DNA of 64,000 nt from a virus. Of the stretch, positions 1 through 64,000 are shown piece by piece; the stretch's first letter is position 1, and the number at the start of each line of letters is the position of its first letter. The notes beneath the pieces are model-generated. The model was not told the origin of the DNA. It did no database searches and saw nothing but the letters and a program-made list of their open reading frames with translations. The DNA is taken from the IMG/VR virus record IMGVR_UViG_3300025151_000016; one strand, 5' to 3'. The position numbers were made by a program, and so were the translations under genes.

Positions 1-366
1 TTTGAAATTAAGTAAACCTCCTCCGATTGTTGTACCAGAAAGTGTTTCTAAATCTGAATTACTTGAAGGAGAATCTTTAACTATATTTTTCAAACCAGAT
101 GCATTCCCTTTGAGAACGACTACACCTTTTGATGCAACTTTATCTGCTTCTTCCAATCCTTCAAGATCGTCTAACTCTGTTGTAATAGATTCAAAACCAG
201 CGCCTTCATTGCCAACTGCTGTGGCAAGTTTGCTTTCCCTTAAGGCTCTATGCTGTTTTACTATTTCTTGTGCTCGAGGAGATAAACCATCAATGTTTAC
301 TCTTCGAACCACACCGTCTAGTTCTCTGTTTAATGCATCATTACTTATTTCAGGTGTCTTAGCCAT
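1..366 (-). CDS. partial hypothetical baseplate-region protein (runs off window start)
   Basis: ATG at 366-364 overlaps the TAA of gp5 (TAATG coupling); open to position 1 (MAKTPEISNDALNRELDG...). Confidence 0.7.
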   Translation of the reverse strand, partial: MAKTPEISNDALNRELDGVVRRVNIDGLSPRAQEIVKQHRALRESKLATAVGNEGAGFESITTELDDLEGLEEADKVASKGVVVLKGNASGLKNIVKDSPSSNSDLETLSGTTIGGGLLNFK

Positions 367-1343
367 TAAGAACCTCCAACCAATGCGTATGTATCAAATA
401 CATTTAATGCATTTGCGACTCTTTCATTTTCACCGGTTCTTTCCTTTACAACTCGTCCTGTTAAATCTGTAGGTGGATCTCTGTACCCACTAAAGTCAGC
501 ATCTGAAAATCCAGGTCTTTCATATTTTCTCATAAATGCAATTGCAGCATGATCTGCTCTCTTTGTAGCTTGCAGCGCGGTTTTAGCACTACTTTCGGTA
601 GTTTCAAGTTCAGTTGTAACCCAAAATAGTTGAGACTTCAAAGTGTACGGATCTAGATTTGAACGATAACATAGATCAAGGAAAGGTTGCCATCGAGGAG
701 GATGCCACTGCGCAATGCCATGAGCCTTGCCTCCATCACCTCTTCTTTGAGTGTTAATTACATCATCAGCAAAATTAGCGCATTCAACAATTAGGTTTCC
801 AATAATACCAGCTGATTGTTCTGGTGTATATCCTCCACCTATGTCAGAAAGGAACCAATTAAAAGCTTGTTCAACTTTGCTGTTACCAGCTGGTGTAGGT
901 ATGTCTCTAAGATATTCAGAAGAACCAGTTGTACCTGGTGGACCTTCTTCTTTTACATTTGCATAATTATCTTCAAACGAACCACCTCGTTGTTCGCTTT
1001 GCCGAGTTTGTGTTTCGGTTGGTGTAAGTGTATAAGGAATTGATCCAATAACAAGAGGTTGCTGTGACTGCGGACCATCTAAAAATATTCCAACAACTTG
1101 AGCACCTACGCCAATCCTTGGACCTCGACCATGTATAACACCAACTTCAGTTGTAGGAATAACAACGGAAGCCCAGGGTAAATCAGCATCTGTTATTTCT
1201 GGATGATCGTGGACTCCAACTATACGTACCTTAAGTCTGCCGAGACTTAAAGGATCACCGGTGTTACGAATAACAGTACCTATAAACCACCGCGTAGTAT
1301 CGCCGTAGAATCCAGTAGTTTGTATTGTTTTCATACCTTGCAT
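366..1343 (-). CDS. 5: baseplate hub gp5-like: N-terminal OB fold plus phage tail lysozyme domain
   Basis: WFIGTV..DPLSLGRLKVRIVGVH..LPWA..VVGIFLDG..QQPLVIG (gp5 OB fold); AGIIGNL..E, GIAQW..R, F..YERP (Phage_lysozyme2-type). Confidence 0.85.
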   Translation of the reverse strand: MQGMKTIQTTGFYGDTTRWFIGTVIRNTGDPLSLGRLKVRIVGVHDHPEITDADLPWASVVIPTTEVGVIHGRGPRIGVGAQVVGIFLDGPQSQQPLVIGSIPYTLTPTETQTRQSEQRGGSFEDNYANVKEEGPPGTTGSSEYLRDIPTPAGNSKVEQAFNWFLSDIGGGYTPEQSAGIIGNLIVECANFADDVINTQRRGDGGKAHGIAQWHPPRWQPFLDLCYRSNLDPYTLKSQLFWVTTELETTESSAKTALQATKRADHAAIAFMRKYERPGFSDADFSGYRDPPTDLTGRVVKERTGENERVANALNVFDTYALVGGS

Positions 1344-1352
1344 GTTATAATC

Positions 1353-2819
1353 CTAATATGGTCCTGATGCATCAACATTATAAGCGTAGTTGTCTTGAGT
1401 ATGTATTGTGTCTATTAGTTTTACGCCTGTTAGATGAGCCATGTATCCTTCTCGAGTAAAAGAGTGTCTAGCAGCATATATTAAATAGTCACCAGATTTT
1501 TTAGTATCTTCTTGAGTAGCGTTTTGCCCTTGAGTAGATGGTGCTAAGAATTGCAACTTATATTTATTTCCAATTGTCATATTAGCAAGCCCGGAAATAA
1601 AGTTTCTACCTGGTACAGAAAAGTTTAGTGAATAGTTAACTACCCAGTGTCTCAATCCTTTTGAATCCAATCTTTCTACAAACTCACCAACTGATCTACT
1701 TTCTCCTATGGAATATATGTTTGCATCATATAAGTCTGATGAATATATATTTGAAACAAGATGAGATGAATTACGCTGGTGGATTTGTACTTCTTGAGCA
1801 TCTCCACCCTTTTCTTTTAAAGCAGCATTAATAGGATATGCATCTTGTAGATTAATAGGTTTTTCTCCTAAAGCTCTTCCAATCTGAGCTCTTGTTTCAA
1901 ACATATCATAGGCTGTCCAACGGTTCTTGTCTTTATTGTTTCCAGATTGTCTATGACCTGGATATATTACTTTGTTTCTCGTAACATCATGAAATGCAAA
2001 TTGGCTATTTAAAAAACCATTTGAATTAATCTTTAAAAGTTCATCGTTACTGGGGTTACTATATTTTTCAATGTTATACGCATCTCTATCTATCGATGGA
2101 TTTTCTGCATTTGTAAAAGCTTGAGAATATTTGTATGGTGAGGTTCTTGCGTTTACTGGTTCTCCTGATAACATTTTAGATAAAGGCAAAAGGTGAAGTT
2201 TATCATTAGTAAGAGTAGAAAAGAAATAAAAAGGAGAAGCGTCTTCGGTAGTAATTCTATCCTTTATCCAATCTGCCGCTTTAAGTGGTCTCATGTCTGG
2301 AATAACTACACCAAACTGGCCTTGTGCATCTTGACTTGTTTCATATTCAGGACCAGCATCTCTTGGTTGAGAAAGCTCTTTCCCTAAAAATTCTTTAACA
2401 ATTGTTGAAATTATTTCATAACCCTTACCAAAGTAAGACTTATTAACGTTTTGCATTTCAGAAAGATAACCGATGTCTTCAAGGAGATGAATAGTAATAA
2501 CGCTTTGGCTATCATTTGTTCGAATACTCTTTACCACTTTTGATATGAAAAAGCTTTTTTCTATTGATAAAGCTGCACTTTCTGGAAGTTTCACTCTTAA
2601 ATCAAACTTTTCAACACCGTAAAAGTTTATTCGTTCATCTAAACTTTCTGGATCTAAGAAAGTAGCTACTCCTGTAATGTATGGCTTATCTAAATGCTCA
2701 TATACATCGATGTCAGTAATAACATCGGTAATAACAAATTCTTCTCCATTAGAAGCCGTTATCACTGCTTCTTCAAATACAATATCCGTTGCGGATGTTG
2801 ACTGGACTTTTTTTTCCAT
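1353..2819 (-). CDS. baseplate hub subunit (gp27-like)
   Basis: Lies between gp53 and gp5; IDVYEHLDKPYITG N-terminus and SGDYLIYAARHSF C-terminus typical of hub proteins. Confidence 0.65.
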   Translation of the reverse strand: MEKKVQSTSATDIVFEEAVITASNGEEFVITDVITDIDVYEHLDKPYITGVATFLDPESLDERINFYGVEKFDLRVKLPESAALSIEKSFFISKVVKSIRTNDSQSVITIHLLEDIGYLSEMQNVNKSYFGKGYEIISTIVKEFLGKELSQPRDAGPEYETSQDAQGQFGVVIPDMRPLKAADWIKDRITTEDASPFYFFSTLTNDKLHLLPLSKMLSGEPVNARTSPYKYSQAFTNAENPSIDRDAYNIEKYSNPSNDELLKINSNGFLNSQFAFHDVTRNKVIYPGHRQSGNNKDKNRWTAYDMFETRAQIGRALGEKPINLQDAYPINAALKEKGGDAQEVQIHQRNSSHLVSNIYSSDLYDANIYSIGESRSVGEFVERLDSKGLRHWVVNYSLNFSVPGRNFISGLANMTIGNKYKLQFLAPSTQGQNATQEDTKKSGDYLIYAARHSFTREGYMAHLTGVKLIDTIHTQDNYAYNVDASGPY

Positions 2820-2820
2820 A

Positions 2821-3543
2821 TTATGATCTCAATGCTTGATTGAATGCATTTACCACATCGCTTAAAGCTCTCGGTTTAATTACTTTAATAGATCTTAATG
2901 CATCGTTTGATGCTATGTGTCTATCTAAATGAGTTATTTCTGCAAGAGATGACGCATTACCTACAGCCGGATCAATGTCTACATACTGACCCGATGAATT
3001 CTCATAATGATGAACAGCATTATATTCTCGTGATGCTGCTGAAAGAGTTACCGATTGAACTGTATCGCCGACAGTTGACGTAATTACTTCGGTTGATGTA
3101 AATGTATGCGCACCTTCAACAATGATTTGCCCAAACTCAAGTCTGCGTTTTATAATAGTACCAGTTGCACCAGACGATGAACCGGATACTGTTTGTCCTG
3201 GTAAAAATATTCCAGTTAGAACATTAGTGGTTGTAAGAGTAGTATTCGGAAAATGTTCTTGCGCCATTTCTTCAATCTTTATATTTCCTAGTGGCCAACC
3301 CTGATCTTTCAAAGTATCGTTTAGAAGATAAAAAGTCCAATGGTAGTGAGGTGATCCGTATAACTTAAATGATACGGTGTCTGGTCTATCGCCATCTAAA
3401 ACGTTATAAAACTGGTAAAAGTTAACGTCATCTTTTATCTGATCAATAATATCTACATATGCAGAAATATCTTGGAAAGCAGTTGCACTTTCTTCATTAC
3501 CAAACTTATATGTTACATTAGGAAAGTTATAAAAGTATGCCAT
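2821..3543 (-). CDS. 53: baseplate wedge subunit gp53
   Basis: YFYNFP..Y; GDRPDTVSFKLYGSPHYHWTFYLLN; WPL; VHHYE; R.IKVIKP. Confidence 0.9.
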   Translation of the reverse strand: MAYFYNFPNVTYKFGNEESATAFQDISAYVDIIDQIKDDVNFYQFYNVLDGDRPDTVSFKLYGSPHYHWTFYLLNDTLKDQGWPLGNIKIEEMAQEHFPNTTLTTTNVLTGIFLPGQTVSGSSSGATGTIIKRRLEFGQIIVEGAHTFTSTEVITSTVGDTVQSVTLSAASREYNAVHHYENSSGQYVDIDPAVGNASSLAEITHLDRHIASNDALRSIKVIKPRALSDVVNAFNQALRS

Positions 3544-4457
3544 TAGAAACCCTCCACAATATCTTGTTTATTAAGCGTTCTTTCTTCTACGAATGCAAGT
3601 GTAATATCTACCTCTGAAGGTTTACCATCAACATGGAAACCCATATTCCCAGGGTTATATGTCGTACTTATATCTTTAAGATAAACAGGTTTAATTTTTG
3701 TTGCCACTTGTTGATTATTATATGACATTTCAATATCAAATAAGTTAGGAAAGTTATATCCAATAATTTCAGTACCGCCACCAGTTACTGAAGGATAAAG
3801 TTCAGTTCTAAAGAACTTAATAATTTTATCAATCTCTTCTGCTTCATCTGCGGAATTTGCAATCATTTTAAATTGAAACGCAAAGTTACGAATACCTACG
3901 GCTGTAAACAACGTACGTTTATTTGGATTAATTGTAGTTCTTAATGTAGACTGCGCCACCTGTCCACCAGTTTCCCCAGCGAATCTTCGAGCAACTCTTG
4001 TCGCAGCCAGTCGTGCAGCTTCTTGATCGAGGCCTGTATTTCCAAGCATCAAATCATTAAAAGTTGATAAACTTTGACGACCAGCAGCTGCTATTGTTTG
4101 TCCAATATTGTCTCCTTGATTAATACTAGCTTCAGCTGTACCACCTATAACACCGAGTGATGCGTCTGTGTATTCAGCATTGTCTCTAAATGAAATTGCT
4201 TGTGGCAAATATAAAGACACTCTCTGTCCTGAATAGTTTCTTTTATTTGATTGTACACCGTACTTATAGTTATGTCTATCTCCAATTTCAACACCATCGT
4301 TTTGATTGGGATTTTCTGCATTAAACTCTTCAATAGTACTATTAACTAGCTTTTTAAAACCTACAAGGCTAACTTCAGGAACAGGTGGAGCAAAAGCACG
4401 AAATGTAATTCGTCCTTGATAATCTCGTTGATCGTCTTTTGGGAATCTTAGTGCCAT
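3543..4457 (-). CDS. 48: baseplate tail tube cap gp48
   Basis: LRFP start; LYLP; NP...F.....R.FAFQFKM....EAEEI.KII.FFR; start moved to MALRFP, downstream of the late promoter at 4493-4500. Confidence 0.85.
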   Translation of the reverse strand: MALRFPKDDQRDYQGRITFRAFAPPVPEVSLVGFKKLVNSTIEEFNAENPNQNDGVEIGDRHNYKYGVQSNKRNYSGQRVSLYLPQAISFRDNAEYTDASLGVIGGTAEASINQGDNIGQTIAAAGRQSLSTFNDLMLGNTGLDQEAARLAATRVARRFAGETGGQVAQSTLRTTINPNKRTLFTAVGIRNFAFQFKMIANSADEAEEIDKIIKFFRTELYPSVTGGGTEIIGYNFPNLFDIEMSYNNQQVATKIKPVYLKDISTTYNPGNMGFHVDGKPSEVDITLAFVEERTLNKQDIVEGF

Positions 4458-4492
4458 ATTGTACCTAATAAATAGTATGAAATCTTTAACAT

Positions 4493-4500
4493 TATTTATA
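4493..4500 (-). promoter_or_regulatory. T4-type late promoter TATAAATA (gp48 operon)
   Basis: Exact gp55 consensus on minus strand upstream of gp48. Confidence 0.8.
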
Positions 4501-4510
4501 AGGAAACTCG

Positions 4511-4999
4511 GTGGCTTATTCTGGTCGTTATAAAGTAAAAAATCGCAAGAAGTATAATGGTAATCCAGACAGTGTAGTTTTTCGATCAATGTGGGAAAGA
4601 CACTGCTTCAAGTGGTGTGATGAGAACTCAGAAATAAAAGCGTGGTCCAGCGAAGAGGTTGTGATACCATATTTCTATGAAGTGGATAAAAAGTATCATA
4701 GGTACTTTATGGATTTAAAGATTACATTTAAAACAGGTAAAACTATTCTTGTTGAAATCAAACCAGAAAAAGAAACACAACCACCAAAAAGACCTGACAA
4801 GTCAAAGCGTTATATTAGTGAGGCAATGACTTATGTTAAGAATAGAAATAAATGGGAAGCGGCAAGTAAATATGCAAAAGATAATAACTGGGGATTCCAG
4901 ATCTGGACTGAAAAGACTCTTACAAAGATGGGAATCATGCCAAAACAAATAAAGCCATTGAAGCCACTTAAGCCTTACCGAAAGAAAAAGAAACAATGA
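4511..4999 (+). CDS. 4: head completion nuclease gp4
   Basis: YSGRY...N..KY.G; RSMWER; WSSEE..IPY; HRYFMD; EIKP; N..KWEAA. Confidence 0.92.
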   Translation: MAYSGRYKVKNRKKYNGNPDSVVFRSMWERHCFKWCDENSEIKAWSSEEVVIPYFYEVDKKYHRYFMDLKITFKTGKTILVEIKPEKETQPPKRPDKSKRYISEAMTYVKNRNKWEAASKYAKDNNWGFQIWTEKTLTKMGIMPKQIKPLKPLKPYRKKKKQ

Positions 5000-5008
5000 T
5001 AAATCGGG

Positions 5009-5016
5009 TATAAATA
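5009..5016 (+). promoter_or_regulatory. T4-type late promoter TATAAATA (gp2 operon; near-leaderless)
   Basis: Exact consensus 5 nt before the gp2 ATG. Confidence 0.8.
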
Positions 5017-5021
5017 CTGGT

Positions 5022-5606
5022 ATGAGTAACTTATTCCAAACATTAGAATTCGAAGCTTTTAGAGCTGGAATTACGCCAAGAACACAGGAATCTCGAGATT
5101 GGTTTCGTAAGAAAGCCCAAACAATGAGGCGTGTCAATCGTAATCAGTTAATGAAAGAAGATCCAATTGAACTATCGAATCGTCAAGTCGTTGGTTCAAT
5201 GTATATGTTTTTCTATGATCCTAAGCTTAAGAAAGAACTTCCATACTATGATTCATTCCCGTTGGTGATTGTAATAGGACCAGCCGAAGGTGGATTCCTC
5301 GGCATGAATTTGCACTATCTACCTCCAATATTAAGAGCAAAGTTTTTGGATAGCTTGCTTGATGTTGCGAGTAATAATAAGTATGATGATACGACTAGGT
5401 TTAGAGTTTCATATTCAATATTAAAAAAAGCAGCAAAGTTTAAATACTTCAAGCCATGTGTTAAACATTACCTTTCAAACAATGTTAAAAGTAGGCTTGC
5501 CCGTGTACCCGCGCCTGAGTGGGAGATCGCTACATTCTTACCAACAGCAGATTTTCAAAAATCAGGTAAATCTTCTGTATATAGAGATTCAAGGAAAATG
5601 ATCTGA
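5022..5606 (+). CDS. 2: DNA end protector protein gp2
   Basis: MYMFFYDPK.K..LPYYD.FPLV; GMNLHYLPP..R; PCVKHYL; FLPTADF. Confidence 0.92.
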   Translation: MSNLFQTLEFEAFRAGITPRTQESRDWFRKKAQTMRRVNRNQLMKEDPIELSNRQVVGSMYMFFYDPKLKKELPYYDSFPLVIVIGPAEGGFLGMNLHYLPPILRAKFLDSLLDVASNNKYDDTTRFRVSYSILKKAAKFKYFKPCVKHYLSNNVKSRLARVPAPEWEIATFLPTADFQKSGKSSVYRDSRKMI

Positions 5607-6316
5607 TGTCAATTAACATAGAACAATTCAAAGGTGAAATATCTGCAAAGAATGGACCAGCAAGATCCAATCTTTTTATGATTGAACTACCAGCTTTTCC
5701 AGGAGCCACGACTCGAGCAGTTAACTTACTATGTAGAGATGTAAACTTGCCAGGAAGACAGGTAGCTACATATGATAAAGAGATCGGAACAAAGAGAGAA
5801 AAAGTTGCTTACGGCGCGGTTAGCGATGATGTAAGCTTATCTTTTCTTTTATTGAATGATTATGGGATAAAAGAATACTTTGAAAAGTGGCAACAAGCTG
5901 CATATAATCCGCACACATATCAAATCGGATATAAAAATGATTACGTTCGTAATGTTAGAATACACCAACTTAAAAAGGGAGTGGGCTTACCGGTTTACTC
6001 AACGCCTCTAGGAATACCTAGATTGCCAGAAATCATACAGCAACGGTTACCTCGAATAGGACCATTTGATTTTGCTCAAGGTGAGTTCAATCTGGATTTC
6101 TTGCTTGGTGACAATAAAATTTATTCATGTCAACTCGAAAAAGCTTTCCCTGTAACTATGGAAGCAATACCACTTAACAACGAATTAGACGGATTAGTAG
6201 AACTTAGAATTCAACTAGCATACACAAGATGGACTTCAAACTTTACTGATCAAAACCCACTTGAAAACTTTGTACAAACTGCAATAGGAACAGTACTGAC
6301 ACGAATTTTTAACTAA
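5606..6316 (+). CDS. tail tube-like / baseplate tail tube initiator (gp54/gp19 family)
   Basis: ARSNLF; LLC..VNLPG; F....DY.IKEYFEKW; AFP..M; follows gp2. Confidence 0.75.
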   Translation: MSINIEQFKGEISAKNGPARSNLFMIELPAFPGATTRAVNLLCRDVNLPGRQVATYDKEIGTKREKVAYGAVSDDVSLSFLLLNDYGIKEYFEKWQQAAYNPHTYQIGYKNDYVRNVRIHQLKKGVGLPVYSTPLGIPRLPEIIQQRLPRIGPFDFAQGEFNLDFLLGDNKIYSCQLEKAFPVTMEAIPLNNELDGLVELRIQLAYTRWTSNFTDQNPLENFVQTAIGTVLTRIFN

Positions 6317-6330
6317 AGGATGATATAGTT

Positions 6331-7044
6331 ATGGCACTACCTAAGATTAATGATACGCCAAATTATGAGATGACGATTCCATCTACTGGAAAAGGTGTTT
6401 CATTTAGACCGTTCTTAACAAAAGAACAAAAAATATTATTGATTGCACTTGAAACACAAGATCAAAGAAAGATACTTTCAGCGATTACTGACACGATTAA
6501 AGCATGTGCACCTGATATTGATGTAAATAGATTGACTACGTTTGATGTTGAATACGCATTCACACAGATGAGAGCGAAATCAGTTGGAGAGAAATCACAT
6601 GTTGGTTTGAAATGTAAAGAGTGTGAACACCAAAACGAAGTAACAATTGATCTGGAAGAAATAAAAGTAGATATTCCAGATAAAAAGAATATGATGATTG
6701 AGTTAAATGATACTTGGACTTTGAAGATGAAATATCCGAATTACGTTTCGGTATTAAATAACGATGCTATGATTAACAGTGACTCGCCAACTAATACAAT
6801 TATGAATATGATTGCTAGTTGCTTGGATTCATTAATGAGTGAAGAAGACAATATCAAGTTTGCTGATGAAAGCAAAAAGACGGTGAATGACTTTATTGAT
6901 AATCTAAACGCTGAACAGTTTGAAAAGATTATGAATTTTGTTCAAGATATGCCACAGTTAAAACACGAAGTTAAATATGTTTGTGAAAAGTGCGAGACTG
7001 AAAATAATTTTACATTACAAGGAATGAATGATTTTTTCGCGTAA
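6331..7044 (+). CDS. 26: baseplate hub assembly protein gp26 (tail chaperone-like)
   Basis: MALPKI.TP.Y...IPSTG....FRPFL.KEQKILL; R.KSVGE; two CxxC; G..DFF end. Confidence 0.88.
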   Translation: MALPKINDTPNYEMTIPSTGKGVSFRPFLTKEQKILLIALETQDQRKILSAITDTIKACAPDIDVNRLTTFDVEYAFTQMRAKSVGEKSHVGLKCKECEHQNEVTIDLEEIKVDIPDKKNMMIELNDTWTLKMKYPNYVSVLNNDAMINSDSPTNTIMNMIASCLDSLMSEEDNIKFADESKKTVNDFIDNLNAEQFEKIMNFVQDMPQLKHEVKYVCEKCETENNFTLQGMNDFFA

Positions 7045-7226
7045 ACCTCTCACATGATTCGTTAGTGAATTACTATCAAGTGAATTTTAGATTGATGTAC
7101 TCATTTAAATTATCACTAACGGAACTTGAAAATATGATGCCTTGGGAGAGGGAGGTGTACCTTACATTATTAACACAAGAACTAGAACAAGAAAGACAAG
7201 CTGCTCAACAGCAACAATTTCGCTAA
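7032..7226 (+). CDS. 51: gp51-like ORF in the -1 frame of gp26, probably translated by frameshift
   Basis: Not in ORF track; LSHDSLVNYYQVNFRLMYSFKLSLTELENMMPWEREVYLTLL..E; frame opens at the slippery T TTT TTC. Confidence 0.8.
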   Translation, partial: FFRVNLSHDSLVNYYQVNFRLMYSFKLSLTELENMMPWEREVYLTLLTQELEQERQAAQQQQFR

Positions 7227-7238
7227 GGATAAAGAAAA

Positions 7239-8969
7239 ATGGCTTCATTAGACGCAGTCGTAGATCAGTTAAAGATACAGAATAAAATAACACTAGATCT
7301 AAGGAAATCTCTTGCAGGAAAATCTTCGGCTGATAGTCTTCAGGCGCTAGAAGATAAAAGTGAAGTATTGCCTGGCTCTGCTGCAATGCAAAACTTTGAG
7401 GCTGGACAAAAAGTAGGAGAGAAATTTGATCTAGGATTTTTAATGAATCCTATGATATTACTTAAACCTTTATTAGTGGCAGCTGCAGGTGTTGCAGCGG
7501 CATTCGCCGGCCTTAGAGGTTGGGAAGTAAAAGTTCTTAAAAATATTGATACGATAGGTGATGTTCTTAAAACAGCGTTTACTCCAATTACAAATATTGC
7601 TAATAAACTTACAACAAGTTTTACTAGTTTTGTTGATGATTTAACTCGTGGAACATTGGCTCGGTTTGGCATTGATCCAGAGACTGGTAAAATGGCAAGG
7701 GGCGCAAAAGGCCAATTTACTGGTAAAGAAGTAAAGACCACAGCGCAAATGATACAAGAATCAATGCAGGCTTTAAAGACTAGAGCATTTGGTTTCTTTG
7801 GTCTAGGTCCAGCTGGTGGATTAGCAGATGATGCTTTAAAAGCAGCTGACGGCACACCTTCAGCTATATCAAGAGTGACTGCAGCGTTTGGTAAGATTAT
7901 GACTCCATTTAGAGCGATATACAGCGGAGTTGAAAATTTTATAACTGGACCCGGTGCAAAACTTTTTGGATTTCTTGATGGTGTCTTAGGTATCACTAAG
8001 ATCGGTAGTGCGGCAGGCGGATTAGTAAAAGTTCTTGGTAAAGTTCTTTGGCCTATTGGTATTATAATGTCATTGTTTGACGGTGTAGAAGCATGGAGGA
8101 GCGAAAATGGATCACAATACGACAAAATCACTGCTGGTATTGCTGCGACTGTTGGTGATTTTATTGGTGCTCCTTTGGATCTTTTAAAAGGATTACTAAG
8201 TTGGGTTCTTAGTAAGTTTGGGTTTGATGAAACTGCTAAGGCAATTCAAGACTTTAGCTTTGAAGAAAAGATTACCAACTTAATAAATGGCATCTTTGAT
8301 TTTCCAGCAAAAGCAATAGAATGGGTTAAAACACTGTTTACTGATCCATCTGCAGCGTTAGGTGAGTTATGGACAAAACTAGTTGGTGAAGGTGGAATAA
8401 TCGATATCTTATTTGCTCCAGCACGACTTGCAATTGATTGGATTACCAAGACACTTGGATTTAGAGAAGAAGATGCTCCAACATTCTCATTTGGTGCATT
8501 AATCCAAGAAGGTATTGATGGGGTAGTTGGAATGTTTAGAAAAGCGTTTGCTGCTCTTCCATCTTTTCAAGATATAAAAAATGCTATTGTTAACGCACTT
8601 CCAGCCTTCATGGTTCCAGATAGTTTTAAATCTGATGAGATGCGTATTCAAGAAAGAAAAGATGAAATAGATGAGCATAGAGCTCAAATTGCTGAAGGTG
8701 ATAACCGCTTTGGCCCTGGCAATTTATACTCAAGGGAAAAACGTATAGCTGCTTTACAAGCAGAAATACAAGATTTACAACCTGTGTTACAAGTTGGCGG
8801 TGGACTTACTGCTGATGAGATTGCTGCTGGTGTAAGAGAAAGACGAGCGCAAGTTGTTAATGTATACAATAATATGAATGCAACTGGCGGAGGCGGAAAT
8901 GGCGGAGGAACCGCAATGATTCTCCCCGCCACACCAACACTGGATCTTATGGATCCAGTTGCTCAGTAG
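7239..8969 (+). CDS. tape measure / baseplate hub gp29-like protein
   Basis: Ala/Gly-rich amphipathic helical protein directly after gp26/gp51. Confidence 0.65.
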   Translation: MASLDAVVDQLKIQNKITLDLRKSLAGKSSADSLQALEDKSEVLPGSAAMQNFEAGQKVGEKFDLGFLMNPMILLKPLLVAAAGVAAAFAGLRGWEVKVLKNIDTIGDVLKTAFTPITNIANKLTTSFTSFVDDLTRGTLARFGIDPETGKMARGAKGQFTGKEVKTTAQMIQESMQALKTRAFGFFGLGPAGGLADDALKAADGTPSAISRVTAAFGKIMTPFRAIYSGVENFITGPGAKLFGFLDGVLGITKIGSAAGGLVKVLGKVLWPIGIIMSLFDGVEAWRSENGSQYDKITAGIAATVGDFIGAPLDLLKGLLSWVLSKFGFDETAKAIQDFSFEEKITNLINGIFDFPAKAIEWVKTLFTDPSAALGELWTKLVGEGGIIDILFAPARLAIDWITKTLGFREEDAPTFSFGALIQEGIDGVVGMFRKAFAALPSFQDIKNAIVNALPAFMVPDSFKSDEMRIQERKDEIDEHRAQIAEGDNRFGPGNLYSREKRIAALQAEIQDLQPVLQVGGGLTADEIAAGVRERRAQVVNVYNNMNATGGGGNGGGTAMILPATPTLDLMDPVAQ

Positions 8970-8973
8970 TTAA

Positions 8974-9891
8974 TTAATCTTCGTTAGCTAATCGAGCAAA
9001 GTAGCTCATGGTATCTTCTTCATCAGTAGAAGATGCTGTTTCCATTACAGCCTCAGCTGTAGGCATAGCTGCTGGAGCTTCTGCCTTCTTTGGAAACTCA
9101 GGGATCTCATCATCTAATACGATTTCTTCTTTTACAGTACGAGGTGCTTGTTCACCTAACACTTGAGCTAACTTAACTTTGAGTTCATCATAAGACTTAT
9201 AGTTCTTAGGATCAGAGAACTCGGATAGATCATATGCTTTGTTGTATACTGTTTCAAGCTTTTCTTCATCACCGTCATATAGAGGGCTAGGACCACGGAA
9301 CTCTGATTTATCATAGTTACGATAACCTTCAACCTGGCGAATCTTTAGTACAAAGTCTGCACCTTCCCAAAAGTTAAAAGGATCAACTGGTTTCTCATCT
9401 GGAAACTCGGGTTGTAGTTGGTCCATGATTTTATCAAAGATCTTTTTACCGAACTGATACATCATTACTTTACCTTCATTGTCAGGAGCAGAAGGATCAG
9501 ATACAACTAAGACATTGGCTACATAATGTAGACGGCGCTTACGTTGTCTTACTGTTTCCTTATCAGACTCGACACCTGAGTTCCAAAGGCGTGTATTCAT
9601 TTCAGATACTGGATCTTGTTGACCAATAGATGTAAGTGATCTTTCAATGTACCACTGACCTGTTGGTCCTTTGAAACCATGATCCCAATACCGAACCCAA
9701 GGTAACTCATTACCTTCAGTTGCTGGAAGGAACCTTAGGATAGCATAGCCATTGCCGGCTTTATCCACTGTTGGTTTCCAAATACGATCATCGCCGTATT
9801 TCTTTTTCTGTTGTTCTCCACCTGCAGATTGTGCTGCTGCGACTAGTTTCGAAAAGTCGGTACGTGTACGTTTTAAATTTGCAAAAGACAT
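8974..9891 (-). CDS. 32: single-stranded DNA-binding protein gp32
   Basis: DDRIWKP..DKAGNGYAILRFLP; H.FKGPTGQWYIE; FGKKIFDKI; YRNYDKSEF; acidic C-terminus. Confidence 0.97.
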   Translation of the reverse strand: MSFANLKRTRTDFSKLVAAAQSAGGEQQKKKYGDDRIWKPTVDKAGNGYAILRFLPATEGNELPWVRYWDHGFKGPTGQWYIERSLTSIGQQDPVSEMNTRLWNSGVESDKETVRQRKRRLHYVANVLVVSDPSAPDNEGKVMMYQFGKKIFDKIMDQLQPEFPDEKPVDPFNFWEGADFVLKIRQVEGYRNYDKSEFRGPSPLYDGDEEKLETVYNKAYDLSEFSDPKNYKSYDELKVKLAQVLGEQAPRTVKEEIVLDDEIPEFPKKAEAPAAMPTAEAVMETASSTDEEDTMSYFARLANED

Positions 9892-9963
9892 TTATATTCT
9901 CCATATGTTTTTATATTTGCTGAATTATCCACATTATTCATGATATGATTATTATATACTAGT

Positions 9964-10197
9964 TTACTCAATTGGTAAACTGTTTTGTCGAGGTAAAAAG
10001 TTTAATCGCATTGCCTCGGCTTCAATTTTATTTTTTATAATTGGTGAAATGAATCTCTTCACTTCTTCGAGTTCCACCTCATGCTTTTCGCAGAGGTGGA
10101 TGACTGCATCCATATAGGATGACTTATGGCTTTGGACGGTAGTTTCTATTTCCTTTGCGAAGTCGCTTTTGGTTAGAAAGGTTTTTTCTTGCTGCAT
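9964..10197 (-). CDS. 33: late promoter transcription coactivator gp33
   Basis: F...IE......SYMDAV..LCE...E.E.V..FISP..K.KIEAEA..LNFL; start trimmed to MQQEK. Confidence 0.88.
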   Translation of the reverse strand: MQQEKTFLTKSDFAKEIETTVQSHKSSYMDAVIHLCEKHEVELEEVKRFISPIIKNKIEAEAMRLNFLPRQNSLPIE

Positions 10198-10714
10198 AAT
10201 CCTCATTTTCCATTTCCTGAGTATATTCTTCTCCGATGTCTGGATAGAATACACCAACTGTTCTTTTAGGTGTACCATCTGAATGGTATGCCATTGCTAC
10301 ACTACGATAACGAATACGGTTCTGTTTTTCTTCGCCGTAACGAAAATCTCGATACACACCGTCACCTAAGTATCTTTGTAAGTTAAAGATATAAGCCTCA
10401 GTATCAAAATAAGCTTGGCGCTCATTCTTATCCTTACTGTCTTTGAAACCTTTCATAGACTTAAGAATATCTTTTTGATATTTTAGCCAGTCTTTTACTT
10501 TACTGGCATTTAGAGGATGATCAATTGGCAAGTCACGAATAGACTCGTCAATGGATAAGTTTTTAGCAGGACCACGTGCTTCACGAGCTTTTTTCATTCG
10601 CTCGACAAGAACAGCTTTCTGCTCATCGGTAAGCTTACGCTTCTTACGTTGCTTCTTTACTTCACCCATAACGGTGCCTTTAACATCTTCTCTAAATTTA
10701 TCACGCTTTGACAT
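10124..10714 (-). CDS. conserved basic hypothetical protein upstream of gp33
   Basis: 196-aa ORF with SD (AAGGAG) behind an early promoter; overlaps gp33 by 74 nt. Confidence 0.7.
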   Translation of the reverse strand: MSKRDKFREDVKGTVMGEVKKQRKKRKLTDEQKAVLVERMKKAREARGPAKNLSIDESIRDLPIDHPLNASKVKDWLKYQKDILKSMKGFKDSKDKNERQAYFDTEAYIFNLQRYLGDGVYRDFRYGEEKQNRIRYRSVAMAYHSDGTPKRTVGVFYPDIGEEYTQEMENEDYAARKNLSNQKRLRKGNRNYRPKP

Positions 10715-10742
10715 ATATGTAACTCCTTCAGTTTACTATTCT

Positions 10743-10802
10743 ATTCTACCACAGTCGTGAGAAAAAGTAAACCTTTTTGTTTCGTTTAGAAACAATCACT
10801 TA
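10743..10802 (-). promoter_or_regulatory. early sigma70-type promoter (TTTACT-17-TAGAAT, extended TGTGG) with upstream IHF-like site
   Basis: Matches T4 early consensus GTTTAC..GTGGTAnAAT. Confidence 0.8.
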
Positions 10803-10811
10803 CGTTTTTTT

Positions 10812-11024
10812 TCAATTATGAATTTCTTCGTCAAGAGGAATGAGTTCAATTTCACCGTCACGTCTTTGATAACGAACGAATCCACCTTCAACTAAATAGT
10901 CAATGGTATGCTTTATCGTATCGTCCTTATCACCTTCACCGTAGTATCTTCCAATCATGAAAGCACAACCAGCAGCAGCGGCTAATAAGATCCACAATAC
11001 AGTTTGTACTGAGATATAAAACAT
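10812..11024 (-). CDS. small membrane protein
   Basis: SD GGAGG; N-terminal TM helix. Confidence 0.65.
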   Translation of the reverse strand: MFYISVQTVLWILLAAAAGCAFMIGRYYGEGDKDDTIKHTIDYLVEGGFVRYQRRDGEIELIPLDEEIHN

Positions 11025-11053
11025 ACATTCCTCCTATAGCGTAGTACTATTTA

Positions 11054-11314
11054 TTATGTAAATGTACAATCAAATGAGATAACACTATCGACTCGAAAAG
11101 ATCGCCATTGCTCTGATGCTACATCAATTACACGAATGACATCATTGTTAAAGCTCTTGCTTTCTTTGTCGGTGTTTTCATCTTTGGATGTTGTAGGTAT
11201 CCACTCTTCATGCAGAGTGCACAGCATATCACGCTCTTCGCCATTTGCTTTTTTAAAGATTACACGGCATTTACGTTTCCGCAACTCAGTAATCATTTCT
11301 TCACGATTCATCAT
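11054..11314 (-). CDS. WYL-like/Sm-fold small protein
   Basis: V.F.K.NGE.R.M.CTL...D.....WRSFR.D pattern. Confidence 0.7.
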   Translation of the reverse strand: MMNREEMITELRKRKCRVIFKKANGEERDMLCTLHEEWIPTTSKDENTDKESKSFNNDVIRVIDVASEQWRSFRVDSVISFDCTFT

Positions 11315-11445
11315 TAGATGATCCTCCATTAGAACGTCTTTCATTATCTGCAATTATCCTTTCCAATAATTTTTCAGCACGACCTAAGCGATGATTGATC
11401 TTAGAGATCTTTTCGTTTAGATCATGCATTTTCATTTCTAATTGA

Positions 11446-11736
11446 TTAGTCCCAGTCATTATCAAACCTTGTAGTTTCATACATGACTTCGCCATAATAT
11501 TCTTTAGCGTACTTCGAAGCATCAGTCCATGCATACATGTTTTCACCTTCTTTAGGTATTTGCATGAAGTCACGCTTAGCTTTTTTAGCTTTCTTTTTTA
11601 CAACAGACGATTGAGCACGAACCTTAGCCATACGCTGTTTACGTGCTTCGTTTTGTTTTTTCGTTTCAGCGATTCTTTTGATTAGCGCCATACGATCGTC
11701 ATAATTAGTTGCAACAGTCATTATATTCTCCTTCAA
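11446..11736 (-). CDS. hypothetical protein
   Basis: ORF behind early promoter 11748-11776 with GGAG SD (true start probably MTVAT). Confidence 0.6.
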   Translation of the reverse strand: MKENIMTVATNYDDRMALIKRIAETKKQNEARKQRMAKVRAQSSVVKKKAKKAKRDFMQIPKEGENMYAWTDASKYAKEYYGEVMYETTRFDNDWD

Positions 11737-11747
11737 TTTCTATAACC

Positions 11748-11776
11748 TTTCTACCATAGTTAAAAACAAATGTACA
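11748..11776 (-). promoter_or_regulatory. early promoter (TGTACA-17-TAGAAA)
   Basis: Same architecture as the other copies. Confidence 0.6.
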
Positions 11777-11809
11777 CCATTATTTTTCATTTATATAATA
11801 CTGTATCAT

Positions 11810-12049
11810 TTATGTTACACCTCTCTTCTTATCTAAAACAAACGTTCCTTCGGATAAGTAAAAAGATTTCATAAGTTTAAAATATGTTTCTGGTTTGAAA
11901 GTTACTACATCAAACTGTTTCATCTTTTCATTCCACTGGCGAATATGGCAATAGTCATCGTATAGCAATGCTTGCACATCCTCGAGCTCACCAGTGTCAT
12001 CCATCACTGTGATGGTGGTTTCATCCATATCAAATTCTACGGTAATCAT
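11810..12049 (-). CDS. hypothetical protein
   Basis: ORF coupled to upstream gene (ATGA overlap). Confidence 0.65.
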   Translation of the reverse strand: MITVEFDMDETTITVMDDTGELEDVQALLYDDYCHIRQWNEKMKQFDVVTFKPETYFKLMKSFYLSEGTFVLDKKRGVT

Positions 12050-12276
12050 TCTTTTACATTCAGATTGTATGGATCGTACTGTTCTCCGTTATATTGAGAT
12101 CCAGTCTTATTCTTGCCAGTTTCAACACCGCTGTCGCAACCAACGACAACAATGCCTAGAAAAATTACGCTGTACATTACAACTCTTTTAGTCCACAGCA
12201 TAAATTGATCAAAGGTTTTCTCAGCTTCTACTTGCGCAGATTCTTTAGGTGTCTGATTCATTTGGTGTTCCTGCAT
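12046..12276 (-). CDS. aa3 cytochrome c oxidase subunit IV (CtaH)-like membrane protein
   Basis: AEKTFDQFMLWTK followed by one TM helix resembles the alphaproteobacterial (Q)EKTF.GF motif. Confidence 0.45.
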   Translation of the reverse strand: MQEHQMNQTPKESAQVEAEKTFDQFMLWTKRVVMYSVIFLGIVVVGCDSGVETGKNKTGSQYNGEQYDPYNLNVKE

Positions 12277-12472
12277 AATAGCAGTTCAATTGAATTTTAT
12301 AATATTCATTGTCTTCAAATTTAAGCCAATTTTCCGGAGCAATAAATTCACTGCATTCAGTTAATGTCATTGGTTCTTGATGGACGTATTGGTTACCAAT
12401 ATATGCCCATTCTCCTGTTGCGGTTTTACCCCACAATGTGATAACAAAGATCACCATATCTGTCATATTCAT
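12245..12472 (-). CDS. hypothetical protein (2 Cys, N-terminal hydrophobic segment)
   Basis: ORF track; coupled to neighbours. Confidence 0.55.
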   Translation of the reverse strand: MNMTDMVIFVITLWGKTATGEWAYIGNQYVHQEPMTLTECSEFIAPENWLKFEDNEYYKIQLNCYYAGTPNESDT

Positions 12473-12627
12473 TATTCAGCCTCCACCCATGGATAACATG
12501 GTACTAAGATTGCTTGTTTACAATACTTGGCATTGTCCACTAATAAAAGTGGAACACCAAATATCAAGAAAGCTACAATAAGAAATGCCCAACCAAGACC
12601 TCTTGTAGTACAATAGTTTTCACTCAT
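12472..12627 (-). CDS. small membrane protein (51 aa)
   Basis: Not in ORF track; MSENYCTTRGLGWAFLIVAF...; fills the gap with TAATG coupling. Confidence 0.55.
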   Translation of the reverse strand: MSENYCTTRGLGWAFLIVAFLIFGVPLLLVDNAKYCKQAILVPCYPWVEAE

Positions 12628-12843
12628 TTACCATTCCTTCCTATCGGTCTCATTATTATAACCATAAGTGTATTCTGTGATTTGGTCAGCAGACATGTCA
12701 GCTAACTCAACTCTTTTACCAATATAGGTACCTTCTGGCCAATAATGAGGATCGTAAGAACGACCATAGTAACGATCAGAGGAGCCCCTGTCCATAGGGC
12801 CCCCATGTTTAGCATCGAAAATCATATCATAGAAATCTGGCAT
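12628..12843 (-). CDS. hypothetical phage protein
   Basis: HGGP.DRG..D.YYGR...PHY motif; coupled to neighbours. Confidence 0.65.
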   Translation of the reverse strand: MPDFYDMIFDAKHGGPMDRGSSDRYYGRSYDPHYWPEGTYIGKRVELADMSADQITEYTYGYNNETDRKEW

Positions 12844-13226
12844 TACGAACCTCTAAAAAGCTTACGGATATTATTAATGTCTTCGAATCCAATATCCATT
12901 TTCCACAAAGCATGCTCAAAGTCCTGATCGCATTCAGGATCGCAACGCTCGTTTACAATAAGGAGACGAAGAGCTAGCTTCCAGTTACATTTAAGAGAAT
13001 TCATTTTTAAATGAATGTTGTGACGAAGAGTTGCAAGAGCTTCTGCTTCTTTTTCTTTTGCTACTTCGATACCTTCATCAAGTATATCGCAAAGCTCATC
13101 CCATAAAAGTTGCTTTTGAACTCGATTCATGCCGTTCCATTTTTCCATGAAACCTTGACGAGGACGAAAACCATAAGCATCTTTGTGCAAGTCAGAAATT
13201 AAATTATCGTCAAAACAAAAAGCCAT
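12843..13226 (-). CDS. hypothetical early protein
   Basis: SDLHKDAYGFRPR motif; AAGGAG SD behind early promoter. Confidence 0.7.
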   Translation of the reverse strand: MAFCFDDNLISDLHKDAYGFRPRQGFMEKWNGMNRVQKQLLWDELCDILDEGIEVAKEKEAEALATLRHNIHLKMNSLKCNWKLALRLLIVNERCDPECDQDFEHALWKMDIGFEDINNIRKLFRGS

Positions 13227-13255
13227 ATCATATCTCCTTCATAACTTCTGGTACT

Positions 13256-13315
13256 ATTCTACCACAAGTAAATTAGAATGTACACCTTTTTGTTTCATTT
13301 AAAATCAACTACTTA
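13256..13315 (-). promoter_or_regulatory. early promoter (TGTACA-17-TAGAAT) with consensus IHF site AATCAActacTTA
   Basis: Sequence motif. Confidence 0.8.
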
Positions 13316-13535
13316 CGTTTTTTTCTTCTGGCTCTTCTTCTTTAGCGTTCTTGAGTTCAACAATAATTTTATTTAATTCAATAACGTCTTGTTCAAGATG
13401 GCGTATCTTTTTCTTGAGATCAGTTGTGTTTTGCCACACCATTTTATCTACATGCTGGAGGTCGCTCCATACGGTGAAAACTACACCACCGATGAATAAA
13501 ACTCCAAGTGCAAGTAAGATAGCCAACACATCCAT
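13305..13535 (-). CDS. TM plus coiled-coil protein
   Basis: N-terminal TM helix and heptad repeats. Confidence 0.6.
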   Translation of the reverse strand: MDVLAILLALGVLFIGGVVFTVWSDLQHVDKMVWQNTTDLKKKIRHLEQDVIELNKIIVELKNAKEEEPEEKNVSS

Positions 13536-14098
13536 TATGCGGCTACCTCAAACCATTCAGGTACATCACGCTTTGACCATATCATATTAAAACGATCTTG
13601 CTTAGTTTGATAGTATTCTTGATAAGAACGAACAGGATCACCTTTATGTATACACTGTGGTTCATGAGTCATAGCAAGTGCAAAGTCTGTATACAGATTA
13701 GACCACTTAATATTGCTAGGAGGTTTAATTAATACATCACGCAACTTAGTATCTGTGCCATGAACTTTTCCGTAACGATATGTGTATTCATCGCACAATG
13801 CTACAAAGTGTTTGTAATGCCATTCGTAATTAGCATTTGTTTGCATAGTCCATACTGTACATGGATGACCATGATGCACGGCTTTGTAAAGTATGTCTTC
13901 CATTTCTGGATTAGGATGCACCCAATAATTAATCATACGTTTGCCAGATTTTGACGGACGTTTTTCCGTGTAACCATCAAGCATACGATGAGCAGTGGAT
14001 AACATTTGTGCAGACTCAACAATCATCTTGACAACATGCTTGTCGCATTGCAGTTGAGCTGCAGTTATTGGATCACGATCTAAGACAAAAATATTCAT
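13535..14098 (-). CDS. pyrimidine dimer DNA glycosylase/endonuclease V-like protein
   Basis: MNIF.LD.DP..AA...CDKHVVKM.VESAQMLSTAH; H..HPC..W; RYGK.H. Confidence 0.75.
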   Translation of the reverse strand: MNIFVLDRDPITAAQLQCDKHVVKMIVESAQMLSTAHRMLDGYTEKRPSKSGKRMINYWVHPNPEMEDILYKAVHHGHPCTVWTMQTNANYEWHYKHFVALCDEYTYRYGKVHGTDTKLRDVLIKPPSNIKWSNLYTDFALAMTHEPQCIHKGDPVRSYQEYYQTKQDRFNMIWSKRDVPEWFEVAA

Positions 14099-14319
14099 TT
14101 GTTTAGCTTCTTTCTCATTTTAAAATGCATATCACAGTATTTTTCTGTGTTGCTAATTGACCAATCAAACTTTTTTGAGATACTCTCTACAAAACTTTCG
14201 TAGTTCTTCCCGTTCCAGTTCGATATCAACTCCCACAGGATCGCGTCTATCTGTATCCAGTTCATATTTTTCTCGATCTTCGGCGTATTTCCTTTTGATG
14301 AACGCATGATAAGATTCAT
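14095..14319 (-). CDS. hypothetical protein
   Basis: ORF track. Confidence 0.5.
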   Translation of the reverse strand: MNLIMRSSKGNTPKIEKNMNWIQIDAILWELISNWNGKNYESFVESISKKFDWSISNTEKYCDMHFKMRKKLNK

Positions 14320-14333
14320 ACTCCCTTTCTTTC

Positions 14334-14486
14334 TTAACCATTGATTCGGTTCCTTACTCTATCTTCATATATTCTATAACAAAACACACTAATTGTAAAC
14401 CCCAAAATGTCAATATTTAGTAAAGTAACCGCAAAAAAATTAGCGAAGAATAAACACGCCACATAATCATACCATCTTAACTCCAT
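14334..14486 (-). CDS. small membrane protein
   Basis: MELRWYDY...; hydrophobic; start trimmed. Confidence 0.45.
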   Translation of the reverse strand: MELRWYDYVACLFFANFFAVTLLNIDILGFTISVFCYRIYEDRVRNRING

Positions 14487-14623
14487 ATCAACGCAGGCAA
14501 AACAAAAATCAATAAGAATACTGCAACAACATACAAAGCCCATTTCTCTGGACCATCAATCCAAGGTTGCTTTTTAGATTCTTCCCATCCTGTTTTTAAA
14601 GCCTCTTTCCAATTCTTCTTCAT
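14477..14623 (-). CDS. small membrane protein (48 aa)
   Basis: Not in ORF track; ATGA overlap with the lipase stop; C-terminal TM helix. Confidence 0.5.
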   Translation of the reverse strand: MKKNWKEALKTGWEESKKQPWIDGPEKWALYVVAVFLLIFVLPALIWS

Positions 14624-15420
14624 TTCGGTTGTGCTGTCTCCATATCATTATTCCATTTCTCTAGATTTGCAACATAGTTAACCATGCTGTGATCTGAAAA
14701 GTTATCTACTCCACCTTTTTTCAATCCCATCCACATACCACGCCAACGATCTTTAACTCGTTGCCATGAGGTAAGTTTACGTACATTACCATAAGCATTC
14801 ATATAATGTTCCGTTCCATCATGGCGATATCCCATAGAAGCAAACGGAACTCTTGTCACGATGTCATTGTTATTTACCCAACGATGATGTGTAACATTAA
14901 GATCTCTTACATATTTTTTCCATCCAGCTCTTGGTGATCCATAGGTATAAACCTCAACTGGATCTTGTAGATCCGGATCATGCATACAACGACCAGCCAT
15001 AATTGTTGTCATTGCAGCGCCAAGAGAATGACCAGTAAACCATAAGTGTCTATTACCAAGTTTTGGATTTGCAAGAATATCTTCCTTGACCATAGGCCAA
15101 AGATCGTCAACCTCCTGCTTGAATCCCTGATGCACTCTTGATACAGTCTCTGACTTGACAGGGAAAGCTTTTAAGTCTGCTTTCAAATCATTAAACTCTT
15201 TTGGTTCAGTGCCTCTGCAAACAATAACTACATCATCTTTATTCCAGATACGATAAGCCTGTGCTCCATCTCTATCATAATATTCTACTTCAGTAAATCC
15301 AAGAGGCTTGATTTGTTGTGCCACTTTTCTCTTATCATTATAAGCAATTTGACTCAACTTAGCAAAAAGCAAACTTTTTTGCTTTAAGCTCATTTTTTCT
15401 ATTGCAACTCTTGTTATCAT
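14620..15420 (-). CDS. class 3 lipase (alpha/beta hydrolase)
   Basis: CRGT lid; VHQGF; TGHSLGAA nucleophile elbow; TYGSPR; NNNDIVTRVP; terminal DH. Confidence 0.9.
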   Translation of the reverse strand: MITRVAIEKMSLKQKSLLFAKLSQIAYNDKRKVAQQIKPLGFTEVEYYDRDGAQAYRIWNKDDVVIVCRGTEPKEFNDLKADLKAFPVKSETVSRVHQGFKQEVDDLWPMVKEDILANPKLGNRHLWFTGHSLGAAMTTIMAGRCMHDPDLQDPVEVYTYGSPRAGWKKYVRDLNVTHHRWVNNNDIVTRVPFASMGYRHDGTEHYMNAYGNVRKLTSWQRVKDRWRGMWMGLKKGGVDNFSDHSMVNYVANLEKWNNDMETAQPK

Positions 15421-15423
15421 AGT

Positions 15424-15582
15424 TTATCCTGCTTTCCACAATGTCCAAGCGCCATAAACAATTGCAACACCAGCAGCAATCTTTGCCAACGGTGCCATGA
15501 ATAGTACAAGAAAGCCAAGCGCCATAAGTGCTACACCGTCAAGACTCGTTCTTTCTTTTAATCTATTTTTTAGCCAGTTCAT
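15424..15582 (-). CDS. small 2-TM membrane protein (holin-like)
   Basis: Not in ORF track; MNWLKNRLKERTSLDG followed by two hydrophobic helices. Confidence 0.6.
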   Translation of the reverse strand: MNWLKNRLKERTSLDGVALMALGFLVLFMAPLAKIAAGVAIVYGAWTLWKAG

Positions 15583-15850
15583 TTTCCAACTCCTTTAATC
15601 GTTGTTCTATGTTATCTATTTTCTTTGTCACTTTGGGGTATCTTTTTCTCCAAGCTTCAGGATCATCCTGTAACCAGTCCCAACCAAAGCGATCTACTAA
15701 ATAATCTAAGTACGCGTCAAACTTTGCCATAAGATATAGCGCAGCATGTGTATTTCTAAACCACGCTAGAAAAGCTGCACCTACAATGGAACCTGCAATA
15801 GCTGTATATATCCATAAAGTATCACCAAACATTCTTGCAAATAAATCCAT
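15563..15850 (-). CDS. membrane protein
   Basis: GGAG SD; N-terminal TM, C-terminal coiled coil. Confidence 0.65.
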   Translation of the reverse strand: MDLFARMFGDTLWIYTAIAGSIVGAAFLAWFRNTHAALYLMAKFDAYLDYLVDRFGWDWLQDDPEAWRKRYPKVTKKIDNIEQRLKELENELAKK

Positions 15851-15859
15851 CGTAGTCTC

Positions 15860-16072
15860 CTAGTATATTTTCTTAACAAAGTAATCAAAGGGAACAGATG
15901 TTCTAAACTCAACCTTGTGGCCTAAATCATCTATGCCTTTTAAATAATTATTGGTAATCTTTTTAATTTCTCTTAAACGAATTTCTCTAGAAGAACCCTC
16001 ATGATTTATTGTAACTACAAATAAGTCATTGAAAAGTCTGTATATGAATCCTCGTTCTTTATTCTTACTCAT
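15860..16072 (-). CDS. hypothetical protein
   Basis: First ORF after the late promoter at 16107. Confidence 0.55.
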   Translation of the reverse strand: MSKNKERGFIYRLFNDLFVVTINHEGSSREIRLREIKKITNNYLKGIDDLGHKVEFRTSVPFDYFVKKIY

Positions 16073-16106
16073 TTTAAATTCCCTTCAAGAGCTTTCCATA
16101 CATCAT

Positions 16107-16118
16107 TATTTATAAATA
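16107..16118. promoter_or_regulatory. palindromic bidirectional late promoter TATTTATAAATA
   Basis: Two overlapping TATAAATA, one per strand, between divergent genes. Confidence 0.75.
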
Positions 16119-16145
16119 TTCAATAAGGACATAAGGGAAATAAAA

Positions 16146-16517
16146 ATGGCTGCAGCGAAAACACTACAACCGGATTCAATCTTTGCTGAATTAGATACAG
16201 ATGGTGATGGAGTCATTACTGACGAAGAAATGGCTCGTGCAAAAGAGATTGCCGAGTATGAACACAAACGTAAGATGCAAGAAAATGAAGATAAGAAAGA
16301 AGATCAAATACGCGCTATGGCTTGGTTTGCTCTCTGGGGCATGCTTCTATATCCAATTACAATCATTATAACTTCTATGATGGGGAAAGATACAGCTGCG
16401 CAGTTAGTAAGTGACATTGCTCCGACTTACTTTGTCGCTATCGCTGGCTTAGTAGCAGCGTTCTTTGGTGCACAGGCTTACACTAAAGGTAAGGCAACAC
16501 CTGAAAAGAAAACTTAA
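16146..16517 (+). CDS. EF-hand-like plus 2-TM membrane protein (holin-like)
   Basis: DTDGDGVITDEE Ca-loop; two TM helices; basic C-terminal tail. Confidence 0.6.
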   Translation: MAAAKTLQPDSIFAELDTDGDGVITDEEMARAKEIAEYEHKRKMQENEDKKEDQIRAMAWFALWGMLLYPITIIITSMMGKDTAAQLVSDIAPTYFVAIAGLVAAFFGAQAYTKGKATPEKKT

Positions 16518-16753
16518 ACAGATATATCAAGATCTTTAGTTTTCCAATCTAAACAAGTGTAATTTATTATAGTCCAACCATTTGTTTCAGCTGCAATAAT
16601 TCCTTCACTTAACGATTCCAGGCATGCGTCCAAAGTCAGATATACATCTGGATTTGCTAAGTTTTTGCATGTGTCAAATTCTATACTACACGCCAGTACT
16701 ATTGCAGCCCACATATTATTTTCCTTTATATATTGTTTGTAGATGAGTTTCAA
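16514..16753 (-). CDS. hypothetical Cys-containing protein
   Basis: ORF track (true start probably MWAAIVL). Confidence 0.5.
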   Translation of the reverse strand: MKLIYKQYIKENNMWAAIVLACSIEFDTCKNLANPDVYLTLDACLESLSEGIIAAETNGWTIINYTCLDWKTKDLDISV

Positions 16754-16979
16754 ACTGCTCTACTTTTGCAAGTCTATTTGGCCAAAGAATATATTCTTTT
16801 TCAGGATTCTTTTTTAAATTGTTTAGCAGTGGCACAATAGCATTGTAAAGATTATCTAATCTTTCTTGCGTTGTAGTAGCAAGTTGTTCAGCATCACTGG
16901 CAAGTGCAGCTGTTTGCTGCACCGCCGAAAGTTCATCTTCATCGACTGCTGTAAAACCAAAGTCGAATAACTCAGACAT
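16716..16979 (-). CDS. conserved T4-like hypothetical protein
   Basis: FDFGFTAVDE.EL...PLL.NL.KNPEK.YI.WPNR. Confidence 0.75.
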   Translation of the reverse strand: MSELFDFGFTAVDEDELSAVQQTAALASDAEQLATTTQERLDNLYNAIVPLLNNLKKNPEKEYILWPNRLAKVEQFETHLQTIYKGK

Positions 16980-17121
16980 GTTGTTTCCTTTTTTGCGACT
17001 TTCTTCGGAGGTTTCGAAGTTTGGTATAAAGTCGTTCGGTCTTTCCTAGTAATATTTCTTTTCTTTCTCTACGTTTTAATCTTGCGGCTTTAGAGCGCGC
17101 CATACGTTCAGATCTAATCAT
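16972..17121 (-). CDS. small basic protein
   Basis: GGAGG SD just after the tRNA; R/K-rich. Confidence 0.55.
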   Translation of the reverse strand: MIRSERMARSKAARLKRRERKEILLGKTERLYTKLRNLRRKSQKRKQHV

Positions 17122-17143
17122 TACTTTACCTCCGTTTGTTAAT

Positions 17144-17220
17144 TGGTCTCGATGGCTGGATTTGAACCAACGACCTCTTGTACCCAAAACAAGCGCACTA
17201 CCAAACTGTGCTACACCGAG
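17144..17220 (-). tRNA. tRNA-Pro(TGG) with encoded CCA
   Basis: Acceptor CTCGGTG/CATCGAG-ACCA; D-loop AGTTTGGTA; anticodon arm CTTGT-TT TGG GT-ACAAG; T-loop TTCAAAT. Confidence 0.95.
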
Positions 17221-17229
17221 TTAAGTATT

Positions 17230-17258
17230 ATTCTATACTAAAGTTGGATAAATGTAAA
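17230..17258 (-). promoter_or_regulatory. early promoter driving tRNA-Pro (TTTACA-17-TAGAAT)
   Basis: Sequence motif. Confidence 0.75.
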
Positions 17259-17756
17259 CTACTTTTTTTCCTCCATTAGTTTTATCGCAGCGTTGTGCGC
17301 AGTGCGAGAGATGACACCTTCACGTAATAGCTTCTCTCTATTTGCCATATGCTTCATATGGATCTCTTCTTTGTTTCCACCAAAATATGCTACAGCATGA
17401 CCTTCTTCAATAAGTACATCAGTAAGCTTTTCTTTCTTACCTTCTTGTCGTTCAATCCAAAAGTCTCCAAGAACACGACCAAACTTGCCTTTCATATCTT
17501 CACCATGTCTATCTTCAGTGGTGATAAGTCTTATGCTTCCAGTCATGAGTTCTATTACTCTTGCCTTAGCAGCTTCTCCAAATAAATCTTCGACTTTGTC
17601 AGAAGTACGTGATTCAGGTGTATCAATACCTATGATACGTACACGTTCATCTCTTAACATGATACCAAAACCAAGATTGATGTCTACGTCTACTGTATCG
17701 CCATCAATAACTTTTAGTACTTCTACGTCGTATTCGTTGTGATTAGTCATTTTCAT
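17259..17756 (-). CDS. thermonuclease (SNase) family
   Basis: VIDGDTVD; RVRIIGIDTPE; GKFGRVLG; EGHAVAY. Confidence 0.9.
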   Translation of the reverse strand: MKMTNHNEYDVEVLKVIDGDTVDVDINLGFGIMLRDERVRIIGIDTPESRTSDKVEDLFGEAAKARVIELMTGSIRLITTEDRHGEDMKGKFGRVLGDFWIERQEGKKEKLTDVLIEEGHAVAYFGGNKEEIHMKHMANREKLLREGVISRTAHNAAIKLMEEKK

Positions 17757-17789
17757 ACCCTTATTAGTTTATAAGAGTATTTATTATGC

Positions 17790-18029
17790 CTATGAAAAAT
17801 CTTTATGATCTAGTGAAAAGTATTTATCGATCATTTCTAATCGTTCATGCGCAGCACCCATAGTAGATAATTCTTTTTGTATTGCTTCTACAATATCACT
17901 ATGTTCACCGATTCCTGCTGAATTATTCATATAAACCATAATGTTAGTTTTAGCTCGTTCCAACTCGCCCTCGGCATGCATTCGAGCTGCTTTAATTAAT
18001 TGTGCTGATAGACTCATTTGTTTCTCCAC
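17790..18029 (-). CDS. conserved phage hypothetical protein
   Basis: N..VY..N..GIGEH.DI.EAI..EL motif. Confidence 0.7.
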   Translation of the reverse strand: MEKQMSLSAQLIKAARMHAEGELERAKTNIMVYMNNSAGIGEHSDIVEAIQKELSTMGAAHERLEMIDKYFSLDHKDFS

Positions 18030-18632
18030 TTATAAAGGTTTCAATTTTACATTCTCGTCGTAGATGCCATAACACCATCCGTCTTTTTTCATTGAACTGA
18101 AACCAACTCTTTTTGCAAAAGCTTCTCTATTCTTTGCGCCATCTTTCCAAGATGTAAGACTAGGACCAGCATCTACCTTTGATCCTTTTGGTTCACATGT
18201 CAATACGTAATTAGACTTAGGTATATATCCAAACATTCCATTATGAATGTTATCATAGCAAGCACGATTAAATTGAATCATTAGCTTTGCTCGTTCACGT
18301 TTATCTAGTTGTGATGGATGTGTTTGATACTTTACTTCCCATCCGACTTCTGCCATGACGGTATCGTTTTCATAATCAATGTTTTCTGCAAAGCCTTTTA
18401 TCAAGCTATCTTTTGGTGAGGCACCAGCATCGATATATCGATAGTATAAGTAGCTTGCTTTGTTTTGATAAGGGACAATATATGTAATGAACCAGAAAGG
18501 ATGTGGTCCTACATGTGTTGCTCGCTTTTCAATATGCTTATCTGCAAGAATTAATGGTGTCTTGATTTTATAACCAAGACGCTCCATTGTGTTTTCAAAC
18601 ATCAAACGTTTGAGAGCATCAGTTGCTTTCAT
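18030..18632 (-). CDS. hypothetical protein
   Basis: 200-aa ORF in operon. Confidence 0.6.
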   Translation of the reverse strand: MKATDALKRLMFENTMERLGYKIKTPLILADKHIEKRATHVGPHPFWFITYIVPYQNKASYLYYRYIDAGASPKDSLIKGFAENIDYENDTVMAEVGWEVKYQTHPSQLDKRERAKLMIQFNRACYDNIHNGMFGYIPKSNYVLTCEPKGSKVDAGPSLTSWKDGAKNREAFAKRVGFSSMKKDGWCYGIYDENVKLKPL

Positions 18633-18903
18633 CGTCAGATGTAAACGCGTCTGCTATTGTATCGATAAGTAGATCAATATTATTTTTATTGTTCTCAATC
18701 AAACCATCATGTTCTTCATCGATGAATTCAGAACGAGCTGCGTGTGCAGAATGTGCTCCAATTAGTTTCATCAAATCAAAATCTATATTTTCTACTTTAT
18801 GATGTATTTCAACAATGTGCTGTTCCAAAAGACCAATTCTTGCGTCTTTGTCTTTTATATCTTCAGCCATTGAGTAAAACATTATCGCTGCGATTATTTC
18901 CAT
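18619..18903 (-). CDS. hypothetical protein
   Basis: GAGG SD; in operon. Confidence 0.55.
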   Translation of the reverse strand: MEIIAAIMFYSMAEDIKDKDARIGLLEQHIVEIHHKVENIDFDLMKLIGAHSAHAARSEFIDEEHDGLIENNKNNIDLLIDTIADAFTSDDESN

Positions 18904-18906
18904 AAC

Positions 18907-19107
18907 TTACTCCTCAGTTTCAATTTGCATGCAGATAGCCTGCATATTCAATGGGAAGTGGCCTTGTTGACCACCCACATCATAACTTAACATTTCTCTT
19001 GCATAAAAACAATGATGCATTTTTTCAAATGTATGACCTGGACCATATGCGTTTACTGCATGTACATCTGTACCTTCTACCATAATATATATCAGCATCC
19101 AAGCCAT
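18907..19107 (-). CDS. hypothetical protein
   Basis: AAGGA SD; directly downstream of the structured RNA. Confidence 0.6.
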   Translation of the reverse strand: MAWMLIYIMVEGTDVHAVNAYGPGHTFEKMHHCFYAREMLSYDVGGQQGHFPLNMQAICMQIETEE

Positions 19108-19129
19108 AATAAATTCCTTTTTATAATCA

Positions 19130-19249
19130 GTGGGGAGTCCTTCCTAGGTGACCCCCCACCTATCTGCATTTAACGTATGCAGCAACCGACTGGGTTATTC
19201 GGTACCAGTACGTCCACCGACCTATATAGAGAGCGCAACTCTACTTAGG
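19130..19249 (-). ncRNA. unassigned structured RNA (three hairpins plus possible pseudoknot)
   Basis: GC-rich intergenic island with several perfect stems; see finding. Confidence 0.55.
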
Positions 19250-19253
19250 ATTT

Positions 19254-19709
19254 TTACTTTGTAAATGCTGTCTGATAAGTTATACCATTGACAACCCAAG
19301 TGATAACAGAATAGTCATACACTTTTTTATTTACATCTCTATACTCAGTGACATCTTGGCACTGTCTTTCATAATTATAACCAGTGATAACTCGTTTAGA
19401 CTTTTTCTTGTCTGCAGCTATCACTCCACCTATTACAGCACCAGCAGCGGCGCCGTTATCTTTATCAGTAATACCTTTACCGAGTAAAGCTCCAAGAATC
19501 ATGCCGCCAAGCACGTCACCGCCCGAGGCTCCTTCGCCTTGCACTGTACCGTATATAGGCACTTGCACTTGTTGACAAACCTGTTTTGTGTAAGGCGTCC
19601 TTTCAATTACCGATGTGTAGAAATCTTCTACACTAGCAGTTACCTGCTCTGCAGCAGCAACAGGCGCAGCGAATGCTACTATGGTTGCTGCTGTGATTAA
19701 TGTTTTCAT
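19254..19709 (-). CDS. secreted glycine-zipper 2TM protein
   Basis: Signal peptide; GGMILGALLG..GAAAGAVIGG zipper; two Cys. Confidence 0.75.
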   Translation of the reverse strand: MKTLITAATIVAFAAPVAAAEQVTASVEDFYTSVIERTPYTKQVCQQVQVPIYGTVQGEGASGGDVLGGMILGALLGKGITDKDNGAAAGAVIGGVIAADKKKSKRVITGYNYERQCQDVTEYRDVNKKVYDYSVITWVVNGITYQTAFTK

Positions 19710-20068
19710 TCCTTTATTCCTTGTTCTTTAGCCGCAGCTATTATAAGTGGCGTGAATACTTCTTCTATATCGTCTTCCCACTGACTCCAACTTATTCTAC
19801 TAAAAGAATCAAAGTCTCTTACAGTAGGAACATCCCGACGTAAATGTGGACCAAACATCTGCTTGAACAAACCTCTGTTGTTCATAAGTCCATTGTTAAA
19901 AAAATCGAAAACAGCGTTCTGAGCTCGACGAAACTTGTCAAGATTCTTGTTAGTAGTCCTTGGATTTTTACAAGGACCGTCCAATGGGATCAGCTCATTG
20001 AGCTTTTCTCTTAGACCTTCGAAACCAGAGTTTACACCCCACTCATTAGTAAATAATTTCTCTTGCAT
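19706..20068 (-). CDS. hypothetical early protein
   Basis: L..LIP..G...FRRA.N...D.FNNGL.N. Confidence 0.65.
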   Translation of the reverse strand: MQEKLFTNEWGVNSGFEGLREKLNELIPLDGPCKNPRTTNKNLDKFRRAQNAVFDFFNNGLMNNRGLFKQMFGPHLRRDVPTVRDFDSFSRISWSQWEDDIEEVFTPLIIAAAKEQGIKE

Positions 20069-20400
20069 TACGCAGCCTCCTCAACTGGAAGTACTTCTTC
20101 AAAACCTATCATTGCACAATCATAAACAGAACCACTACTGATATAGAAACGATCGCCCATCATAGAAGATCTAAGACCATATGTTTTGCCACCAACTACT
20201 GGAAGCTCGCCAACGACTTCAACGTTTTCGTTCTTATCGTAATTCCCTTCAGGGTGGCTCCAGCTATCACAAATATTCTGAGTCCAACGATAAGCATACT
20301 CACATGCTTCTTTTTCGGTAAGTTTTATTGGAGCATCAACTACAGCAACTCTTGTGTAACCTTTTCCTTCAAACTCTTTATGATAAACTGTGACTTTCAT
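20068..20400 (-). CDS. hypothetical early protein
   Basis: AY..TQNI..SW, RSSM.GD motif; AAGGAG SD. Confidence 0.65.
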   Translation of the reverse strand: MKVTVYHKEFEGKGYTRVAVVDAPIKLTEKEACEYAYRWTQNICDSWSHPEGNYDKNENVEVVGELPVVGGKTYGLRSSMMGDRFYISSGSVYDCAMIGFEEVLPVEEAA

Positions 20401-20427
20401 ATGTATTCTCCTTCATTTGATATAACT

Positions 20428-20487
20428 ATACTACACCATTATGAGCCGATTGTACACCTTTTTGTTTCATTTAAAATCAACTACTTA
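20428..20487 (-). promoter_or_regulatory. early promoter (TGTACA-17-TAGTAT) with consensus IHF site
   Basis: Upstream ~40 bp nearly identical to the copy at 13279-13317. Confidence 0.75.
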
Positions 20488-20594
20488 CGCTTTTTTTATG
20501 TAAGTTGTTGAAAACAAACGAAACCTTTTTTTCATCACTGTCACTTTTTGTCCAGCCTTCTAGAGTACTTATATCTATTTTATCAAAAGGATCG

Positions 20595-20888
20595 TTATCT
20601 GTAAGTTTCCCTGACACTTCGCAAAGCTCCTTCTATTTGAGACGGATATTTTCCTGTGTAAGTTCCTGCCTTCAACATGTCTTTAGTTAAATAATCCTTA
20701 TGTCTATGATCTATATTGTCCCAATCTTTCAAAATTTTTCTAGCCAGCTTATCGAACTCACTATCTTCTAAGATAGGATCGTCTTGTTCGTAATATGCGT
20801 ATGCTGCCATAATGTACCAAGGGACGCTCATATTGATGTTGCCGTCGACTATGTCGATACAAGCATCTTCAATACCTTTTTTGTCCAT
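20595..20888 (-). CDS. stand-alone NAD-dependent ligase domain Ia-like protein
   Basis: AYYEQDDPILEDSEFDKL resembles LigA YY..D.P.I.D..YD. Confidence 0.6.
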   Translation of the reverse strand: MDKKGIEDACIDIVDGNINMSVPWYIMAAYAYYEQDDPILEDSEFDKLARKILKDWDNIDHRHKDYLTKDMLKAGTYTGKYPSQIEGALRSVRETYR

Positions 20889-21303
20889 AGTACTTTACCT
20901 TTAATTCCTTCTCTTTATTATGAGCTTCGATCTCCCATGGTCTAGAATCGTAATCCATTTCTGCTTCAAATACTTTTTTTTCAAATATGATTTCGTCGCC
21001 CCATTTTTGTTTCATTCTCCCCGTGAGATACTGATGCACGTGCACCATTTCATGTAGCACTGTTGAAATCATGTCTTCGAGGGGGATAGATACATCGATG
21101 CGGATCGTAAACTCACGATCACCTTCATCCAAAACGTCGCCGTAAACTCCTTGCTTTTCGGTTAACTTTCGTATCGTTCTAATATTTATATAAACAGGCT
21201 TCTTGATACGAGGCATGAGTTCTTTCGCAGCAAACATTACTGAGTCAATAATTGCTTTTCTACGATAGCGGGCTGTTTTATTTTCAAAATCAATAACAAT
21301 CAT
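20869..21303 (-). CDS. zincin-like metallopeptidase
   Basis: HEMVHVHQ and PWEIEA. Confidence 0.75.
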   Translation of the reverse strand: MIVIDFENKTARYRRKAIIDSVMFAAKELMPRIKKPVYINIRTIRKLTEKQGVYGDVLDEGDREFTIRIDVSIPLEDMISTVLHEMVHVHQYLTGRMKQKWGDEIIFEKKVFEAEMDYDSRPWEIEAHNKEKELKVKYYGQKRY

Positions 21304-21309
21304 AATAGT

Positions 21310-21338
21310 ATTTTATACTATTTTCTTGTAAATGTAAA
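21310..21338 (-). promoter_or_regulatory. early promoter (TTTACA-17-TAAAAT)
   Basis: Sequence motif. Confidence 0.6.
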
Positions 21339-21935
21339 CTAGTTTTTTGTTCTAATTTCAACATTTTTTGGCACCGGAAACTTTATGTTTGGGTGCTTAT
21401 GATATAAAATAAACTGTGTATCTGGAAACTCATTAAACATGTTTTGCCAGACTGGTCTCCAGTTGTTTATTAGTCGATTGTTATTCATATTTGATCTATC
21501 TGAATTAAGAAAGAAGTCACTATTACTTAATAGATTAAAATCAAACATAGAGTCGAATCCATACATATGGATTTCAGTTGCTTCCATTTTACTTGCTACA
21601 CAGTGCACTGCCATGTGACCGCAGTTAAAGTCTGTGTAATTTTGTACATATTTCGGTAGAGTTAAGTAGAACCCTTTAATTTGAGATGCAAACTTCATGT
21701 AAAAGTCTGGTCTCATCTCCATCCATTTCTTAGGTCGAGCACCAAGAGTCCATTCACCTGGAACTATTACAGATCCTTCATCAATTGCTTTCATCATCTT
21801 AAAGTCAACCATAAAGGTTGTGTAAACATTATGAACTTCAAGAGGCGGTAAGTTGCATGTTACTTTAAGTCCCTTTGCGGGTTTATACATTTGTGCACAA
21901 TCGCCGTTACCAATTACATGAGCAACTTTACTCAT
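21339..21935 (-). CDS. sialyltransferase/Maf-like glycosyltransferase-fold protein
   Basis: VIGNG; CN; IHMYGFD motifs. Confidence 0.5.
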   Translation of the reverse strand: MSKVAHVIGNGDCAQMYKPAKGLKVTCNLPPLEVHNVYTTFMVDFKMMKAIDEGSVIVPGEWTLGARPKKWMEMRPDFYMKFASQIKGFYLTLPKYVQNYTDFNCGHMAVHCVASKMEATEIHMYGFDSMFDFNLLSNSDFFLNSDRSNMNNNRLINNWRPVWQNMFNEFPDTQFILYHKHPNIKFPVPKNVEIRTKN

Positions 21936-22627
21936 TTATCATACTCCAAAAATTTGTTGCTTTCTCTTATCATTTTTTCAATTTTAAGCTTGCCTTTTCT
22001 ACCAGTCCAATGCATAATAACGTGGTCCTTTGGCATAGAAGAATCTACTATATCCAGACGTAATGTATTATATTTTCTTGGAAGATCTGTTATATGTATG
22101 TGTCTTCTCATTCCATCTTTTACAAGTTCATGAAGGACTTCTTGGTCACCGTCCTTAGGCTTTGCTTTGACTGCAGCGTACCATTCATCAAGAATATTCG
22201 GCCTATGTTGAAACGCAACTACACCAGAGTTGTGCCATGTTTCCTGTCTTCGTCTAGACCAAGGAACATCTTCTGCCATTGCAAGTTTATTGGGTTGTAT
22301 GTAATCAAATATATCATCTATTGGACCAAGCACTTGGCAGTCGGTATCTAACCAACATACCTGTTCTGCGAGCCTTGATGCTTCAATCATTGCCTTTGGC
22401 TTTTTAAACCAGCCTCGTTCATTGCTTTCCATAGGTTGAGCTGCAAACACACGTTTCATCTCTTCGGACATACCAAAGTCATATACGACTAATTTAGTTT
22501 TACTAAATCTTTTTAAATTATCAAAGAACCAAGGAAGCTGCCACTGTGTTTTATGATCGCAGCCAGTAATGAATATTTTAGATAATTTCATAAGTTTCTC
22601 CAAAGGAGTGCTTTGCATAACAACCAA
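21932..22627 (-). CDS. GT-A glycosyltransferase (GT8-like)
   Basis: WLDTD; HNSGV; GDQE.L; YN; HWTG (true start probably MKLSK). Confidence 0.75.
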   Translation of the reverse strand: MVVMQSTPLEKLMKLSKIFITGCDHKTQWQLPWFFDNLKRFSKTKLVVYDFGMSEEMKRVFAAQPMESNERGWFKKPKAMIEASRLAEQVCWLDTDCQVLGPIDDIFDYIQPNKLAMAEDVPWSRRRQETWHNSGVVAFQHRPNILDEWYAAVKAKPKDGDQEVLHELVKDGMRRHIHITDLPRKYNTLRLDIVDSSMPKDHVIMHWTGRKGKLKIEKMIRESNKFLEYDK

Positions 22628-23222
22628 TAGGATTTTGAATAGTAGAAAACGAGTCTCTTGCTTCTACTGGCCAAGGATAGTATTCTTGTAAGAAAGGAAA
22701 CGATTCTTTGTTTAAAAATACATCGGTGGGCTGAGCATGCAGTTTAGCCTGCTTTACCAGTGCACGAGCTCCGGCAGGAGTGAGGCGATATGCGTGTGCA
22801 CCAGGGAAATACCTTTTAGATGTTAACAATCCAACCCCTAAAGCTGGAGTATGATATTTTCCATAGGAAGGTTTGCCTAATGAAATTACTTTGTCAAAGA
22901 GAAGTGATTCACTTATTGGTTGTACGATAAATGCATCGTGCTCAAAGATTGTGTAGGTAACTTTATCTTGTATACATTTTTTCCATAAGCTATAATGAGA
23001 TAAGAAAGCTGCAATACAATTTTCAAGTCTTGAATATTCTTCAATAAATCCATGTGTATCGAGTTCTTCAGCTTCCATCATACGATATACATTTGTGTTT
23101 CGAGGAGTAACTGCATCATACATATCAATCTTCATGCCGTGTTTTACGCCAGACTTAATACACCGTTTTGCAGTTTGCATTGATCTTTCAATATCTGTTA
23201 TAGTAATAATCAAATTTTTCAT
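22578..23222 (-). CDS. glycosyltransferase family 25
   Basis: FLSHYSLWKKC; IFEHDA; GAHAYRLTP.GA. Confidence 0.8.
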   Translation of the reverse strand: MKNLIITITDIERSMQTAKRCIKSGVKHGMKIDMYDAVTPRNTNVYRMMEAEELDTHGFIEEYSRLENCIAAFLSHYSLWKKCIQDKVTYTIFEHDAFIVQPISESLLFDKVISLGKPSYGKYHTPALGVGLLTSKRYFPGAHAYRLTPAGARALVKQAKLHAQPTDVFLNKESFPFLQEYYPWPVEARDSFSTIQNPIGCYAKHSFGETYEII

Positions 23223-23911
23223 TGTGTTGTAGTGCTCTTTAGATTTTGAACGCTGGTATAGAATTTACGAGTTACACCAAGTTTAGGAACTAACTGATAA
23301 CACATGATTGCATCATTAGGCCAGAGACCGAATTCCTTTACGAGACTAATAAGTTTATTAGCACCTTCTGGTTTAATTATATATGCTGAGTTTCCGGCTA
23401 GACCTTGTGGAATATTTGCTGGCGCCAGGCGTGGAACTGATTGTTGTTTTTTATCATCATTTATAATAGTCTGATAATAGTCACGTGATTTAAATGTACA
23501 GCCTATTGGATTATTAATTCCAAGAATATTAAACTTTGAATCATTCATATTGAAATCAAGTTTTGCTGTAAACATTGCATCATGTTCGAGAATAAGTATT
23601 GGCTTATTTGAATTGGAACACATGTTCCATAATCTATAATGACTCAAAGCACAAGCAACTCTTGCTTTCGGACTTCTTGTTTGATATGCTCGTTTAGTAA
23701 GTCCAGAACTAAAGTCAGTAACTGAACCTTCCCAAGGATAGTTCCATTGTAGTTTATGAGCCAACAGAACTTCTTTCACGTCATCTGGTGTAACAGCTTT
23801 GAACTTTTCTATTTCAAAATCATTACCAACTTTTTTCGAAGATTCAATTAAATTATTAAATCCAGTTTCAGATATTTTATTATCATTTATAACAATACTA
23901 TAAGCAATCAT
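23219..23911 (-). CDS. glycosyltransferase family 25
   Basis: CALSHYRLW; ILEHDA; GNSAYIIKPEGA. Confidence 0.8.
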   Translation of the reverse strand: MIAYSIVINDNKISETGFNNLIESSKKVGNDFEIEKFKAVTPDDVKEVLLAHKLQWNYPWEGSVTDFSSGLTKRAYQTRSPKARVACALSHYRLWNMCSNSNKPILILEHDAMFTAKLDFNMNDSKFNILGINNPIGCTFKSRDYYQTIINDDKKQQSVPRLAPANIPQGLAGNSAYIIKPEGANKLISLVKEFGLWPNDAIMCYQLVPKLGVTRKFYTSVQNLKSTTTQ

Positions 23912-24486
23912 TACTTCTTACCGATGACTGTGTACCCTACATTTTTTGTAACGCGTTCTAGAACTTTCCATTGATTCTTTGCAGCCCAAGCATTTAAAAC
24001 TTGAAATAAGCTATCATTCATTTTACCATGAAGAATACTCGTATCATGAGCTATAATATACTTCTTAACGTTTCTACCATGCATATCTAATTCTTTTTGT
24101 AAATGATTAGGGTGGTGGTAACTATCAATGACTAACATATCAGTCATGTTAATAGCACCGAAACCAGTAGAGTCAGTTTGATTAACAATTAATTCTATAT
24201 TATTTGTATCACACCATTTCTCTGCAAGTGGTTTGAGGAACTTATTATATTTTGTAAAGTCAATATCCACAAGGTAAACTCTGCTTGGTTTACACAGCAT
24301 CGCCACAGAAGCTGTACCACCTTGGTGTGTACCGAGTTCCATGTAGCTCTTACAGTCTTTCATATATTTCGTAATAGCATCATGGATAGCACAATAGTCT
24401 TTACCGTGTGCTTCTTCTTGTTGTTCTCTAATAGATTTATTAAATGTTTTTATGGTCTTGCAATGACCTAGTTCGCTGTTAATCAT
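23911..24486 (-). CDS. class I SAM methyltransferase (Methyltransf_24-like)
   Basis: ELGTHQG.T; DMLVIDSYH; HDT. Confidence 0.75.
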   Translation of the reverse strand: MINSELGHCKTIKTFNKSIREQQEEAHGKDYCAIHDAITKYMKDCKSYMELGTHQGGTASVAMLCKPSRVYLVDIDFTKYNKFLKPLAEKWCDTNNIELIVNQTDSTGFGAINMTDMLVIDSYHHPNHLQKELDMHGRNVKKYIIAHDTSILHGKMNDSLFQVLNAWAAKNQWKVLERVTKNVGYTVIGKK

Positions 24487-25280
24487 TTTTCTATTGCTTC
24501 TTTTATCATTAAGATATTTTCTTTTAGTTTATCGTTAAACTGGCTTTCAGCTTGGCCATGGTTTAAACCTTCGCTCAATCCTCTGGAAAAACTAGCACTC
24601 ATACCAGATTGACAAGCCAAACGTCTGCACGCTTCTTTTGTCGTATATCCACCACTGAGTCCAACAATACACATGACTTTATCGTGTGTCATGATGTCGC
24701 TATAAAAATTATCCATGTCTGGTAATGTAAGTTTAAGTATACACTTTCCTTTAAATGCATCTAGTCGTTCAGCCAACTCGTCTCGAAGCTTACACTCATA
24801 TATTGATTTCATAGGATGATCAATTGGAATCTCTGGTTCTACGATTGGCATGAGGCCTCCTTTATATACTGTCTCTGCAATAGCAAATTGCTGAGATAAT
24901 ATCATGTCAATATCCTTTACGTCTTTGAGAATACTGCGCATCTTTGTACCAGTACAACCATGTTCTTGAGCGTAGTCAACCATGTCATCCCATCTAAAAT
25001 ATTTTAGATAACCATTTTCTTCCACACCACTGTCAATTTTTAAATAAGCTTGAATTCCTTTTTGTTTTAATATTGGCACCATACCACGTTCAACTGTATC
25101 TTTGTACAGGATTGCTGCCCATATATTATCAGAATTAAACATAGGACTATTCACCATACGCATTCTCATGGCATGAATCTTATCCATCTTATCATTTTCT
25201 GTATATTTTTGACCATAACGTTCAAGTACACCACCGGTACTTCCACCACTATGATCCATTGCAGCTATAAATCTATTCAT
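24483..25280 (-). CDS. fda: class I fructose-bisphosphate aldolase
   Basis: FIAAMDHSGGST; LKIDSG; GTKMRS; PIVEPE; LKLTLP; LSGGY; SASFSR. Confidence 0.88.
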   Translation of the reverse strand: MNRFIAAMDHSGGSTGGVLERYGQKYTENDKMDKIHAMRMRMVNSPMFNSDNIWAAILYKDTVERGMVPILKQKGIQAYLKIDSGVEENGYLKYFRWDDMVDYAQEHGCTGTKMRSILKDVKDIDMILSQQFAIAETVYKGGLMPIVEPEIPIDHPMKSIYECKLRDELAERLDAFKGKCILKLTLPDMDNFYSDIMTHDKVMCIVGLSGGYTTKEACRRLACQSGMSASFSRGLSEGLNHGQAESQFNDKLKENILMIKEAIEK

Positions 25281-25605
25281 AGGTTTCGCCCGTTTCTCTA
25301 AAAAAGTTTTCACTCCAAAAAGCTTTATCATCTATCCATACATCATAGTGTTCTTTTTTACCAACACTTAATTCGTGAAACTTTGCACCCCATTTAATTA
25401 ATTGATTGTTTGTCAGGTTATAATAGTCCACACCACTTACAGCGCCACGAGCTGTCATGTATTTAATTGTATGTCCAGCATCGTATAATTTATTAATCTT
25501 AGCAATGCGTTCTGGCATTGGTTCATGTAATGCGTAATCCTTTGTGCCGTCTGGCTTCATTACTTCATTACAAATTGTTCCGTCAATATCTATAACGTAC
25601 TTCAC
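25273..25605 (-). CDS. HAD phosphatase (capsule-biosynthesis type)
   Basis: DIDGTIC; TARG; K..YD.WIDDKA. Confidence 0.8.
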   Translation of the reverse strand: MKYVIDIDGTICNEVMKPDGTKDYALHEPMPERIAKINKLYDAGHTIKYMTARGAVSGVDYYNLTNNQLIKWGAKFHELSVGKKEHYDVWIDDKAFWSENFFRETGETYE

Positions 25606-25781
25606 TTAGTCACCTCTTCTTTCCTTGCATACTTTATATCGCAATATCCGCAAATAACATAATGTCCATCATGCGGTATTTTAAGATAAACTTTTGGATG
25701 ATCCATGTTATCTCCGCTACACGCTACGCTATCGCCATCTATGTAAACGATGCGTTCTTCAAAGCCTTCGATCTTATCCAT
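25602..25781 (-). CDS. zf-CHCC zinc-finger protein (59 aa)
   Basis: Not in ORF track; VACSG...DHPKVYL......ICGYC. Confidence 0.75.
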   Translation of the reverse strand: MDKIEGFEERIVYIDGDSVACSGDNMDHPKVYLKIPHDGHYVICGYCDIKYARKEEVTK

Positions 25782-26592
25782 CGTTCGGCCAGTTTTTATT
25801 AACTGGTAAGTTCCATTCGCTTATTGGTTTATTTGTTATTTGCCATAATGCTTCTTCAGGCCAATCATCTGCAGTTCGAAACATTATATGAACTAACTTA
25901 GGATTCTCTCCTCTATTGTCACCAATCTTAGCGTTAGGATGCGAACCAACTTTATGCATGTAACAATTCCACTCGTTTGGCATTCTCATTAGTTTAAAAT
26001 TTGGTAAATGAATAAACGCTGAAAAGTAATCTTGAAACAATCTATAAAAGTTAGGAAACCCATGTACTGTGTTTACATACTCTTGAAAGGAAGGCCATTC
26101 CGTTTTCATCTTTTGTAAACCTTTTTTAGATATAACTACAACACCGGTGTTAAATACTTCTGGTCTATCTTTGTCGTCTGTAGGATACTTGATACCCCAT
26201 GTTTTTTCACAGAGCCATGCCCATCGTTTATCAATAACACTATTGATTCCACCAGAGTTATATATTGTCCTGAAATAAGGTTGCTTTGGTTCTGTACAAA
26301 TACCAGCATCTTCTCCATTTAACATAAACAGATCGTCGGTAAGTCCTTCTGTTGGAAAGACGTCTATGTCAACTAAAGCCACGTTATCATACTTATCAAA
26401 AGATTTATCAACTAAAGGATTAGCCGGTTCGTAGTAAATAGGAACATTCACAGTTTTACTTGCAATCTCAATGTTATGATCAAATCTATATTCAGCACCA
26501 ATACGATCCGCGTATTCTTTCATTAGTCTTGTAGAAGCTACAACACCAGGCTTCATAGGACCTTTCCAATATTGATATATTATGTTACCCAT
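25774..26592 (-). CDS. GT-A glycosyltransferase
   Basis: YADRIGAEY; DIDVF; FNTGV; QD; WN; H. Confidence 0.7.
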   Translation of the reverse strand: MGNIIYQYWKGPMKPGVVASTRLMKEYADRIGAEYRFDHNIEIASKTVNVPIYYEPANPLVDKSFDKYDNVALVDIDVFPTEGLTDDLFMLNGEDAGICTEPKQPYFRTIYNSGGINSVIDKRWAWLCEKTWGIKYPTDDKDRPEVFNTGVVVISKKGLQKMKTEWPSFQEYVNTVHGFPNFYRLFQDYFSAFIHLPNFKLMRMPNEWNCYMHKVGSHPNAKIGDNRGENPKLVHIMFRTADDWPEEALWQITNKPISEWNLPVNKNWPNDG

Positions 26593-27605
26593 TTGTTTCT
26601 CCTGATAAATTTCTTTGCTGTTTGCAAAGATGAGTTAATAGCCTGATGCATATCAATGTACACATACATTCCACATCTTCCAATAAAAGTCATCTTAGGA
26701 TTGTTATATTGCTTGGCTGCATATTTTCTATATATGCCCGCATTAACGCCAGTATTATCTTTGACCGGATAAAACCTTTCATAATTATTTTCTTTATAGT
26801 CACACGGCTCTTCTGCAGTAAGCGTAGTCATACTAGAGTTGGTACCATGAAAAGGATAGTTCTTCCATTCTGTAATTCTGGTGTAAGGACCATCATGTGT
26901 AAAGTTTACGGTGGGTACAGGTAAAACTTTATTCAACGGTAAATGTGTATGATGAAACTTTATAGATCTATATGGCAGTTCACCGTATTCATAATCATAA
27001 TAAACATCAATTGGCATTGAGTTAAATACATGATCATAAAGTTCTTCCATCTTCTTATCGAATGGTGTGTTCAAATGTACAATTATATTTTGGTGGTTTA
27101 AAATACTATTGAACAAAGTTGTATAACCATACAGTGGCATTACTTGATATTCATCATCTGGAAAGTACAATTCGTTATCATCATCACGTATAGGTATTCT
27201 TTTTGAAATACTACTATCTAAATCTTCTAGTTCCATTCCCCACATCTTTTTAGTGTAAGGTTTGTAAAAAGTATCTATGACATTTTCTTCGCCAACAATT
27301 TCTTTTGTTTCATTATTGACTGGTAAAGTAACATACCGACCATCAGAAAGTTGTGCCTTTACTTTATGCTTGTATTCACCGAACTTACCATACAATGTTA
27401 TCCAGTCATATACTCTTTTATTATTTGTATGAAATATATGTGGTCCGTACTTGTGAACTCTTATACCGTGTTCGTTTTCATAATCATATGCATTACCACC
27501 TACATGATCTCTTTGATCTATTACACATATCTTGTGGCCAGCTTCTGCTAACTCACGAGCAATCGTAGCTCCAGCAAAACCCGCACCTACAACTAATATA
27601 TTCAA
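26580..27605 (-). CDS. glf: UDP-galactopyranose mutase
   Basis: GAGFAG; GGNAYD; HKYGPHIFHT; YT.K.WG; LPYRS; TRITEWK; YP; GR...Y.Y.DM. Confidence 0.95.
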   Translation of the reverse strand: MNILVVGAGFAGATIARELAEAGHKICVIDQRDHVGGNAYDYENEHGIRVHKYGPHIFHTNNKRVYDWITLYGKFGEYKHKVKAQLSDGRYVTLPVNNETKEIVGEENVIDTFYKPYTKKMWGMELEDLDSSISKRIPIRDDDNELYFPDDEYQVMPLYGYTTLFNSILNHQNIIVHLNTPFDKKMEELYDHVFNSMPIDVYYDYEYGELPYRSIKFHHTHLPLNKVLPVPTVNFTHDGPYTRITEWKNYPFHGTNSSMTTLTAEEPCDYKENNYERFYPVKDNTGVNAGIYRKYAAKQYNNPKMTFIGRCGMYVYIDMHQAINSSLQTAKKFIRRNKWVT

Positions 27606-28273
27606 AGTACACCTTCGTCTACTAACTGTTGATAGTTTTCCATCTTATCACGCTTTGGTCCTTGAGGAGTAATCTTAGTACGTATATGAATAAAGCCAGC
27701 TTTTTCTGGATTAGGAAGAAAACTACACTGGCACCATTTCGGATCCAAGTGAGTTTTTCTCCAGTTAATACCTGCTCTTAGAGCTAACACATGAAAGATA
27801 CCTTCATCTTCAAAGTGATATGGCAAATTAAAGTTTTCCATCCATGTGTTTGGAGGAGTGTTTGCTTCTCTTAAAGCTACTCTTAATTTCTTATTCATTT
27901 TATATATTGCACCTCCCCAATAAGGAGATCGAGAAGATGAGATTAAAGGATACTGCTGTACTATCTTTTTATGTAACATCTTCTGTACAGTATGATACAT
28001 CCCAACACCTTGTTCTTCAAAGATATTAATAGTCATACCTTTGGGTGCAAACATATCAATGTCTACCATTAGTACATCATCGTACTCGTCAAACTCTTTT
28101 GAGATCATCTGTACTTTTTGGCACGGTGCTGTTAGTCTTCGATTGAAAGGTTTGCCAGTAATAAGTTTATATTCAGCTCCAATCATATCAGCATACTCTT
28201 GCATGTTCGCCATCGAGAGTTTATCTAACGGCCGCAGCTCGCCATCAAAGTGTTGTAGTACAATATTTACCAA
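27602..28273 (-). CDS. GT-A glycosyltransferase (GT34-like)
   Basis: YADMIGAEY; MVDIDMF; DEG. Confidence 0.65.
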   Translation of the reverse strand: MVNIVLQHFDGELRPLDKLSMANMQEYADMIGAEYKLITGKPFNRRLTAPCQKVQMISKEFDEYDDVLMVDIDMFAPKGMTINIFEEQGVGMYHTVQKMLHKKIVQQYPLISSSRSPYWGGAIYKMNKKLRVALREANTPPNTWMENFNLPYHFEDEGIFHVLALRAGINWRKTHLDPKWCQCSFLPNPEKAGFIHIRTKITPQGPKRDKMENYQQLVDEGVL

Positions 28274-28866
28274 GGTTTACTTGCCTCTATAACAGCAGAG
28301 TGTAACTTACGTATCAAGCCTGGAGTATCAATGCCATTGAAGTCTCTTACTCCAGATTTTCCATAAGGCATTTCTTGTACGTTTTTAAAACCAAGTTCGG
28401 TAAGTGTTTCTAACATTTCTTTCTTATACCAAAGATGTTTATGTTCACCGCCTTGATATAAAAGTCCTTCAGCACACTGAAGTTGTTTGGACAAGTGTTC
28501 AGTTCCAGCTGGAGCAAACTTATGTTTCAAGATATAGAACTGATAGTAATGCTGTACAAAAGGATGCTCATCTAAGTTTTGATCTTGTCTAAGAAAGTCT
28601 ACAAAATCCATAGGAGGCCACACGGTACGAATGATACCGCCCGGCTTCATTACTCTATACATCTCTTTAAAGAAACTTATGCCTTCATCTTTTTCAAGGT
28701 GCTCAATAAAGTGTTCGCTATAGACTGCATTATACTGTGCATCCATAACTCCCTTCATTGGAAGCTTACGCATGTCATATACCATACAGCCAGGAGTAGG
28801 TACATCTCGTACACTATCCCAATTCAATCCTCTGTTTTCGTTTGGGGCGATTTCTAAATATCTCAT
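28267..28866 (-). CDS. SAM methyltransferase (type 11-like)
   Basis: YSEHFIEHL; E.YRVMKPGG..R...P. Confidence 0.8.
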   Translation of the reverse strand: MRYLEIAPNENRGLNWDSVRDVPTPGCMVYDMRKLPMKGVMDAQYNAVYSEHFIEHLEKDEGISFFKEMYRVMKPGGIIRTVWPPMDFVDFLRQDQNLDEHPFVQHYYQFYILKHKFAPAGTEHLSKQLQCAEGLLYQGGEHKHLWYKKEMLETLTELGFKNVQEMPYGKSGVRDFNGIDTPGLIRKLHSAVIEASKPW

Positions 28867-29648
28867 ACTACCAATTCCATTAGTCGCTCAATGTCTTCTC
28901 CTTCATTAGGAATTAAATCTTTATGAAAGAAATGTAAGAAGTGAGCTTGTTGCATCTTCTCATGTGGTATAGCATTGAATAAGCCATTCCACTTCCAATG
29001 AAGATGTTTTTGTTTCATCTTTTCTTCTTTTACCCAAGTATTTAAAAGTGTTTGGTCCGTAGACCATTTCCACGCGCCTAGTCCATCAATGAATCCTTTA
29101 AACTTTGCACGCATCAAGAACTCTCGTGGAGTTTGACCACGTAAATACTTTGCAATGTTTTTACTCATTAACATCATGCCCATATTATAAAACTCAGCAC
29201 CATGTTGATTCCACTTCCAATCAACGTGCTTTAATGATCCATATTGCATATGGGAATAGTTTGTAATTTTGTCGAAGTATCTTGGAGTTAGTGGCATCTG
29301 TCTTTCTATAACACCAGCAAATTCAGTGTCTTCATCTAACTCGTCAAACAGGTTAGGACTGTTTGGTCTAATCCATATATCACCATCTACAATTGCAATC
29401 TGATCATAACGATCAAAGTATGCAAATGCATTTTCTTTTTCATATATCGGTAGAAAGCCACCATGTTTACCATAGGACTCTTTACTACGATTAGTAGCAA
29501 ATACATCTGGTTTGATTCTTAGGATAGGTTCTCTTTGTATAACATGATCAATGCCATGTTCTTTACAGTAAGTAGCGACAGATTTTGTGCAGTGGTCGTA
29601 TAATCTTTTACGAGGTCCTGTGTATACCTGATAAATTAGTCTCTTCAT
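28863..29648 (-). CDS. GT-A glycosyltransferase (GT8/GT34-like)
   Basis: DGDIW; YNMG; DQTLLN; WN; HF. Confidence 0.75.
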   Translation of the reverse strand: MKRLIYQVYTGPRKRLYDHCTKSVATYCKEHGIDHVIQREPILRIKPDVFATNRSKESYGKHGGFLPIYEKENAFAYFDRYDQIAIVDGDIWIRPNSPNLFDELDEDTEFAGVIERQMPLTPRYFDKITNYSHMQYGSLKHVDWKWNQHGAEFYNMGMMLMSKNIAKYLRGQTPREFLMRAKFKGFIDGLGAWKWSTDQTLLNTWVKEEKMKQKHLHWKWNGLFNAIPHEKMQQAHFLHFFHKDLIPNEGEDIERLMELVV

Positions 29649-29844
29649 AGTAACTCACGATTTTATTTGCGATAATCAATGCATTCTCAAAGTTCTTTCG
29701 AAAACGATTCTTTTTGGCTCCGGTTTCAATGAATGCATATAGATTATCTATAGTACCATTATAATGGCTTAATTCGTAAGACTTACGATACCTTACGATC
29801 TCTTCCCATTGACTACGCAGTGTAAGTACTTCACTCAGCGACAT
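29608..29844 (-). CDS. conserved hypothetical protein
   Basis: MSLSEVL..R; GTIDNL..F...G.K.NRFR; start trimmed. Confidence 0.6.
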   Translation of the reverse strand: MSLSEVLTLRSQWEEIVRYRKSYELSHYNGTIDNLYAFIETGAKKNRFRKNFENALIIANKIVSYYEETNLSGIHRTS

Positions 29845-30418
29845 ATTCATAGATGTCCTTCCATGTTGCAAATGTTGGGAACTCGTCATTATCCATATTA
29901 TGAGCATGTTCTACCATAATACTTTCGAGTCCTAGTCTATCACCTGTTTGTGCATTTAATAATTTATCTTCAATCCAAAGAAGACCAGAATCACGATAAG
30001 GTTCTAGTACTTCATCTTTATCTTCACCGGTATCACAAAAGATAAATTTAGTAAAAGCAGTTTCACCAAATAATTTTTTACAGTTTTGAATACGAAGCAG
30101 CTGAGCGTGTTCGTTATTTGAAAGAGCAGTTATCATATGAAATGTATAACCATGTTTGCGATGTAAGAGATCCACGTAGTACATAGCATCACGAAGAGGA
30201 GGTAAGAATCCCATAGCAGCAGATTGATTAAACTGTCGAACTAATCGTTTACTTACAGATGATGGAAGATTATATCGATCTTTCATATCATAATATTGTT
30301 GACCGTCTTCAACGATCTTGTAACCTTGTGTTTGCATCCAGACATTCATGGCGTATTCCCAGTTCATGAGAACACCGTCACAGTCAGTAAGTATCACTCG
30401 GTTTAAATTGTCTATCAT
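29831..30418 (-). CDS. HAD 5'(3')-deoxyribonucleotidase (T4 30.2-like)
   Basis: ILTDCDGVL; IT.LS; WIEDK; H.HN; W..I. Confidence 0.8.
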   Translation of the reverse strand: MIDNLNRVILTDCDGVLMNWEYAMNVWMQTQGYKIVEDGQQYYDMKDRYNLPSSVSKRLVRQFNQSAAMGFLPPLRDAMYYVDLLHRKHGYTFHMITALSNNEHAQLLRIQNCKKLFGETAFTKFIFCDTGEDKDEVLEPYRDSGLLWIEDKLLNAQTGDRLGLESIMVEHAHNMDNDEFPTFATWKDIYEYVAE

Positions 30419-30584
30419 TATATTCTCCTTCATTATAGTAGTATTCTACCATATTTTCAGAAGAATGTAAATAGTTTTTTTCGTTTTTAATATAATTTTT
30501 TATTCTAAAATCTTTATGAATAGATTGTTTCTTATGTTTTCCACGTTTTTTATTACGAGAATCAAAGCGACTGAACTTAGCCAT
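30384..30584 (-). CDS. small basic hypothetical protein
   Basis: MAKFSRFD.RNKK; TAATG coupled to glutaredoxin. Confidence 0.45.
   Translation of the reverse strand: MAKFSRFDSRNKKRGKHKKQSIHKDFRIKNYIKNEKNYLHSSENMVEYYYNEGEYNDRQFKPSDTY
30443..30471 (-). promoter_or_regulatory. early promoter (TTTACA-17-TAGAAT)
   Basis: Sequence motif. Confidence 0.7.
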
Positions 30585-30832
30585 TAGATTTTTTCCTGTC
30601 CGAAGTTGCGAGTGTTTTCAATTTCAGAAGCGAATTGATCGTATCCGCCTATGTGTCTATCATTCCAAAATATTTGAGGAACCGTTCGTGCTCCTGGAAC
30701 TAATGCACTTAGTTCCTGCATTTTTTCTGGTCCATCAATTAGAATGTATTCGTATTTGAGTTCATGCTTTTCTGCAAGTGACTTTGCTCTGTCACACCAT
30801 GAGCATCTTGGTCCACCCCAAATTGTTATCAT
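30584..30832 (-). CDS. nrdC: glutaredoxin
   Basis: CSWC; RTVPQIF; HIGGY; start trimmed to MITIWG. Confidence 0.9.
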   Translation of the reverse strand: MITIWGGPRCSWCDRAKSLAEKHELKYEYILIDGPEKMQELSALVPGARTVPQIFWNDRHIGGYDQFASEIENTRNFGQEKI

Positions 30833-31530
30833 TAATCGTATCCTAACATTTCTTTTGTCATAATATAATCTCTCACCATTCCTGATCTTACAATATCGTC
30901 CCAACCAAACTGTATGATTGAAAAGTTTTTCATTTGTTCTAAGATAGCCATAAACTTAAATAAGCCATCCTTTTCATCTTGAAACTTAAAGTCAGATTGT
31001 TTATAATCACCGCAAAATATAATCTTACTGTTACGTCCTACTCGTGTAATAACTGTATCAAGTTCATGGAACGTAAGGTTCTGCATCTCATCAACAATAA
31101 TAATAGAATCATCAAACGTGGATCCACGAATAAATGATGTGGATTCAAATTCAATTTGTCGAGCTGTTGTGAGTTTGTTATAAGCTCCTACATCACCAAA
31201 GAGTTCAGCACAAATATTCTTGTACGGAATATTGTACATGTCCTTTTTTTCTTCTGCAGTACCTGGAAGAAATCCAATGTCTCTTGTTGGTACAACAGAT
31301 CTAATTATTACAATACGACGGAAAAAAGAATCTGAATCAAGAAGTTCTTCTAACGCCATATAAAGAGCTATAAAGGTTTTACCTGTGCCTGCAGTTCCAG
31401 CTAAGACCAAATTATCGTCATCTTCCCACGATTCAAAAGCAATCTTTTGATTCTCAGTAATAGGTTCATACTCTAACAAATCATCAATGCGAACTGTAAG
31501 AGAGTTGTTCTTACTTAAACGTTTACTCAT
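30832..31530 (-). CDS. phoH: PhoH-like ATPase
   Basis: GTAGTGKT; IGFLPG; FIRG; DEMQN; TRVG; GD..QSD; DIVRS. Confidence 0.95.
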   Translation of the reverse strand: MSKRLSKNNSLTVRIDDLLEYEPITENQKIAFESWEDDDNLVLAGTAGTGKTFIALYMALEELLDSDSFFRRIVIIRSVVPTRDIGFLPGTAEEKKDMYNIPYKNICAELFGDVGAYNKLTTARQIEFESTSFIRGSTFDDSIIIVDEMQNLTFHELDTVITRVGRNSKIIFCGDYKQSDFKFQDEKDGLFKFMAILEQMKNFSIIQFGWDDIVRSGMVRDYIMTKEMLGYD

Positions 31531-31531
31531 A

Positions 31532-31765
31532 CTATGTTTTTATTGTATTGCTACGACCTGATCCGGATTTCACTTTATTCAAAACTTCTTTCCATCCATC
31601 ATCTGTTTTGCTCAAAGTACTTCCTACTCCTGATACAATCTTTGGTGTACTTGGTACTTGAATTACGTCTGGCATAGCGTCTAATATATCTTGTAATTCA
31701 TTCCAAGTACATATAGTGTCCCAGGTTTCTTGAGTCTTAGTATCTTTCAATGTATATGAGGGCAT
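31532..31765 (-). CDS. conserved hypothetical protein upstream of phoH
   Basis: MP.Y...D..T; P.IVSG; GW.EVL..K. Confidence 0.7.
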   Translation of the reverse strand: MPSYTLKDTKTQETWDTICTWNELQDILDAMPDVIQVPSTPKIVSGVGSTLSKTDDGWKEVLNKVKSGSGRSNTIKT

Positions 31766-31783
31766 AATATTCTTTCTGTAAAT

Positions 31784-31810
31784 CGGCCGACTAGTCGTGC
31801 TAGCCGACCG
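31784..31810 (-). terminator. 11-bp hairpin (probable terminator or processing stem)
   Basis: CGGTCGGCTAG-CACGA-CTAGTCGGCCG; pairs fully with G-U only on the minus strand; weak U tail. Confidence 0.55.
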
Positions 31811-31818
31811 TCTACCTC

Positions 31819-31980
31819 CTATTGCAATGCTTCTTGTTTCTCAGTGATAAAGTCTTTGAGATATTCTCTCTTTCGACTTATTTTAGTAGCTAAATCAATT
31901 TTGCCTTTCTGTTGAAGCTTAGTGATATAGTTTTCTAATTCAATAACATCTTGTTTAAGTCTATCAAACTGAGTAGTCAA
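31819..31980 (-). CDS. small coiled-coil protein (53 aa)
   Basis: Not in ORF track; AGGAG SD, TTG start. Confidence 0.6.
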   Translation of the reverse strand: MTTQFDRLKQDVIELENYITKLQQKGKIDLATKISRKREYLKDFITEKQEALQ

Positions 31981-32010
31981 TGCAATCTCCTATTGTTTTA
32001 TTTTACATGA

Positions 32011-32445
32011 TTATTTTACGATAAGTTTTGGAAAAGCCTCCTCTACAAGTTTCTTGGTAATTCCTTTTGCTAATGCTTTCTTATCTTTCATAAGAATAAG
32101 AAGCTTAGCATCTTTTGGGTGAATACCTTCAAGAATATCAATGAACATACGTTCACGTTTAAACCCCATCATCTGATCACCCACAAGTCCTTTAACGAAG
32201 TATTTAAACTTCTTATGTTGATTGTGTAATGTGGAAGGTACAGTTTCTTCCTTGGCAGGTTCATACGGAGGATCACCAGGTGGTAATGACCATTGGACCA
32301 GTTCGTCGTATGCGCCGCGGAGTAAGTCTTTTAAAGCCCAAGACTCGTGTTCACGAAGGACGTTTATTTTATCCTGTTTTGTTTTTGCCTTTGAAGCAAG
32401 TTCAATTACTTCATAAACGTTTATAGTTCTAGTTTTGGTAACCAT
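32011..32445 (-). CDS. conserved T4-like protein next to rnh
   Basis: LP.G.PPY; RE..FI..LE.IHP.DA..L. Confidence 0.75.
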   Translation of the reverse strand: MVTKTRTINVYEVIELASKAKTKQDKINVLREHESWALKDLLRGAYDELVQWSLPPGDPPYEPAKEETVPSTLHNQHKKFKYFVKGLVGDQMMGFKRERMFIDILEGIHPKDAKLLILMKDKKALAKGITKKLVEEAFPKLIVK

Positions 32446-33300
32446 TTAAATAAAGTCCTCAATATCTTCAATCAATCTTTTACATCGTTTAGCCACTAGG
32501 TAAGGAAAGACCTTGCCTTTATTATCATGCGTATCTTGGCTTTCAAATGTATTTATAATTTCACTTTTTAGAGCATCAGGTGTTTCATTTAAATCAATTA
32601 ATTTTTTGTTACGTAAAAAATTACGATATATTTCTTGTCCTTGTGATTCAGGATTTTCTATTAATTGATCCAATAACTTTTGTCGAAGAGGTGTTTGACG
32701 TGTACCTTCTACAAATACATTGTCACCAGACAAGACATTAGGTACGCCATCGGATGTATCGCCTCTTAGAATAAGTTCCATTAACTGTTTCCTAGGATGT
32801 TCTATTTTTATATATTTCTTTGTCATAGGAGAATACTGTGACACATTGTCAAATTTCTGCAATTGTGCAAAATCTTTATCAGCAGATATAATCATAACTT
32901 TTTCGTATTGACCAAACTCCTGTGTGTTGTAACAAAGCTGGCCAATAATATCATCAGCTTCGCATCCATCGATCTTTAATGTTTTATAGGGGAAGTGTTC
33001 GCCAAGTTCTTCAAACACTAGATTGGTGATACGAAATACTTCGTCCCAATCCATACTTGATTTCTTCCGGCCAATCTTACGAGCTGCTTTGTAATTAGGA
33101 AATGCTTTGTAACGCCAGTTGTTACCTGCGTCAGAGGTGATAACAACTTCACCAAAGTCTTTATGAAAACGTTTACGGTACATACGAATACTATTCAGAA
33201 TCATATGCCTGATAAGGTTTTCATCTATGTCAAGCTTTTGAGTAACAATGTTTCCAATAGCTATTCCATTATAATCAATAATAATCATTACAAACTCCAT
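32446..33300 (-). CDS. rnh: T4-type RNase H (5'-3' exonuclease)
   Basis: WR...P.YK..R; EADDII; SADKDF.QL; GD.SDGVPN. Confidence 0.93.
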   Translation of the reverse strand: MEFVMIIIDYNGIAIGNIVTQKLDIDENLIRHMILNSIRMYRKRFHKDFGEVVITSDAGNNWRYKAFPNYKAARKIGRKKSSMDWDEVFRITNLVFEELGEHFPYKTLKIDGCEADDIIGQLCYNTQEFGQYEKVMIISADKDFAQLQKFDNVSQYSPMTKKYIKIEHPRKQLMELILRGDTSDGVPNVLSGDNVFVEGTRQTPLRQKLLDQLIENPESQGQEIYRNFLRNKKLIDLNETPDALKSEIINTFESQDTHDNKGKVFPYLVAKRCKRLIEDIEDFI

Positions 33301-33311
33301 TCATATTAAGT

Positions 33312-33743
33312 TTATTCTACCACAGTTTCATCTGATTGTAAACCTAAAATATGCTTTCGATGTATTTTTCCTCCAACAAATGCGTTATAGTATTCTTCTG
33401 GTTTGAGTAACACATCGAGTTCAAGTTGATATTTCATTTCATAGTAAGAACATTGCCCTTTGGTCTTACATAACATAAGTATTTCACGATGAAACGCGCC
33501 AGCACCATTCTCTTCTACGAGTAATTGTACTTCTTTGCTAGATCCAAAATACTTACGCCAGTCAGACTCAGTTCTTGTCCTGACTCTACGTTTTCTTTTT
33601 TTCGTTTTTGGTAAAACTTTTGGTTTCCAGAAAAATTTCTTACCGATATATTTCATACCAGTTTCTTTTTCTGTTATTTGATACACGAATCCTTGATACT
33701 CTTCTGGAGTCTCGTCAAATTCTTTTCCATTATAATGCCACAT
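33312..33743 (-). CDS. GIY-YIG domain protein
   Basis: GFVY.IT......YIGKK; W..YFGSS; F.REIL; E; YN. Confidence 0.75.
   Translation of the reverse strand: MWHYNGKEFDETPEEYQGFVYQITEKETGMKYIGKKFFWKPKVLPKTKKRKRRVRTRTESDWRKYFGSSKEVQLLVEENGAGAFHREILMLCKTKGQCSYYEMKYQLELDVLLKPEEYYNAFVGGKIHRKHILGLQSDETVVE
33314..33342 (-). promoter_or_regulatory. early promoter for rnh (TTTACA-17-TAGAAT)
   Basis: Sequence motif including TGTGG. Confidence 0.75.
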
Positions 33744-33754
33744 AAGGCTATTTA

Positions 33755-33892
33755 TTAATCGTCTTCAGTTTCTTCAAATTCAGATTCTTCACCACACATA
33801 GGGCAGAACATTGGAACTTCGTCTCCTTCTTCTAATAAGACGTAAGTTACCATATCACAAACGTCACACTCGGTCCAATATTCTTTATCCAT
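33755..33892 (-). CDS. zinc-ribbon miniprotein (45 aa)
   Basis: Not in ORF track; CDVC...FCPMCG. Confidence 0.65.
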   Translation of the reverse strand: MDKEYWTECDVCDMVTYVLLEEGDEVPMFCPMCGEESEFEETEDD

Positions 33893-34081
33893 TTAGCTTC
33901 CCCATCCAGCGAATTCTTCTTGGTTTTGCATTCTGACATGCCGTGTAGGCAATGTATATTCTTGCTCGCCCAAGCAAACTAAGTTTGGTGATTTTTTTAG
34001 ATATGCCTTTTTCTTTTCATCTGTGTCAAACCGCATAGAAAATGCATCACCATTATTTTTGTTTAAAAAATTATATGTCAT
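33893..34081 (-). CDS. hypothetical protein
   Basis: GGAG SD; coupled to neighbours. Confidence 0.55.
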   Translation of the reverse strand: MTYNFLNKNNGDAFSMRFDTDEKKKAYLKKSPNLVCLGEQEYTLPTRHVRMQNQEEFAGWGS

Positions 34082-34407
34082 TCATGTTCTCCTCCTTGAC
34101 CGCGTAGATTATAGTTTTGTGGAACGTTGCCAGCTTTCTCAGCTTGTTCATGAACTATAGCAGTAATAAAGATTCCACAAATGATTAAAACATGAGCGCC
34201 AGCTGTCCAACCAAATATATAAGGATTGTTTATAATGGCAGCAAAGATCCCGCTCCACATTATTGATAGTATTAGAAACACCATTAAACCAAGTTGAGGT
34301 GGCAAGTTACGTAATGGTGAATGTTCAATAGTCATTATACTTTTCCACCCTTCTTTGAAAACAATCCAGATTGCTATAGGTGGGAATGCTTTAGGACTAT
34401 TTTTCAT
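34078..34407 (-). CDS. 2-TM membrane protein
   Basis: Two hydrophobic helices; coupled to neighbours. Confidence 0.65.
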   Translation of the reverse strand: MKNSPKAFPPIAIWIVFKEGWKSIMTIEHSPLRNLPPQLGLMVFLILSIMWSGIFAAIINNPYIFGWTAGAHVLIICGIFITAIVHEQAEKAGNVPQNYNLRGQGGEHE

Positions 34408-34808
34408 GTTCTATTTCCTCTAAGTGCAAAGAACAATCCACCTACCCATAAGAATACGTGTAAATTGTCGTATAAAATAACATCCATAAAACTATCGGGC
34501 TGGCCTACCCATATAACTCCTGTCATAATACTACAAATTGTAATACCACTAAACCGAGTTATAATATCATTAATTTCTTTTAGCTTCTGCCATATGACAG
34601 CGCCACCTACAAGCAAGCCTATACCAGCACCGATCTCACCGTATGCCGCGAACCACCACACAATATAAGGCAAGTCAAAACTTTCAGCGCCTTCTACTGT
34701 TACGGGTAATTTACTAAAGCCTTGTTGTAAAAACACAATTGCCAAAGGTATTCTTATGAGCCAATGACTCATACAAAAATCAGGTATTTTATTAGAAAGT
34801 AATTTCAC
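34404..34808 (-). CDS. DoxX family membrane protein
   Basis: RIPL...F..QG..K; E...G..L..G; TR. Confidence 0.7.
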   Translation of the reverse strand: MKLLSNKIPDFCMSHWLIRIPLAIVFLQQGFSKLPVTVEGAESFDLPYIVWWFAAYGEIGAGIGLLVGGAVIWQKLKEINDIITRFSGITICSIMTGVIWVGQPDSFMDVILYDNLHVFLWVGGLFFALRGNRT

Positions 34809-37017
34809 AGGCGCCTCCTACGCATGCTGCAGAACCAAGTGTGTCTACATCTACATATTTTTTAGTTTCAAGTTGAGAAGCAAAATCTACTGGAGCAAGG
34901 TTCTGTTGAATCTTAGTCCATTTGTGTAAAAGGAACACGTCCTTCAAGCAATACTCAGCTTCTTTTGTATCGCTCATAAAATAATTATCCGCAAACTTTT
35001 TAAAACGACGAATCCACTCTGCACGAATATCAGAAACTTCTCCATGGTTATCATCTGGTAGTTGTGCTATAGAAGTGGCTTCCCATAAGTCGTTGAATCC
35101 TTTGCGTGTATCTACAATTAAGCCAGCAGCAAATAATGCAGCCTTGCCATATTTATTCACTATCTGTTCTTCGGTCAAGACTTCTGTCATAGGTGCTTGA
35201 TTAAAGTCTTTATCACCTGATCCACCAAGGAAAGATATACCAGCATATGCACCACGATTTTCAAAAACATAGTCTTCTACTTCACGCCACTGGTGATCCA
35301 TGACTGTTACAGTATTTGAAACATTATGGCGTAACTTAGGATGTGCACATAGCTTTTCGTTTGTTCCAAACTCTACCCAGTTATTTTGTACTGTGCTTAC
35401 TTTTTCTAAAAGCTTGGTGCCATATAGTTCTTCGCGATATAGTGAACCTTCTGGTGAGATAACAGGAAACGCAACAACATAGTCAGTTTTACCTGCAGAC
35501 CATACTGATTCTTCTACCATGTAAGGATTTGTCTCAGCAATTAGTTGTGAAACTTCTGATTCCTTATTTAATTGCACGTGTCGTAGGTAACGTGGTGAGT
35601 GTTCTGAGTGAATGCCAGAGGCAGTCTGCAACAGCACAGAAGCATTGCCAGAAGGTTTAACGCAGGTAGTACGAGCTGCTTGATTAATACCAATCAACTC
35701 AGCAACATCTTTATTGACTTGCTTTACGATCTCTGCACCTTGTCTTTGAATCTCTTCATCAAAAAGAACTTCAGGATTATTCATCCATCCTGTGATAGAA
35801 ACACCAAGTAATGCTTCACGCTCGAAGATCTTACGTGTTGTGTTTGATACATATTCAAATTTAGTATAACCCGCTTGGAGTGTGCCAAGAATAGCAGCAG
35901 CACGACATGCTTTGAAAAACTCTTCTTTGCTTGTACACTTGCCGCCATTGATTTCTGTGAGGTTACAACCCTGCCAGCCAGACTTACCATTGAGTTGTGG
36001 GTACATCCCAATCTCAACACATGGGTTTGTAGTAAAGTCTTTGTCCTCAACGAAATAAAAACCTGGTTCGCCAAACTCTTTGATTGATGTCATGAGATTA
36101 GAGAACTCTTCCTTTGTAACTTCTTTACGAACAATGACAGCTGAGTTGTTTGAACGACCACGTTGTGGATTATCAATAAACCAGTTACCTGTTTTTGCTT
36201 TCATCATTTCTTCATCATCAGGTGAGAATAAACAAATTGTTGCTGAACGACGAACACCACCTGATAATACAGCATCAGCAGCATGCATAGCAATATCATA
36301 TACTTCAATTGGTTTTAATGTATTACGACCTGATAGAACAATACCTTGTAACATATGTTCAATCTTATCTAATGTACGACGTAATGGTTCTGGTCCTGGA
36401 GCTTTGAAGCCACCAGAAATCATAGCACCTTTTGGACGAATCGCTGATAAGTCAAAGTAAATCTTACGGCCTTCAAATTCTGGATGAGTACCGCCACCTA
36501 CAAAATAAGAAGACATTAGAACTGAAAGAGAATCTGCCCAACCTTCGATTGAATCTTCTATATTAAAACCTTTTGCCTGCTTCTTACGTTCTTGTAACTT
36601 AGGCATCTTTTCAACGTGATGTTTTTGTACAGAGAATCCAGCACCTGCACCACAAAGTAAAATATAAAATAGCTCACCAAAGAATGCAGCGCGGTCTGCA
36701 TATGTTGAAGTACAGTTGTACATCTTCATAGGTTTCTTGAGTAGTTGCTCACCACCAAACTGAAGAGCACGTTGTGCACCAAGAGCATACTTTAATTTGT
36801 AAAGGGATTCAGCTTCATCAATTAGCTGTGATAGTTCAGGAGACATTCTCTTTTTATAATAGGTACGATGCATACCCATAACACGAGTAACTGCTTCTTC
36901 CCATGTTTCGTATCGCTCGTTATCTTCATCCCATCTACTATAACCTTCATAAAATTTAGTATCAGACATCATGGCACGTGTATTTCTGTCTGGATTGTTT
37001 GGGATAAGTTTGAGCAT
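34792..37017 (-). CDS. nrdJ: class II (B12-dependent) monomeric ribonucleotide reductase
   Basis: NC; GVRRSA; TNPCVEI; CNLTEIN; TCVKPSG; GISFL; C-terminal C.GGAC; no YY pair and no adjacent beta subunit. Confidence 0.8.
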   Translation of the reverse strand: MLKLIPNNPDRNTRAMMSDTKFYEGYSRWDEDNERYETWEEAVTRVMGMHRTYYKKRMSPELSQLIDEAESLYKLKYALGAQRALQFGGEQLLKKPMKMYNCTSTYADRAAFFGELFYILLCGAGAGFSVQKHHVEKMPKLQERKKQAKGFNIEDSIEGWADSLSVLMSSYFVGGGTHPEFEGRKIYFDLSAIRPKGAMISGGFKAPGPEPLRRTLDKIEHMLQGIVLSGRNTLKPIEVYDIAMHAADAVLSGGVRRSATICLFSPDDEEMMKAKTGNWFIDNPQRGRSNNSAVIVRKEVTKEEFSNLMTSIKEFGEPGFYFVEDKDFTTNPCVEIGMYPQLNGKSGWQGCNLTEINGGKCTSKEEFFKACRAAAILGTLQAGYTKFEYVSNTTRKIFEREALLGVSITGWMNNPEVLFDEEIQRQGAEIVKQVNKDVAELIGINQAARTTCVKPSGNASVLLQTASGIHSEHSPRYLRHVQLNKESEVSQLIAETNPYMVEESVWSAGKTDYVVAFPVISPEGSLYREELYGTKLLEKVSTVQNNWVEFGTNEKLCAHPKLRHNVSNTVTVMDHQWREVEDYVFENRGAYAGISFLGGSGDKDFNQAPMTEVLTEEQIVNKYGKAALFAAGLIVDTRKGFNDLWEATSIAQLPDDNHGEVSDIRAEWIRRFKKFADNYFMSDTKEAEYCLKDVFLLHKWTKIQQNLAPVDFASQLETKKYVDVDTLGSAACVGGACEITF

Positions 37018-37101
37018 GTATATTCTCCTAGAAAACAGTATAAAAAAAATACAACACGCGAAATGCATGCTATATGTTGTTAGTCATTTTTTGTTGATAG
37101 T

Positions 37102-37207
37102 ATTATATATTACTTTTCAGATTTTGAAAACCCCTAAAGTGAAAAAAAATAAAAAAAATAAATTTTATTATTTTAGGGGTTTACTTTCTAGAAAAACTGT
37201 ATATAAT
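37102..37207. promoter_or_regulatory. divergent promoter pair around an A-tract (minus: TTTTCA-17-TATAAT to nrdJ; plus: TTTACT-16-TATAAT)
   Basis: Inverted repeat AAACCCCTAAA / TTTAGGGGTTT overlapping the two -35 boxes. Confidence 0.6.
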
Positions 37208-37237
37208 TTAAAGGTATCCTTTAAGGTGGATGGAGTA

Positions 37238-37645
37238 TCACTCAGGTTTCATCGCACCGTCAAGAGCATCTTCAGCTTGCTTATAGTAACTTTCATAAGC
37301 TAAGATAATAGCTTGCTGTTGCTGGACCATTGCACGTATATCACTAAAGTTTAAACCTAGATTCTCGTAACCTTCGCCGCTGAGTCCAAATATAGCAATA
37401 GGTTGACCAGTGCCACGAAGCTCTGTGAGTTTTTGTTCTAAATTTTCTTCTGTGATAATAACCCAATCTACTGGACGCATATTGAGTTCATCTACTGGAG
37501 GTAGATTAAGTTGTGGTTTTTCTACCGGTTTAGCGCTAACCGCTATTTCCCGTGGTGGCTGTCCCGCTAGACTGCACCCCATCAGACTTAGGACCAGGCC
37601 AAAGCCAAGGACACTCTTTATTAAATTGTTCCGCGTCAGTTGCAT
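37238..37645 (-). CDS. o-spanin (Rz1-like lipoprotein)
   Basis: Lipobox LMGC, Pro-rich linker, YE.L..N helix; overlaps i-spanin. Confidence 0.75.
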   Translation of the reverse strand: MQLTRNNLIKSVLGFGLVLSLMGCSLAGQPPREIAVSAKPVEKPQLNLPPVDELNMRPVDWVIITEENLEQKLTELRGTGQPIAIFGLSGEGYENLGLNFSDIRAMVQQQQAIILAYESYYKQAEDALDGAMKPE

Positions 37646-38042
37646 TCATTTCATCCTCTGTTAATTCCGCTCCAGATAATATTTCAAAGCACCGACCAGC
37701 GTTTACAGTTCCTCTGTTAATCGCTCGTTCAATGCTATCAGTTTTCTCAACTGCTAATAGGCCTAAGTCCATATCAGCAAGTTTACTTGATAACCTACTA
37801 TTCTGTTTACGGATGTCCGCATATGCTTTATTAATTTTATTATTTTCTTCCATTACAGCAGCATAATTCTCTTTTAAAGAATTTATGGCTTCTTCGCTTG
37901 TTGCGACTGCTATTTCAAGTTTGGCATTATTGCCTGCTAAAACACGAATCGTTTCTTGAGTCGTTATGTAATATGTATACGCGCTATATGCAGCGGCGCT
38001 CAAGGATCCGATTATGAATAGCATTAGATATAATCTAAGCAT
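37536..38042 (-). CDS. i-spanin (Rz-like)
   Basis: N-terminal TM plus long coiled coil; overlaps the lipoprotein gene. Confidence 0.72.
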   Translation of the reverse strand: MLRLYLMLFIIGSLSAAAYSAYTYYITTQETIRVLAGNNAKLEIAVATSEEAINSLKENYAAVMEENNKINKAYADIRKQNSRLSSKLADMDLGLLAVEKTDSIERAINRGTVNAGRCFEILSGAELTEDEMNATDAEQFNKECPWLWPGPKSDGVQSSGTATTGNSG

Positions 38043-38211
38043 CTTTCTGATCTTCCATATATTTTCTAAATCGTTTTAAAAGAACTGGATGTTTATCTTT
38101 TCGTCTACGGCGATCTGTTACGTTGGTAGTTTTAAACCTAGCCGTTGGTGGCAATGCTACCGAAGCGTTACCGATTGATGTAGCTGGAGATTCTTCTTCT
38201 ATTTTTTTCAT
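38035..38211 (-). CDS. small basic protein (58 aa)
   Basis: Not in ORF track; TAATG coupled. Confidence 0.55.
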   Translation of the reverse strand: MKKIEEESPATSIGNASVALPPTARFKTTNVTDRRRRKDKHPVLLKRFRKYMEDQKDA

Positions 38212-38774
38212 TAGATTAACTCATCAACTGTTACGTATACTTTTTGGTTTGTTTTTATATGAATCGCTTCATATATATTCATCCCAAATACATCACCAAC
38301 CGGATGAGCATCTTCGCCTACACGAATACCGTCTTTAGGGTTTACATATTCATCCAATGTCTTGCACAATAGTTTTTCATATCTCACTTTATAAGTTCCG
38401 GGAGATAACCTACCATCTTCCAGAATAAACCACTGCGATGATTCCACCATAATATCACTGATGTCTAGACCTAAGTCTTTCAAACCTTGTTCTAGTTTTG
38501 CATCTTTTATATTATAATGGTCTTTGAGCAAGTAAAGAGCTGAGGCATAAGATCCGATCTTACCTGCTGGTATTAATTTTTTTATATTGAAAACGAGTCT
38601 ATGGAAAGGTGTGTAGGCATCTCTTTCTTCTGCAGACTCCGGGCGCTTTTGCTTCTTACCTTTTTCATCAATAAGACCAAGCTCAAACGCTTTAGTGTCC
38701 TTAAAACTCGTGACAAGTAATTTAAGGAATCTAAAGGTGTAGACTAAATCACCGGCTCTTTTAATAATGCCCAT
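38211..38774 (-). CDS. conserved T4-like (probable virion) protein
   Basis: D..Y.FRFLKLL.T.F....AF.LG.IDE.G; AYT.FHRLVFN.K. Confidence 0.75.
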   Translation of the reverse strand: MGIIKRAGDLVYTFRFLKLLVTSFKDTKAFELGLIDEKGKKQKRPESAEERDAYTPFHRLVFNIKKLIPAGKIGSYASALYLLKDHYNIKDAKLEQGLKDLGLDISDIMVESSQWFILEDGRLSPGTYKVRYEKLLCKTLDEYVNPKDGIRVGEDAHPVGDVFGMNIYEAIHIKTNQKVYVTVDELI

Positions 38775-39142
38775 TAAATTTTCCTTAGTGCATCTACTAC
38801 AGTTTGATCCATAGTGATATTTGTATACTGATCATTACGAATATAATTCAAAAATATTAAAAATGGTTTTACAATAGGCCAGTGTTTCTTATTAAGTTTT
38901 AATTCTAAAATATTCAATGCAGCCTCAATACCAAATACGTTAAAGACAACAATCAGGTGATTTAAAACTAGACGTTCTGCCAATGTGCCTGTTTCAATAT
39001 AACGATTACATAATCTTTTTATATATTTGAATCTATTTAAATCTTCTGTAAATTCTTCTGCATCAATAAACTTTGGATTGTAGTAGTTCTTTGCAGCGTA
39101 TATAAACAGATTGTCGTCTGATAATTCAATTTTCATTTTCAA
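38774..39142 (-). CDS. conserved T4-like hypothetical protein
   Basis: YA..NY.NP; F..DL.RFKYIKRL; ERL.LNH.I. Confidence 0.75.
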   Translation of the reverse strand: MKMKIELSDDNLFIYAAKNYYNPKFIDAEEFTEDLNRFKYIKRLCNRYIETGTLAERLVLNHLIVVFNVFGIEAALNILELKLNKKHWPIVKPFLIFLNYIRNDQYTNITMDQTVVDALRKI

Positions 39143-39168
39143 TACCTAATTAGACTATTCAAGTCTAT

Positions 39169-39549
39169 TTAGGCGTTCATGAAAGCTTCTAAATCTTCTA
39201 ACATTCCAGCTTTTGTTTTACGACGATCTAATTCGATTCCTACGGTTCTACCATATATCTCAAGTTCACGCTTATTCATATCACAAAGGCAAGGATCGTT
39301 ATCACAGTTTTCATTATCGCACTCATCATTGTCTTCATCATTTACGTACATCTCTAACTTATCGTCAGACATTACATGTGATACAGGTTCAGGCGGAGGT
39401 GGAGGTGGAGCAGCCGCTTCAACTCTTTCTCCAAAAAACTCAGCAATGAATGATTCCGGAATTTTTTGAGATTTTAACAATTCACCCGTCTTTGGGTCGA
39501 TCCATCCTCTTGTAGTTGGATGTGAGCCTTTCGGTCCTTTTATAGCCAT
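39169..39549 (-). CDS. hypothetical protein (Pro linker, Cys/acidic patch, Rho-N-like tail)
   Basis: K.ELE..GR..GIELDRR.TK C-terminus. Confidence 0.6.
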   Translation of the reverse strand: MAIKGPKGSHPTTRGWIDPKTGELLKSQKIPESFIAEFFGERVEAAAPPPPPPEPVSHVMSDDKLEMYVNDEDNDECDNENCDNDPCLCDMNKRELEIYGRTVGIELDRRKTKAGMLEDLEAFMNA

Positions 39550-39563
39550 GATTACATTATCCT

Positions 39564-40244
39564 TTATGCTTCGGTTGATTTAATTATACTTTTGTCTCCG
39601 CTCTTATTGTCGTTTGGACGACCAGGTCCTGCTTTAACTCCAGCTGCTGCATTCTTTATTGTGTCTGCTGCTGCCTTAGCGCCGTCAATACCAGAGTCAG
39701 TTCCTTCAAGACCGCCATGTTTAGCAACGAAATCTTTTTCACCTTTTGATGCTTTTGAATCAATCGCCTCGGGTGGTGTTGCACCTTTTACATGGTCAGC
39801 ACGATTTCCTGCTTTTTCCATGATGCGGTCAAAGATTGGTCGTCTTGATTCTTGCTTCTCAGACATTTCTGTATCTTTACTATTATCTTTTAGTTCTGGC
39901 TTAGTGTTAACAACTTCTTTTCCATTTTTCATTGATTTAGAAATTGCTTTCCTACGTTTGTGTAAAAATTTATCACTCGCATCAACATCTCCATCGTTAT
40001 CGATGTCTTTGTCTTTACGGTCTGAGTGTTTACCCTTTAATTCTTTTTTATCTACAGGGTCCATTGCTTCGTTTGCTTCGTTCTTACCAGGTACTTTAAA
40101 GGGTGGCTTTGGTAATGTTACCGCTGCTTTACCTTTTTCTGATGAAGCTGATGCTTTCGCTAGCTTCTTTGCTAATGCTGCTTTTTGGTTTTCTTGGACC
40201 TCGGCCCAAGCTGCCGCAACATTTTTTATGTCTTTAGTTTTCAT
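39564..40244 (-). CDS. charged putative internal head protein with DxDxDG motif
   Basis: DIDNDGDVDASD.FL..RR.AI; start trimmed to MKTKD. Confidence 0.6.
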   Translation of the reverse strand: MKTKDIKNVAAAWAEVQENQKAALAKKLAKASASSEKGKAAVTLPKPPFKVPGKNEANEAMDPVDKKELKGKHSDRKDKDIDNDGDVDASDKFLHKRRKAISKSMKNGKEVVNTKPELKDNSKDTEMSEKQESRRPIFDRIMEKAGNRADHVKGATPPEAIDSKASKGEKDFVAKHGGLEGTDSGIDGAKAAADTIKNAAAGVKAGPGRPNDNKSGDKSIIKSTEA

Positions 40245-40255
40245 TTTGGTTTCCT

Positions 40256-40531
40256 TTACATCCAAACTTGGGCTGCGTATGCTCCTGCAACAGCAATCAT
40301 TGCTATCCAGAATAGTTTATTTATTACATGCACTACTCGTGCGTTATCATCTACTTTACTCTCAATCTCATCTAACTTCTGAGAAAAACGATTAAGTCTT
40401 TCATAAGTTCGATCATGATCTTCTTTCAATCCTACTAATTTTTCTTCGGCGCGCGCCATAGCCACCATAGCTTCCGCTAGCTTATCGAGTTTATTCTCGA
40501 TGTTGTCTAATCTTGTATTTGTGGTAGCCAT
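40256..40531 (-). CDS. coiled-coil plus C-terminal TM protein
   Basis: Heptad repeats, C-terminal hydrophobic helix. Confidence 0.65.
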   Translation of the reverse strand: MATTNTRLDNIENKLDKLAEAMVAMARAEEKLVGLKEDHDRTYERLNRFSQKLDEIESKVDDNARVVHVINKLFWIAMIAVAGAYAAQVWM

Positions 40532-40545
40532 CTTATACCTATTTA

Positions 40546-40926
40546 TTATCCGCCAAACTCATGGCCTGCGACTCGCTTCATCTGTTTATTAAACTCAGAC
40601 TGCGATGGTTTTTCTTTATATAATTTAATTGAGATCTCAGGACGATCTTTACCTTTGATTCTCCAATTATAACCTTTATCCTTATGTTCTGGCTTGGTAG
40701 TCTTTACAACTCTACGTTTATAACCAGCAGCCCAAGACTCAGAACCTTCTTTCATTTTATTTGTTTTTCTAAACTTTGCAAGATCTTTTTCAGCTTCTTT
40801 TCTTCGAGCAGTTGCAGCTGCGGCATCTCTTTGACGATCTGCGTCTGTTCTACCACTCGCTTTATTGACTACTCTTAATAGTCTTTTCCTTGCCATTCCT
40901 TCTGAAAACGATTTAAATGTTTGCAT
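40546..40926 (-). CDS. putative internal head protein
   Basis: N-terminal MQTFKSFSE capsid-targeting-like sequence. Confidence 0.6.
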   Translation of the reverse strand: MQTFKSFSEGMARKRLLRVVNKASGRTDADRQRDAAAATARRKEAEKDLAKFRKTNKMKEGSESWAAGYKRRVVKTTKPEHKDKGYNWRIKGKDRPEISIKLYKEKPSQSEFNKQMKRVAGHEFGG

Positions 40927-41282
40927 TAGTTATCTACCTTTGCTCCACCGCGCCACTGGTAACAAGACCAGTATCTTGCTTTATACTTTGGTCCTGGATT
41001 ATCACAGTTATGTCTTGCTCTAAAAGATTTTCTCCGAGCTGGATCATCTCTTTTAATCTCCATATTAGGATCGCCGAAGCGAACAACTACGACTTTACCA
41101 TTCGGACCCATTGTGTACACTTTAAACTTCTTATTAGGATTTTCAGAAGTACGAATAGGATCGTTTAATTTTACTTTTTTACCTTGATACTCTGCTTCAG
41201 TAATCTCCATATCTTCGTACAGATTACATTCTTCACAAACCTGATCAATCTCATCGGCCCTATTCTGCTTGAACGTTTTCAT
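40926..41282 (-). CDS. putative internal head protein
   Basis: MKTFKQ..; FGDP....K......R.SF.ARH.C.......YWSC. Confidence 0.65.
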   Translation of the reverse strand: MKTFKQNRADEIDQVCEECNLYEDMEITEAEYQGKKVKLNDPIRTSENPNKKFKVYTMGPNGKVVVVRFGDPNMEIKRDDPARRKSFRARHNCDNPGPKYKARYWSCYQWRGGAKVDN

Positions 41283-41582
41283 TTAAAACATCTTCTTGTA
41301 TCTAAGACGACTAGCTGCGCCGTGTCGCAGTGCATCTTGTGGTTTACTTCGCGCTTTACCTTTTGCAGCAGACATACCAGTATCTGACATCCTGCCTTTA
41401 TCATATGCCTTTTTAATACCAGCATCAGATCCTCGTGCTGGTTTATTTGTTGCTCTACCGCCAGGTTCATTGAATTGACGAGTATCTTGTTCTCCAGAAC
41501 GATAAGCTTTTTTCAATTGAGCTTTACGATCAGTTCCAGATCCTTTTATCGAGGCTTCTCGAAATTCTAAAAATGTTTTCAT
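41283..41582 (-). CDS. putative internal head protein
   Basis: MKTFLEFRE; internal repeat KKAY..G. Confidence 0.6.
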   Translation of the reverse strand: MKTFLEFREASIKGSGTDRKAQLKKAYRSGEQDTRQFNEPGGRATNKPARGSDAGIKKAYDKGRMSDTGMSAAKGKARSKPQDALRHGAASRLRYKKMF

Positions 41583-41592
41583 GGCCGTGTTC

Positions 41593-41889
41593 CTATGTTC
41601 CGTAATCTGATTTGACGCTCTTGCTCATGCTATTAGCATCTGCAGCCGCGCTTTTATATTGTTCATGATCCTTACCATGCTTTTTCAACATTTTAACTGC
41701 ATGTTCATGGTCGCCGTGTGCATTATGATGAGCCATTGATGCATCTTGATGATGATCTCCGGAATCATCCCTAGCGTGGTGATAATCTCTTGCAGTTGCA
41801 TGTCTCTTCATCATAGATTGATGATGCTTCAGCAGTGCCATATCTTCATGAAGACGTAAGTCTTCTCTTAAGTTGTGAAAAGTTTTCAT
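41593..41889 (-). CDS. His-rich putative internal head protein
   Basis: MKTFHNLRE; dense His. Confidence 0.6.
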   Translation of the reverse strand: MKTFHNLREDLRLHEDMALLKHHQSMMKRHATARDYHHARDDSGDHHQDASMAHHNAHGDHEHAVKMLKKHGKDHEQYKSAAADANSMSKSVKSDYGT

Positions 41890-41890
41890 T

Positions 41891-42877
41891 TTAGTTTCCC
41901 CTTTTAGCCGAAAGATAAGCAGCTATAGCCATGTCTCTTCGTTCTTCTTTATCTTTACCTTTAAACTGTGGCGCGTCTGAAGCTTGGAAGTCTTTGATCC
42001 AAGAACCGATACCATCAGAAACTTTTAGTTTTTCGCCAAGATTCTTTTTTAATTTTTCTAAATCTTTTTTCAACTTATCTTTGTTAACAGAACCTGTTGC
42101 CTTTTTACTTAAGCCTGTCTTTGAAACATCTTTCATGCTCATTGAAAGTTCAGCAACTGGTTTTTTCTTTTGCGCCGGCTGTTTTGGCTGATCATGGTGA
42201 TACTCTTTGAATGGACGGTTTATCATCATGTCAGTCTTTTTGTCTGACATAGGTTTCTTTAGTTTTACAACTTTACCATTATTTCTTCTTGCCATATCTT
42301 TTGCATCTCTTTCATGAGATGCAAATCCAATAGCTAATCCTTTTTTATCAACTGCAGCATGAGTATGTTTGACAGCCTCATTGGTTGATTCTTTATGAGA
42401 AGCTTTATACAACTTTACTGCTTGAGCTACATGTTTATCCTTCATAGCTCTTTTTGCCTGCATATGATTTGGATTATCATCAATAAAACGAACTGTAGGC
42501 TCATCTACATTGTGCTTCTTAACATGCTTCTTATACGTATCAAACTTTTTAGGATCTATTGGTTTTCCAAATCTTTTACTCATTGGAGTCATGCTACGAG
42601 ATATTTCATTGACAGATTCTCTTTTAAGTTTACCTAATAAACCGCTGTACTGTCTTCGCTTCAAGCTTCCAGGTGTCATACTAGGTCGCTTGATTCCTGC
42701 AGCTCTTTGAGCTTTACGGTCTTTCTTTTTGTCAGCATCAATATCTGCTTGAGAAGGAGGTGTATATTTTTTCACTTCTCCCTTGATGACTTCTCTATCC
42801 ACTGGAACCATACGGATTTTTGGCTTTCCGTCTGGACCGACGTATCTTTCTGGTTTTCTATCTGCTGACTGTGGCAT
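41891..42877 (-). CDS. basic multi-module putative head protein
   Basis: Modules separated by xNE/xxE sites; C-terminal DF..S.APQFKGK....R..MA.AA. Confidence 0.55.
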   Translation of the reverse strand: MPQSADRKPERYVGPDGKPKIRMVPVDREVIKGEVKKYTPPSQADIDADKKKDRKAQRAAGIKRPSMTPGSLKRRQYSGLLGKLKRESVNEISRSMTPMSKRFGKPIDPKKFDTYKKHVKKHNVDEPTVRFIDDNPNHMQAKRAMKDKHVAQAVKLYKASHKESTNEAVKHTHAAVDKKGLAIGFASHERDAKDMARRNNGKVVKLKKPMSDKKTDMMINRPFKEYHHDQPKQPAQKKKPVAELSMSMKDVSKTGLSKKATGSVNKDKLKKDLEKLKKNLGEKLKVSDGIGSWIKDFQASDAPQFKGKDKEERRDMAIAAYLSAKRGN

Positions 42878-43132
42878 TTACTTTCCTCTTACTTTCGCGG
42901 CCAGATCTTTGTCTGCCTTTCCCCATGTACCAGATGATTTGGTAACGAATGAATTGACTCTTGCTAAGCCCCATTGTTGTGGAGTAGTACCAGGCCTATG
43001 ACCAGTTCTCCATGCGGCTACGCCTCGATTATAAACTTTACGAAGTATACCCATAGGCATACCAGACTTATCTGCTTTTTTCTTTAATGCCGCTGTGGCA
43101 TTTTCGTTTATGTAAGCTTTAAAGGTAATCAT
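42878..43132 (-). CDS. putative internal head protein
   Basis: MITFKAYINE; L.KVY.RG..AW...HRP....QW..ARV.SF. Confidence 0.65.
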   Translation of the reverse strand: MITFKAYINENATAALKKKADKSGMPMGILRKVYNRGVAAWRTGHRPGTTPQQWGLARVNSFVTKSSGTWGKADKDLAAKVRGK

Positions 43133-44514
43133 GCTGTTGCCCTGTTCTTTATTTTTGTATCTGCAGTACGAGCTCTGTCCATCATTCGATCGTGTTTACG
43201 AGCATCAGATGCTTTTTCTCGATCAATCTTCATTTTTGCGATATCTACTTTGCTATCTTTTTCACCAAACATTTGCTTGAACTTTTTCGTATGCTTTGAA
43301 GGTTTAGTTTTTGCAGTCTTGTCACCCGCAGCTGGCTTATACGCTGCTGGATTATCATCATCCATTTTAGATTGTCTTTTAAATTGACGATCTCTTGAAA
43401 CTTTTTGTGCCTTTGACAATCCAGAATGATATGCCTTTGGCTGTGTACCTGGTCGATCTTTAATATCAGAATCTTGTGGTGAACCTTTTTTACGTTCTTT
43501 GTCTTCGATGTTTAGAGTTTTAGGGTAATTCTTGTCCCCTGGTTTTAACTTCCGTTTTCCTGAAGCCCGACGTGCTCTGATATTAGCCCACAAACTTTCA
43601 TTTTGTCCAGGTGTAGCATCTTTCCACTTTTTTGCAGCTTCGGGCGTACCTTCATCAGGATAATCTTTGTACATGCTCTTAGTGTTATCTTCTTCGAGCT
43701 TTGACACTTGGTCTAACCAGCATCTTAACTTTTCAGTTTTTGTTTCTACAATTAAATAGTTTGATCCTAGGTGATGTATCTTACCAACAATACCTTTATC
43801 ATTAATAACAACTTCTTCACCGAGTTCAAATAAGTCATCACGAATATATGCTTCTCTTATATCTGAAACAGATTCTAATTGAACATGATTCTTGAATTCT
43901 CTTTTTTCCTTTAAACCCATACCTTTACGTACGTCATTAAATAAACGTTTAGCATCGGTATTGCTCATTGCCTTTGGTAAACCTTGAGCAAACTGTGTAA
44001 AGTCATTGTTAGAAGCATGACCACGCTGCTTTGTACCAGATGCGCCTTCGGCACCTTTGGCATCAGGATCTCTTTGGCCTGCTGATACTAACTTGACGCC
44101 ACCATCGAAGTTAAAGAATCCATGGCCACCTTTTTTACCATTGTACTTATTGAGTCGTAAATCATATTCTTTTACACGATCAGATCCAGCAACCATTATA
44201 ACTTTACGAAAACCCTCATCATATAATGCAGATAAAGCATGGAAAGGTGTTATGACTTTTTTGTTTATCATAATCTGTCGGCCATGCTTTGGAAACATTT
44301 TACGAACATATTTAACTTTATCTTTATATGCTAAAGGATTTTCTTTTTCATCATTTGATTGCGATAAGAATACTCGATAAGGATTTCTACCAGCTGCAGC
44401 GGCAAGTTTATCTAGCAATTTGCCATGACCAATAGTAGGAGGATTCATTCTACCAAAGGTAAAATAAACAATTCTTTCTTCTTCAACTAGAAATTTGCTA
44501 AATGAATTAATCAT
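43129..44514 (-). CDS. HIGH-superfamily nucleotidyl(cytidylyl)transferase with C-terminal extensions
   Basis: FGRMNPPTIGH; NPL; GSDRV; SAG.RDPDA; S.TK.R. Confidence 0.8.
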   Translation of the reverse strand: MINSFSKFLVEEERIVYFTFGRMNPPTIGHGKLLDKLAAAAGRNPYRVFLSQSNDEKENPLAYKDKVKYVRKMFPKHGRQIMINKKVITPFHALSALYDEGFRKVIMVAGSDRVKEYDLRLNKYNGKKGGHGFFNFDGGVKLVSAGQRDPDAKGAEGASGTKQRGHASNNDFTQFAQGLPKAMSNTDAKRLFNDVRKGMGLKEKREFKNHVQLESVSDIREAYIRDDLFELGEEVVINDKGIVGKIHHLGSNYLIVETKTEKLRCWLDQVSKLEEDNTKSMYKDYPDEGTPEAAKKWKDATPGQNESLWANIRARRASGKRKLKPGDKNYPKTLNIEDKERKKGSPQDSDIKDRPGTQPKAYHSGLSKAQKVSRDRQFKRQSKMDDDNPAAYKPAAGDKTAKTKPSKHTKKFKQMFGEKDSKVDIAKMKIDREKASDARKHDRMMDRARTADTKIKNRATA

Positions 44515-45005
44515 TATGTAGACTTGCTCCCACGTTTCTTTTCCATCTCAGCTTTACGAGTCTTTGGTAAAAGCTTCTTAGCAAGTCTATCTATCTTTTT
44601 CTTCATAGCAGGTTTTTCGAGACGTTTTTCAATCTCTTGCCTACGAGCAAAAGTTAAGTCTGCTTTCGGAATATCTTTTGAGATCTTCTTAAACACTAAC
44701 ATTCGAGCAGCTTTACGTGCTCTACTCTTTAATTTTTCTGGGGATGCAAACCTACGCTTGGCTCTTTCACGTCCCATCTTAATACGTGACTTATAGCGTT
44801 TAAGTAAACGAGCTCGAGCTCTACGCTGTTGCATAGTAAGAGCTTCATCTACTTCTTCATCTGATTTAGGTGGATTAGTCGACGCGTAGTCTGGTCGATA
44901 CTTGCGCTTCTTTGCGTTCTTTTTAATTTGATCTGGCATGCCTGGGGCATAGTCTACAGTCAAAAAATCTTTGAAACCTAGTTTCTTATCCATTTTATCT
45001 GGCAT
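44514..45005 (-). CDS. basic putative head protein
   Basis: LGFKDFL; VDEAL...QR..R; RARK.AR. Confidence 0.6.
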   Translation of the reverse strand: MPDKMDKKLGFKDFLTVDYAPGMPDQIKKNAKKRKYRPDYASTNPPKSDEEVDEALTMQQRRARARLLKRYKSRIKMGRERAKRRFASPEKLKSRARKAARMLVFKKISKDIPKADLTFARRQEIEKRLEKPAMKKKIDRLAKKLLPKTRKAEMEKKRGSKST

Positions 45006-46235
45006 TTAATTTCTTCCCGGTTTATCCCATCCCTTTAATATATCAGGCGAAAAGTTGTTGTAGGAGAATTCCATCCTGTCAACGATCTTTACCGCGTCAC
45101 CACCAAGTTTGTCAATAGCAACGTAACCTTCTTCTCCGGTTACCTTATATCCATTACGAGTCTTAACAAAAGTTTTAACTTTAGCAAGTTTGTTAAGAGT
45201 ATTTATAAGTTTTAATTTTGCAAGAACTATAACTTTTTGCAATTCAAACATATTTATGAGAGATTGTTTGTTTTTTTCACTAAAGAATGATAAAATATTA
45301 TCTAATTTTTGTCGCTGAGTTGCTTTTCCTCTTTCAGATTTTCTCTTAGCAATTTCTTTTGCGTACTTAAGTCGTATCCACCTAACGAGTTTATCGGCAT
45401 GTCCTCTTGAATCTCCAGGGACTTGTCCCTTTCTGACATACTTATTATTGAATTGCTCAATGAGGCGCGGTAACTCGTCCGATTTCTCGAGCGTCCTAAG
45501 TGTGGATCCTGCGATTTGGTTAAAGAGTTTACCAGCTTGCGATAGATATTCATTCACTTTCTCCGTATCTTTTTTATTCATAGTAACATTTGTCATATCT
45601 CTAAGCATTGCATCTTGCGACCAAACACCTTTAGACTTATTTAATTTAGAAACATTTACACCATATGAAGCTTTCATGGTTTCAAATGTTTTACCTGTAT
45701 ATGTGGTATGCCAAACAATTCCAATCTTAGATTTCTTAATCTCCGCAGCAGCGGCTGAATTACTTGGCACAGCATATACAATGGTATTAGGATGAAACGT
45801 AATATAAGATTCACCGTCTATCTTTTTAGTTGTTACATCGCCTGGTCCATATAAGAAGTCACCTTGTACGACACCTTTTATGCCTAGAGCAGGAAGTTCT
45901 CGCAAAGCTATGTTAAGCTTATCAGCAAGATCGCCAGAAGTATCAGCATCCACATCGCTGGCAGTTTTATATACTTTTGGATTCTTATTAAAGATTCCTT
46001 TCTTAGCGACAAAAAACTTTCCATCAGATGGATCAATACCAGCAAAGATAGCAGGAGCGCCATCCCACTTGACAGATACACTACCATCATGAGATCCTTT
46101 CAGCATGTTTCTTAATTCTCGTAAAGCATTAATAGCTTCCCTTGTTCCGTTCACACCACCGTAAAGTACTTTATCCTCTATATGAGTCATATGAGTATTT
46201 TTTTGTTCTGTTATATATGAGCTAAAATTTTCCAT
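45006..46235 (-). CDS. ATP-dependent ligase-like (KxDG) protein
   Basis: SVKWDG (motif I), QGD (III), EGYV (IV), VKIVDR..F (V); N-terminal MENFSSYITE. Confidence 0.6.
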   Translation of the reverse strand: MENFSSYITEQKNTHMTHIEDKVLYGGVNGTREAINALRELRNMLKGSHDGSVSVKWDGAPAIFAGIDPSDGKFFVAKKGIFNKNPKVYKTASDVDADTSGDLADKLNIALRELPALGIKGVVQGDFLYGPGDVTTKKIDGESYITFHPNTIVYAVPSNSAAAAEIKKSKIGIVWHTTYTGKTFETMKASYGVNVSKLNKSKGVWSQDAMLRDMTNVTMNKKDTEKVNEYLSQAGKLFNQIAGSTLRTLEKSDELPRLIEQFNNKYVRKGQVPGDSRGHADKLVRWIRLKYAKEIAKRKSERGKATQRQKLDNILSFFSEKNKQSLINMFELQKVIVLAKLKLINTLNKLAKVKTFVKTRNGYKVTGEEGYVAIDKLGGDAVKIVDRMEFSYNNFSPDILKGWDKPGRN

Positions 46236-46241
46236 ATGTAT

Positions 46242-46270
46242 ATTATATTCCATTTAAAGAAGAAAGTAAA
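46242..46270 (-). promoter_or_regulatory. sigma70-type promoter (TTTACT-17-TATAAT), near-leaderless start for the 46235 gene
   Basis: Sequence motif. Confidence 0.55.
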
Positions 46271-46273
46271 TCA

Positions 46274-47338
46274 TTATTTATATTTAAAATCACACATTAG
46301 ACGAGTAGGATAACCATCACCGCCTTGTGTATCTCTTAAGTTCAATTTAAAAACGTATGTTGAGGATTGCATTTCTATATCTATACGTTTACCTTTACCA
46401 CCTTTTCCTCCATAATAAACAACAGGAGCTGTTACTGTGGCTGCAGTTTGCATAGCACTTTGAGTCATTTCTTTTGACAATATCTTGCCACTTAATTTAT
46501 GTATGATATGATAATTGAAACCAATACCAGATTGAAGTAGATGACTTAATCCTACTTTACTAAACTTTGGACTCTTATCGACTTTTCCAGAACTCGTACC
46601 GTTGAATACATTACAGAACTCTTCTTCGTTAATACCAAATAATTTCAAGAGCTTTTTCCCGTTTGGATTTACAATCTTTTCTGCCTGTATTTCTTTCTTA
46701 GTAAGAATAGTTTTGACACCAACATTAAAGAACGTAGTAGTGCCACCAAGTTTTAGACTAAGATATATTGGACCTTGATCAATAGTAACTGTAATATCAG
46801 TTACAGATTTACCTACATCGAATCCTTTTCCTTTTGGATTAGTAAGTTGGATCTTCGGAGAGAACACGAGAGGACGGCGAGTATTTTCACCACCTACAAC
46901 ATCCACTTTAAACTCTTTTGATTCCGACATTTCATACGTCTTATCAAGGTGTTCAATCGCAGCTGACATGTTTCTATCTTTCACAGCATCACCAGCCCAC
47001 CAAGCTAAAAGTGCATCAGCAAACTGTGGTTCAAATAAGTTACCACGGTTGTTAGCACCACGATTACCAGAGGATCCATTGCCAAACTTTATTTTTACTT
47101 TTGATAAGTCTGCTTTAGCTTTTATATCTGCAATAGTCATATCGTCTTGCAACTGGCGAGTTACATTAACAGCGCCTTTCTTTGCTGGATCAATATTAAT
47201 CGGTGTCGGTGCTTTTGATTTTAAGATAGCAAAAAGTCTCTTGATCTCTTTTAGATTTTCCTCAGGGAAATCTTTGAGTTCAGAGTCTATCTCTTGCGTT
47301 GATTTTGGAAAGAATGTATAGGCCACACTAAACCCCAT
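46274..47338 (-). CDS. PD-(D/E)xK nuclease-like protein
   Basis: GNLFE helix; TDITV.......YLSLK. Confidence 0.5.
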   Translation of the reverse strand: MGFSVAYTFFPKSTQEIDSELKDFPEENLKEIKRLFAILKSKAPTPINIDPAKKGAVNVTRQLQDDMTIADIKAKADLSKVKIKFGNGSSGNRGANNRGNLFEPQFADALLAWWAGDAVKDRNMSAAIEHLDKTYEMSESKEFKVDVVGGENTRRPLVFSPKIQLTNPKGKGFDVGKSVTDITVTIDQGPIYLSLKLGGTTTFFNVGVKTILTKKEIQAEKIVNPNGKKLLKLFGINEEEFCNVFNGTSSGKVDKSPKFSKVGLSHLLQSGIGFNYHIIHKLSGKILSKEMTQSAMQTAATVTAPVVYYGGKGGKGKRIDIEMQSSTYVFKLNLRDTQGGDGYPTRLMCDFKYK

Positions 47339-47356
47339 TGAATTAACAGTTGGTAC

Positions 47357-47364
47357 TATTTATA
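47357..47364 (-). promoter_or_regulatory. late promoter TATAAATA
   Basis: Exact consensus just after a terminator; heads the 47338-> operon. Confidence 0.75.
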
Positions 47365-47372
47365 ATAAAAAT

Positions 47373-47391
47373 AAAAGGGGCCGTAGCCCCC
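47373..47391 (-). terminator. intrinsic terminator
   Basis: GGGGC-TACG-GCCCC followed by TTTT. Confidence 0.85.
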
Positions 47392-47586
47392 TCATTTTAG
47401 TTCTATGTAAGTTTTCCGGCCTTTCCGGACCAGGTGATATTGATATTGTTCGAATCCACTATCAACTAAGTCTTGGTTGAGGCTATTGACCATCTTCTCT
47501 ACATTCTGTAGTTCTACAATATCCTCAGGTGAATTTTTAAATGTGCCAATTAGTTGAGGTTCTTTTTCACTTACTACTATTCCCAT
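47392..47586 (-). CDS. hypothetical protein
   Basis: GAGG SD, MGIVV start. Confidence 0.5.
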   Translation of the reverse strand: MGIVVSEKEPQLIGTFKNSPEDIVELQNVEKMVNSLNQDLVDSGFEQYQYHLVRKGRKTYIELK

Positions 47587-47839
47587 TATCACTTTTCCTC
47601 TCAAATTGCTTAACCAGTGGTTGAGCAAGAAAGAAGTCACCATAGACTTCTTCTAAATAATCTAATACTATACATATTTCCAGAGCATTATCAAAGAATG
47701 TTTTTGCGCATAAGTCATAGTAAAACGTTTCATCAAGCTGTCCATAACAATGAGTCATGGTGTAATGATGGAGAGCATCGATAACCATGCTTTCAGGAAA
47801 CTCATATTGTTCTAATTGCTTTTGCACAATGCTCTCCAT
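47567..47839 (-). CDS. hypothetical protein
   Basis: ORF track. Confidence 0.5.
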   Translation of the reverse strand: MESIVQKQLEQYEFPESMVIDALHHYTMTHCYGQLDETFYYDLCAKTFFDNALEICIVLDYLEEVYGDFFLAQPLVKQFERKSDNGNSSK

Positions 47840-47846
47840 ATTTTAG

Positions 47847-47948
47847 CTATTTATTCTTCTGAACTCTACGCTTTCGTGCAGCCTTTCTTTTACCTGATCC
47901 TTTCTTACGACGGCCTGGGCGTGGTCTGTTCTTATGAGGCCAAGGCAT
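47847..47948 (-). CDS. 33-aa very basic peptide
   Basis: Not in ORF track; TAATG coupled; MPWPHKNRPRPGRRKKGSGKRKAARKRRVQKNK. Confidence 0.5.
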   Translation of the reverse strand: MPWPHKNRPRPGRRKKGSGKRKAARKRRVQKNK

Positions 47949-48145
47949 TAATTATCCCTTAGTCTTTGAATTTCATAATCAGACTTAGCTTTGTCATATG
48001 CTAAGTAAAAAGCTATGAGCACAGCGGGTAACATAACAAAGTAAGTGCTATATTCCATAAGCTCAACTGTAACTAAAACAACGCCCAAACCGACACCGGT
48101 AAAGAATGAAATTTGAGCTAGGTTTTTCAAAAATAATGATAACAT
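47948..48145 (-). CDS. 2-TM membrane protein
   Basis: AAGGAG SD; two hydrophobic helices. Confidence 0.6.
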   Translation of the reverse strand: MLSLFLKNLAQISFFTGVGLGVVLVTVELMEYSTYFVMLPAVLIAFYLAYDKAKSDYEIQRLRDN

Positions 48146-48156
48146 ATTAATTCTCC

Positions 48157-49122
48157 TTAAGAGGCAGTAGCGTATTCTACTGCCTTGTTAGCTGCTTTGA
48201 TTTTACGAGATTGATTGACACCGAACCACGCTGATTGCATACGTGTATCTGCATTACGACCAAGCTTGTGGTCTGTTAGATACGTGACAGAATTAAGAGC
48301 CTGCCACCATGTGCCTTCACCGAAGTTTGCACCAGGTTGAGTTTCAAGAACTTCATAAGCATCGCGTGCTGTTTTAGAAAGATCTTTAACAGTTTTAACT
48401 TCTGATTCCTTATGTGTATAAGGAAACACGTCATTGTAAAACTGAACCAATGACTCTGCTGTGAACCTACGAGTTGACAAAAACTCAGCCATTTCTTTGT
48501 ACTGTGAGAATTTGTCATGAGCAATGCCAAGTGTTTCTTTTACTTGATCAGCATCGAATACTGAACGGTGGTTTAACTTGACAAAATTCTTTGAAGCTGA
48601 GTTCAATGAGAAAGTAAGAGTGTTGCTACATACAACACGGATAGGAGTAAAACGAACATCAATCGCTTTACCATATTGGTGAGGATTGCTAAACAATAAG
48701 TAAGAGTCAACTTGGTCTTCGCCAAGGATTGTGAAGGAGTCTTTTACTTTTGCTAGAGCAAATACATTGCTGCCACCTTTCAAAGATCCGGCTGTATTCA
48801 TTTCCATATCGCCTGCAAGGACGTACTCAGAAAAGAACTCGAAAGCTTCGGAGTTTTGAACGGGGTTCCAATCCCCACCAACATTAGTTAAGATTTTGTT
48901 ATCTGATGAGCGAACCAAAGACTGTTGACCAGTAGGAATACGCTCTCCGTCTACTTCAATGAATGAATCGACTTTTTCTACTGACCAATCAAGACCAGCT
49001 TTTCTCATCATTTGCGCAGGAGTAAGATCGTTTGAGACTTCTACACCAAGACCATGCCAAGGCTTATCACCTGCATATGCCATTTGTGCTACGCCATCGA
49101 TCATTTCAACTTCATGTGCCAT
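48157..49122 (-). CDS. DUF932 family phage/plasmid protein
   Basis: PWHGLG; AGLDW.V; PVQN..AF.F; TAGSL.GG; TPIRVVC.NTL; GT.W.A.N.VT...DH. Confidence 0.85.
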   Translation of the reverse strand: MAHEVEMIDGVAQMAYAGDKPWHGLGVEVSNDLTPAQMMRKAGLDWSVEKVDSFIEVDGERIPTGQQSLVRSSDNKILTNVGGDWNPVQNSEAFEFFSEYVLAGDMEMNTAGSLKGGSNVFALAKVKDSFTILGEDQVDSYLLFSNPHQYGKAIDVRFTPIRVVCSNTLTFSLNSASKNFVKLNHRSVFDADQVKETLGIAHDKFSQYKEMAEFLSTRRFTAESLVQFYNDVFPYTHKESEVKTVKDLSKTARDAYEVLETQPGANFGEGTWWQALNSVTYLTDHKLGRNADTRMQSAWFGVNQSRKIKAANKAVEYATAS

Positions 49123-49153
49123 AATATATTTTCCTTTTCATTTTAATAATAAT

Positions 49154-49182
49154 ATAATACCATATTTCGTATTGATTGTAAA
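49154..49182 (-). promoter_or_regulatory. early promoter (TTTACA-17-TATTAT)
   Basis: Sequence motif. Confidence 0.7.
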
Positions 49183-49211
49183 CCCCTAAAATGCATTTTT
49201 TGCATTTTTTT

Positions 49212-49559
49212 TTATCGCCTCATACTTGCAGCATCAACTGCAGCTTGCTTATTATCTTTACGTACTGGCATTAAGTTTGATTTATGAGTAACAACTATGC
49301 CAGCTATTTCATTACCTGTATATTTGACGGCATCTTTCTTTGTGCCATTTGAACAAATATTATCCGATGTAACACGAGGACCACAACTTAAATCAGGCAA
49401 TTGATTTTTATGTTTAGCTGTTGACTTACCTACACCTAACTGTTTTAAGAACTTTTCGTGTTCTGCTTCAGCTTTCCTAAGCTTTTTAGATTTATGCCCA
49501 GGCTTACGGCGCTTACCAGTGCCGTGAACCTGAACTCCTCTAATCATATGCATTGACAT
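49212..49559 (-). CDS. conserved T4-like hypothetical protein
   Basis: YTG....GI...HKSN..PV.......MRR end. Confidence 0.7.
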   Translation of the reverse strand: MSMHMIRGVQVHGTGKRRKPGHKSKKLRKAEAEHEKFLKQLGVGKSTAKHKNQLPDLSCGPRVTSDNICSNGTKKDAVKYTGNEIAGIVVTHKSNLMPVRKDNKQAAVDAASMRR

Positions 49560-49903
49560 TAAGCACGACTCCTTTGAAATTTTGACATGATATTATCATA
49601 CCATTCAGGATTTTTATTTTTAAGGATATTGAGTGGAGCGCTGTCAAGGCAATCTTTACTACGAGCTTCAGCATACTCTTCAACAGTATGAGATTTGATT
49701 AGTTCGGTTAAGAATTTAGCTTTAGTAAAAGGACCTTTATACTTGAAGCGAGCAATGAAAAGTTCCATTGGCATACCGATACGTGAAGGATGAATATTAT
49801 CCTTGCCATACACTTCATCATATGTTGGCTGGCCTTTATATGGTCCTTTATATTCTAAGTAGCCGCCATGATATGTGAAGTTTTTTCTGATAAACTTAGT
49901 CAT
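49559..49903 (-). CDS. hypothetical early protein
   Basis: F.Y.GGYL.Y; FIARFKY; AAGGAG SD. Confidence 0.65.
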   Translation of the reverse strand: MTKFIRKNFTYHGGYLEYKGPYKGQPTYDEVYGKDNIHPSRIGMPMELFIARFKYKGPFTKAKFLTELIKSHTVEEYAEARSKDCLDSAPLNILKNKNPEWYDNIMSKFQRSRA

Positions 49904-49931
49904 TACAATCTCCTTAACATTTGATATAACT

Positions 49932-49991
49932 ATTCTACCACAGTTAAAACCAAATGTAAAGGAAAAAGTTTACTTTAAAAACAAATATTTG
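49932..49991 (-). promoter_or_regulatory. early promoter with IHF-like site; ~32 bp identical to the copy at 63107-63135
   Basis: actattctaccacagttaaaaccaaatgtaaa shared by both copies. Confidence 0.8.
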
Positions 49992-49997
49992 TGATTT

Positions 49998-50183
49998 TTA
50001 TTTCTTGTCCATATTGTATGGCCAAGTGCCTGTTGGCATCCATGTTTTACTATTAGACCATGCGTGTTCTAACATGGAAAAACGTGACCAACTGCCGCCT
50101 TGTTTATTTAAAAATTTTATCCAGGCAATAAAGTTTCTAATTCTATTCATCTTCTTCATCTTTAGATTTATATGCCCATTCAT
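49998..50183 (-). CDS. hypothetical protein
   Basis: ORF track. Confidence 0.4.
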   Translation of the reverse strand: MNGHINLKMKKMNRIRNFIAWIKFLNKQGGSWSRFSMLEHAWSNSKTWMPTGTWPYNMDKK

Positions 50184-50784
50184 CAGTATGTCCTACTGAC
50201 CATTTTGGCTCATCTTCTACACAGTAATTCTGAGTACAAACTTTAAAATCTGGTGTTTTTAATTTATCTGGTGTCAAAGAACTATCTCGCCATATGATTC
50301 TATTGTTTGGCTGTGCTGCAAATTGACCATTATCTAAACGTAAAACATTGAATGATTTGTGCTCAGGATCGTGCTCACTAAAATTAGTGTCAAGGACAGA
50401 TATATCGCGATGACAATTGTCTATTGTAAATTCATATTCTCCACCGTGCATTTTTTTATCTTTACCGAAAAACTCAGCTCTACATAAAATTGGTTTTTCT
50501 ATGACAGTAAGATCATAATCAAAACAATCCCAAAGCTGGAGAGTGTCAAGCGGCAGAAGTTCGCCGTGATCAGTCTTCCAAACAAAAGCTGAGATAGGAA
50601 GTTTGTCAAACAATGCGCCGTATTCTGTCAATAGTGTTTCAAAATATAATGCTTTGTATTTTGTAGACTTAACACTAATCCATATACCGGGTGTAAATTC
50701 GCCATGCCCATGTTCGAGATCATAGAGATACTCTTTTCGAACATAGACATGGACTGGGGGGAGCGGATGTATTAAAAATGCCAT
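50143..50784 (-). CDS. conserved phage protein
   Basis: VRKEYLYD...HGEF; LQLWDCF; Y.FTID; EHK; NGQFA.QPNNR; start trimmed to MAFL. Confidence 0.75.
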   Translation of the reverse strand: MAFLIHPLPPVHVYVRKEYLYDLEHGHGEFTPGIWISVKSTKYKALYFETLLTEYGALFDKLPISAFVWKTDHGELLPLDTLQLWDCFDYDLTVIEKPILCRAEFFGKDKKMHGGEYEFTIDNCHRDISVLDTNFSEHDPEHKSFNVLRLDNGQFAAQPNNRIIWRDSSLTPDKLKTPDFKVCTQNYCVEDEPKWSVGHTDEWAYKSKDEEDE

Positions 50785-50788
50785 GATA

Positions 50789-51043
50789 TTATATATTATC
50801 CTTTTTCTTTTCAACTTCAGGTATTCTTAAAACTTTATGTGCAAACCATTTAAGAATTCTTTTAACACCATTGACAATCCATTCATTAAAGAAATGTCTA
50901 AGGATTCTAACAATAATAAGAATAGGTGAGTAAAGAACATCAAAGACGACTAGAAGAAGATCAACAATCAAGTCGATCATGCTGTCTACATTCCACAGCT
51001 CTTTTAGTCTCTTTTTAAATTTGGTTCTTGTTTTCTTAAACAT
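50789..51043 (-). CDS. small membrane protein
   Basis: TAATG coupled; hydrophobic core. Confidence 0.55.
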   Translation of the reverse strand: MFKKTRTKFKKRLKELWNVDSMIDLIVDLLLVVFDVLYSPILIIVRILRHFFNEWIVNGVKRILKWFAHKVLRIPEVEKKKDNI

Positions 51044-51621
51044 TAATCGCTATTGAGTGGGTTGTCCAATGCTTCTTGTAATTTTTCGTTTAAATCATTT
51101 TCAAGTTGTCTCGAATCTGCATCAATACGTTCTTCAGTTTCTCTCATAGTATTGCGAACATCTTTTTCAGATTCACGCATAAGTCCTTCTACTTCACGTA
51201 TAGATTGTGTAACATCTTTACGTAACTGATTCATTTCTTCACGCATAGTTTCTAAATGAGTTTCTATTAAGTCTTGAGAATTTTTCACTCTTACCTCTGA
51301 TGCTTCTACTTTATCTTCTGCTCTGTCAGCATGTGCTTCCATTGCAGCTACGTCTTCACGTAAATCGTTTTTTATATCTCTTGCATATTCAATCGCTTCA
51401 TCTACTCTTAACATGCTTTCATCTATTTTTAAAATAACTTTTTCATTTTCCGCAGCGATTGCATCTACATCAATGTTCTGTACAATTTCTTTCATGTCTG
51501 TGTAGTCTTTGTAAAACTCAAAGCCAGCCCAAAGTCCTCCACCTAAAGTAGATAACGCAGTAAGAACGACAAACATCTTACCGCCTCTAAATGTTGTACC
51601 AGCAATTTCAAATTCTGCCAT
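51043..51621 (-). CDS. TM-anchored coiled-coil protein
   Basis: N-terminal TM; long coiled coil; ALDNPL end. Confidence 0.7.
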   Translation of the reverse strand: MAEFEIAGTTFRGGKMFVVLTALSTLGGGLWAGFEFYKDYTDMKEIVQNIDVDAIAAENEKVILKIDESMLRVDEAIEYARDIKNDLREDVAAMEAHADRAEDKVEASEVRVKNSQDLIETHLETMREEMNQLRKDVTQSIREVEGLMRESEKDVRNTMRETEERIDADSRQLENDLNEKLQEALDNPLNSD

Positions 51622-51622
51622 G

Positions 51623-53029
51623 TTAGTTTCCTTCGTACTGTTGTCTTACCATTTCTCTATGAGTAGCATCAGAAGCACCGTTAAAGAATCTTGCTGCAGG
51701 ATTGTCATAGTTCTGTTGTCCTTCATATATTTCTTTTGGTGCATAAAAATCAGCGTCTGCCATCTGCGGTTGTTGGTACTGTGCAAAGTTAGGATTATAT
51801 CCCATTAGCGCAGCTTGAGCATCTTCGCTATCATCACCAGCAACAGCAGCTGCAACTAAATCTTCTTGTGTTTCCAGTGATTCTTGCTTTGCTTCTTCTT
51901 CACTTTCTTCTTGATTTTCTATTTGTTCTGCAATAATATTATCCTCAAGAGAAAGAATATTTGTTAAAGTATTTTCTATTACGTTAGTCGCTGTTGCAAC
52001 TTCAAATGTATCAATCGTTATTTCTATATTTATAGACTGCTCTATAATTGATTCGGCAGATATATTACCTGTTTTATCAGGCATTTTCTTAACATCTTCG
52101 GATGCTACAACCTCTGGTTCTTCTGGTTCTTCTATCGTTTCAAGTTGTTCTTCGAGTGACATTACTTCTCCAGTCGATTGTATGTAAACCCATTCATCTT
52201 CTTGTAGTTGTGGTATTGTTTCATCTGGAGCATTACCTATAAAGTCTTCACAAGTAGGATCTACAACGGGTACTTGTTTACATGGATCTGGATCATATAC
52301 AAATGTGCTATAGATTGCAGCACTGCCAAACTCAGGTCCGTACCATCCTGGCCACTCGGCCGCATCTTTTCCTTCTATCTCAAGAGTAATAGTATCAATC
52401 TTATCACCAGTAATAAAAGGATCGTACCATTGCATTCCATATTTTGTTTCCCATTGATCAATGTGGTAAGAGTAATCCCATTCTTTTTCGTCTAATACAT
52501 TACCGGCTTTATCTTTTACAGTAACTGTAACGATAAGAGGATCTTGTCCTTCCACACCATTTGTGTCTTCCTGATTCGTATCTGCGTTTTTAACTTTCCA
52601 TTGCCAACGATAACCAACAACAGTTATGCCAGCAACTTTAAGAGCTTGACCAATAGCATCTTGTGTTTGAGAAATAACTGATGTTTCGTACCCAAACGTG
52701 TAAGTATCTTTGTTTGTTGCTGAGTTCGCGCATTGACCACCGGAACCAGGACTATTTTCTCCTCCGCTCCATCTTCTAAACCCAAATGTTTCAATACAAC
52801 CAGTAGTTGCTTCATAGTCTAGATCTTCAATGATCTGATCTATATAAACTTTATCTTCTTCAACACCAGAAAGATTAGTAGGCGCGAAGTTAAGCACGCT
52901 TTGATCAATATCATCTTGAGTTAAGTTACCGTCGTAAGAATATTCTTGACTAGATAGCGAGGAGCAAAGCAAGAAGAACGCCGCCGATAGTAAGAGCGGT
53001 TGTCTTATCATTCTTTTCCTTTCTGTCAT
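51623..53029 (-). CDS. secreted acidic protein
   Basis: Signal peptide; W.G.YGP; Cys pair; H.EMV..QY end. Confidence 0.7.
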   Translation of the reverse strand: MTERKRMIRQPLLLSAAFFLLCSSLSSQEYSYDGNLTQDDIDQSVLNFAPTNLSGVEEDKVYIDQIIEDLDYEATTGCIETFGFRRWSGGENSPGSGGQCANSATNKDTYTFGYETSVISQTQDAIGQALKVAGITVVGYRWQWKVKNADTNQEDTNGVEGQDPLIVTVTVKDKAGNVLDEKEWDYSYHIDQWETKYGMQWYDPFITGDKIDTITLEIEGKDAAEWPGWYGPEFGSAAIYSTFVYDPDPCKQVPVVDPTCEDFIGNAPDETIPQLQEDEWVYIQSTGEVMSLEEQLETIEEPEEPEVVASEDVKKMPDKTGNISAESIIEQSINIEITIDTFEVATATNVIENTLTNILSLEDNIIAEQIENQEESEEEAKQESLETQEDLVAAAVAGDDSEDAQAALMGYNPNFAQYQQPQMADADFYAPKEIYEGQQNYDNPAARFFNGASDATHREMVRQQYEGN

Positions 53030-53678
53030 CTACTGGCTTAGCATCAGGATCGTTATCCCATAAAGCTTGAGCAACTGTGCCGATGTTTCCTTTGTATGGA
53101 CAAGGTGTTCCAGCCATTTCCATAGCTTTAAATATAGTTTCTTCTTGACACATAAGTGCTACAGCCGCAACCTTCATACCCATGTTATAAAGTGTCTTGG
53201 CATTTTTTAACCTTTCACAGTTCATGTCACGAATATGTCCACCACCTGACATACCAAGTATCTGAGTTTGAACCGCTGCCGAATATGAGACAGTACATGT
53301 ATCATTTCCACCTGATTGAATAGATGGTGCAATTGCTGAAGGCGGTGCAGTAATTACTTCTTGAGTAATATCACTGGTGTTATTATTATTATTGTTTGCT
53401 GTGCTGTTAACTGTAGTATTGTTTGTATTTGTATTTGTACTAGTGCTCGTATTTGTATTATTTGTAGTAACATTAGAAGTAGAGTTAACAGTGCTTGTAC
53501 TATTAACTGTAGTATTGTTTGTAGTTGTTACATTCGAAGTATTTGTATTGTTAGTGGTGCTGTCAGTTTCCACATAACTGGTAGAATCAAATTTGCCGTC
53601 TGCATCATCGGTCACATCACCAAAAGCTGCAGAGGTTGCAATCATTACGAAGAACGCACCAAGTAGATGCTTCTTCAT
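52950..53678 (-). CDS. secreted protein with Thr/Asn-rich repeats and Cys-rich domain
   Basis: Signal peptide; TNN repeats; PPSAIAP..C; D.NCER.K; GMKVAAV..MC; AGTPCP. Confidence 0.75.
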   Translation of the reverse strand: MKKHLLGAFFVMIATSAAFGDVTDDADGKFDSTSYVETDSTTNNTNTSNVTTTNNTTVNSTSTVNSTSNVTTNNTNTSTSTNTNTNNTTVNSTANNNNNNTSDITQEVITAPPSAIAPSIQSGGNDTCTVSYSAAVQTQILGMSGGGHIRDMNCERLKNAKTLYNMGMKVAAVALMCQEETIFKAMEMAGTPCPYKGNIGTVAQALWDNDPDAKPVDDRKEKNDKTTALTIGGVLLALLLAI

Positions 53679-53706
53679 TGAGTATCCTCTCTTCTCTGTT
53701 CATAAT

Positions 53707-53714
53707 TATTTATA
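53707..53714 (-). promoter_or_regulatory. late promoter TATAAATA
   Basis: Exact consensus upstream of the 53678 operon. Confidence 0.7.
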
Positions 53715-53734
53715 AACTGTCTTTAAAAATGGTA

Positions 53735-53777
53735 ATGACAATAATTTGTCAATTTTTTACTGTCAAATTTTTGACAA
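53735..53777. repeat. two TGTCA/TGACA inverted-repeat boxes (putative operator)
   Basis: ATGACAATAATTTGTCAA and CTGTCAAATTTTTGACAA. Confidence 0.5.
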
Positions 53778-53779
53778 GC

Positions 53780-53805
53780 AAAAGGAGGGCTAACCGTGGC
53801 CCTCC
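53780..53805 (-). terminator. intrinsic terminator after the porin-like gene
   Basis: GGAGGGC-loop-GCCCTCC followed by TTTT. Confidence 0.85.
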
Positions 53806-53837
53806 GCGTGCTTATTGAGTAGCAACCCTATACTAGT

Positions 53838-54236
53838 TTAGAATGAGAATGAAATACCTACTTCGATATCGCTCATTTCTTCAGCTTCTAGATCGTAACC
53901 TGTTTCAGCATAGACTTTGGAGTCCAGACCCCACATTGTCATGCCATACTCTGCACCGAAGTCTAGAGTTGGTAACTCATCATTGTTTAATGTAAATTCA
54001 TTATCATACAGAATGAAATCCATATCTGCTGAAAAAGCTACACCAGATGAGTGATCATATCCGATACCCGGTGTTAATGTAGCCACCATTGTTTCGTCAT
54101 TGATGTTGTAGCGGTTGTCTAATTCAGCACCTATTGAGATGCCAGTTGCTCCGATTTCAGCTGCTTCTGCTTCAGTCGTTGCCATGCAAGCTGTAAGTAG
54201 TAGTGCTGATGTTGCTGCTGCTGCTGCAAGTTTCAT
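53838..54236 (-). CDS. small outer-membrane beta-barrel/porin-like protein
   Basis: Signal peptide; alternating beta strands; C-terminal G.SFSF (BAM-type terminal Phe). Confidence 0.65.
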   Translation of the reverse strand: MKLAAAAATSALLLTACMATTEAEAAEIGATGISIGAELDNRYNINDETMVATLTPGIGYDHSSGVAFSADMDFILYDNEFTLNNDELPTLDFGAEYGMTMWGLDSKVYAETGYDLEAEEMSDIEVGISFSF

Positions 54237-54258
54237 TTAATTTTTCCCTTATTAAATT

Positions 54259-54492
54259 TTATTTACGATTCCAGATTTCATACAGAACCCAAACTGAGAT
54301 CAAACCCATGACGCCTTCAGCGCCGAGTCCAGCTAACATTGCTGTTACATTGTCAACTACACTCATACCTTCGGGCATGAATGGCATAGCACTTAGTCCT
54401 AGTATCTCTAGGATAATCGCTAATGCAGCAACACTAAGTCCTACATCAGCTAAGGCGCCTGCCCATGATTTCACTTTGTTTAAAGTTTCCAT
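54259..54492 (-). CDS. 2-TM membrane protein
   Basis: AAGGAG SD just after the tmRNA coding piece. Confidence 0.7.
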   Translation of the reverse strand: METLNKVKSWAGALADVGLSVAALAIILEILGLSAMPFMPEGMSVVDNVTAMLAGLGAEGVMGLISVWVLYEIWNRK

Positions 54493-54512
54493 AATTGTCT
54501 CCTTACTTTATG

Positions 54513-54647
54513 GTACCACTTTTCTGTTGCTAAGCAAGTGGCCAGCTCCCTGTGATTATGCAGCTAGTGCAAATCCAGAAGGTGCAAAGTTATCGTTTGC
54601 ATTTATGTTTTATAGACTCAAATACCAGTCAATCCTATTTCACCCCC
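54513..54647 (-). ncRNA. ssrA: two-piece tmRNA, coding piece (tag ANDNFAPSGFALAA)
   Basis: 5' GGGGGTGAAATAGGATTGAC; ATAAAT-GCA resume; tag at 54600-54556; terminal CCACTT..AACAGA..AAGTGG stem; 3' end approximate. Confidence 0.92.
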
Positions 54648-54658
54648 ACAAAACCACA

Positions 54659-54850
54659 CTACTTGGAATCTAAAACTTCTTTGCATTTACCTGATGCATA
54701 AGTTTCGAACCAACGAGGAACAAAGGCATGTATGAAGCAAGCATATGCTGCTTTTTCCAACTGCCATGAAATCCACAAAGCTCGTTTGAAATGTTGCCAG
54801 CGTGTCATGCCAGCTTCTTCTACGTGTGATTTACATTTCTTACTAATCAT
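54659..54850 (-). CDS. 63-aa protein inside the tmRNA intervening segment (DUF6356-like)
   Basis: TAAGGA SD; H.....T..QHF..A...........ACFIHAFVP..F...AS. Confidence 0.7.
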   Translation of the reverse strand: MISKKCKSHVEEAGMTRWQHFKRALWISWQLEKAAYACFIHAFVPRWFETYASGKCKEVLDSK

Positions 54851-54870
54851 GTTTTTCCTTAATGTGTTTT

Positions 54871-54925
54871 TGGTGGAGGTGCTGGGTTCTGCCCCCAGGT
54901 CCTGTATATCCTCTAACATCTATGA
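54871..54925 (-). ncRNA. ssrA: two-piece tmRNA, acceptor piece
   Basis: GAC-CTGGG GGCAGAA CCCAG-CACCTCC-A-CCA; pairs with GGGGGTG giving the G3-U70 alanine identity; 5' end approximate. Confidence 0.92.
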
Positions 54926-54929
54926 GGTT

Positions 54930-54958
54930 ATTTAACCATATATCCCAGAGAAAGTAAA
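54930..54958 (-). promoter_or_regulatory. tmRNA promoter (TTTACT-17-TTAAAT)
   Basis: Same spacing as the other promoters, immediately upstream of the acceptor piece. Confidence 0.55.
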
Positions 54959-55027
54959 TGGCTTTTCACGATATTCCTTGACCGTGATATAATTATCACT
55001 ATACCATTAACATCGTATACGATGAAT

Positions 55028-55411
55028 TTACTCTTCTTCTTGAGTATCGTGAATGTATAATTGGATAAGGGCATAATGCAATACCTTCATCAAATCTTTA
55101 CGAGCATCAGCGTGACTTCCTTTTTTGCCATATCGCTGAGCATACTTAAGAACATTACCGATACAGAAACCAGTGCCGTGGCCTCCATCAATAATGAATT
55201 CAGTTGCTTGAAACTTATCTTTAGCATAGTGCTGTTCATATGTCCCATCAATATAATTCTTAAACTCTTCAATTAAATTGCCTTCATTAAATTTATAATC
55301 AATCATGTCGTAGTTATTTAAATCCAAGGTAATAGGTCCTATCGTATCAATTTCAATTGTTGAATTTTTATTAGCGAATTCGACTACGTTGTCGTCTTTT
55401 GCCATATCCAA
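55028..55411 (-). CDS. DUF3310-like (T7 gp1.7-like nucleotide kinase fold) protein
   Basis: TY.QHY; GFC.GN.LKY..RYGKK; DL.K.LHY. Confidence 0.7.
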   Translation of the reverse strand: MDMAKDDNVVEFANKNSTIEIDTIGPITLDLNNYDMIDYKFNEGNLIEEFKNYIDGTYEQHYAKDKFQATEFIIDGGHGTGFCIGNVLKYAQRYGKKGSHADARKDLMKVLHYALIQLYIHDTQEEE

Positions 55412-55559
55412 GTCTCCTCATAATTTTCATTCGTTCGTTGTAATGCATTCTCGGCCACTTACTTATTTCTTCTTGAGTTCTACCACAACCAACACATTCT
55501 TTTGTTTTTCTATCAATTCGACATATCTGTACGCATGGTGTTACGTACATCAATCCCAC
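55371..55559 (-). CDS. DUF1289 Cys-rich protein
   Basis: TPC..IC.......C.GC.RT..EI..W. Confidence 0.8.
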   Translation of the reverse strand: MGLMYVTPCVQICRIDRKTKECVGCGRTQEEISKWPRMHYNERMKIMRRLGYGKRRQRSRIR

Positions 55560-56035
55560 CTACCAGTCCAGACATAAAAGACATGTAGTCCAATAATCTT
55601 ACTTACGCTCAAAGATTTTTCTTTATTCCAAAACGGATCTACATAATTAGCGTGATAGAATGTAGCTCCATGTGATGGATCTACAGTGTTACCAATTATA
55701 ACGTCACGTGCTATAACCATAGCTCTATCCCAAGCACGTTTTTCTCGAGGCGTATGGTCCTTTACAAGGAACGTCCAACTGAATTGTTTGTACTGATAAA
55801 CAACATCACATATATTATCAGGAAAATGCGCGTGATTAACACGATTCATAGTTACGTGTGCCACAGCAATTTGTCCTTCTATCCTTTCGCTTCTTGCTTC
55901 ATGATAGACGTTCATTGCCAGACAGTTTTGCTGTTTTGGATCTACTTCAGGTAGACCAAGCATAGCGATGCTAAATAAGCCTGCTGTTATACTCATAGTG
56001 ATTAACCCACTTGTTATAGAAATAAATCTGTTCAT
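55550..56035 (-). CDS. SleB-like cell wall hydrolase (Hydrolase_2)
   Basis: CLA.NVYHEAR.E; AVA.V..NRV; QFSW; GATFYHA.YV.P.W; IG.H.FY. Confidence 0.92.
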   Translation of the reverse strand: MNRFISITSGLITMSITAGLFSIAMLGLPEVDPKQQNCLAMNVYHEARSERIEGQIAVAHVTMNRVNHAHFPDNICDVVYQYKQFSWTFLVKDHTPREKRAWDRAMVIARDVIIGNTVDPSHGATFYHANYVDPFWNKEKSLSVSKIIGLHVFYVWTGRWD

Positions 56036-56075
56036 TAGTATTTATTATAGCTCGTATTCCTCTTTTTCATGTACC

Positions 56076-56135
56076 ATTCTATACTATTCTTTCGCAAATG
56101 TAAAGGAAAAAGTTTTGTTTGTTTTCAATAAGATA
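56076..56135 (-). promoter_or_regulatory. early promoter (TTTACA-17-TAGAAT) with degenerate IHF-like site
   Basis: Sequence motif. Confidence 0.65.
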
Positions 56136-56143
56136 CGTTTTTT

Positions 56144-56151
56144 TATAAATA
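56144..56151 (+). promoter_or_regulatory. late promoter TATAAATA
   Basis: Exact consensus upstream of the 56171 gene. Confidence 0.75.
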
Positions 56152-56170
56152 GTTACGAAGGGAAACTGCT

Positions 56171-56653
56171 ATGATAGATCCAATAAGCGCGATCGGAATG
56201 GCGACAGCCGCGTATAATGGCATTAAAAAAGCTGTTAGTACGGGTAAAGAGTTGCATGATATGGCGGGTACGCTGCAGAAATGGGCTACATCTATGTCTG
56301 ACTTAGATTTTGCTCATAAGCAGGCTCAGAATCCTCCAATGTTTAAAAAAATGTTTGGCGCAAGTCAAATAGAACAAAACGCATTAGAAGTATGGGGCCA
56401 TAAGCAAAAGGCTAAAGAAATGCGTGAGGAAATGAAAACACATATTAGTTTTTATTATGGACCATCTGCTTGGGATGAGATTGTTCGTATAGAAGGTGAT
56501 ATGAGAAAGAAACGTAAAGAAGCTGTGTATGCAGCCGAAGAGCGTAAACAGTTAATATTAGAATGGTTAGTAGGAATCATTGTAGGTGCGGCTGTTCTTG
56601 GCATCATGATTTTAATAATCTGGATTATAGGTTCAACACAAGGGAAATGGTAA
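56171..56653 (+). CDS. conserved phage membrane protein
   Basis: MIDP.SA...AT.AY...K; C-terminal TM helix. Confidence 0.7.
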   Translation: MIDPISAIGMATAAYNGIKKAVSTGKELHDMAGTLQKWATSMSDLDFAHKQAQNPPMFKKMFGASQIEQNALEVWGHKQKAKEMREEMKTHISFYYGPSAWDEIVRIEGDMRKKRKEAVYAAEERKQLILEWLVGIIVGAAVLGIMILIIWIIGSTQGKW

Positions 56654-56833
56654 ATGTGGGTATTGCTATGGGTACAGTTAATGGCAACACAAAATGTAAA
56701 TCACTTTCATATTGGTAATTATTCAAAAGAAGTAGACTGCCAGTCGGCTATGAGTGCCGCTGCTGTTTTAGTTACTAGTAAAAATGAAAGCGTTGCTTGC
56801 TTGTACGTAGATATTAATGACATTAGAAATTAG
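56654..56833 (+). CDS. small secreted 2-Cys protein (59 aa)
   Basis: Not in ORF track; MWVLLW...; abuts the upstream stop codon. Confidence 0.55.
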   Translation: MWVLLWVQLMATQNVNHFHIGNYSKEVDCQSAMSAAAVLVTSKNESVACLYVDINDIRN

Positions 56834-58017
56834 ATAAAAGCTTCCAAAGTATTAGGAGCCTTTTCAATATTGTATGATCGAGTCTTGTTATCTTGCAAGA
56901 CATACTCTGCTTCGATCATTTGCAAGTCACCACCTAAAAATCTTTTTACATTTTCTGCCATGTCCATTGCTGTCGTAACAGGCACGTTCTGACATATCAT
57001 ATTTAAGTTCTTTAGTCCTCCTTGTAATATAAAGTCTTTTGGCATCTTCATTATATCCAATGCTTCGCGAGTATTGATATAACGATCTTCATCGGGGTGG
57101 CATAAGGTATGAGGGAAGTGACCAACGAAAGCACCAATACGATCTTTTCCTATCTCAGTCATCTTTCTCATTATATTTCCACCAGCCGATAACTTATCAA
57201 ACATATAGTTACACTTCTCAGAAAGCTTCTGGTGACCCCTTTCTGCCATCCAAACGCCCACATCCTTATAAGATACACCTTTATCTTCAATATAGTGTAA
57301 AGGATTAGTTGTCTTTTCAATTAGTTGAAAGAACTCAGGATGAGTAATTCCACCATGCATTTCTTCTAGTACGTATTGATAGTAAGGATTGTCCGAAGGT
57401 TTCTGTTTGCTATTCACCTGTTCAAACATTGGATCTGGTTCGTTTGTAGCAGATGAACGAATCTGATCTTCGATCTTAGTGTATGGTCGATTGTAATACG
57501 ATAAGATTGGTACAGAGTTTCCTTTCCAAAAGAAATAGAATGATCTATCTCTAACCTGGCTTAATCCGTGGAGGATTGATTTGGTTTTGTAGATGGAGAA
57601 GACGTAACCGTTTCTTCTTCCGATTTCTCTAAGTTTTGCCACAACTGGTTCTCCCATTCGACTAGCGAGCCGTGGAGCATTTTCACCCCAGAACACAGTT
57701 GGTTGGATGGATTCGAGCACATACTCGGCAGACTTGACCATCCAATCATTAGTATTACTATCACCGCTGCTAGTAGGACTAAGTGAAGAAAGCCCCGCAC
57801 AAGGGCAGACAGTATTGACCACATCCACTCTGCTAGGAGCAGTGTCCCCTTTATCAAGCAGTAGATAAGGAATATTATTATTATAATAGTTAAGAAGTTG
57901 GCTATCATTTGCTGTAAAATCCGTGTAAGAGAGGATGTATTCGGGTCGTTTCCCGAATACGTTTTCCATTGCTATTGTTTCACCTCCTATGAGAGGAACA
58001 ATACTTGCATAATTCAT
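56830..58017 (-). CDS. C5-cytosine DNA methyltransferase-like protein (divergent)
   Basis: PC (VCPCAGLS), EN (GENA), Q.R.R; motif I degenerate (PLIGG). Confidence 0.65.
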   Translation of the reverse strand: MNYASIVPLIGGETIAMENVFGKRPEYILSYTDFTANDSQLLNYYNNNIPYLLLDKGDTAPSRVDVVNTVCPCAGLSSLSPTSSGDSNTNDWMVKSAEYVLESIQPTVFWGENAPRLASRMGEPVVAKLREIGRRNGYVFSIYKTKSILHGLSQVRDRSFYFFWKGNSVPILSYYNRPYTKIEDQIRSSATNEPDPMFEQVNSKQKPSDNPYYQYVLEEMHGGITHPEFFQLIEKTTNPLHYIEDKGVSYKDVGVWMAERGHQKLSEKCNYMFDKLSAGGNIMRKMTEIGKDRIGAFVGHFPHTLCHPDEDRYINTREALDIMKMPKDFILQGGLKNLNMICQNVPVTTAMDMAENVKRFLGGDLQMIEAEYVLQDNKTRSYNIEKAPNTLEAFI

Positions 58018-58970
58018 TAATTCACCTTGTAATAATCTTTGTACCAAGTGACAAATTTTTCCACGCCATCAGCAATAGGTGTTGTTGGATTATAACCTAA
58101 TTTCTGGAGTTTAGTCGTATCTGACCATGTGGCTGGAGTATCTGCCGGATGTGCTTCACAAGGATTACGTATTGCTGTGCGACCAAGGTTCTTTTCAATA
58201 TGATCTACAAAATCAAGTAACTCTACTTGTTGTCCATATCCGATATTATATATCTCATGATAACTATCACTATCTGTGACAACTTTATCTATCACTAGGC
58301 TTATGCCATGAACAATATCTTCAACGTAAGTAAAGTCACGTTTCATATCACCAAAGTTATATAAGTCAATTGGTTTACCTTTTATAATATTATCAGTAAA
58401 CTTAAACAGCGCCATGTCAGGTCTTCCATAAGGACCATACACAGTAAAGAATCGTAAGCCAGCGGTACGTTTAATTTTTGAATGACCAAACTGACATTCG
58501 TTTACTTTTTTAGACCAGCCATAAGGGTTGTTTTGATTTTCAGGTTTATCAACTTCATTCCAAGGTAACGGCTGTCCATGCATTACACATGATGATGAAG
58601 CATATACTACAGGAATATTGAGTCCTTCGACTTCCAATGCTTCGACGATACGCTGTGTACCAGTAATGTTTGTGTCAATATAGTGCTGTGGTTCGTCCAT
58701 AGCGTGACGTGGATTTGCATATGCTGCAAGGTGTAAGACTACGTCCACGTCATCAAATAATTTCTTATCAGGATGAATGTCTTGAATATCGAGTTGTAAC
58801 GTATCAACTCCATAGTCTTCTCTTAATATTCTTGCTCTTTCTCTTTTTAGTTCTACATCGTAGTAGTCATTAAAATTATCTACTCCTACTACTTGGTGTC
58901 CTCTTGCTGCATAGTATATTGCAGAGTGGAAGCCTATCATGCCGGCTTGGCCTGTGATAAATATTTTCAT
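58017..58970 (-). CDS. NAD-dependent UDP-glucuronate 4-epimerase-like SDR
   Basis: GQAGMIG; DNFNDYYD..LK..R; HLAA; ASSS; Y...K; LRFFTVYGPYGRPDMA. Confidence 0.88.
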   Translation of the reverse strand: MKIFITGQAGMIGFHSAIYYAARGHQVVGVDNFNDYYDVELKRERARILREDYGVDTLQLDIQDIHPDKKLFDDVDVVLHLAAYANPRHAMDEPQHYIDTNITGTQRIVEALEVEGLNIPVVYASSSCVMHGQPLPWNEVDKPENQNNPYGWSKKVNECQFGHSKIKRTAGLRFFTVYGPYGRPDMALFKFTDNIIKGKPIDLYNFGDMKRDFTYVEDIVHGISLVIDKVVTDSDSYHEIYNIGYGQQVELLDFVDHIEKNLGRTAIRNPCEAHPADTPATWSDTTKLQKLGYNPTTPIADGVEKFVTWYKDYYKVN

Positions 58971-60214
58971 ACGAAAAATTCCTCGAGTCCTTGTGGTTGG
59001 TTGCTAGTAGTGTTCAAAGCGAGATCGATAATTTCTTTCACAACCATTTCTCCATCGGAGTGTTGCTTCCAAAATTCAAACGCCATCTCTCTCCAATCAT
59101 CTCTCATCGCAGGATCATTTTTAAGTTTGACCATTTGGTCGCGGCACTCATTAAAGTTAGTATAGTCAACGCCTAGAGTGCCAGAGTTTTGACATTGACT
59201 AATTGGTTTACCTTGTACAGGATGAATTACATTATCACAAAAGTGTTTGTGAAATAACGGTACTGTACCTGAAGCTATACATTCGGCGTGGCAATTTTCT
59301 ATATTGTTACCATAGTGTTCTGCTTTTAAAAAGTATAAGTCAGAACCAAATGCTGACCGTGACATACGATCCATAGCTTCTGAGTTTATATATTGTGGAT
59401 AAAGGTATGCACCTTTGCCTTCAACTTCTTTGCCATACAAATCAGGTGTAAACTTAACTTCATTAAATTGTTTCTCAGGTCTGAAATGATTTTCTACAAT
59501 TCTACGATCTGTAGGATTGTCTGATTTATTATCACGATATAAGACTAAAGGATATTGTATAGAAGCTTCTAGTCCTTCCAACACAGTGATAAATCCTTGT
59601 TCCATCAAAGCATCTTGATGGAAGTCAATCATAACACTTGGTCCTTTCCACATAGCAGTACGGCCAATCCATCTTACCATGTTGTGTTGTTGTTCTTCAA
59701 TAGGACGCCAGTACTTTGCACGGTGTCCATCATAATCAAAGCCAAGTCCCATCTTTGTAAGTGGAGTTTCAATCTTGTTTTTTCTCATAAACTTACAGAA
59801 ATCATTTTCCATACTATGAGTCATAATAACATCTACATTTTCGCATACTTCTTTTAAGTTAGCATTACGTGCAATGGATGCTGCTTTATGATCTACGTTA
59901 ATAAACGCTTTACGAATATTAATATGTTTAAGAAACGGAATAAAATTATCCTGGCATTCTTGAGGATGACTCTTTGAAGGTACTGAATATATGATACACA
60001 AATCAAAATATTCATTAATCCAATTGGCATTTATCTCCCATTCATTTGCCATTGAGAATTCTTTTTGCTTTATATCTAATCCTTTGGCTCTACCCCATTT
60101 TTTATCAGTAGCAGATAAGATATGAGCACCCGTTACTTTTTGCATTTGTATTGCACACTGTGTAACACCGCAACCTTCAGTGCCGCGACCAAGGACAATT
60201 GCAATTCTAGTCAT
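58967..60214 (-). CDS. a-gt: DNA alpha-glycosyltransferase (T4 a-gt homolog)
   Basis: RGTEGCGVT (T4 RGLEGCGVT); SVP; RWIGRT..WKG; E..H.E....GT.P.F. Confidence 0.85.
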   Translation of the reverse strand: MTRIAIVLGRGTEGCGVTQCAIQMQKVTGAHILSATDKKWGRAKGLDIKQKEFSMANEWEINANWINEYFDLCIIYSVPSKSHPQECQDNFIPFLKHINIRKAFINVDHKAASIARNANLKEVCENVDVIMTHSMENDFCKFMRKNKIETPLTKMGLGFDYDGHRAKYWRPIEEQQHNMVRWIGRTAMWKGPSVMIDFHQDALMEQGFITVLEGLEASIQYPLVLYRDNKSDNPTDRRIVENHFRPEKQFNEVKFTPDLYGKEVEGKGAYLYPQYINSEAMDRMSRSAFGSDLYFLKAEHYGNNIENCHAECIASGTVPLFHKHFCDNVIHPVQGKPISQCQNSGTLGVDYTNFNECRDQMVKLKNDPAMRDDWREMAFEFWKQHSDGEMVVKEIIDLALNTTSNQPQGLEEFFV

Positions 60215-60611
60215 TAATAAATTCCTTACATTCAATTAAAACATTATGTACGTATTTATGATCGTTTAACTTACGATTTCTAGGGGAAGGATGTGGTAAG
60301 ACAAAGTGATCTTCGAAACCAAGACGTTTCAAATAGCTCGATACCATTGAACCCCATACAACTATCTTATCATAGTTTTTAAGACTTGTACATAATAAAG
60401 TGTGATCAAAAGTCTTAAATTTAAAATCCCATTCAGGATCAAATGATAAGTTAGTGAAGGAGACATGTGTGAGGTCCAGTTGATCTAACCAGCTATGAAA
60501 TCTTTTGTACGCAGATCCCTTTGCCTTACTCACTGCTACCTTTGAAGGATTCATTCCAACAAAGATAATTCTAGACCGAAACGAATTCATATTCAATTCC
60601 AGCTTCTTCAA
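60207..60611 (-). CDS. uracil-DNA glycosylase superfamily protein
   Basis: FVGMNPS; TNL; LPHPSPRNR. Confidence 0.7.
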   Translation of the reverse strand: MKKLELNMNSFRSRIIFVGMNPSKVAVSKAKGSAYKRFHSWLDQLDLTHVSFTNLSFDPEWDFKFKTFDHTLLCTSLKNYDKIVVWGSMVSSYLKRLGFEDHFVLPHPSPRNRKLNDHKYVHNVLIECKEFIND

Positions 60612-61014
60612 ACATAGCTGAAGTTAAAGCAAATGATTCAACCCAATGCTCAGGTATTTCCTGATTAGGCATAACCACACGTTTAACACCAACTTGAATT
60701 ACGCCTTTAGCGCAATCAGAACAAACAGGTAAACCCCACACGTATAATGTAGATCCATCAAGTGATACACCATTATATGTAGCGTTGTATATTACATTCT
60801 GTTCTGCATGAACAACATACCTGTACTTAATTTTCTTGACAGCGTATCTATTCAAATCATCTTTTATACCACGAGGAAAGCCATTGTATCCTTGAGCAAG
60901 TACCTGCCCTTTCTTTCCTATAGCAACAGCACCAATCTTAGATGACGGGTCCTTTGACCAAGTGCTTACTTCCTTTGCTAATCCTAGGTATCTTATATCC
61001 CATTTATTTGACAA
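60571..61014 (-). CDS. cd: dCMP deaminase
   Basis: SKDPS.K.GA; GYNG; HAE.N; P.C..CAK. Confidence 0.92.
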   Translation of the reverse strand: MSNKWDIRYLGLAKEVSTWSKDPSSKIGAVAIGKKGQVLAQGYNGFPRGIKDDLNRYAVKKIKYRYVVHAEQNVIYNATYNGVSLDGSTLYVWGLPVCSDCAKGVIQVGVKRVVMPNQEIPEHWVESFALTSAMFEEAGIEYEFVSV

Positions 61015-61690
61015 GGTGAAAGTGCCTTTCATATACATGCAAGTTTTGTACTTGCCACATAATCATACCGGGTTGAAGTCCTTCATAGCTGTGGGCATGT
61101 CGATCAATTCTGTTTATGTTATCACATAGCAATGAGAGTACATGCATTTGCCAGGCATAATCATTCTTATAACCAAACACTACATCATTCGAACGCATTT
61201 GAACTACAGCGTTAAGTACATCATCACGAATGTAATAGCTCACAGCGTTTGTACATATGAAATCATTCTTTTCGTTTTCATTGTATTCTAGCCAGACAGA
61301 AGGACGATTGTATACCATTGTAGCTCTACGTCCATCAGGATTTTCAATTAACTCATCAAGGACATGACCATACTGTTGGTGGTACTTATCAGACCAGATA
61401 AGATGACCATAGTTTGAATTAATTTCACCGTGTTTATTTGCTGCGTATTGCCAAGCTTGTGGAACACTTTCACCAATATCATTTACGTTTGTGGATTGAC
61501 TTTCATACCAATCTAATTCTTCTTGAATATAATCATAGTTTGGCGAACCAAAGATAGCAGGCTCATCAGCAACAAACGATGCACCAATCAGTTCAATAGT
61601 TTTTTGACCGGTTCTATCGATTGTAAATGCTTCATCATTGAGTTCACCAATAAAGAACTGGCGAATATCATGTACACTATGTAGTTTCAT
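61004..61690 (-). CDS. 42: dCMP hydroxymethylase gp42
   Basis: TIEL.GASF; E..WY; NSNYG; DFICT; MRSNDVVFGYKNDYAWQ; LHVYERHF. Confidence 0.9.
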   Translation of the reverse strand: MKLHSVHDIRQFFIGELNDEAFTIDRTGQKTIELIGASFVADEPAIFGSPNYDYIQEELDWYESQSTNVNDIGESVPQAWQYAANKHGEINSNYGHLIWSDKYHQQYGHVLDELIENPDGRRATMVYNRPSVWLEYNENEKNDFICTNAVSYYIRDDVLNAVVQMRSNDVVFGYKNDYAWQMHVLSLLCDNINRIDRHAHSYEGLQPGMIMWQVQNLHVYERHFHLVK

Positions 61691-62030
61691 TTTTTACTCG
61701 CTTTGGACGATTTAGAAAGTCACGATCAGGATCTTGGCCATCAATACCATTATTCATATATGCAGCAAAGAATGAAGCATAGTTAATAATATCAATGCAT
61801 GAATCTTCGAGGCTTTCAAAGTTTGGTTCGTAATTTGGATCAGATTCCATTGCTTCGAGTACTGATTGCATGCGTAACACTTTTGCATACATTGTATCAA
61901 GAAGAGTTGAACAACCTCTAGGGTAATACATTGCTTGTTGTATTCTAGAGCTTGGGTTCTGGTAATCATTACCTTTTCTGTTTTGTACTTCTGCAGCTTT
62001 CTGCAAAACTTTAAGTGATTCTTTACTCAT
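61677..62030 (-). CDS. nucleotide-modification-associated helical protein
   Basis: K..DY; K..R; FES.EDS..D..NYA; adjacent to gp42. Confidence 0.65.
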   Translation of the reverse strand: MSKESLKVLQKAAEVQNRKGNDYQNPSSRIQQAMYYPRGCSTLLDTMYAKVLRMQSVLEAMESDPNYEPNFESLEDSCIDIINYASFFAAYMNNGIDGQDPDRDFLNRPKRVKNETT

Positions 62031-62600
62031 TTATCTTGTACCTCTACCACGTATTTCACGGTTAACCTTAGGGCGAAAATGCTTGATGGAAGCACCTTCA
62101 ATATACTCAGCCATGCCATCAATATTGAATTGACTAGTATTAATATATTTTATAACAATTTCTAAAGATTGTAAACCATTTTCTGTGAGAAACTCTCTAA
62201 ATTTTCTACCAGATGATTCACTAATTACACTATCATCTAGAAAACTTCTTAGATGATTACCTTGGCGGCTATTGATGCTTGCAGATGGAGCGTCTGTTTT
62301 ACCAATATAAAGTGTATAAGGTCCTAATGTAACAAACCAACCGTATACACCTTTTGCTTTGCTTGCTGCAAAAGGAGCCGGTCCTCTTTGACCAGGAATT
62401 CTTTCAAGCTTCTTAGGAACTTCTAAAAATTCATAATCAAAATCTACATATGGAAGAGATTTGCCGGCAAAATCTGGTAGATCTCTTGGAGGCATATTCT
62501 TTTTATGTAAACGTATTTTTCCATAAACTTCAGCCTCATCCCATAATTTTTTAATATCAATCGAACTAAGCATTGATGCTAAATTATTTAATATAGACAT
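62031..62600 (-). CDS. GIY-YIG endonuclease (DenA-like candidate)
   Basis: GVYGWF......LYIGKT; R...H; E...I....P..N; start trimmed to MSIL. Confidence 0.6.
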   Translation of the reverse strand: MSILNNLASMLSSIDIKKLWDEAEVYGKIRLHKKNMPPRDLPDFAGKSLPYVDFDYEFLEVPKKLERIPGQRGPAPFAASKAKGVYGWFVTLGPYTLYIGKTDAPSASINSRQGNHLRSFLDDSVISESSGRKFREFLTENGLQSLEIVIKYINTSQFNIDGMAEYIEGASIKHFRPKVNREIRGRGTR

Positions 62601-62878
62601 TATCTGTAATCCCGAATGTATACGTCCCAATGCGTTGCATTTTCTTTTGGCGTATCTTTTGCCCAACGATGTAAACGTGGACCACGTGGTCTGCACCATA
62701 CACCTTGTGTAGGACGATCACGATTAATATCAAAGTATGGGGATTTGCGATAGTTCTTGATGAAGCTGTTGCGATAAGCAAGTAGTTCTTTAAGTCCAGC
62801 AATAGCAGGATCATCAAGAGTTTTAACCGTAAAACGATAATTTTCGGATGTACGATTTTTATAAGTTACATAAGCCAT
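62600..62878 (-). CDS. hypothetical early protein
   Basis: R.RGPR...DT....A...DVY. Confidence 0.65.
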   Translation of the reverse strand: MAYVTYKNRTSENYRFTVKTLDDPAIAGLKELLAYRNSFIKNYRKSPYFDINRDRPTQGVWCRPRGPRLHRWAKDTPKENATHWDVYIRDYR

Positions 62879-63081
62879 TATGATGCCTCCAGTAACTTTT
62901 CAAATTCTATTTCATTTGCTTTTTCTTCACGCTCAACATTCTTTTCAAGATCTTCACAAATATCGAGCAACTCAATAATTATTTGAGTACGGGCCATTTG
63001 TTGGTTGAATGCTCTACGAGCGAGACTAGACAATTTCTTTTTCATTGTCATTGCGTCTTGTATATCACGAACTATAATCAT
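62878..63081 (-). CDS. hypothetical early protein
   Basis: AAGGAG SD behind early promoter. Confidence 0.6.
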   Translation of the reverse strand: MIIVRDIQDAMTMKKKLSSLARRAFNQQMARTQIIIELLDICEDLEKNVEREEKANEIEFEKLLEAS

Positions 63082-63106
63082 AGTATCTCCTTCATTTATA
63101 GATACT

Positions 63107-63166
63107 ATTCTACCACAGTTAAAACCAAATGTAAACCTTTTTGTTTCGTTTTAAAACAATAACTTA
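63107..63166 (-). promoter_or_regulatory. early promoter (TTTACA-17-TAGAAT) with IHF-like site
   Basis: Sequence motif. Confidence 0.8.
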
Positions 63167-63637
63167 GAATTTTGTTAAGAATTGTGCTATTCTTCCTACA
63201 AATGGTAACAGCATAAGTGCCATCATAAGATTCATACCAGTATGTGCCATAGCTATTCGTAAGGTATCACCTTTTGGCCAGCCATCAGATACAAAGATAC
63301 CGGCTAACCATATGGTTCCAGTAGTTCCAATGTTAGCTCCTAACACAGCAGCAACTGCGGCTGGTAGCGGTAAGGCGCCTGAAGCAACTAACGCAATGAT
63401 TGCAGTAGTTGATAATGAAGACGATTGCCACAAGAGTGTCATTACTATTCCACCAATAAACATGTATATCGGATTACCTAAAAAGAATTGTAAGTGGTCC
63501 ATGTTACCCATTGACTTCATACCACCTGAGAATGTTTTAAGTCCAATGTAAAATATTACTAAGCCAACTAAAGCAGTTATTACGGGATTTCCTAGATCCA
63601 TTTTCTTTACCTTCTTCCAAAGTTTTTTATTCGACAT
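63164..63637 (-). CDS. half-size Na+/phosphate cotransporter (single repeat)
   Basis: T.LWQSSS.ST; LGANIGTT.T; R.A.AH...N. Confidence 0.85.
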   Translation of the reverse strand: MSNKKLWKKVKKMDLGNPVITALVGLVIFYIGLKTFSGGMKSMGNMDHLQFFLGNPIYMFIGGIVMTLLWQSSSLSTTAIIALVASGALPLPAAVAAVLGANIGTTGTIWLAGIFVSDGWPKGDTLRIAMAHTGMNLMMALMLLPFVGRIAQFLTKF

Positions 63638-63638
63638 A

Positions 63639-64000
63639 TTACAAACCTTTATCTAATTCCCCATGATTATCTTCATGGTTCGGTCCTACCCATCCATCAG
63701 GCTTCAATAGATCTGGTAGACCAAATGGATTAGGACGTCCTGGTTTTACGCCAACCTGTTTATTCATATTGGCTTTATATATCTCGTCCCAAGCTTTACT
63801 TGCATCAACATTGAATACATCAAGTGTACCGATAGCAAAAACACATAGATCAATCAAGCCATCTACAATTTCTTCTGAATTACCAGAGTTGGCAGCTTGC
63901 ATAGTTTCATGTAATTCTTCTTGACACATAAGCAAACGGAACATAAGGTACTTGTTCATAAGTACTTTATCATCTTTATTCTTTTCAAACCATTCATTGA
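63639..64000 (-). CDS. partial MazG/PRA-PH-like NTP pyrophosphohydrolase (candidate dCTPase)
   Basis: EE..E; E.VD.LID; ANM.K; KP.GW..P; start lies beyond the window. Confidence 0.75.
   Translation of the reverse strand, partial: NEWFEKNKDDKVLMNKYLMFRLLMCQEELHETMQAANSGNSEEIVDGLIDLCVFAIGTLDVFNVDASKAWDEIYKANMNKQVGVKPGRPNPFGLPDLLKPDGWVGPNHEDNHGELDKGL

Follow-up and report, generated by a model that had tools for sequence, protein, structure and literature searches.

Results

A permuted tmRNA with a gene between its two pieces

The window, that is the whole stretch of 64,000 nucleotides that was analysed, carries PHROG matches to the ssDNA-binding protein, baseplate hub and wedge, tail tube and cap, hub lysozyme, PhoH and RNR of T4-like myophages and, judged by this gene content, is part of the genome of a marine T4-like myophage. 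A blastn search found no close cultured relative of the phage, tblastn matches were limited to two spindle-shaped virus records, and comparison of the tmRNA tag with bacterial tags assigned no host. The first-pass annotation had read a two-piece permuted tmRNA on the minus strand (Table 1), and this identification is upheld by two Rfam models, both above GA: RF04321 (tmRNA_permuted) at 54923-54556 with 77.3 bits against a GA of 47, and RF01849 (alpha_tmRNA) at 54962-54512 with 67.2 bits against a GA of 50. ARAGORN, run on the same locus, missed it. The order of the parts, with the acceptor piece upstream, followed by the intervening sequence (IVS) and then the coding piece, is the permuted order of alpha-type genes. 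The two pieces form a 7-bp acceptor stem with G3.U70, A73 and CCA, of which G3.U70 and A73 are alanine identity elements, and the coding piece continues through a D-loop mimic and the 3' strand of helix 2 (to 54612) into an 11-nt A-rich linker. Given that the T-arm is intact and that no intron family appeared in the Rfam scan, an intron form of tmRNA, with a group I intron in the T-loop, was rejected.

Table 1. Features of the permuted tmRNA locus, in order along the minus strand
Feature	Position	Strand	Basis or remark
Putative promoter	54929..54958	-	TTTACT (-35-like) and TTAAATA, a box that resembles a -10 element or a T4 late promoter
Acceptor piece	54871..54923	-	helix-2 5' strand, T-arm, acceptor 3' strand, A73, CCA; ends CACCTCC-A-CCA at 54871; 5' end approximate
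T-arm	54898-54882	-	inside acceptor piece
Intervening sequence (IVS), 223 nt	54648..54870	-	between CCA and GGGGGTG
Closing stem, 5' strand	54860..54870	-	fold and pairing in relatives
Shine-Dalgarno (SD), TAAGGA	54856..54861	-	TA inside stem, purine core at stem edge
DUF6356 gene, 63 aa	54659..54850	-	Pfam, dN/dS, alignment, AF2
Closing stem, 3' strand	54648..54661	-	opens with TAG stop; ends in RNase P leader G(-2)U(-1)
tmRNA coding piece, ~136 nt	54512..54647	-	Rfam; begins GGGGGTG at 54647 with acceptor 5' strand; 3' end approximate
Tag reading frame, ANDNFAPSGFALAA*	54556..54600	-	resume codon, hydrophobic -AA end
3' pseudoknot of coding piece	54515..54548	-	pairs kept in relatives

A promoter had also been placed ahead of the acceptor piece. 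A TAAATA/TAAGTA box lies at a similar upstream position in all relatives with a DUF6356 IVS, and the upstream region of two related loci (L008/L013) reads TTGACA...TATAAATA, but a sigma70 consensus scan made no call at this site; the assignment is plausible on the strength of the conservation. No terminator was found between the tmRNA 3' end and a hydrophobic ORF of 77 aa preceded by a strong SD (54259-54505, minus strand), which lies directly beyond it and is also present in L018, and the tmRNA may belong to a longer operon closing at a terminator near 53805. An outer-membrane-protein-like ORF of 132 aa (53838-54236) precedes a cluster of large, unannotated and apparently secreted or membrane proteins (51043-53678, minus strand), among them a Thr/Asn-repeat protein of 242 aa, an acidic protein of 468 aa and a coiled-coil protein of 192 aa. 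At 56830-60235 on the minus strand, neighbouring alpha-glucosyltransferase-like, nucleotide-sugar epimerase and cytosine-methyltransferase-like ORFs form a possible DNA modification module.

Conservation of the tmRNA and absence of pseudoknot 1

In the T-stem, acceptor stem and closing stem, pairing across seven sequences is 99.3% and there are five two-sided changes; 0/500 shuffles match their pairing or covariation score, an outcome that is not a p-value given that the seven sequences are related. The 3' pseudoknot keeps 10/10 pairs in seven sequences with two-sided changes at four of these pairs, the helix-2 duplex is retained in nine loci despite sequence change, and alignment of the tag with that of L005 gives four synonymous and no non-synonymous changes. 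Pseudoknot 1, in turn, is absent: there is a 33-nt gap relative to L008/L013, helix 2 stops 11 nt ahead of the resume codon, and the distance from G1 to that codon is 47 nt (54647-54600, minus strand) as opposed to 81-100 nt in 94 bacterial genes. Among the matches listed, the short form without pseudoknot 1 occurs at 66/133 tag-matched loci and at 5/81 loci of a general sample; it is common to a whole phage group, and a separate set has 62-67 nt. Pseudoknot 1 upstream of the tag is a typical trait of tmRNA, missing in plastid forms, and since it is typical and not defining, the present gene is classed as a variant. The short distance to the resume codon, together with the tag-less tmRNA of phage DS6A that inhibits host tmRNA (PMC11915505), would suit a non-tagging relic or decoy, the region serving simply as mRNA for the ORF. 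However, this is very unlikely given the compensatory changes in the acceptor, T and 3' pseudoknot stems, the intact G3.U70, A73 and CCA, the synonymous nature of the tag changes and the sharing of the short form among the listed tag-matched loci. By its sequence conservation the tmRNA looks functional, and its processing into two pieces, alanylation and SmpB-dependent tagging are predicted.

The IVS encodes a DUF6356 protein

The spacer had been described as almost entirely a protein-coding gene with its own SD, and membership of DUF6356 had been expected; both are borne out. The 63-aa product matches the Pfam DUF6356 model with E=2.5e-12 (47.2 bits, gathering cut-off 24.4), the median dN/dS of 11 IVS-resident copies is ~0.09, 45/70 variable columns among the IVS copies fall at the third codon position, and 438 homologues were found. 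An ORF that fills the IVS also appears in 206/5000 shuffles of the window IVS (~4%), a result that is only modestly unlikely; the reality of the ORF is decided by conservation and dN/dS. The shuffles thus leave some room for an ORF that is due to chance or is an annotation artefact, but this explanation is already refuted by the Pfam family, the number of homologues and the dN/dS, and can practically be dismissed; on the comparative evidence the ORF is a genuine gene, on which strong purifying selection acts. Gene callers stretch it to 81-86 aa so that it runs over the acceptor piece. A start at 54919, which would give 86 aa, was discarded, given that its frame relative to CCA differs among relatives and that free-standing homologues begin at the same Met as the 63-aa ORF.

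The protein is modelled as three helices (AF2 pLDDT 86) and the family alignment has four invariant residues, H9, H20, H41 and P45, the three histidines of which suggest that it possibly binds metal. It has no PHROG match, fold searches with the model yielded helical matches of a generic kind (best Z 5.9, all below 8; best viral match E 0.06), and an Atlas search returned DUF6356 alone. Among the matches listed, DUF6356 is free-standing at ~40/52 viral loci and the protein therefore needs no coupling to tmRNA. The IVS copies are monophyletic in 0% of 200 bootstrap trees, with a free-standing copy (L007) nested among them, and they occur in tmRNAs both with and without pseudoknot 1; the tree does not give the direction of movement.

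The closing stem is generic

The IVS ends had been proposed to extend the acceptor helix into a stem that loops out the gene. Folding predicts this extended helix (z -3.35), which contains the TAG stop and the first two bases of the SD, and across seven relatives 98.4% of cells in the closing stem are paired, with one C-G to U-A swap. The stem is thus real and covarying, but it is not specific to the ORF. Its positions 1-9 are 87-96% paired in 268 unfiltered phage IVSs (the matches listed), and a stem of at least 8 bp closes 23/23 phage IVSs that an ORF fills, 46/53 that lack one (25-99 nt) and 43/84 host (bacterial) IVSs, the figure for shuffles being ~4%. Given that the same hairpin is found in ORF-less phage and host IVSs, evolution of the stem for the DUF6356 ORF was rejected. 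Furthermore, IVSs of 8 nt exist on closely related tmRNA backbones, so that the stem is dispensable for short spacers.

The SD core lies just outside the stem in 9/9 single-gene DUF6356 IVSs and its purines are kept in all IVS copies, while extra pairing of the core with Asp-Ser codons is possible in the sub-lineage of the window alone. SD cores inside the 5' stem strand are found in 12/50 ORF-filled as opposed to 1/110 ORF-less IVSs (p=3e-6), and ORF stops nearly always fall within or beyond the closing stem. These placements, as read from sequence, would fit compaction and also selected regulation. Among the matches listed, the leader before G1 carries A at -2 in 246/268 phage IVSs and U at -1 in 247/268; the window has the less common G(-2)U(-1), a form absent from its nearest relatives. 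A(-2)U(-1) is the optimum leader for RNase P, whereas the enzyme is slowed when G(-2)U(-1) pairs with RCCA (PMC9433436), and the prevalence of the former in relatives may be taken as an indirect pointer to processing of the precursor.

The IVS holds many unrelated genes in related phages

For a wider view, 102 distinct viral permuted tmRNAs were chosen by the coding-piece pattern alone; the viral samples being selected by pattern and their sequences related, counts apply to the matches listed. ORF-filled IVSs are present in 19-23 of the 102, 19 of them with an SD-like core, and 23/34 long IVSs are filled as opposed to 3.6 +/- 1.7 (maximum 9) in shuffles. With further scans included, the genes fall into at least 12 families that are unrelated to one another; dN/dS is 0.09-0.43 in the nine tested, and the nearest tmRNA backbones carry IVSs of 8 nt, of 25-80 nt, with DUF6356 or with another gene. 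In L018/L019 (1481-1922) an IVS of 442 nt holds two overlapping tandem genes, one for DUF6356 and one for a hydrophobic family that elsewhere is the sole gene of an IVS (L107 and L115, for example). The longest viral IVS observed (L110, 499 nt) has a 120-aa ORF, probably with a second SD-led ORF ahead of it.

Stop positions cluster at fixed sites: the stem's outer edge, where that of the window lies, the interior of the stem, a TGA directly before G1, and 13 nt into the coding piece. The last class comprises 12/50 ORFs, which run across the RNase P site (L057, L061, L092, L101, L102, L139, L194 and others, with MGAK-like ends), and their messages should be non-stop after cleavage.

IVSs in 103 bacterial genomes have a median of 32 nt and a maximum of 95 nt; none of these 103 IVSs holds a filling ORF and none exceeds 95 nt. 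An SD-led, IVS-filling ORF was likewise not found in eight cultured phages with IVSs of 49-410 nt. Sinorhizobium phage Phosso (L617, PV764938.1) has an unannotated permuted tmRNA whose highly structured 410-nt IVS contains neither a tRNA nor a filling ORF and may contain a structured RNA. Unannotated permuted tmRNA-like genes are also present in RcRudolph, vB_RpoS-V10, Cp1R7A-A1, CcrPW and HTVC008M (L616, L618, L619, L620 and L622), and the RcRudolph record places a hypothetical CDS on top of the gene. Alpha-type permuted tmRNAs under Marinimicrobia, Hydrogenophaga and Bordetella labels (L290, L360, L371) probably come from misbinned contigs.

Discussion

The IVS loop is probably a tolerated cargo slot of a working two-piece tmRNA, with the cargo translated from the nascent or unprocessed precursor. 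A single transcript from a phage promoter would span the acceptor piece, IVS and coding piece; a generic stem, inherited from the host-type IVS hairpin, would pair the IVS ends, and the tRNA-like domain would fold regardless of what the loop contains. RNase P would cleave at G1 and 3' processing would expose CCA, as is established in hosts, where three RNA forms are known from Orientia (PMC7335160). Given that stem and processing would excise the loop, an insertion there would spare the mature tmRNA and gain the tmRNA promoter. The DUF6356 cassette may have entered the slot and then been trimmed until its SD and stop came to abut or overlap the stem. Ribosomes would load before the 3' stem strand is made, with nascent or unprocessed precursor as the main template, and stem closure and processing would then terminate the message or shorten its life. 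The first-pass annotation had proposed that translation competes with this pairing, and folding agrees to the extent that opening the ribosome-binding footprint of the window is predicted to cost 12.7 kcal/mol in the precursor, compared with 3.4 kcal/mol in the nascent RNA and 4.2 kcal/mol in the excised IVS, and the nascent RNA is the cheaper to open in 9/9 DUF6356 copies (3-6 as opposed to 8-16 kcal/mol). The link between translation and maturation would be a by-product, perhaps later tuned, with no dedicated switch.

These opening costs would also suit a selected switch, in which ribosome traffic opposes stem closure, so that the output of the protein and the maturation of the tmRNA would be under mutual control; its sign might go either way, ribosomes delaying folding or, by unzipping the leader/RCCA pairing, speeding RNase P. 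The SD within the stem in ~5/12 families, the class of ORFs that traverse the RNase P site and the slow leader of the window point in the same direction. Nevertheless, a switch of this kind is rather unlikely: the identical stem type closes ORF-less IVSs, the cargo is interchangeable, DUF6356 is mostly free-standing, and neither the G(-2) variant nor the SD-core pairing is conserved among relatives. Competition with the joining of the two halves is further weakened by the acceptor stem and helix 2, which also hold them together. It is doubtful, too, that tmRNA maturation acts as a regulatory clock in which the stem gates cargo translation, ribosomes set the rate of RNase P, and the message of the crossing class is non-stop and tagged by its own tmRNA. 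If true, this would be a self-contained feedback loop from ribosome-rescue capacity to phage protein output, run here by a tmRNA without pseudoknot 1.

The first-pass annotation had also suggested release of the IVS as a stand-alone message. In the DUF6356 family the SD, start and stop all lie within the IVS, and in the window the cost of opening the free IVS is low (4.2 kcal/mol), as would be expected if it were excised whole and served as an abundant, end-paired main message of 223 nt with high cargo output. Such release, whether by RNase P together with RNase E or through cleavage of the RNase III type within the ~22-bp extended helix, is quite unlikely. Such a message is impossible for the stop-less class, opening the free IVS costs 7-11 kcal/mol in most relatives, and exonucleolytic 3' trimming would destroy the IVS. 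In addition, the analogous 23S rRNA IVS of Coxiella, which encodes S23p and is excised by RNase III, undergoes rapid degradation in vivo and is apparently not translated there, and its ORF is decaying (PMC4990558).

That S23p-coding IVS is the nearest analogy to the tolerated slot: in both, a terminal stem loops an ORF out of the precursor of a stable RNA, and its removal involves no ligation. The analogy is of the works-like kind only, and identity with an ORF-bearing rRNA IVS of the S23p type was rejected, given that the latter is rRNA with one family, whereas the present case is tmRNA with DUF6356 and, among relatives, many interchangeable families under strong selection. Small ORFs between the tRNA genes of T4-like phages are co-transcribed and are freed or destroyed by tRNA processing. 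Unlike these, which lie between genes, the cargo here sits inside one gene whose halves pair around it. Rickettsial palindromic elements are reported to occur inside the IVS of permuted tmRNA (Mao 2009). A tRNA-Ala and a repeat element are further IVS passengers named in the 2025 database paper (PMC11915505), whose passages on IVS contents make no mention of protein genes. Such passengers share with the present locus an IVS that tolerates inserted DNA, but they are non-coding or selfish, whereas the passenger here is an SD-led protein gene under purifying selection.

The tmRNA itself resembles the alphaproteobacterial two-piece form (RF01849, RF04321; Caulobacter, Orientia) in gene order, tRNA-like domain, alpha-type T-loop, ANDN...LAA tag, 3' pseudoknot and IVS closing hairpin, and differs in its 223-nt coding IVS, as opposed to a short one that no ORF fills, and in the absence of pseudoknot 1. 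Two-piece tmRNAs are already known in the aquatic myophage Melnitz and in pelagimyophages (PMC9004378); these are likewise alpha-type permuted ssrA genes of marine T4-like phages, but no IVS cargo is described for them in that study. As the first-pass annotation had supposed, a description of a protein-coding tmRNA IVS was not found in the searchable literature, whose coverage of the key tmRNA papers and database is incomplete, and earlier cataloguing is possible.

The excised spacer is usually viewed as disposable, but aquatic phages often have a protein-coding slot in its place, and one transcript therefore seems to act as an mRNA as well as the precursor of a stable RNA. A coding IVS also hides tmRNA genes from annotation, as the ARAGORN miss and the overlong ORF of the gene callers illustrate. 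The cargo also draws attention to small phage proteins on which selection acts, the locus is a compact test case for competition between translation and RNase P on one RNA, and the form without pseudoknot 1 is a natural test of the need for this pseudoknot in tagging. Given that the IVS contains a selected gene and that relatives reuse the slot, it is suggested that the precursor of a stable RNA probably doubles, in these phages, as a short-lived messenger.

Follow-up and report, generated by a model that had tools for sequence, protein, structure and literature searches.

A probable DNA cytosine-hypermodification operon coupling an AGT homolog to a predicted UDP-glucuronate 4-epimerase in an uncultured marine T4-like myovirus

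The window, that is, the whole 64,000-nucleotide stretch of viral DNA analysed here (IMGVR_UViG_3300025151_000016), belongs to an uncultured marine T4-like myovirus and carries a predicted operon for DNA cytosine hypermodification, in which seven minus-strand genes with overlapping or abutting ends occupy positions 56830-62030 (Table 1). On balance, we consider it probable that hmC is made and then modified by a homolog of the T4 glycosyltransferase AGT with a sugar derived from UDP-galacturonate (UDP-GalA), the donor being provided by the coupled epimerase, so that the product would be alpha-galacturonosyl-hmC, an anionic DNA base. If true, the operon is a naturally occurring and widespread form of a chemistry that had previously been observed only in pathways reconstituted from metagenomes. 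The genes listed for this region in the first-pass annotation, as well as the MazG-like gene at 63639, were all recovered on the minus strand.

Table 1. Genes of the hypermodification operon and its upstream neighbours, with the matches on which the assignments are based
Feature	Coordinates	Strand	Evidence
MazG-like all-alpha NTP pyrophosphohydrolase	63639..63959	-	PF01503 36.7 bits; PHROG 671 (nucleotide pyrophosphohydrolase) 70.5 bits
ORF with GIY-YIG-like motif	62031..62699	-	by-eye motif in translation
DUF1599 protein ('nucleotide modification associated domain 1')	61677..62030	-	PF07659 E 0.005, below cut-off; PHROG 18404, 1485
T4 gp42-type dCMP hydroxymethylase (hm-dCMP synthase), predicted	61004..61690	-	PDB 1b49/6l18, 249 bits; PF00303 56 bits
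dCMP deaminase (T4 cd-like)	60571..61038	-	PF00383 62.8 bits; PHROG 174 140.7 bits
UDG-like protein, about 127-134 aa	60207..60611	-	Pfam UDG 22.2 bits, cut-off 24.3
T4 AGT homolog	58967..60235, likely start ATG 60214	-	PF11440 115.6 bits (cut-off 25); PHROG 2888 242 bits
Extended SDR, UDP-glucuronate 4-epimerase type	58017..58970	-	PF01370 138 bits
C5-MTase-like protein, last gene of the operon	56830..58017	-	PF00145 45.4 bits, cut-off 22

As read in the sequence, the stop of the UDG-like gene overlaps the AGT start at ATGACTAG, the AGT and SDR genes share an ATGA, and the SDR and MTase genes share a TAATG; for the MTase, the ATG at 58017 is a likelier start than the TTG at 58047. In most related loci, the MazG-like gene lies upstream of the hmC genes and the DUF1599 gene directly upstream of the hydroxymethylase gene. 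The ORF at the upstream edge of the operon yielded no matches in Pfam, PHROG or NCBIfam and is weakly conserved among relatives, and it is uncertain whether it belongs to the hmC module; a GVYGW...LYIGKT...R...E...N motif in the C-terminal half of its translation suggests that it is possibly a nuclease.

The identity of the modified base is predicted from the hydroxymethylase, which is about 55% identical to T4 gp42 (structure 1b49). In E. coli ThyA numbering (catalytic Cys C146), with the 177 column of the alignment located by means of the D179N mutant structure 6l18, all 52 sequences compared have Cys146, Asp143 (L143D), Asp169 and Asp177 (N177D). N177D confers a preference for cytosine instead of uracil, L143D/E gives water access and hence a hydroxymethyl product, and D169N is the sign of 5-hydroxy-dCMP synthases (PMC13326640). 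Because the residues found are those that these criteria assign to hm-dCMP synthesis, the product should be hm-dCMP rather than dTMP, hm-dUMP or 5-hydroxy-dCMP. A base not derived from hmC, with the thymidylate synthase (TS) homolog making 5-hydroxy-dCMP, as in RB69, or hm-dUMP that would then bear the sugar, is highly improbable: although gp42 hydroxymethylase was for a long time the erroneous annotation of RB69-type enzymes (PMC13326640), D169N occurs in none of the 52 sequences, all of which keep Asp169, and both the cytosine-specifying Asp177 and the 249-bit match to T4 gp42 speak for hm-dCMP. The gp42-type enzyme would thus convert dCMP to hm-dCMP before replication, while the MazG-like and DUF1599 proteins would probably clear dCTP, the MazG-like protein being the candidate dCTPase, and leave only hm-dCTP; phage DNA would therefore be synthesised with hmC in place of C, presumably throughout, and the dCMP deaminase would supply dUMP for thymidylate synthesis.

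The AGT homolog shares 30% identity with T4 a-gt across 94% of its length, with residues 10-405 aligning to residues 4-399 of the T4 AGT structures (155 bits, E 2.6e-44); we take its family, PF11440, to correspond to CAZy GT72. Altogether, 51 positions are invariant among the AGTs of the window, T4, a Klebsiella phage and marine relatives, including D115, H116, R192, K197, E313 and E318 in window numbering. The core residues D115/H116, R204/K209 and E306/E311 (T4 numbering) are invariant among the AGTs of the window, 71 marine relatives, T4 and the Klebsiella phage. The protein is accordingly predicted, from homology, to be a DNA hmC alpha-glycosyltransferase, a retaining GT-B relative that would glycosylate the hydroxymethyl group after replication and presumably preserve the alpha linkage. 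T4 AGT, which uses UDP-glucose, is to our knowledge the sole characterised member of the family. When AGTs encoded next to an SDR were compared with T4 AGT and with podovirus AGTs that have no such neighbour, no clade-specific residue emerged as a clear marker of carboxylate binding.

The genomic context argues for a donor other than UDP-glucose, namely UDP-GalA. The best PDB matches of the SDR are 5u4q (245 bits), BcUGAepi 6zl6 (141 bits) and MoeE5 6kv9 (99 bits), compared with at most 83 bits for WbgU/WbpP, at most 70 for GalE, 65 for UXS and only about 65 for decarboxylases. Both 6zl6 and 6kv9 are characterised UDP-glucuronate (UDP-GlcA) 4-epimerases, and 5u4q, though deposited under a dehydratase name, is presumably another; Klebsiella Gla/Uge and plant GAE also have this activity, and enterobacterial Gla-type epimerases can in addition interconvert UDP-Glc and UDP-Gal. 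NCBIfam returned for the SDR only sub-threshold matches to other equivalogs, none of them a UDP-GlcA 4-epimerase model; its relatives are labelled 'UDP-glucuronate 4-epimerase' by JGI. The NAD motif G7-x-x-G10-x-x-G13 and the catalytic triad Ser126, Tyr150 and Lys154 do not vary across 80 sequences, nor do the equivalents of BcUGAepi T126, S127, Y149, K153, T178 and R185, of which R185 is the partner of the GalA carboxylate. At the positions of BcUGAepi T126, S127, S128, T178 and R185, the SDR has S, S, C, T and R, and the Glu that marks decarboxylases is absent from position 128. The protein thus resembles BcUGAepi and MoeE5 in being an extended SDR with GxxGxxG and the S/T-Y-K triad, in the FTVYGPxGRPDMA segment containing T178 and R185, and in the Ser/Thr residues holding the carboxylate, but it is phage-encoded, carries Cys instead of Ser at position 128, and its activity is a prediction. 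Its predicted product is UDP-GalA.

The pairing of the two genes proved to be invariant. All 84 informative related viral contigs have the SDR gene behind the AGT gene. They comprise 79 of the first 80 IMG/VR loci, the 80th breaking off within the AGT gene, and 5 further ones; the spacing is 0-770 nt and mostly an ATGA overlap, although AGT identity drops to 51% and the flanks differ. A C5-MTase-like gene comes after the SDR or dehydrogenase gene in nearly all AGT-type loci.

The ancestral cluster also contained a UDP-glucose dehydrogenase gene, now gone from the adjoining position in the window and overlooked in the first-pass annotation. In 67 of 80 loci (about 70 of 84), the gene after that of the SDR encodes a truncated UDP-glucose 6-dehydrogenase, which would supply UDP-GlcA in most relatives. 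These 'mini' dehydrogenases of about 271 aa include PF03721, PF00984 and the catalytic cysteine of GGxCxPKD (GGACFPKD), lack PF03720 (the C-terminal UDP-binding domain), score below all NCBIfam cut-offs and cover no more than residues about 85-315 of enzymes of about 445 aa; they are putative dehydrogenases whose activity is not assured. No UDP-glucose dehydrogenase was found within the 64 kb of the window. Since, in the SDR tree, the loci without the dehydrogenase branch from within those that carry it, the loss is derived; the sub-lineage of the window has lost the adjacent dehydrogenase and retained the epimerase under purifying selection (SDR dN/dS of 0.06-0.11 among dehydrogenase-less loci), and the host or a genomic copy elsewhere would therefore have to provide UDP-GlcA.

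The same SDR-dehydrogenase pair is found behind a third AGT subfamily of deep divergence (30-33% identity) in four loci and, in four other loci from marine phages, behind the TET-associated glycosyltransferase (TAGT) PF20691, which is unrelated to AGT. Phage C48C1 combines the pair with a Tet/JBP oxygenase. This TAGT linkage, together with the synteny, suggests that the SDR feeds UDP-GalA to DNA glycosylation. The earlier proposal that the coupled epimerase provides a non-glucose, probably uronic, donor to the a-gt homolog thus gains strong support from synteny and active-site residues, with UDP-GalA favoured over UDP-galactose, the other donor then suggested.

A different arrangement, in which the AGT homolog uses a neutral UDP-hexose (Glc or Gal, host-made or epimerised), the SDR, with or without the dehydrogenase, serves a virion or host-surface glycan, and the AGT-SDR adjacency arose by chance within the gp43-uvsX hypervariable region, appears unlikely. 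It would agree with the donor of T4 AGT, with AGT homologs about 53% identical in T7-like podovirus contigs that have no SDR within 6 kb, and with a pelagimyophage survey in which the UDP-glucose dehydrogenase and glycosyltransferase genes of phages were interpreted as O-chain genes (PMC7029224). Moreover, the SDR-dehydrogenase pair occurs without AGT in C48C1, G005 and G006; C48C1 and G006 also lack gp42, and in 86% of the G006 genome no thymidylate-synthase homolog and no Tet/JBP gene was found. The window itself contains a large glycan cluster at 21-30 kb with GT25 and UDP-galactopyranose mutase genes, which had been named as the possible true client of the epimerase. This cluster, however, lies about 30-48 kb away and is variable, a complete relative lacking the mutase, whereas the AGT-SDR adjacency, usually with stop/start overlap, persists in all 84 informative AGT loci of the myovirus clade while neighbouring genes vary. 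Where the dehydrogenase has been relocated (in one complete genome and one further locus), it still lies inside the hmC module, between the DUF1599 and gp42 genes, and the recurrence of the pair behind TAGT likewise speaks against an accident.

We also regard as improbable, to a similar degree, that the DNA sugar is derived from a uronate without being a single GalA, i.e., that it comes from UDP-GlcA, is a mixture of GlcA and GalA, is processed further, or is extended to an oligosaccharide, for example with galactofuranose via the mutase. Several donor types are implied by loci in which the dehydrogenase and TAGT occur without a close epimerase (one locus) or with another SDR of about 25% identity (four loci). 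Two isomers of HexA-hmC have been described, of which one did not depend on the epimerase, along with di- and trisaccharides (bioRxiv 10.1101/2023.12.21.572611); for RL38J1, a role of a phage UDP-galactopyranose mutase in making its DNA glycan has been put forward (PMC13326640), and in C48C1 the Tet/JBP gene lies two genes upstream of a mutase 58% identical to that of the window. Against this, the operon has no second glycosyltransferase, and the selection on the epimerase even where the dehydrogenase is lost suggests that its product, rather than UDP-GlcA, is needed. The donor hence remains most likely UDP-alpha-D-galacturonate from the translationally coupled epimerase.

Compared with T4 hmC glucosylation, the window shares the homologous hydroxymethylase with identical active-site residues, an AGT homologous over its full length and the dCMP deaminase, and hmC would likewise be made before replication and then glycosylated; its own are the epimerase coupled to the transferase, with a UDP-glucose dehydrogenase in relatives, the lack of b-gt, a MazG/DUF1599 pair instead of gp56, the extra UDG-like and C5-MTase-like genes, and a marine host. 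The modification had initially been considered possibly undescribed, a view that does not hold: in E. coli, a phage glycosyltransferase with its partner epimerase (contig 57) yielded hexuronic-acid-hmC of 433 amu (bioRxiv 10.1101/2023.12.21.572611), so that such a base made by another transferase fold plus an epimerase was already on record in 2023. That metavirome 'subclass II' similarly pairs a DNA glycosyltransferase with a sugar epimerase on which it depends, but relies on a C5-MT and a TET-like 5mYOX, a GT-A enzyme (JGT/TAGT-like) and hmC formed after replication (bioRxiv 10.1101/2023.12.21.572611), whereas the window has a T4-AGT-type GT-B, predicted pre-replicative hmC made by gp42 and, in the ancestral cluster, its own UDP-GlcA supply. 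Neighbourhoods with GT-B, ThyS and an epimerase were noted in the bulk mining of the same preprint, and the present cluster was not characterised there (bioRxiv 10.1101/2023.12.21.572611). The arabinosyl- and hexosyl-5-hydroxycytosine systems of RB69, DLP3 and RL38J1 also cluster a TS homolog, phage nucleotide-sugar supply and DNA glycosyltransferases near replication genes, but their enzymes carry D169N and make 5hoC, unlike that of the window, and their nucleotide sugars are obtained either by conversion of ribulose-5-P to UDP-arabinofuranose or with a Galp mutase, without dehydrogenase or 4-epimerase (PMC13326640).

The motifs GMNPS and HPSPRN of the UDG-like protein, invariant in 15 relatives, are SMUG1/MUG-like (motif A GMNP(S/G), motif B HPSPRN), and its AlphaFold model (pLDDT 79) suggests a UDG-like fold, with Foldseek top matches that are nearly all from the UDG superfamily but weak (UNG, D4, TDG, SMUG1 and UdgX chains; E about 0.01, TM 0.4-0.58). 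At about 130 aa, it is about half the size of SMUG1/MUG-type glycosylases, the PDB profile match is marginal as well (E 0.014), and the gene is absent from some relatives; possibly, the protein excises U or hmU. The C5-MTase-like protein displays PLIGG(E), CPCAGLS, GENAP, QxRxR (QVRDR) and QNVP, none of which varies among 53 sequences, and the PF00145 match begins only at profile position 57. The SAM motif I (FxGxG) is degenerate, reading VPLIGGE with the first Gly out of register, and catalytic motifs IV (PC), VI (ENV), VIII (QxRxR) and X are all present.

Genes for baseplate and tail proteins, ribonucleotide reductase, PhoH and a T4-type RNase H identify the window as phage DNA. Compared by one of its tail proteins, it comes nearest to the uncultured 'Phage C48C1' (30% identity), with PhiW-14 and Rhizobium phages next. 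Gene calls and library scans placed seven minus-strand genes with no break between them in the hmC operon, bearing out the gene run described in the first-pass annotation, with two starts corrected: ATG at 58017 for the C5-cytosine-methyltransferase-like gene (MTase) and ATG at 60214 for the homolog of T4 DNA alpha-glucosyltransferase (AGT). Coupling-type overlaps read from the sequence join the UDG-like gene to AGT (ATGACTAG), AGT to the UDP-glucuronate 4-epimerase-type gene (SDR; ATGA) and SDR to MTase (TAATG). Promoter-like sites were no more common in the window than in shuffled sequence, and the operon ends were not marked by any of the 8 terminator-like sites (3.8 expected).

Features of the hmC operon and of other parts of the window
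Feature	Position	Strand	Evidence
DUF1599 protein	within 56830-62030	-	library scan
Thymidylate-synthase homolog	within 56830-62030	-	library scan
dCMP deaminase	within 56830-62030	-	library scan
Small UDG-like protein	within 56830-62030	-	library scan
T4 AGT homolog	within 56830-62030	-	PF11440, 116 bits
Extended SDR epimerase/dehydratase	within 56830-62030	-	PF01370, 138 bits
C5-cytosine methyltransferase-like protein	within 56830-62030	-	PF00145, 45 bits
Glycan cluster: two GT25 genes, methyltransferase, aldolase-like gene, UDP-galactopyranose mutase	21339-29648		
PhoH	30832-31530	-	
T4-type RNase H	32446-33300	-	
Ribonucleotide reductase	34792-37068	-	
Cell-wall hydrolase	55550-56035	-	PF07486
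ORF without family match, GIY-YIG-like pattern in C-terminal half	62031-62699	-	motif by eye in translation
Na/Pi-cotransporter-like fragment, 157 aa	63164-63637	-	PF02690, 58 bits; NF037997 above cut-off
MazG-like pyrophosphohydrolase	63639-63959		

The thymidylate-synthase homolog, which scored 249 bits against structures of T4 gp42, the dCMP hydroxymethylase, bears on the identity of the base. According to a 2026 paper using E. coli ThyA numbering, N177D marks selection of dCMP, L143D/E accompanies hydroxymethylation, and D169N is the mark of newly found 5-hydroxy-dCMP synthases in RB69-like phages (PMC13326640). Cys146, Asp143, Asp169 and Asp177 are invariant in the window protein and 51 relatives. 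Because all four are kept, the gp42-type enzyme should make hm-dCMP, as in T4; residues 143, 169 and 177 rule out a thymidylate synthase, a dUMP hydroxymethylase and a 5-hydroxy-dCMP synthase.

Among solved structures, the SDR matched best to 5u4q (245 bits), followed by the UDP-glucuronate 4-epimerase of B. cereus (6zl6, 141 bits) and MoeE5 (6kv9, 99 bits), with scores of at most 83 bits to GalE, WbpP/WbgU and UDP-GlcA decarboxylases. The deposition name of 5u4q is that of a generic dehydratase; we take it to be an enterobacterial Gla/Uge-type enzyme. In the PDB alignment the SDR retains Tyr149, Lys153, the catalytic Ser/Thr, Ser127, Thr178 and Arg185, the last of which grips the carboxylate of UDP-GalA (residue roles from PMC7984243 and PMC12338863). 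Position 128 is Cys, where decarboxylases typically have Glu, and the diagnostic residues, this Cys included, are invariant in 80 sequences. Together with the JGI name 'UDP-glucuronate 4-epimerase' carried by relatives, the structural ranking and active-site residues support the label of UDP-glucuronate 4-epimerase-like SDR proposed earlier. Assignments as a UXS/ArnA UDP-GlcA decarboxylase, GalE, TviC/WbpP, dTDP-glucose dehydratase or heptose epimerase are disfavoured by the score ranking and residues 128 and 185.

At least 135 AGT relatives were found in IMG/VR, and synteny was read in the best 80 loci and five more divergent ones. The SDR lies directly behind AGT in 79 of the best 80, the remaining contig stopping inside AGT, and the same order holds in the five divergent loci, in which AGT identity falls to 51%, with the UDG-like gene and other flanks varying around it. 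Between SDR and MTase, 67 of the 80 best loci carry a protein of ~271 aa comprising the N-terminal and central domains of UDP-glucose 6-dehydrogenase, including the catalytic cysteine, and lacking the C-terminal UDP-binding domain. With this mini dehydrogenase counted in, the ancestral order is AGT, UDP-GlcA 4-epimerase, UDP-Glc dehydrogenase and MTase, which is a predicted two-step route from UDP-glucose to UDP-galacturonate directly behind a DNA glycosyltransferase. One clade, with the complete 146.6-kb genome of L036 among its members, has the dehydrogenase relocated between DUF1599 and gp42, still within the hmC module.

No dehydrogenase separates SDR from MTase in the window, in its closest relatives (L001, L005, L008) or in L022 and L023, and in window-type loci the stop of the SDR overlaps the start of the MTase; nor was a dehydrogenase detected elsewhere in the 64-kb window. 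These loci are nested among dehydrogenase-bearing ones on the SDR tree, indicating that the loss is derived, and their epimerase, AGT and MTase are under purifying selection (dN/dS 0.04-0.12). In the absence of the dehydrogenase, UDP-glucuronate must be supplied by the host or through a gene located elsewhere. In related contigs L174 and L181, which share the MazG and Na/Pi genes of the window, a dehydrogenase lies directly before uvsX.

Mini dehydrogenases had at least 581 matches among viral contigs (e.g. L003:10219-11034), usually immediately upstream of uvsX. Together with the SDR, they accompany three kinds of transferase: the window AGT type, a third AGT subfamily with 30-33% identity to window and T4 AGTs alike, and the TET-associated glycosyltransferase PF20691 (TAGT), which is unrelated to AGT. 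In other marine myovirus contigs, TAGT is directly upstream of the SDR and mini dehydrogenase pair, which is followed by uvsX (L143:8026-8865 with L143:8918-10828; also L150, L152 and L189). The 177-kb record of L143 (86% complete) showed no thymidylate-synthase homolog and no Tet/JBP gene. Phage C48C1 combines the SDR-dehydrogenase pair with a Tet/JBP oxygenase and has no AGT or gp42. Contigs of T7-like podoviruses, with primase-helicase, PolA and exonuclease genes, carry AGT homologs ~53% identical to that of the window (L122:6001-7197; L123-L125). SDR, dehydrogenase, MTase and gp42 are all absent within 6 kb of these homologs; in the L122 record, a gene of the thymidylate-synthase family lies ~20 kb from AGT.

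The SDR could instead serve the 21-30 kb glycan cluster rather than DNA, as might be suspected from AGT relatives in T7-like contigs without a nearby SDR, from SDR/dehydrogenase pairs without AGT, and from one AGT-less genome that has the pair and no recognised hydroxy-base synthase. This alternative is disfavoured, however: the AGT-SDR pairing is constant, in contrast to the cluster, which varies and lies far from the operon.

Alpha-galacturonosyl-hmC in the window lineage is a well-supported prediction from sequence. In a 2023 preprint, metavirome GT-A enzymes often depended on a partner epimerase, one GT-A/epimerase pair yielded hexuronic-acid-hmC (433 amu), and neighbourhoods of GT-B, thymidylate-synthase homolog, deaminase and epimerase were mentioned in bulk mining, uncharacterised (10.1101/2023.12.21.572611). 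Our literature search found no description of a cluster of AGT, UDP-GlcA epimerase and gp42, nor of galacturonosyl-hmC. The earlier suggestion of a possibly undescribed glycosyl-hmC is nevertheless too strong, the preprint being a precedent for hexuronic-acid-hmC. In a comparison of specificity positions between SDR-linked, T4 and podovirus AGTs, every marine AGT had Lys at residue 117, beside D115-H116, where T4 has Ser; the SDR-less podovirus AGTs share the Lys.

The sugar might also be uronate-derived but more complex, whether GlcA, a mixture, or a glycan that further phage transferases lengthen: the DNA glycan of RL38J1 has been proposed to use a phage mutase (PMC13326640), and in C48C1 (L129:5584-9031) the second gene downstream of Tet/JBP is a mutase with 58% identity to that of the window. 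By this analogy, the glycan cluster of the window might, speculatively, build onto a DNA glycan and not onto a surface one. Returning to galacturonosyl-hmC, a broader scheme can be advanced tentatively, and it is rather unlikely to hold in full. In an abundant, uncultured marine T4-like lineage, every cytosine would bear an anionic alpha-galacturonosyl-hydroxymethyl group, produced by a self-contained phage path from the mini UDP-glucose dehydrogenase, devoid of the usual UDP-binding domain, through the UDP-GlcA 4-epimerase to the AGT-type transferase; the uronate cassette would be portable, and the DNA glycosyltransferases that have captured it, unrelated or deeply divergent, would number at least three types; and the invariant C5-MTase-fold partner would act again on the modified base, in a step other than methylation.

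Should the prediction of galacturonosyl-hmC hold, a common ocean phage group would have negatively charged, sugar-decorated DNA, which would alter how that DNA fares against nucleases of the host, CRISPR and glycosylase defences, affect the charge balance of packaging, and affect the enzymes used in virome sequencing, such that surveys could be biased. It would also give the AGT family a second donor specificity and provide a natural T4-related system for dissecting uronic-acid DNA glycosylation and donor supply.

In the C5-MTase-like protein, motifs IV, VI, VIII and X are invariant and motif I is degenerate. Its gene is present in AGT-type clusters and in at least one gp42 cluster with an uncharacterised gene in the AGT slot (L193), and is missing from the TAGT-type clusters examined. 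Cytosine C5 should already be occupied in such a phage genome, leaving no obvious substrate, and this conserved enzyme of AGT-type clusters poses a clean biochemical question. The UDG-like protein is half-size with SMUG1/MUG-like motifs; its sequence and structure matches are both marginal and point in the same direction, making removal of uracil or hmU a reasonable guess.

In other gp42 contigs, a conserved protein pair takes the place of AGT between gp42/deaminase and dehydrogenase-SDR (L155:7974-9991; L153, L159, L160, L207 and L209). The pair, of ~300-330 aa (PHROG 13881 or 7093) and ~340-350 aa (no family), are candidates for a new DNA-modifying enzyme. For the 341-aa protein preceding dehydrogenase-SDR, the fold was unreadable (AlphaFold pLDDT 44), and neither Pfam nor PHROG assigned a function to this protein or to its neighbours.

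Upstream of the operon, the ORF with the GIY-YIG-like pattern, which had no match in the library search and is poorly conserved in relatives, could be a nuclease or homing endonuclease. The Na/Pi-cotransporter-like fragment, situated between the MazG-like gene and the hmC module, is far shorter than cellular transporters; its 88-98% conservation in relatives L008, L174 and L181 indicates a real gene.
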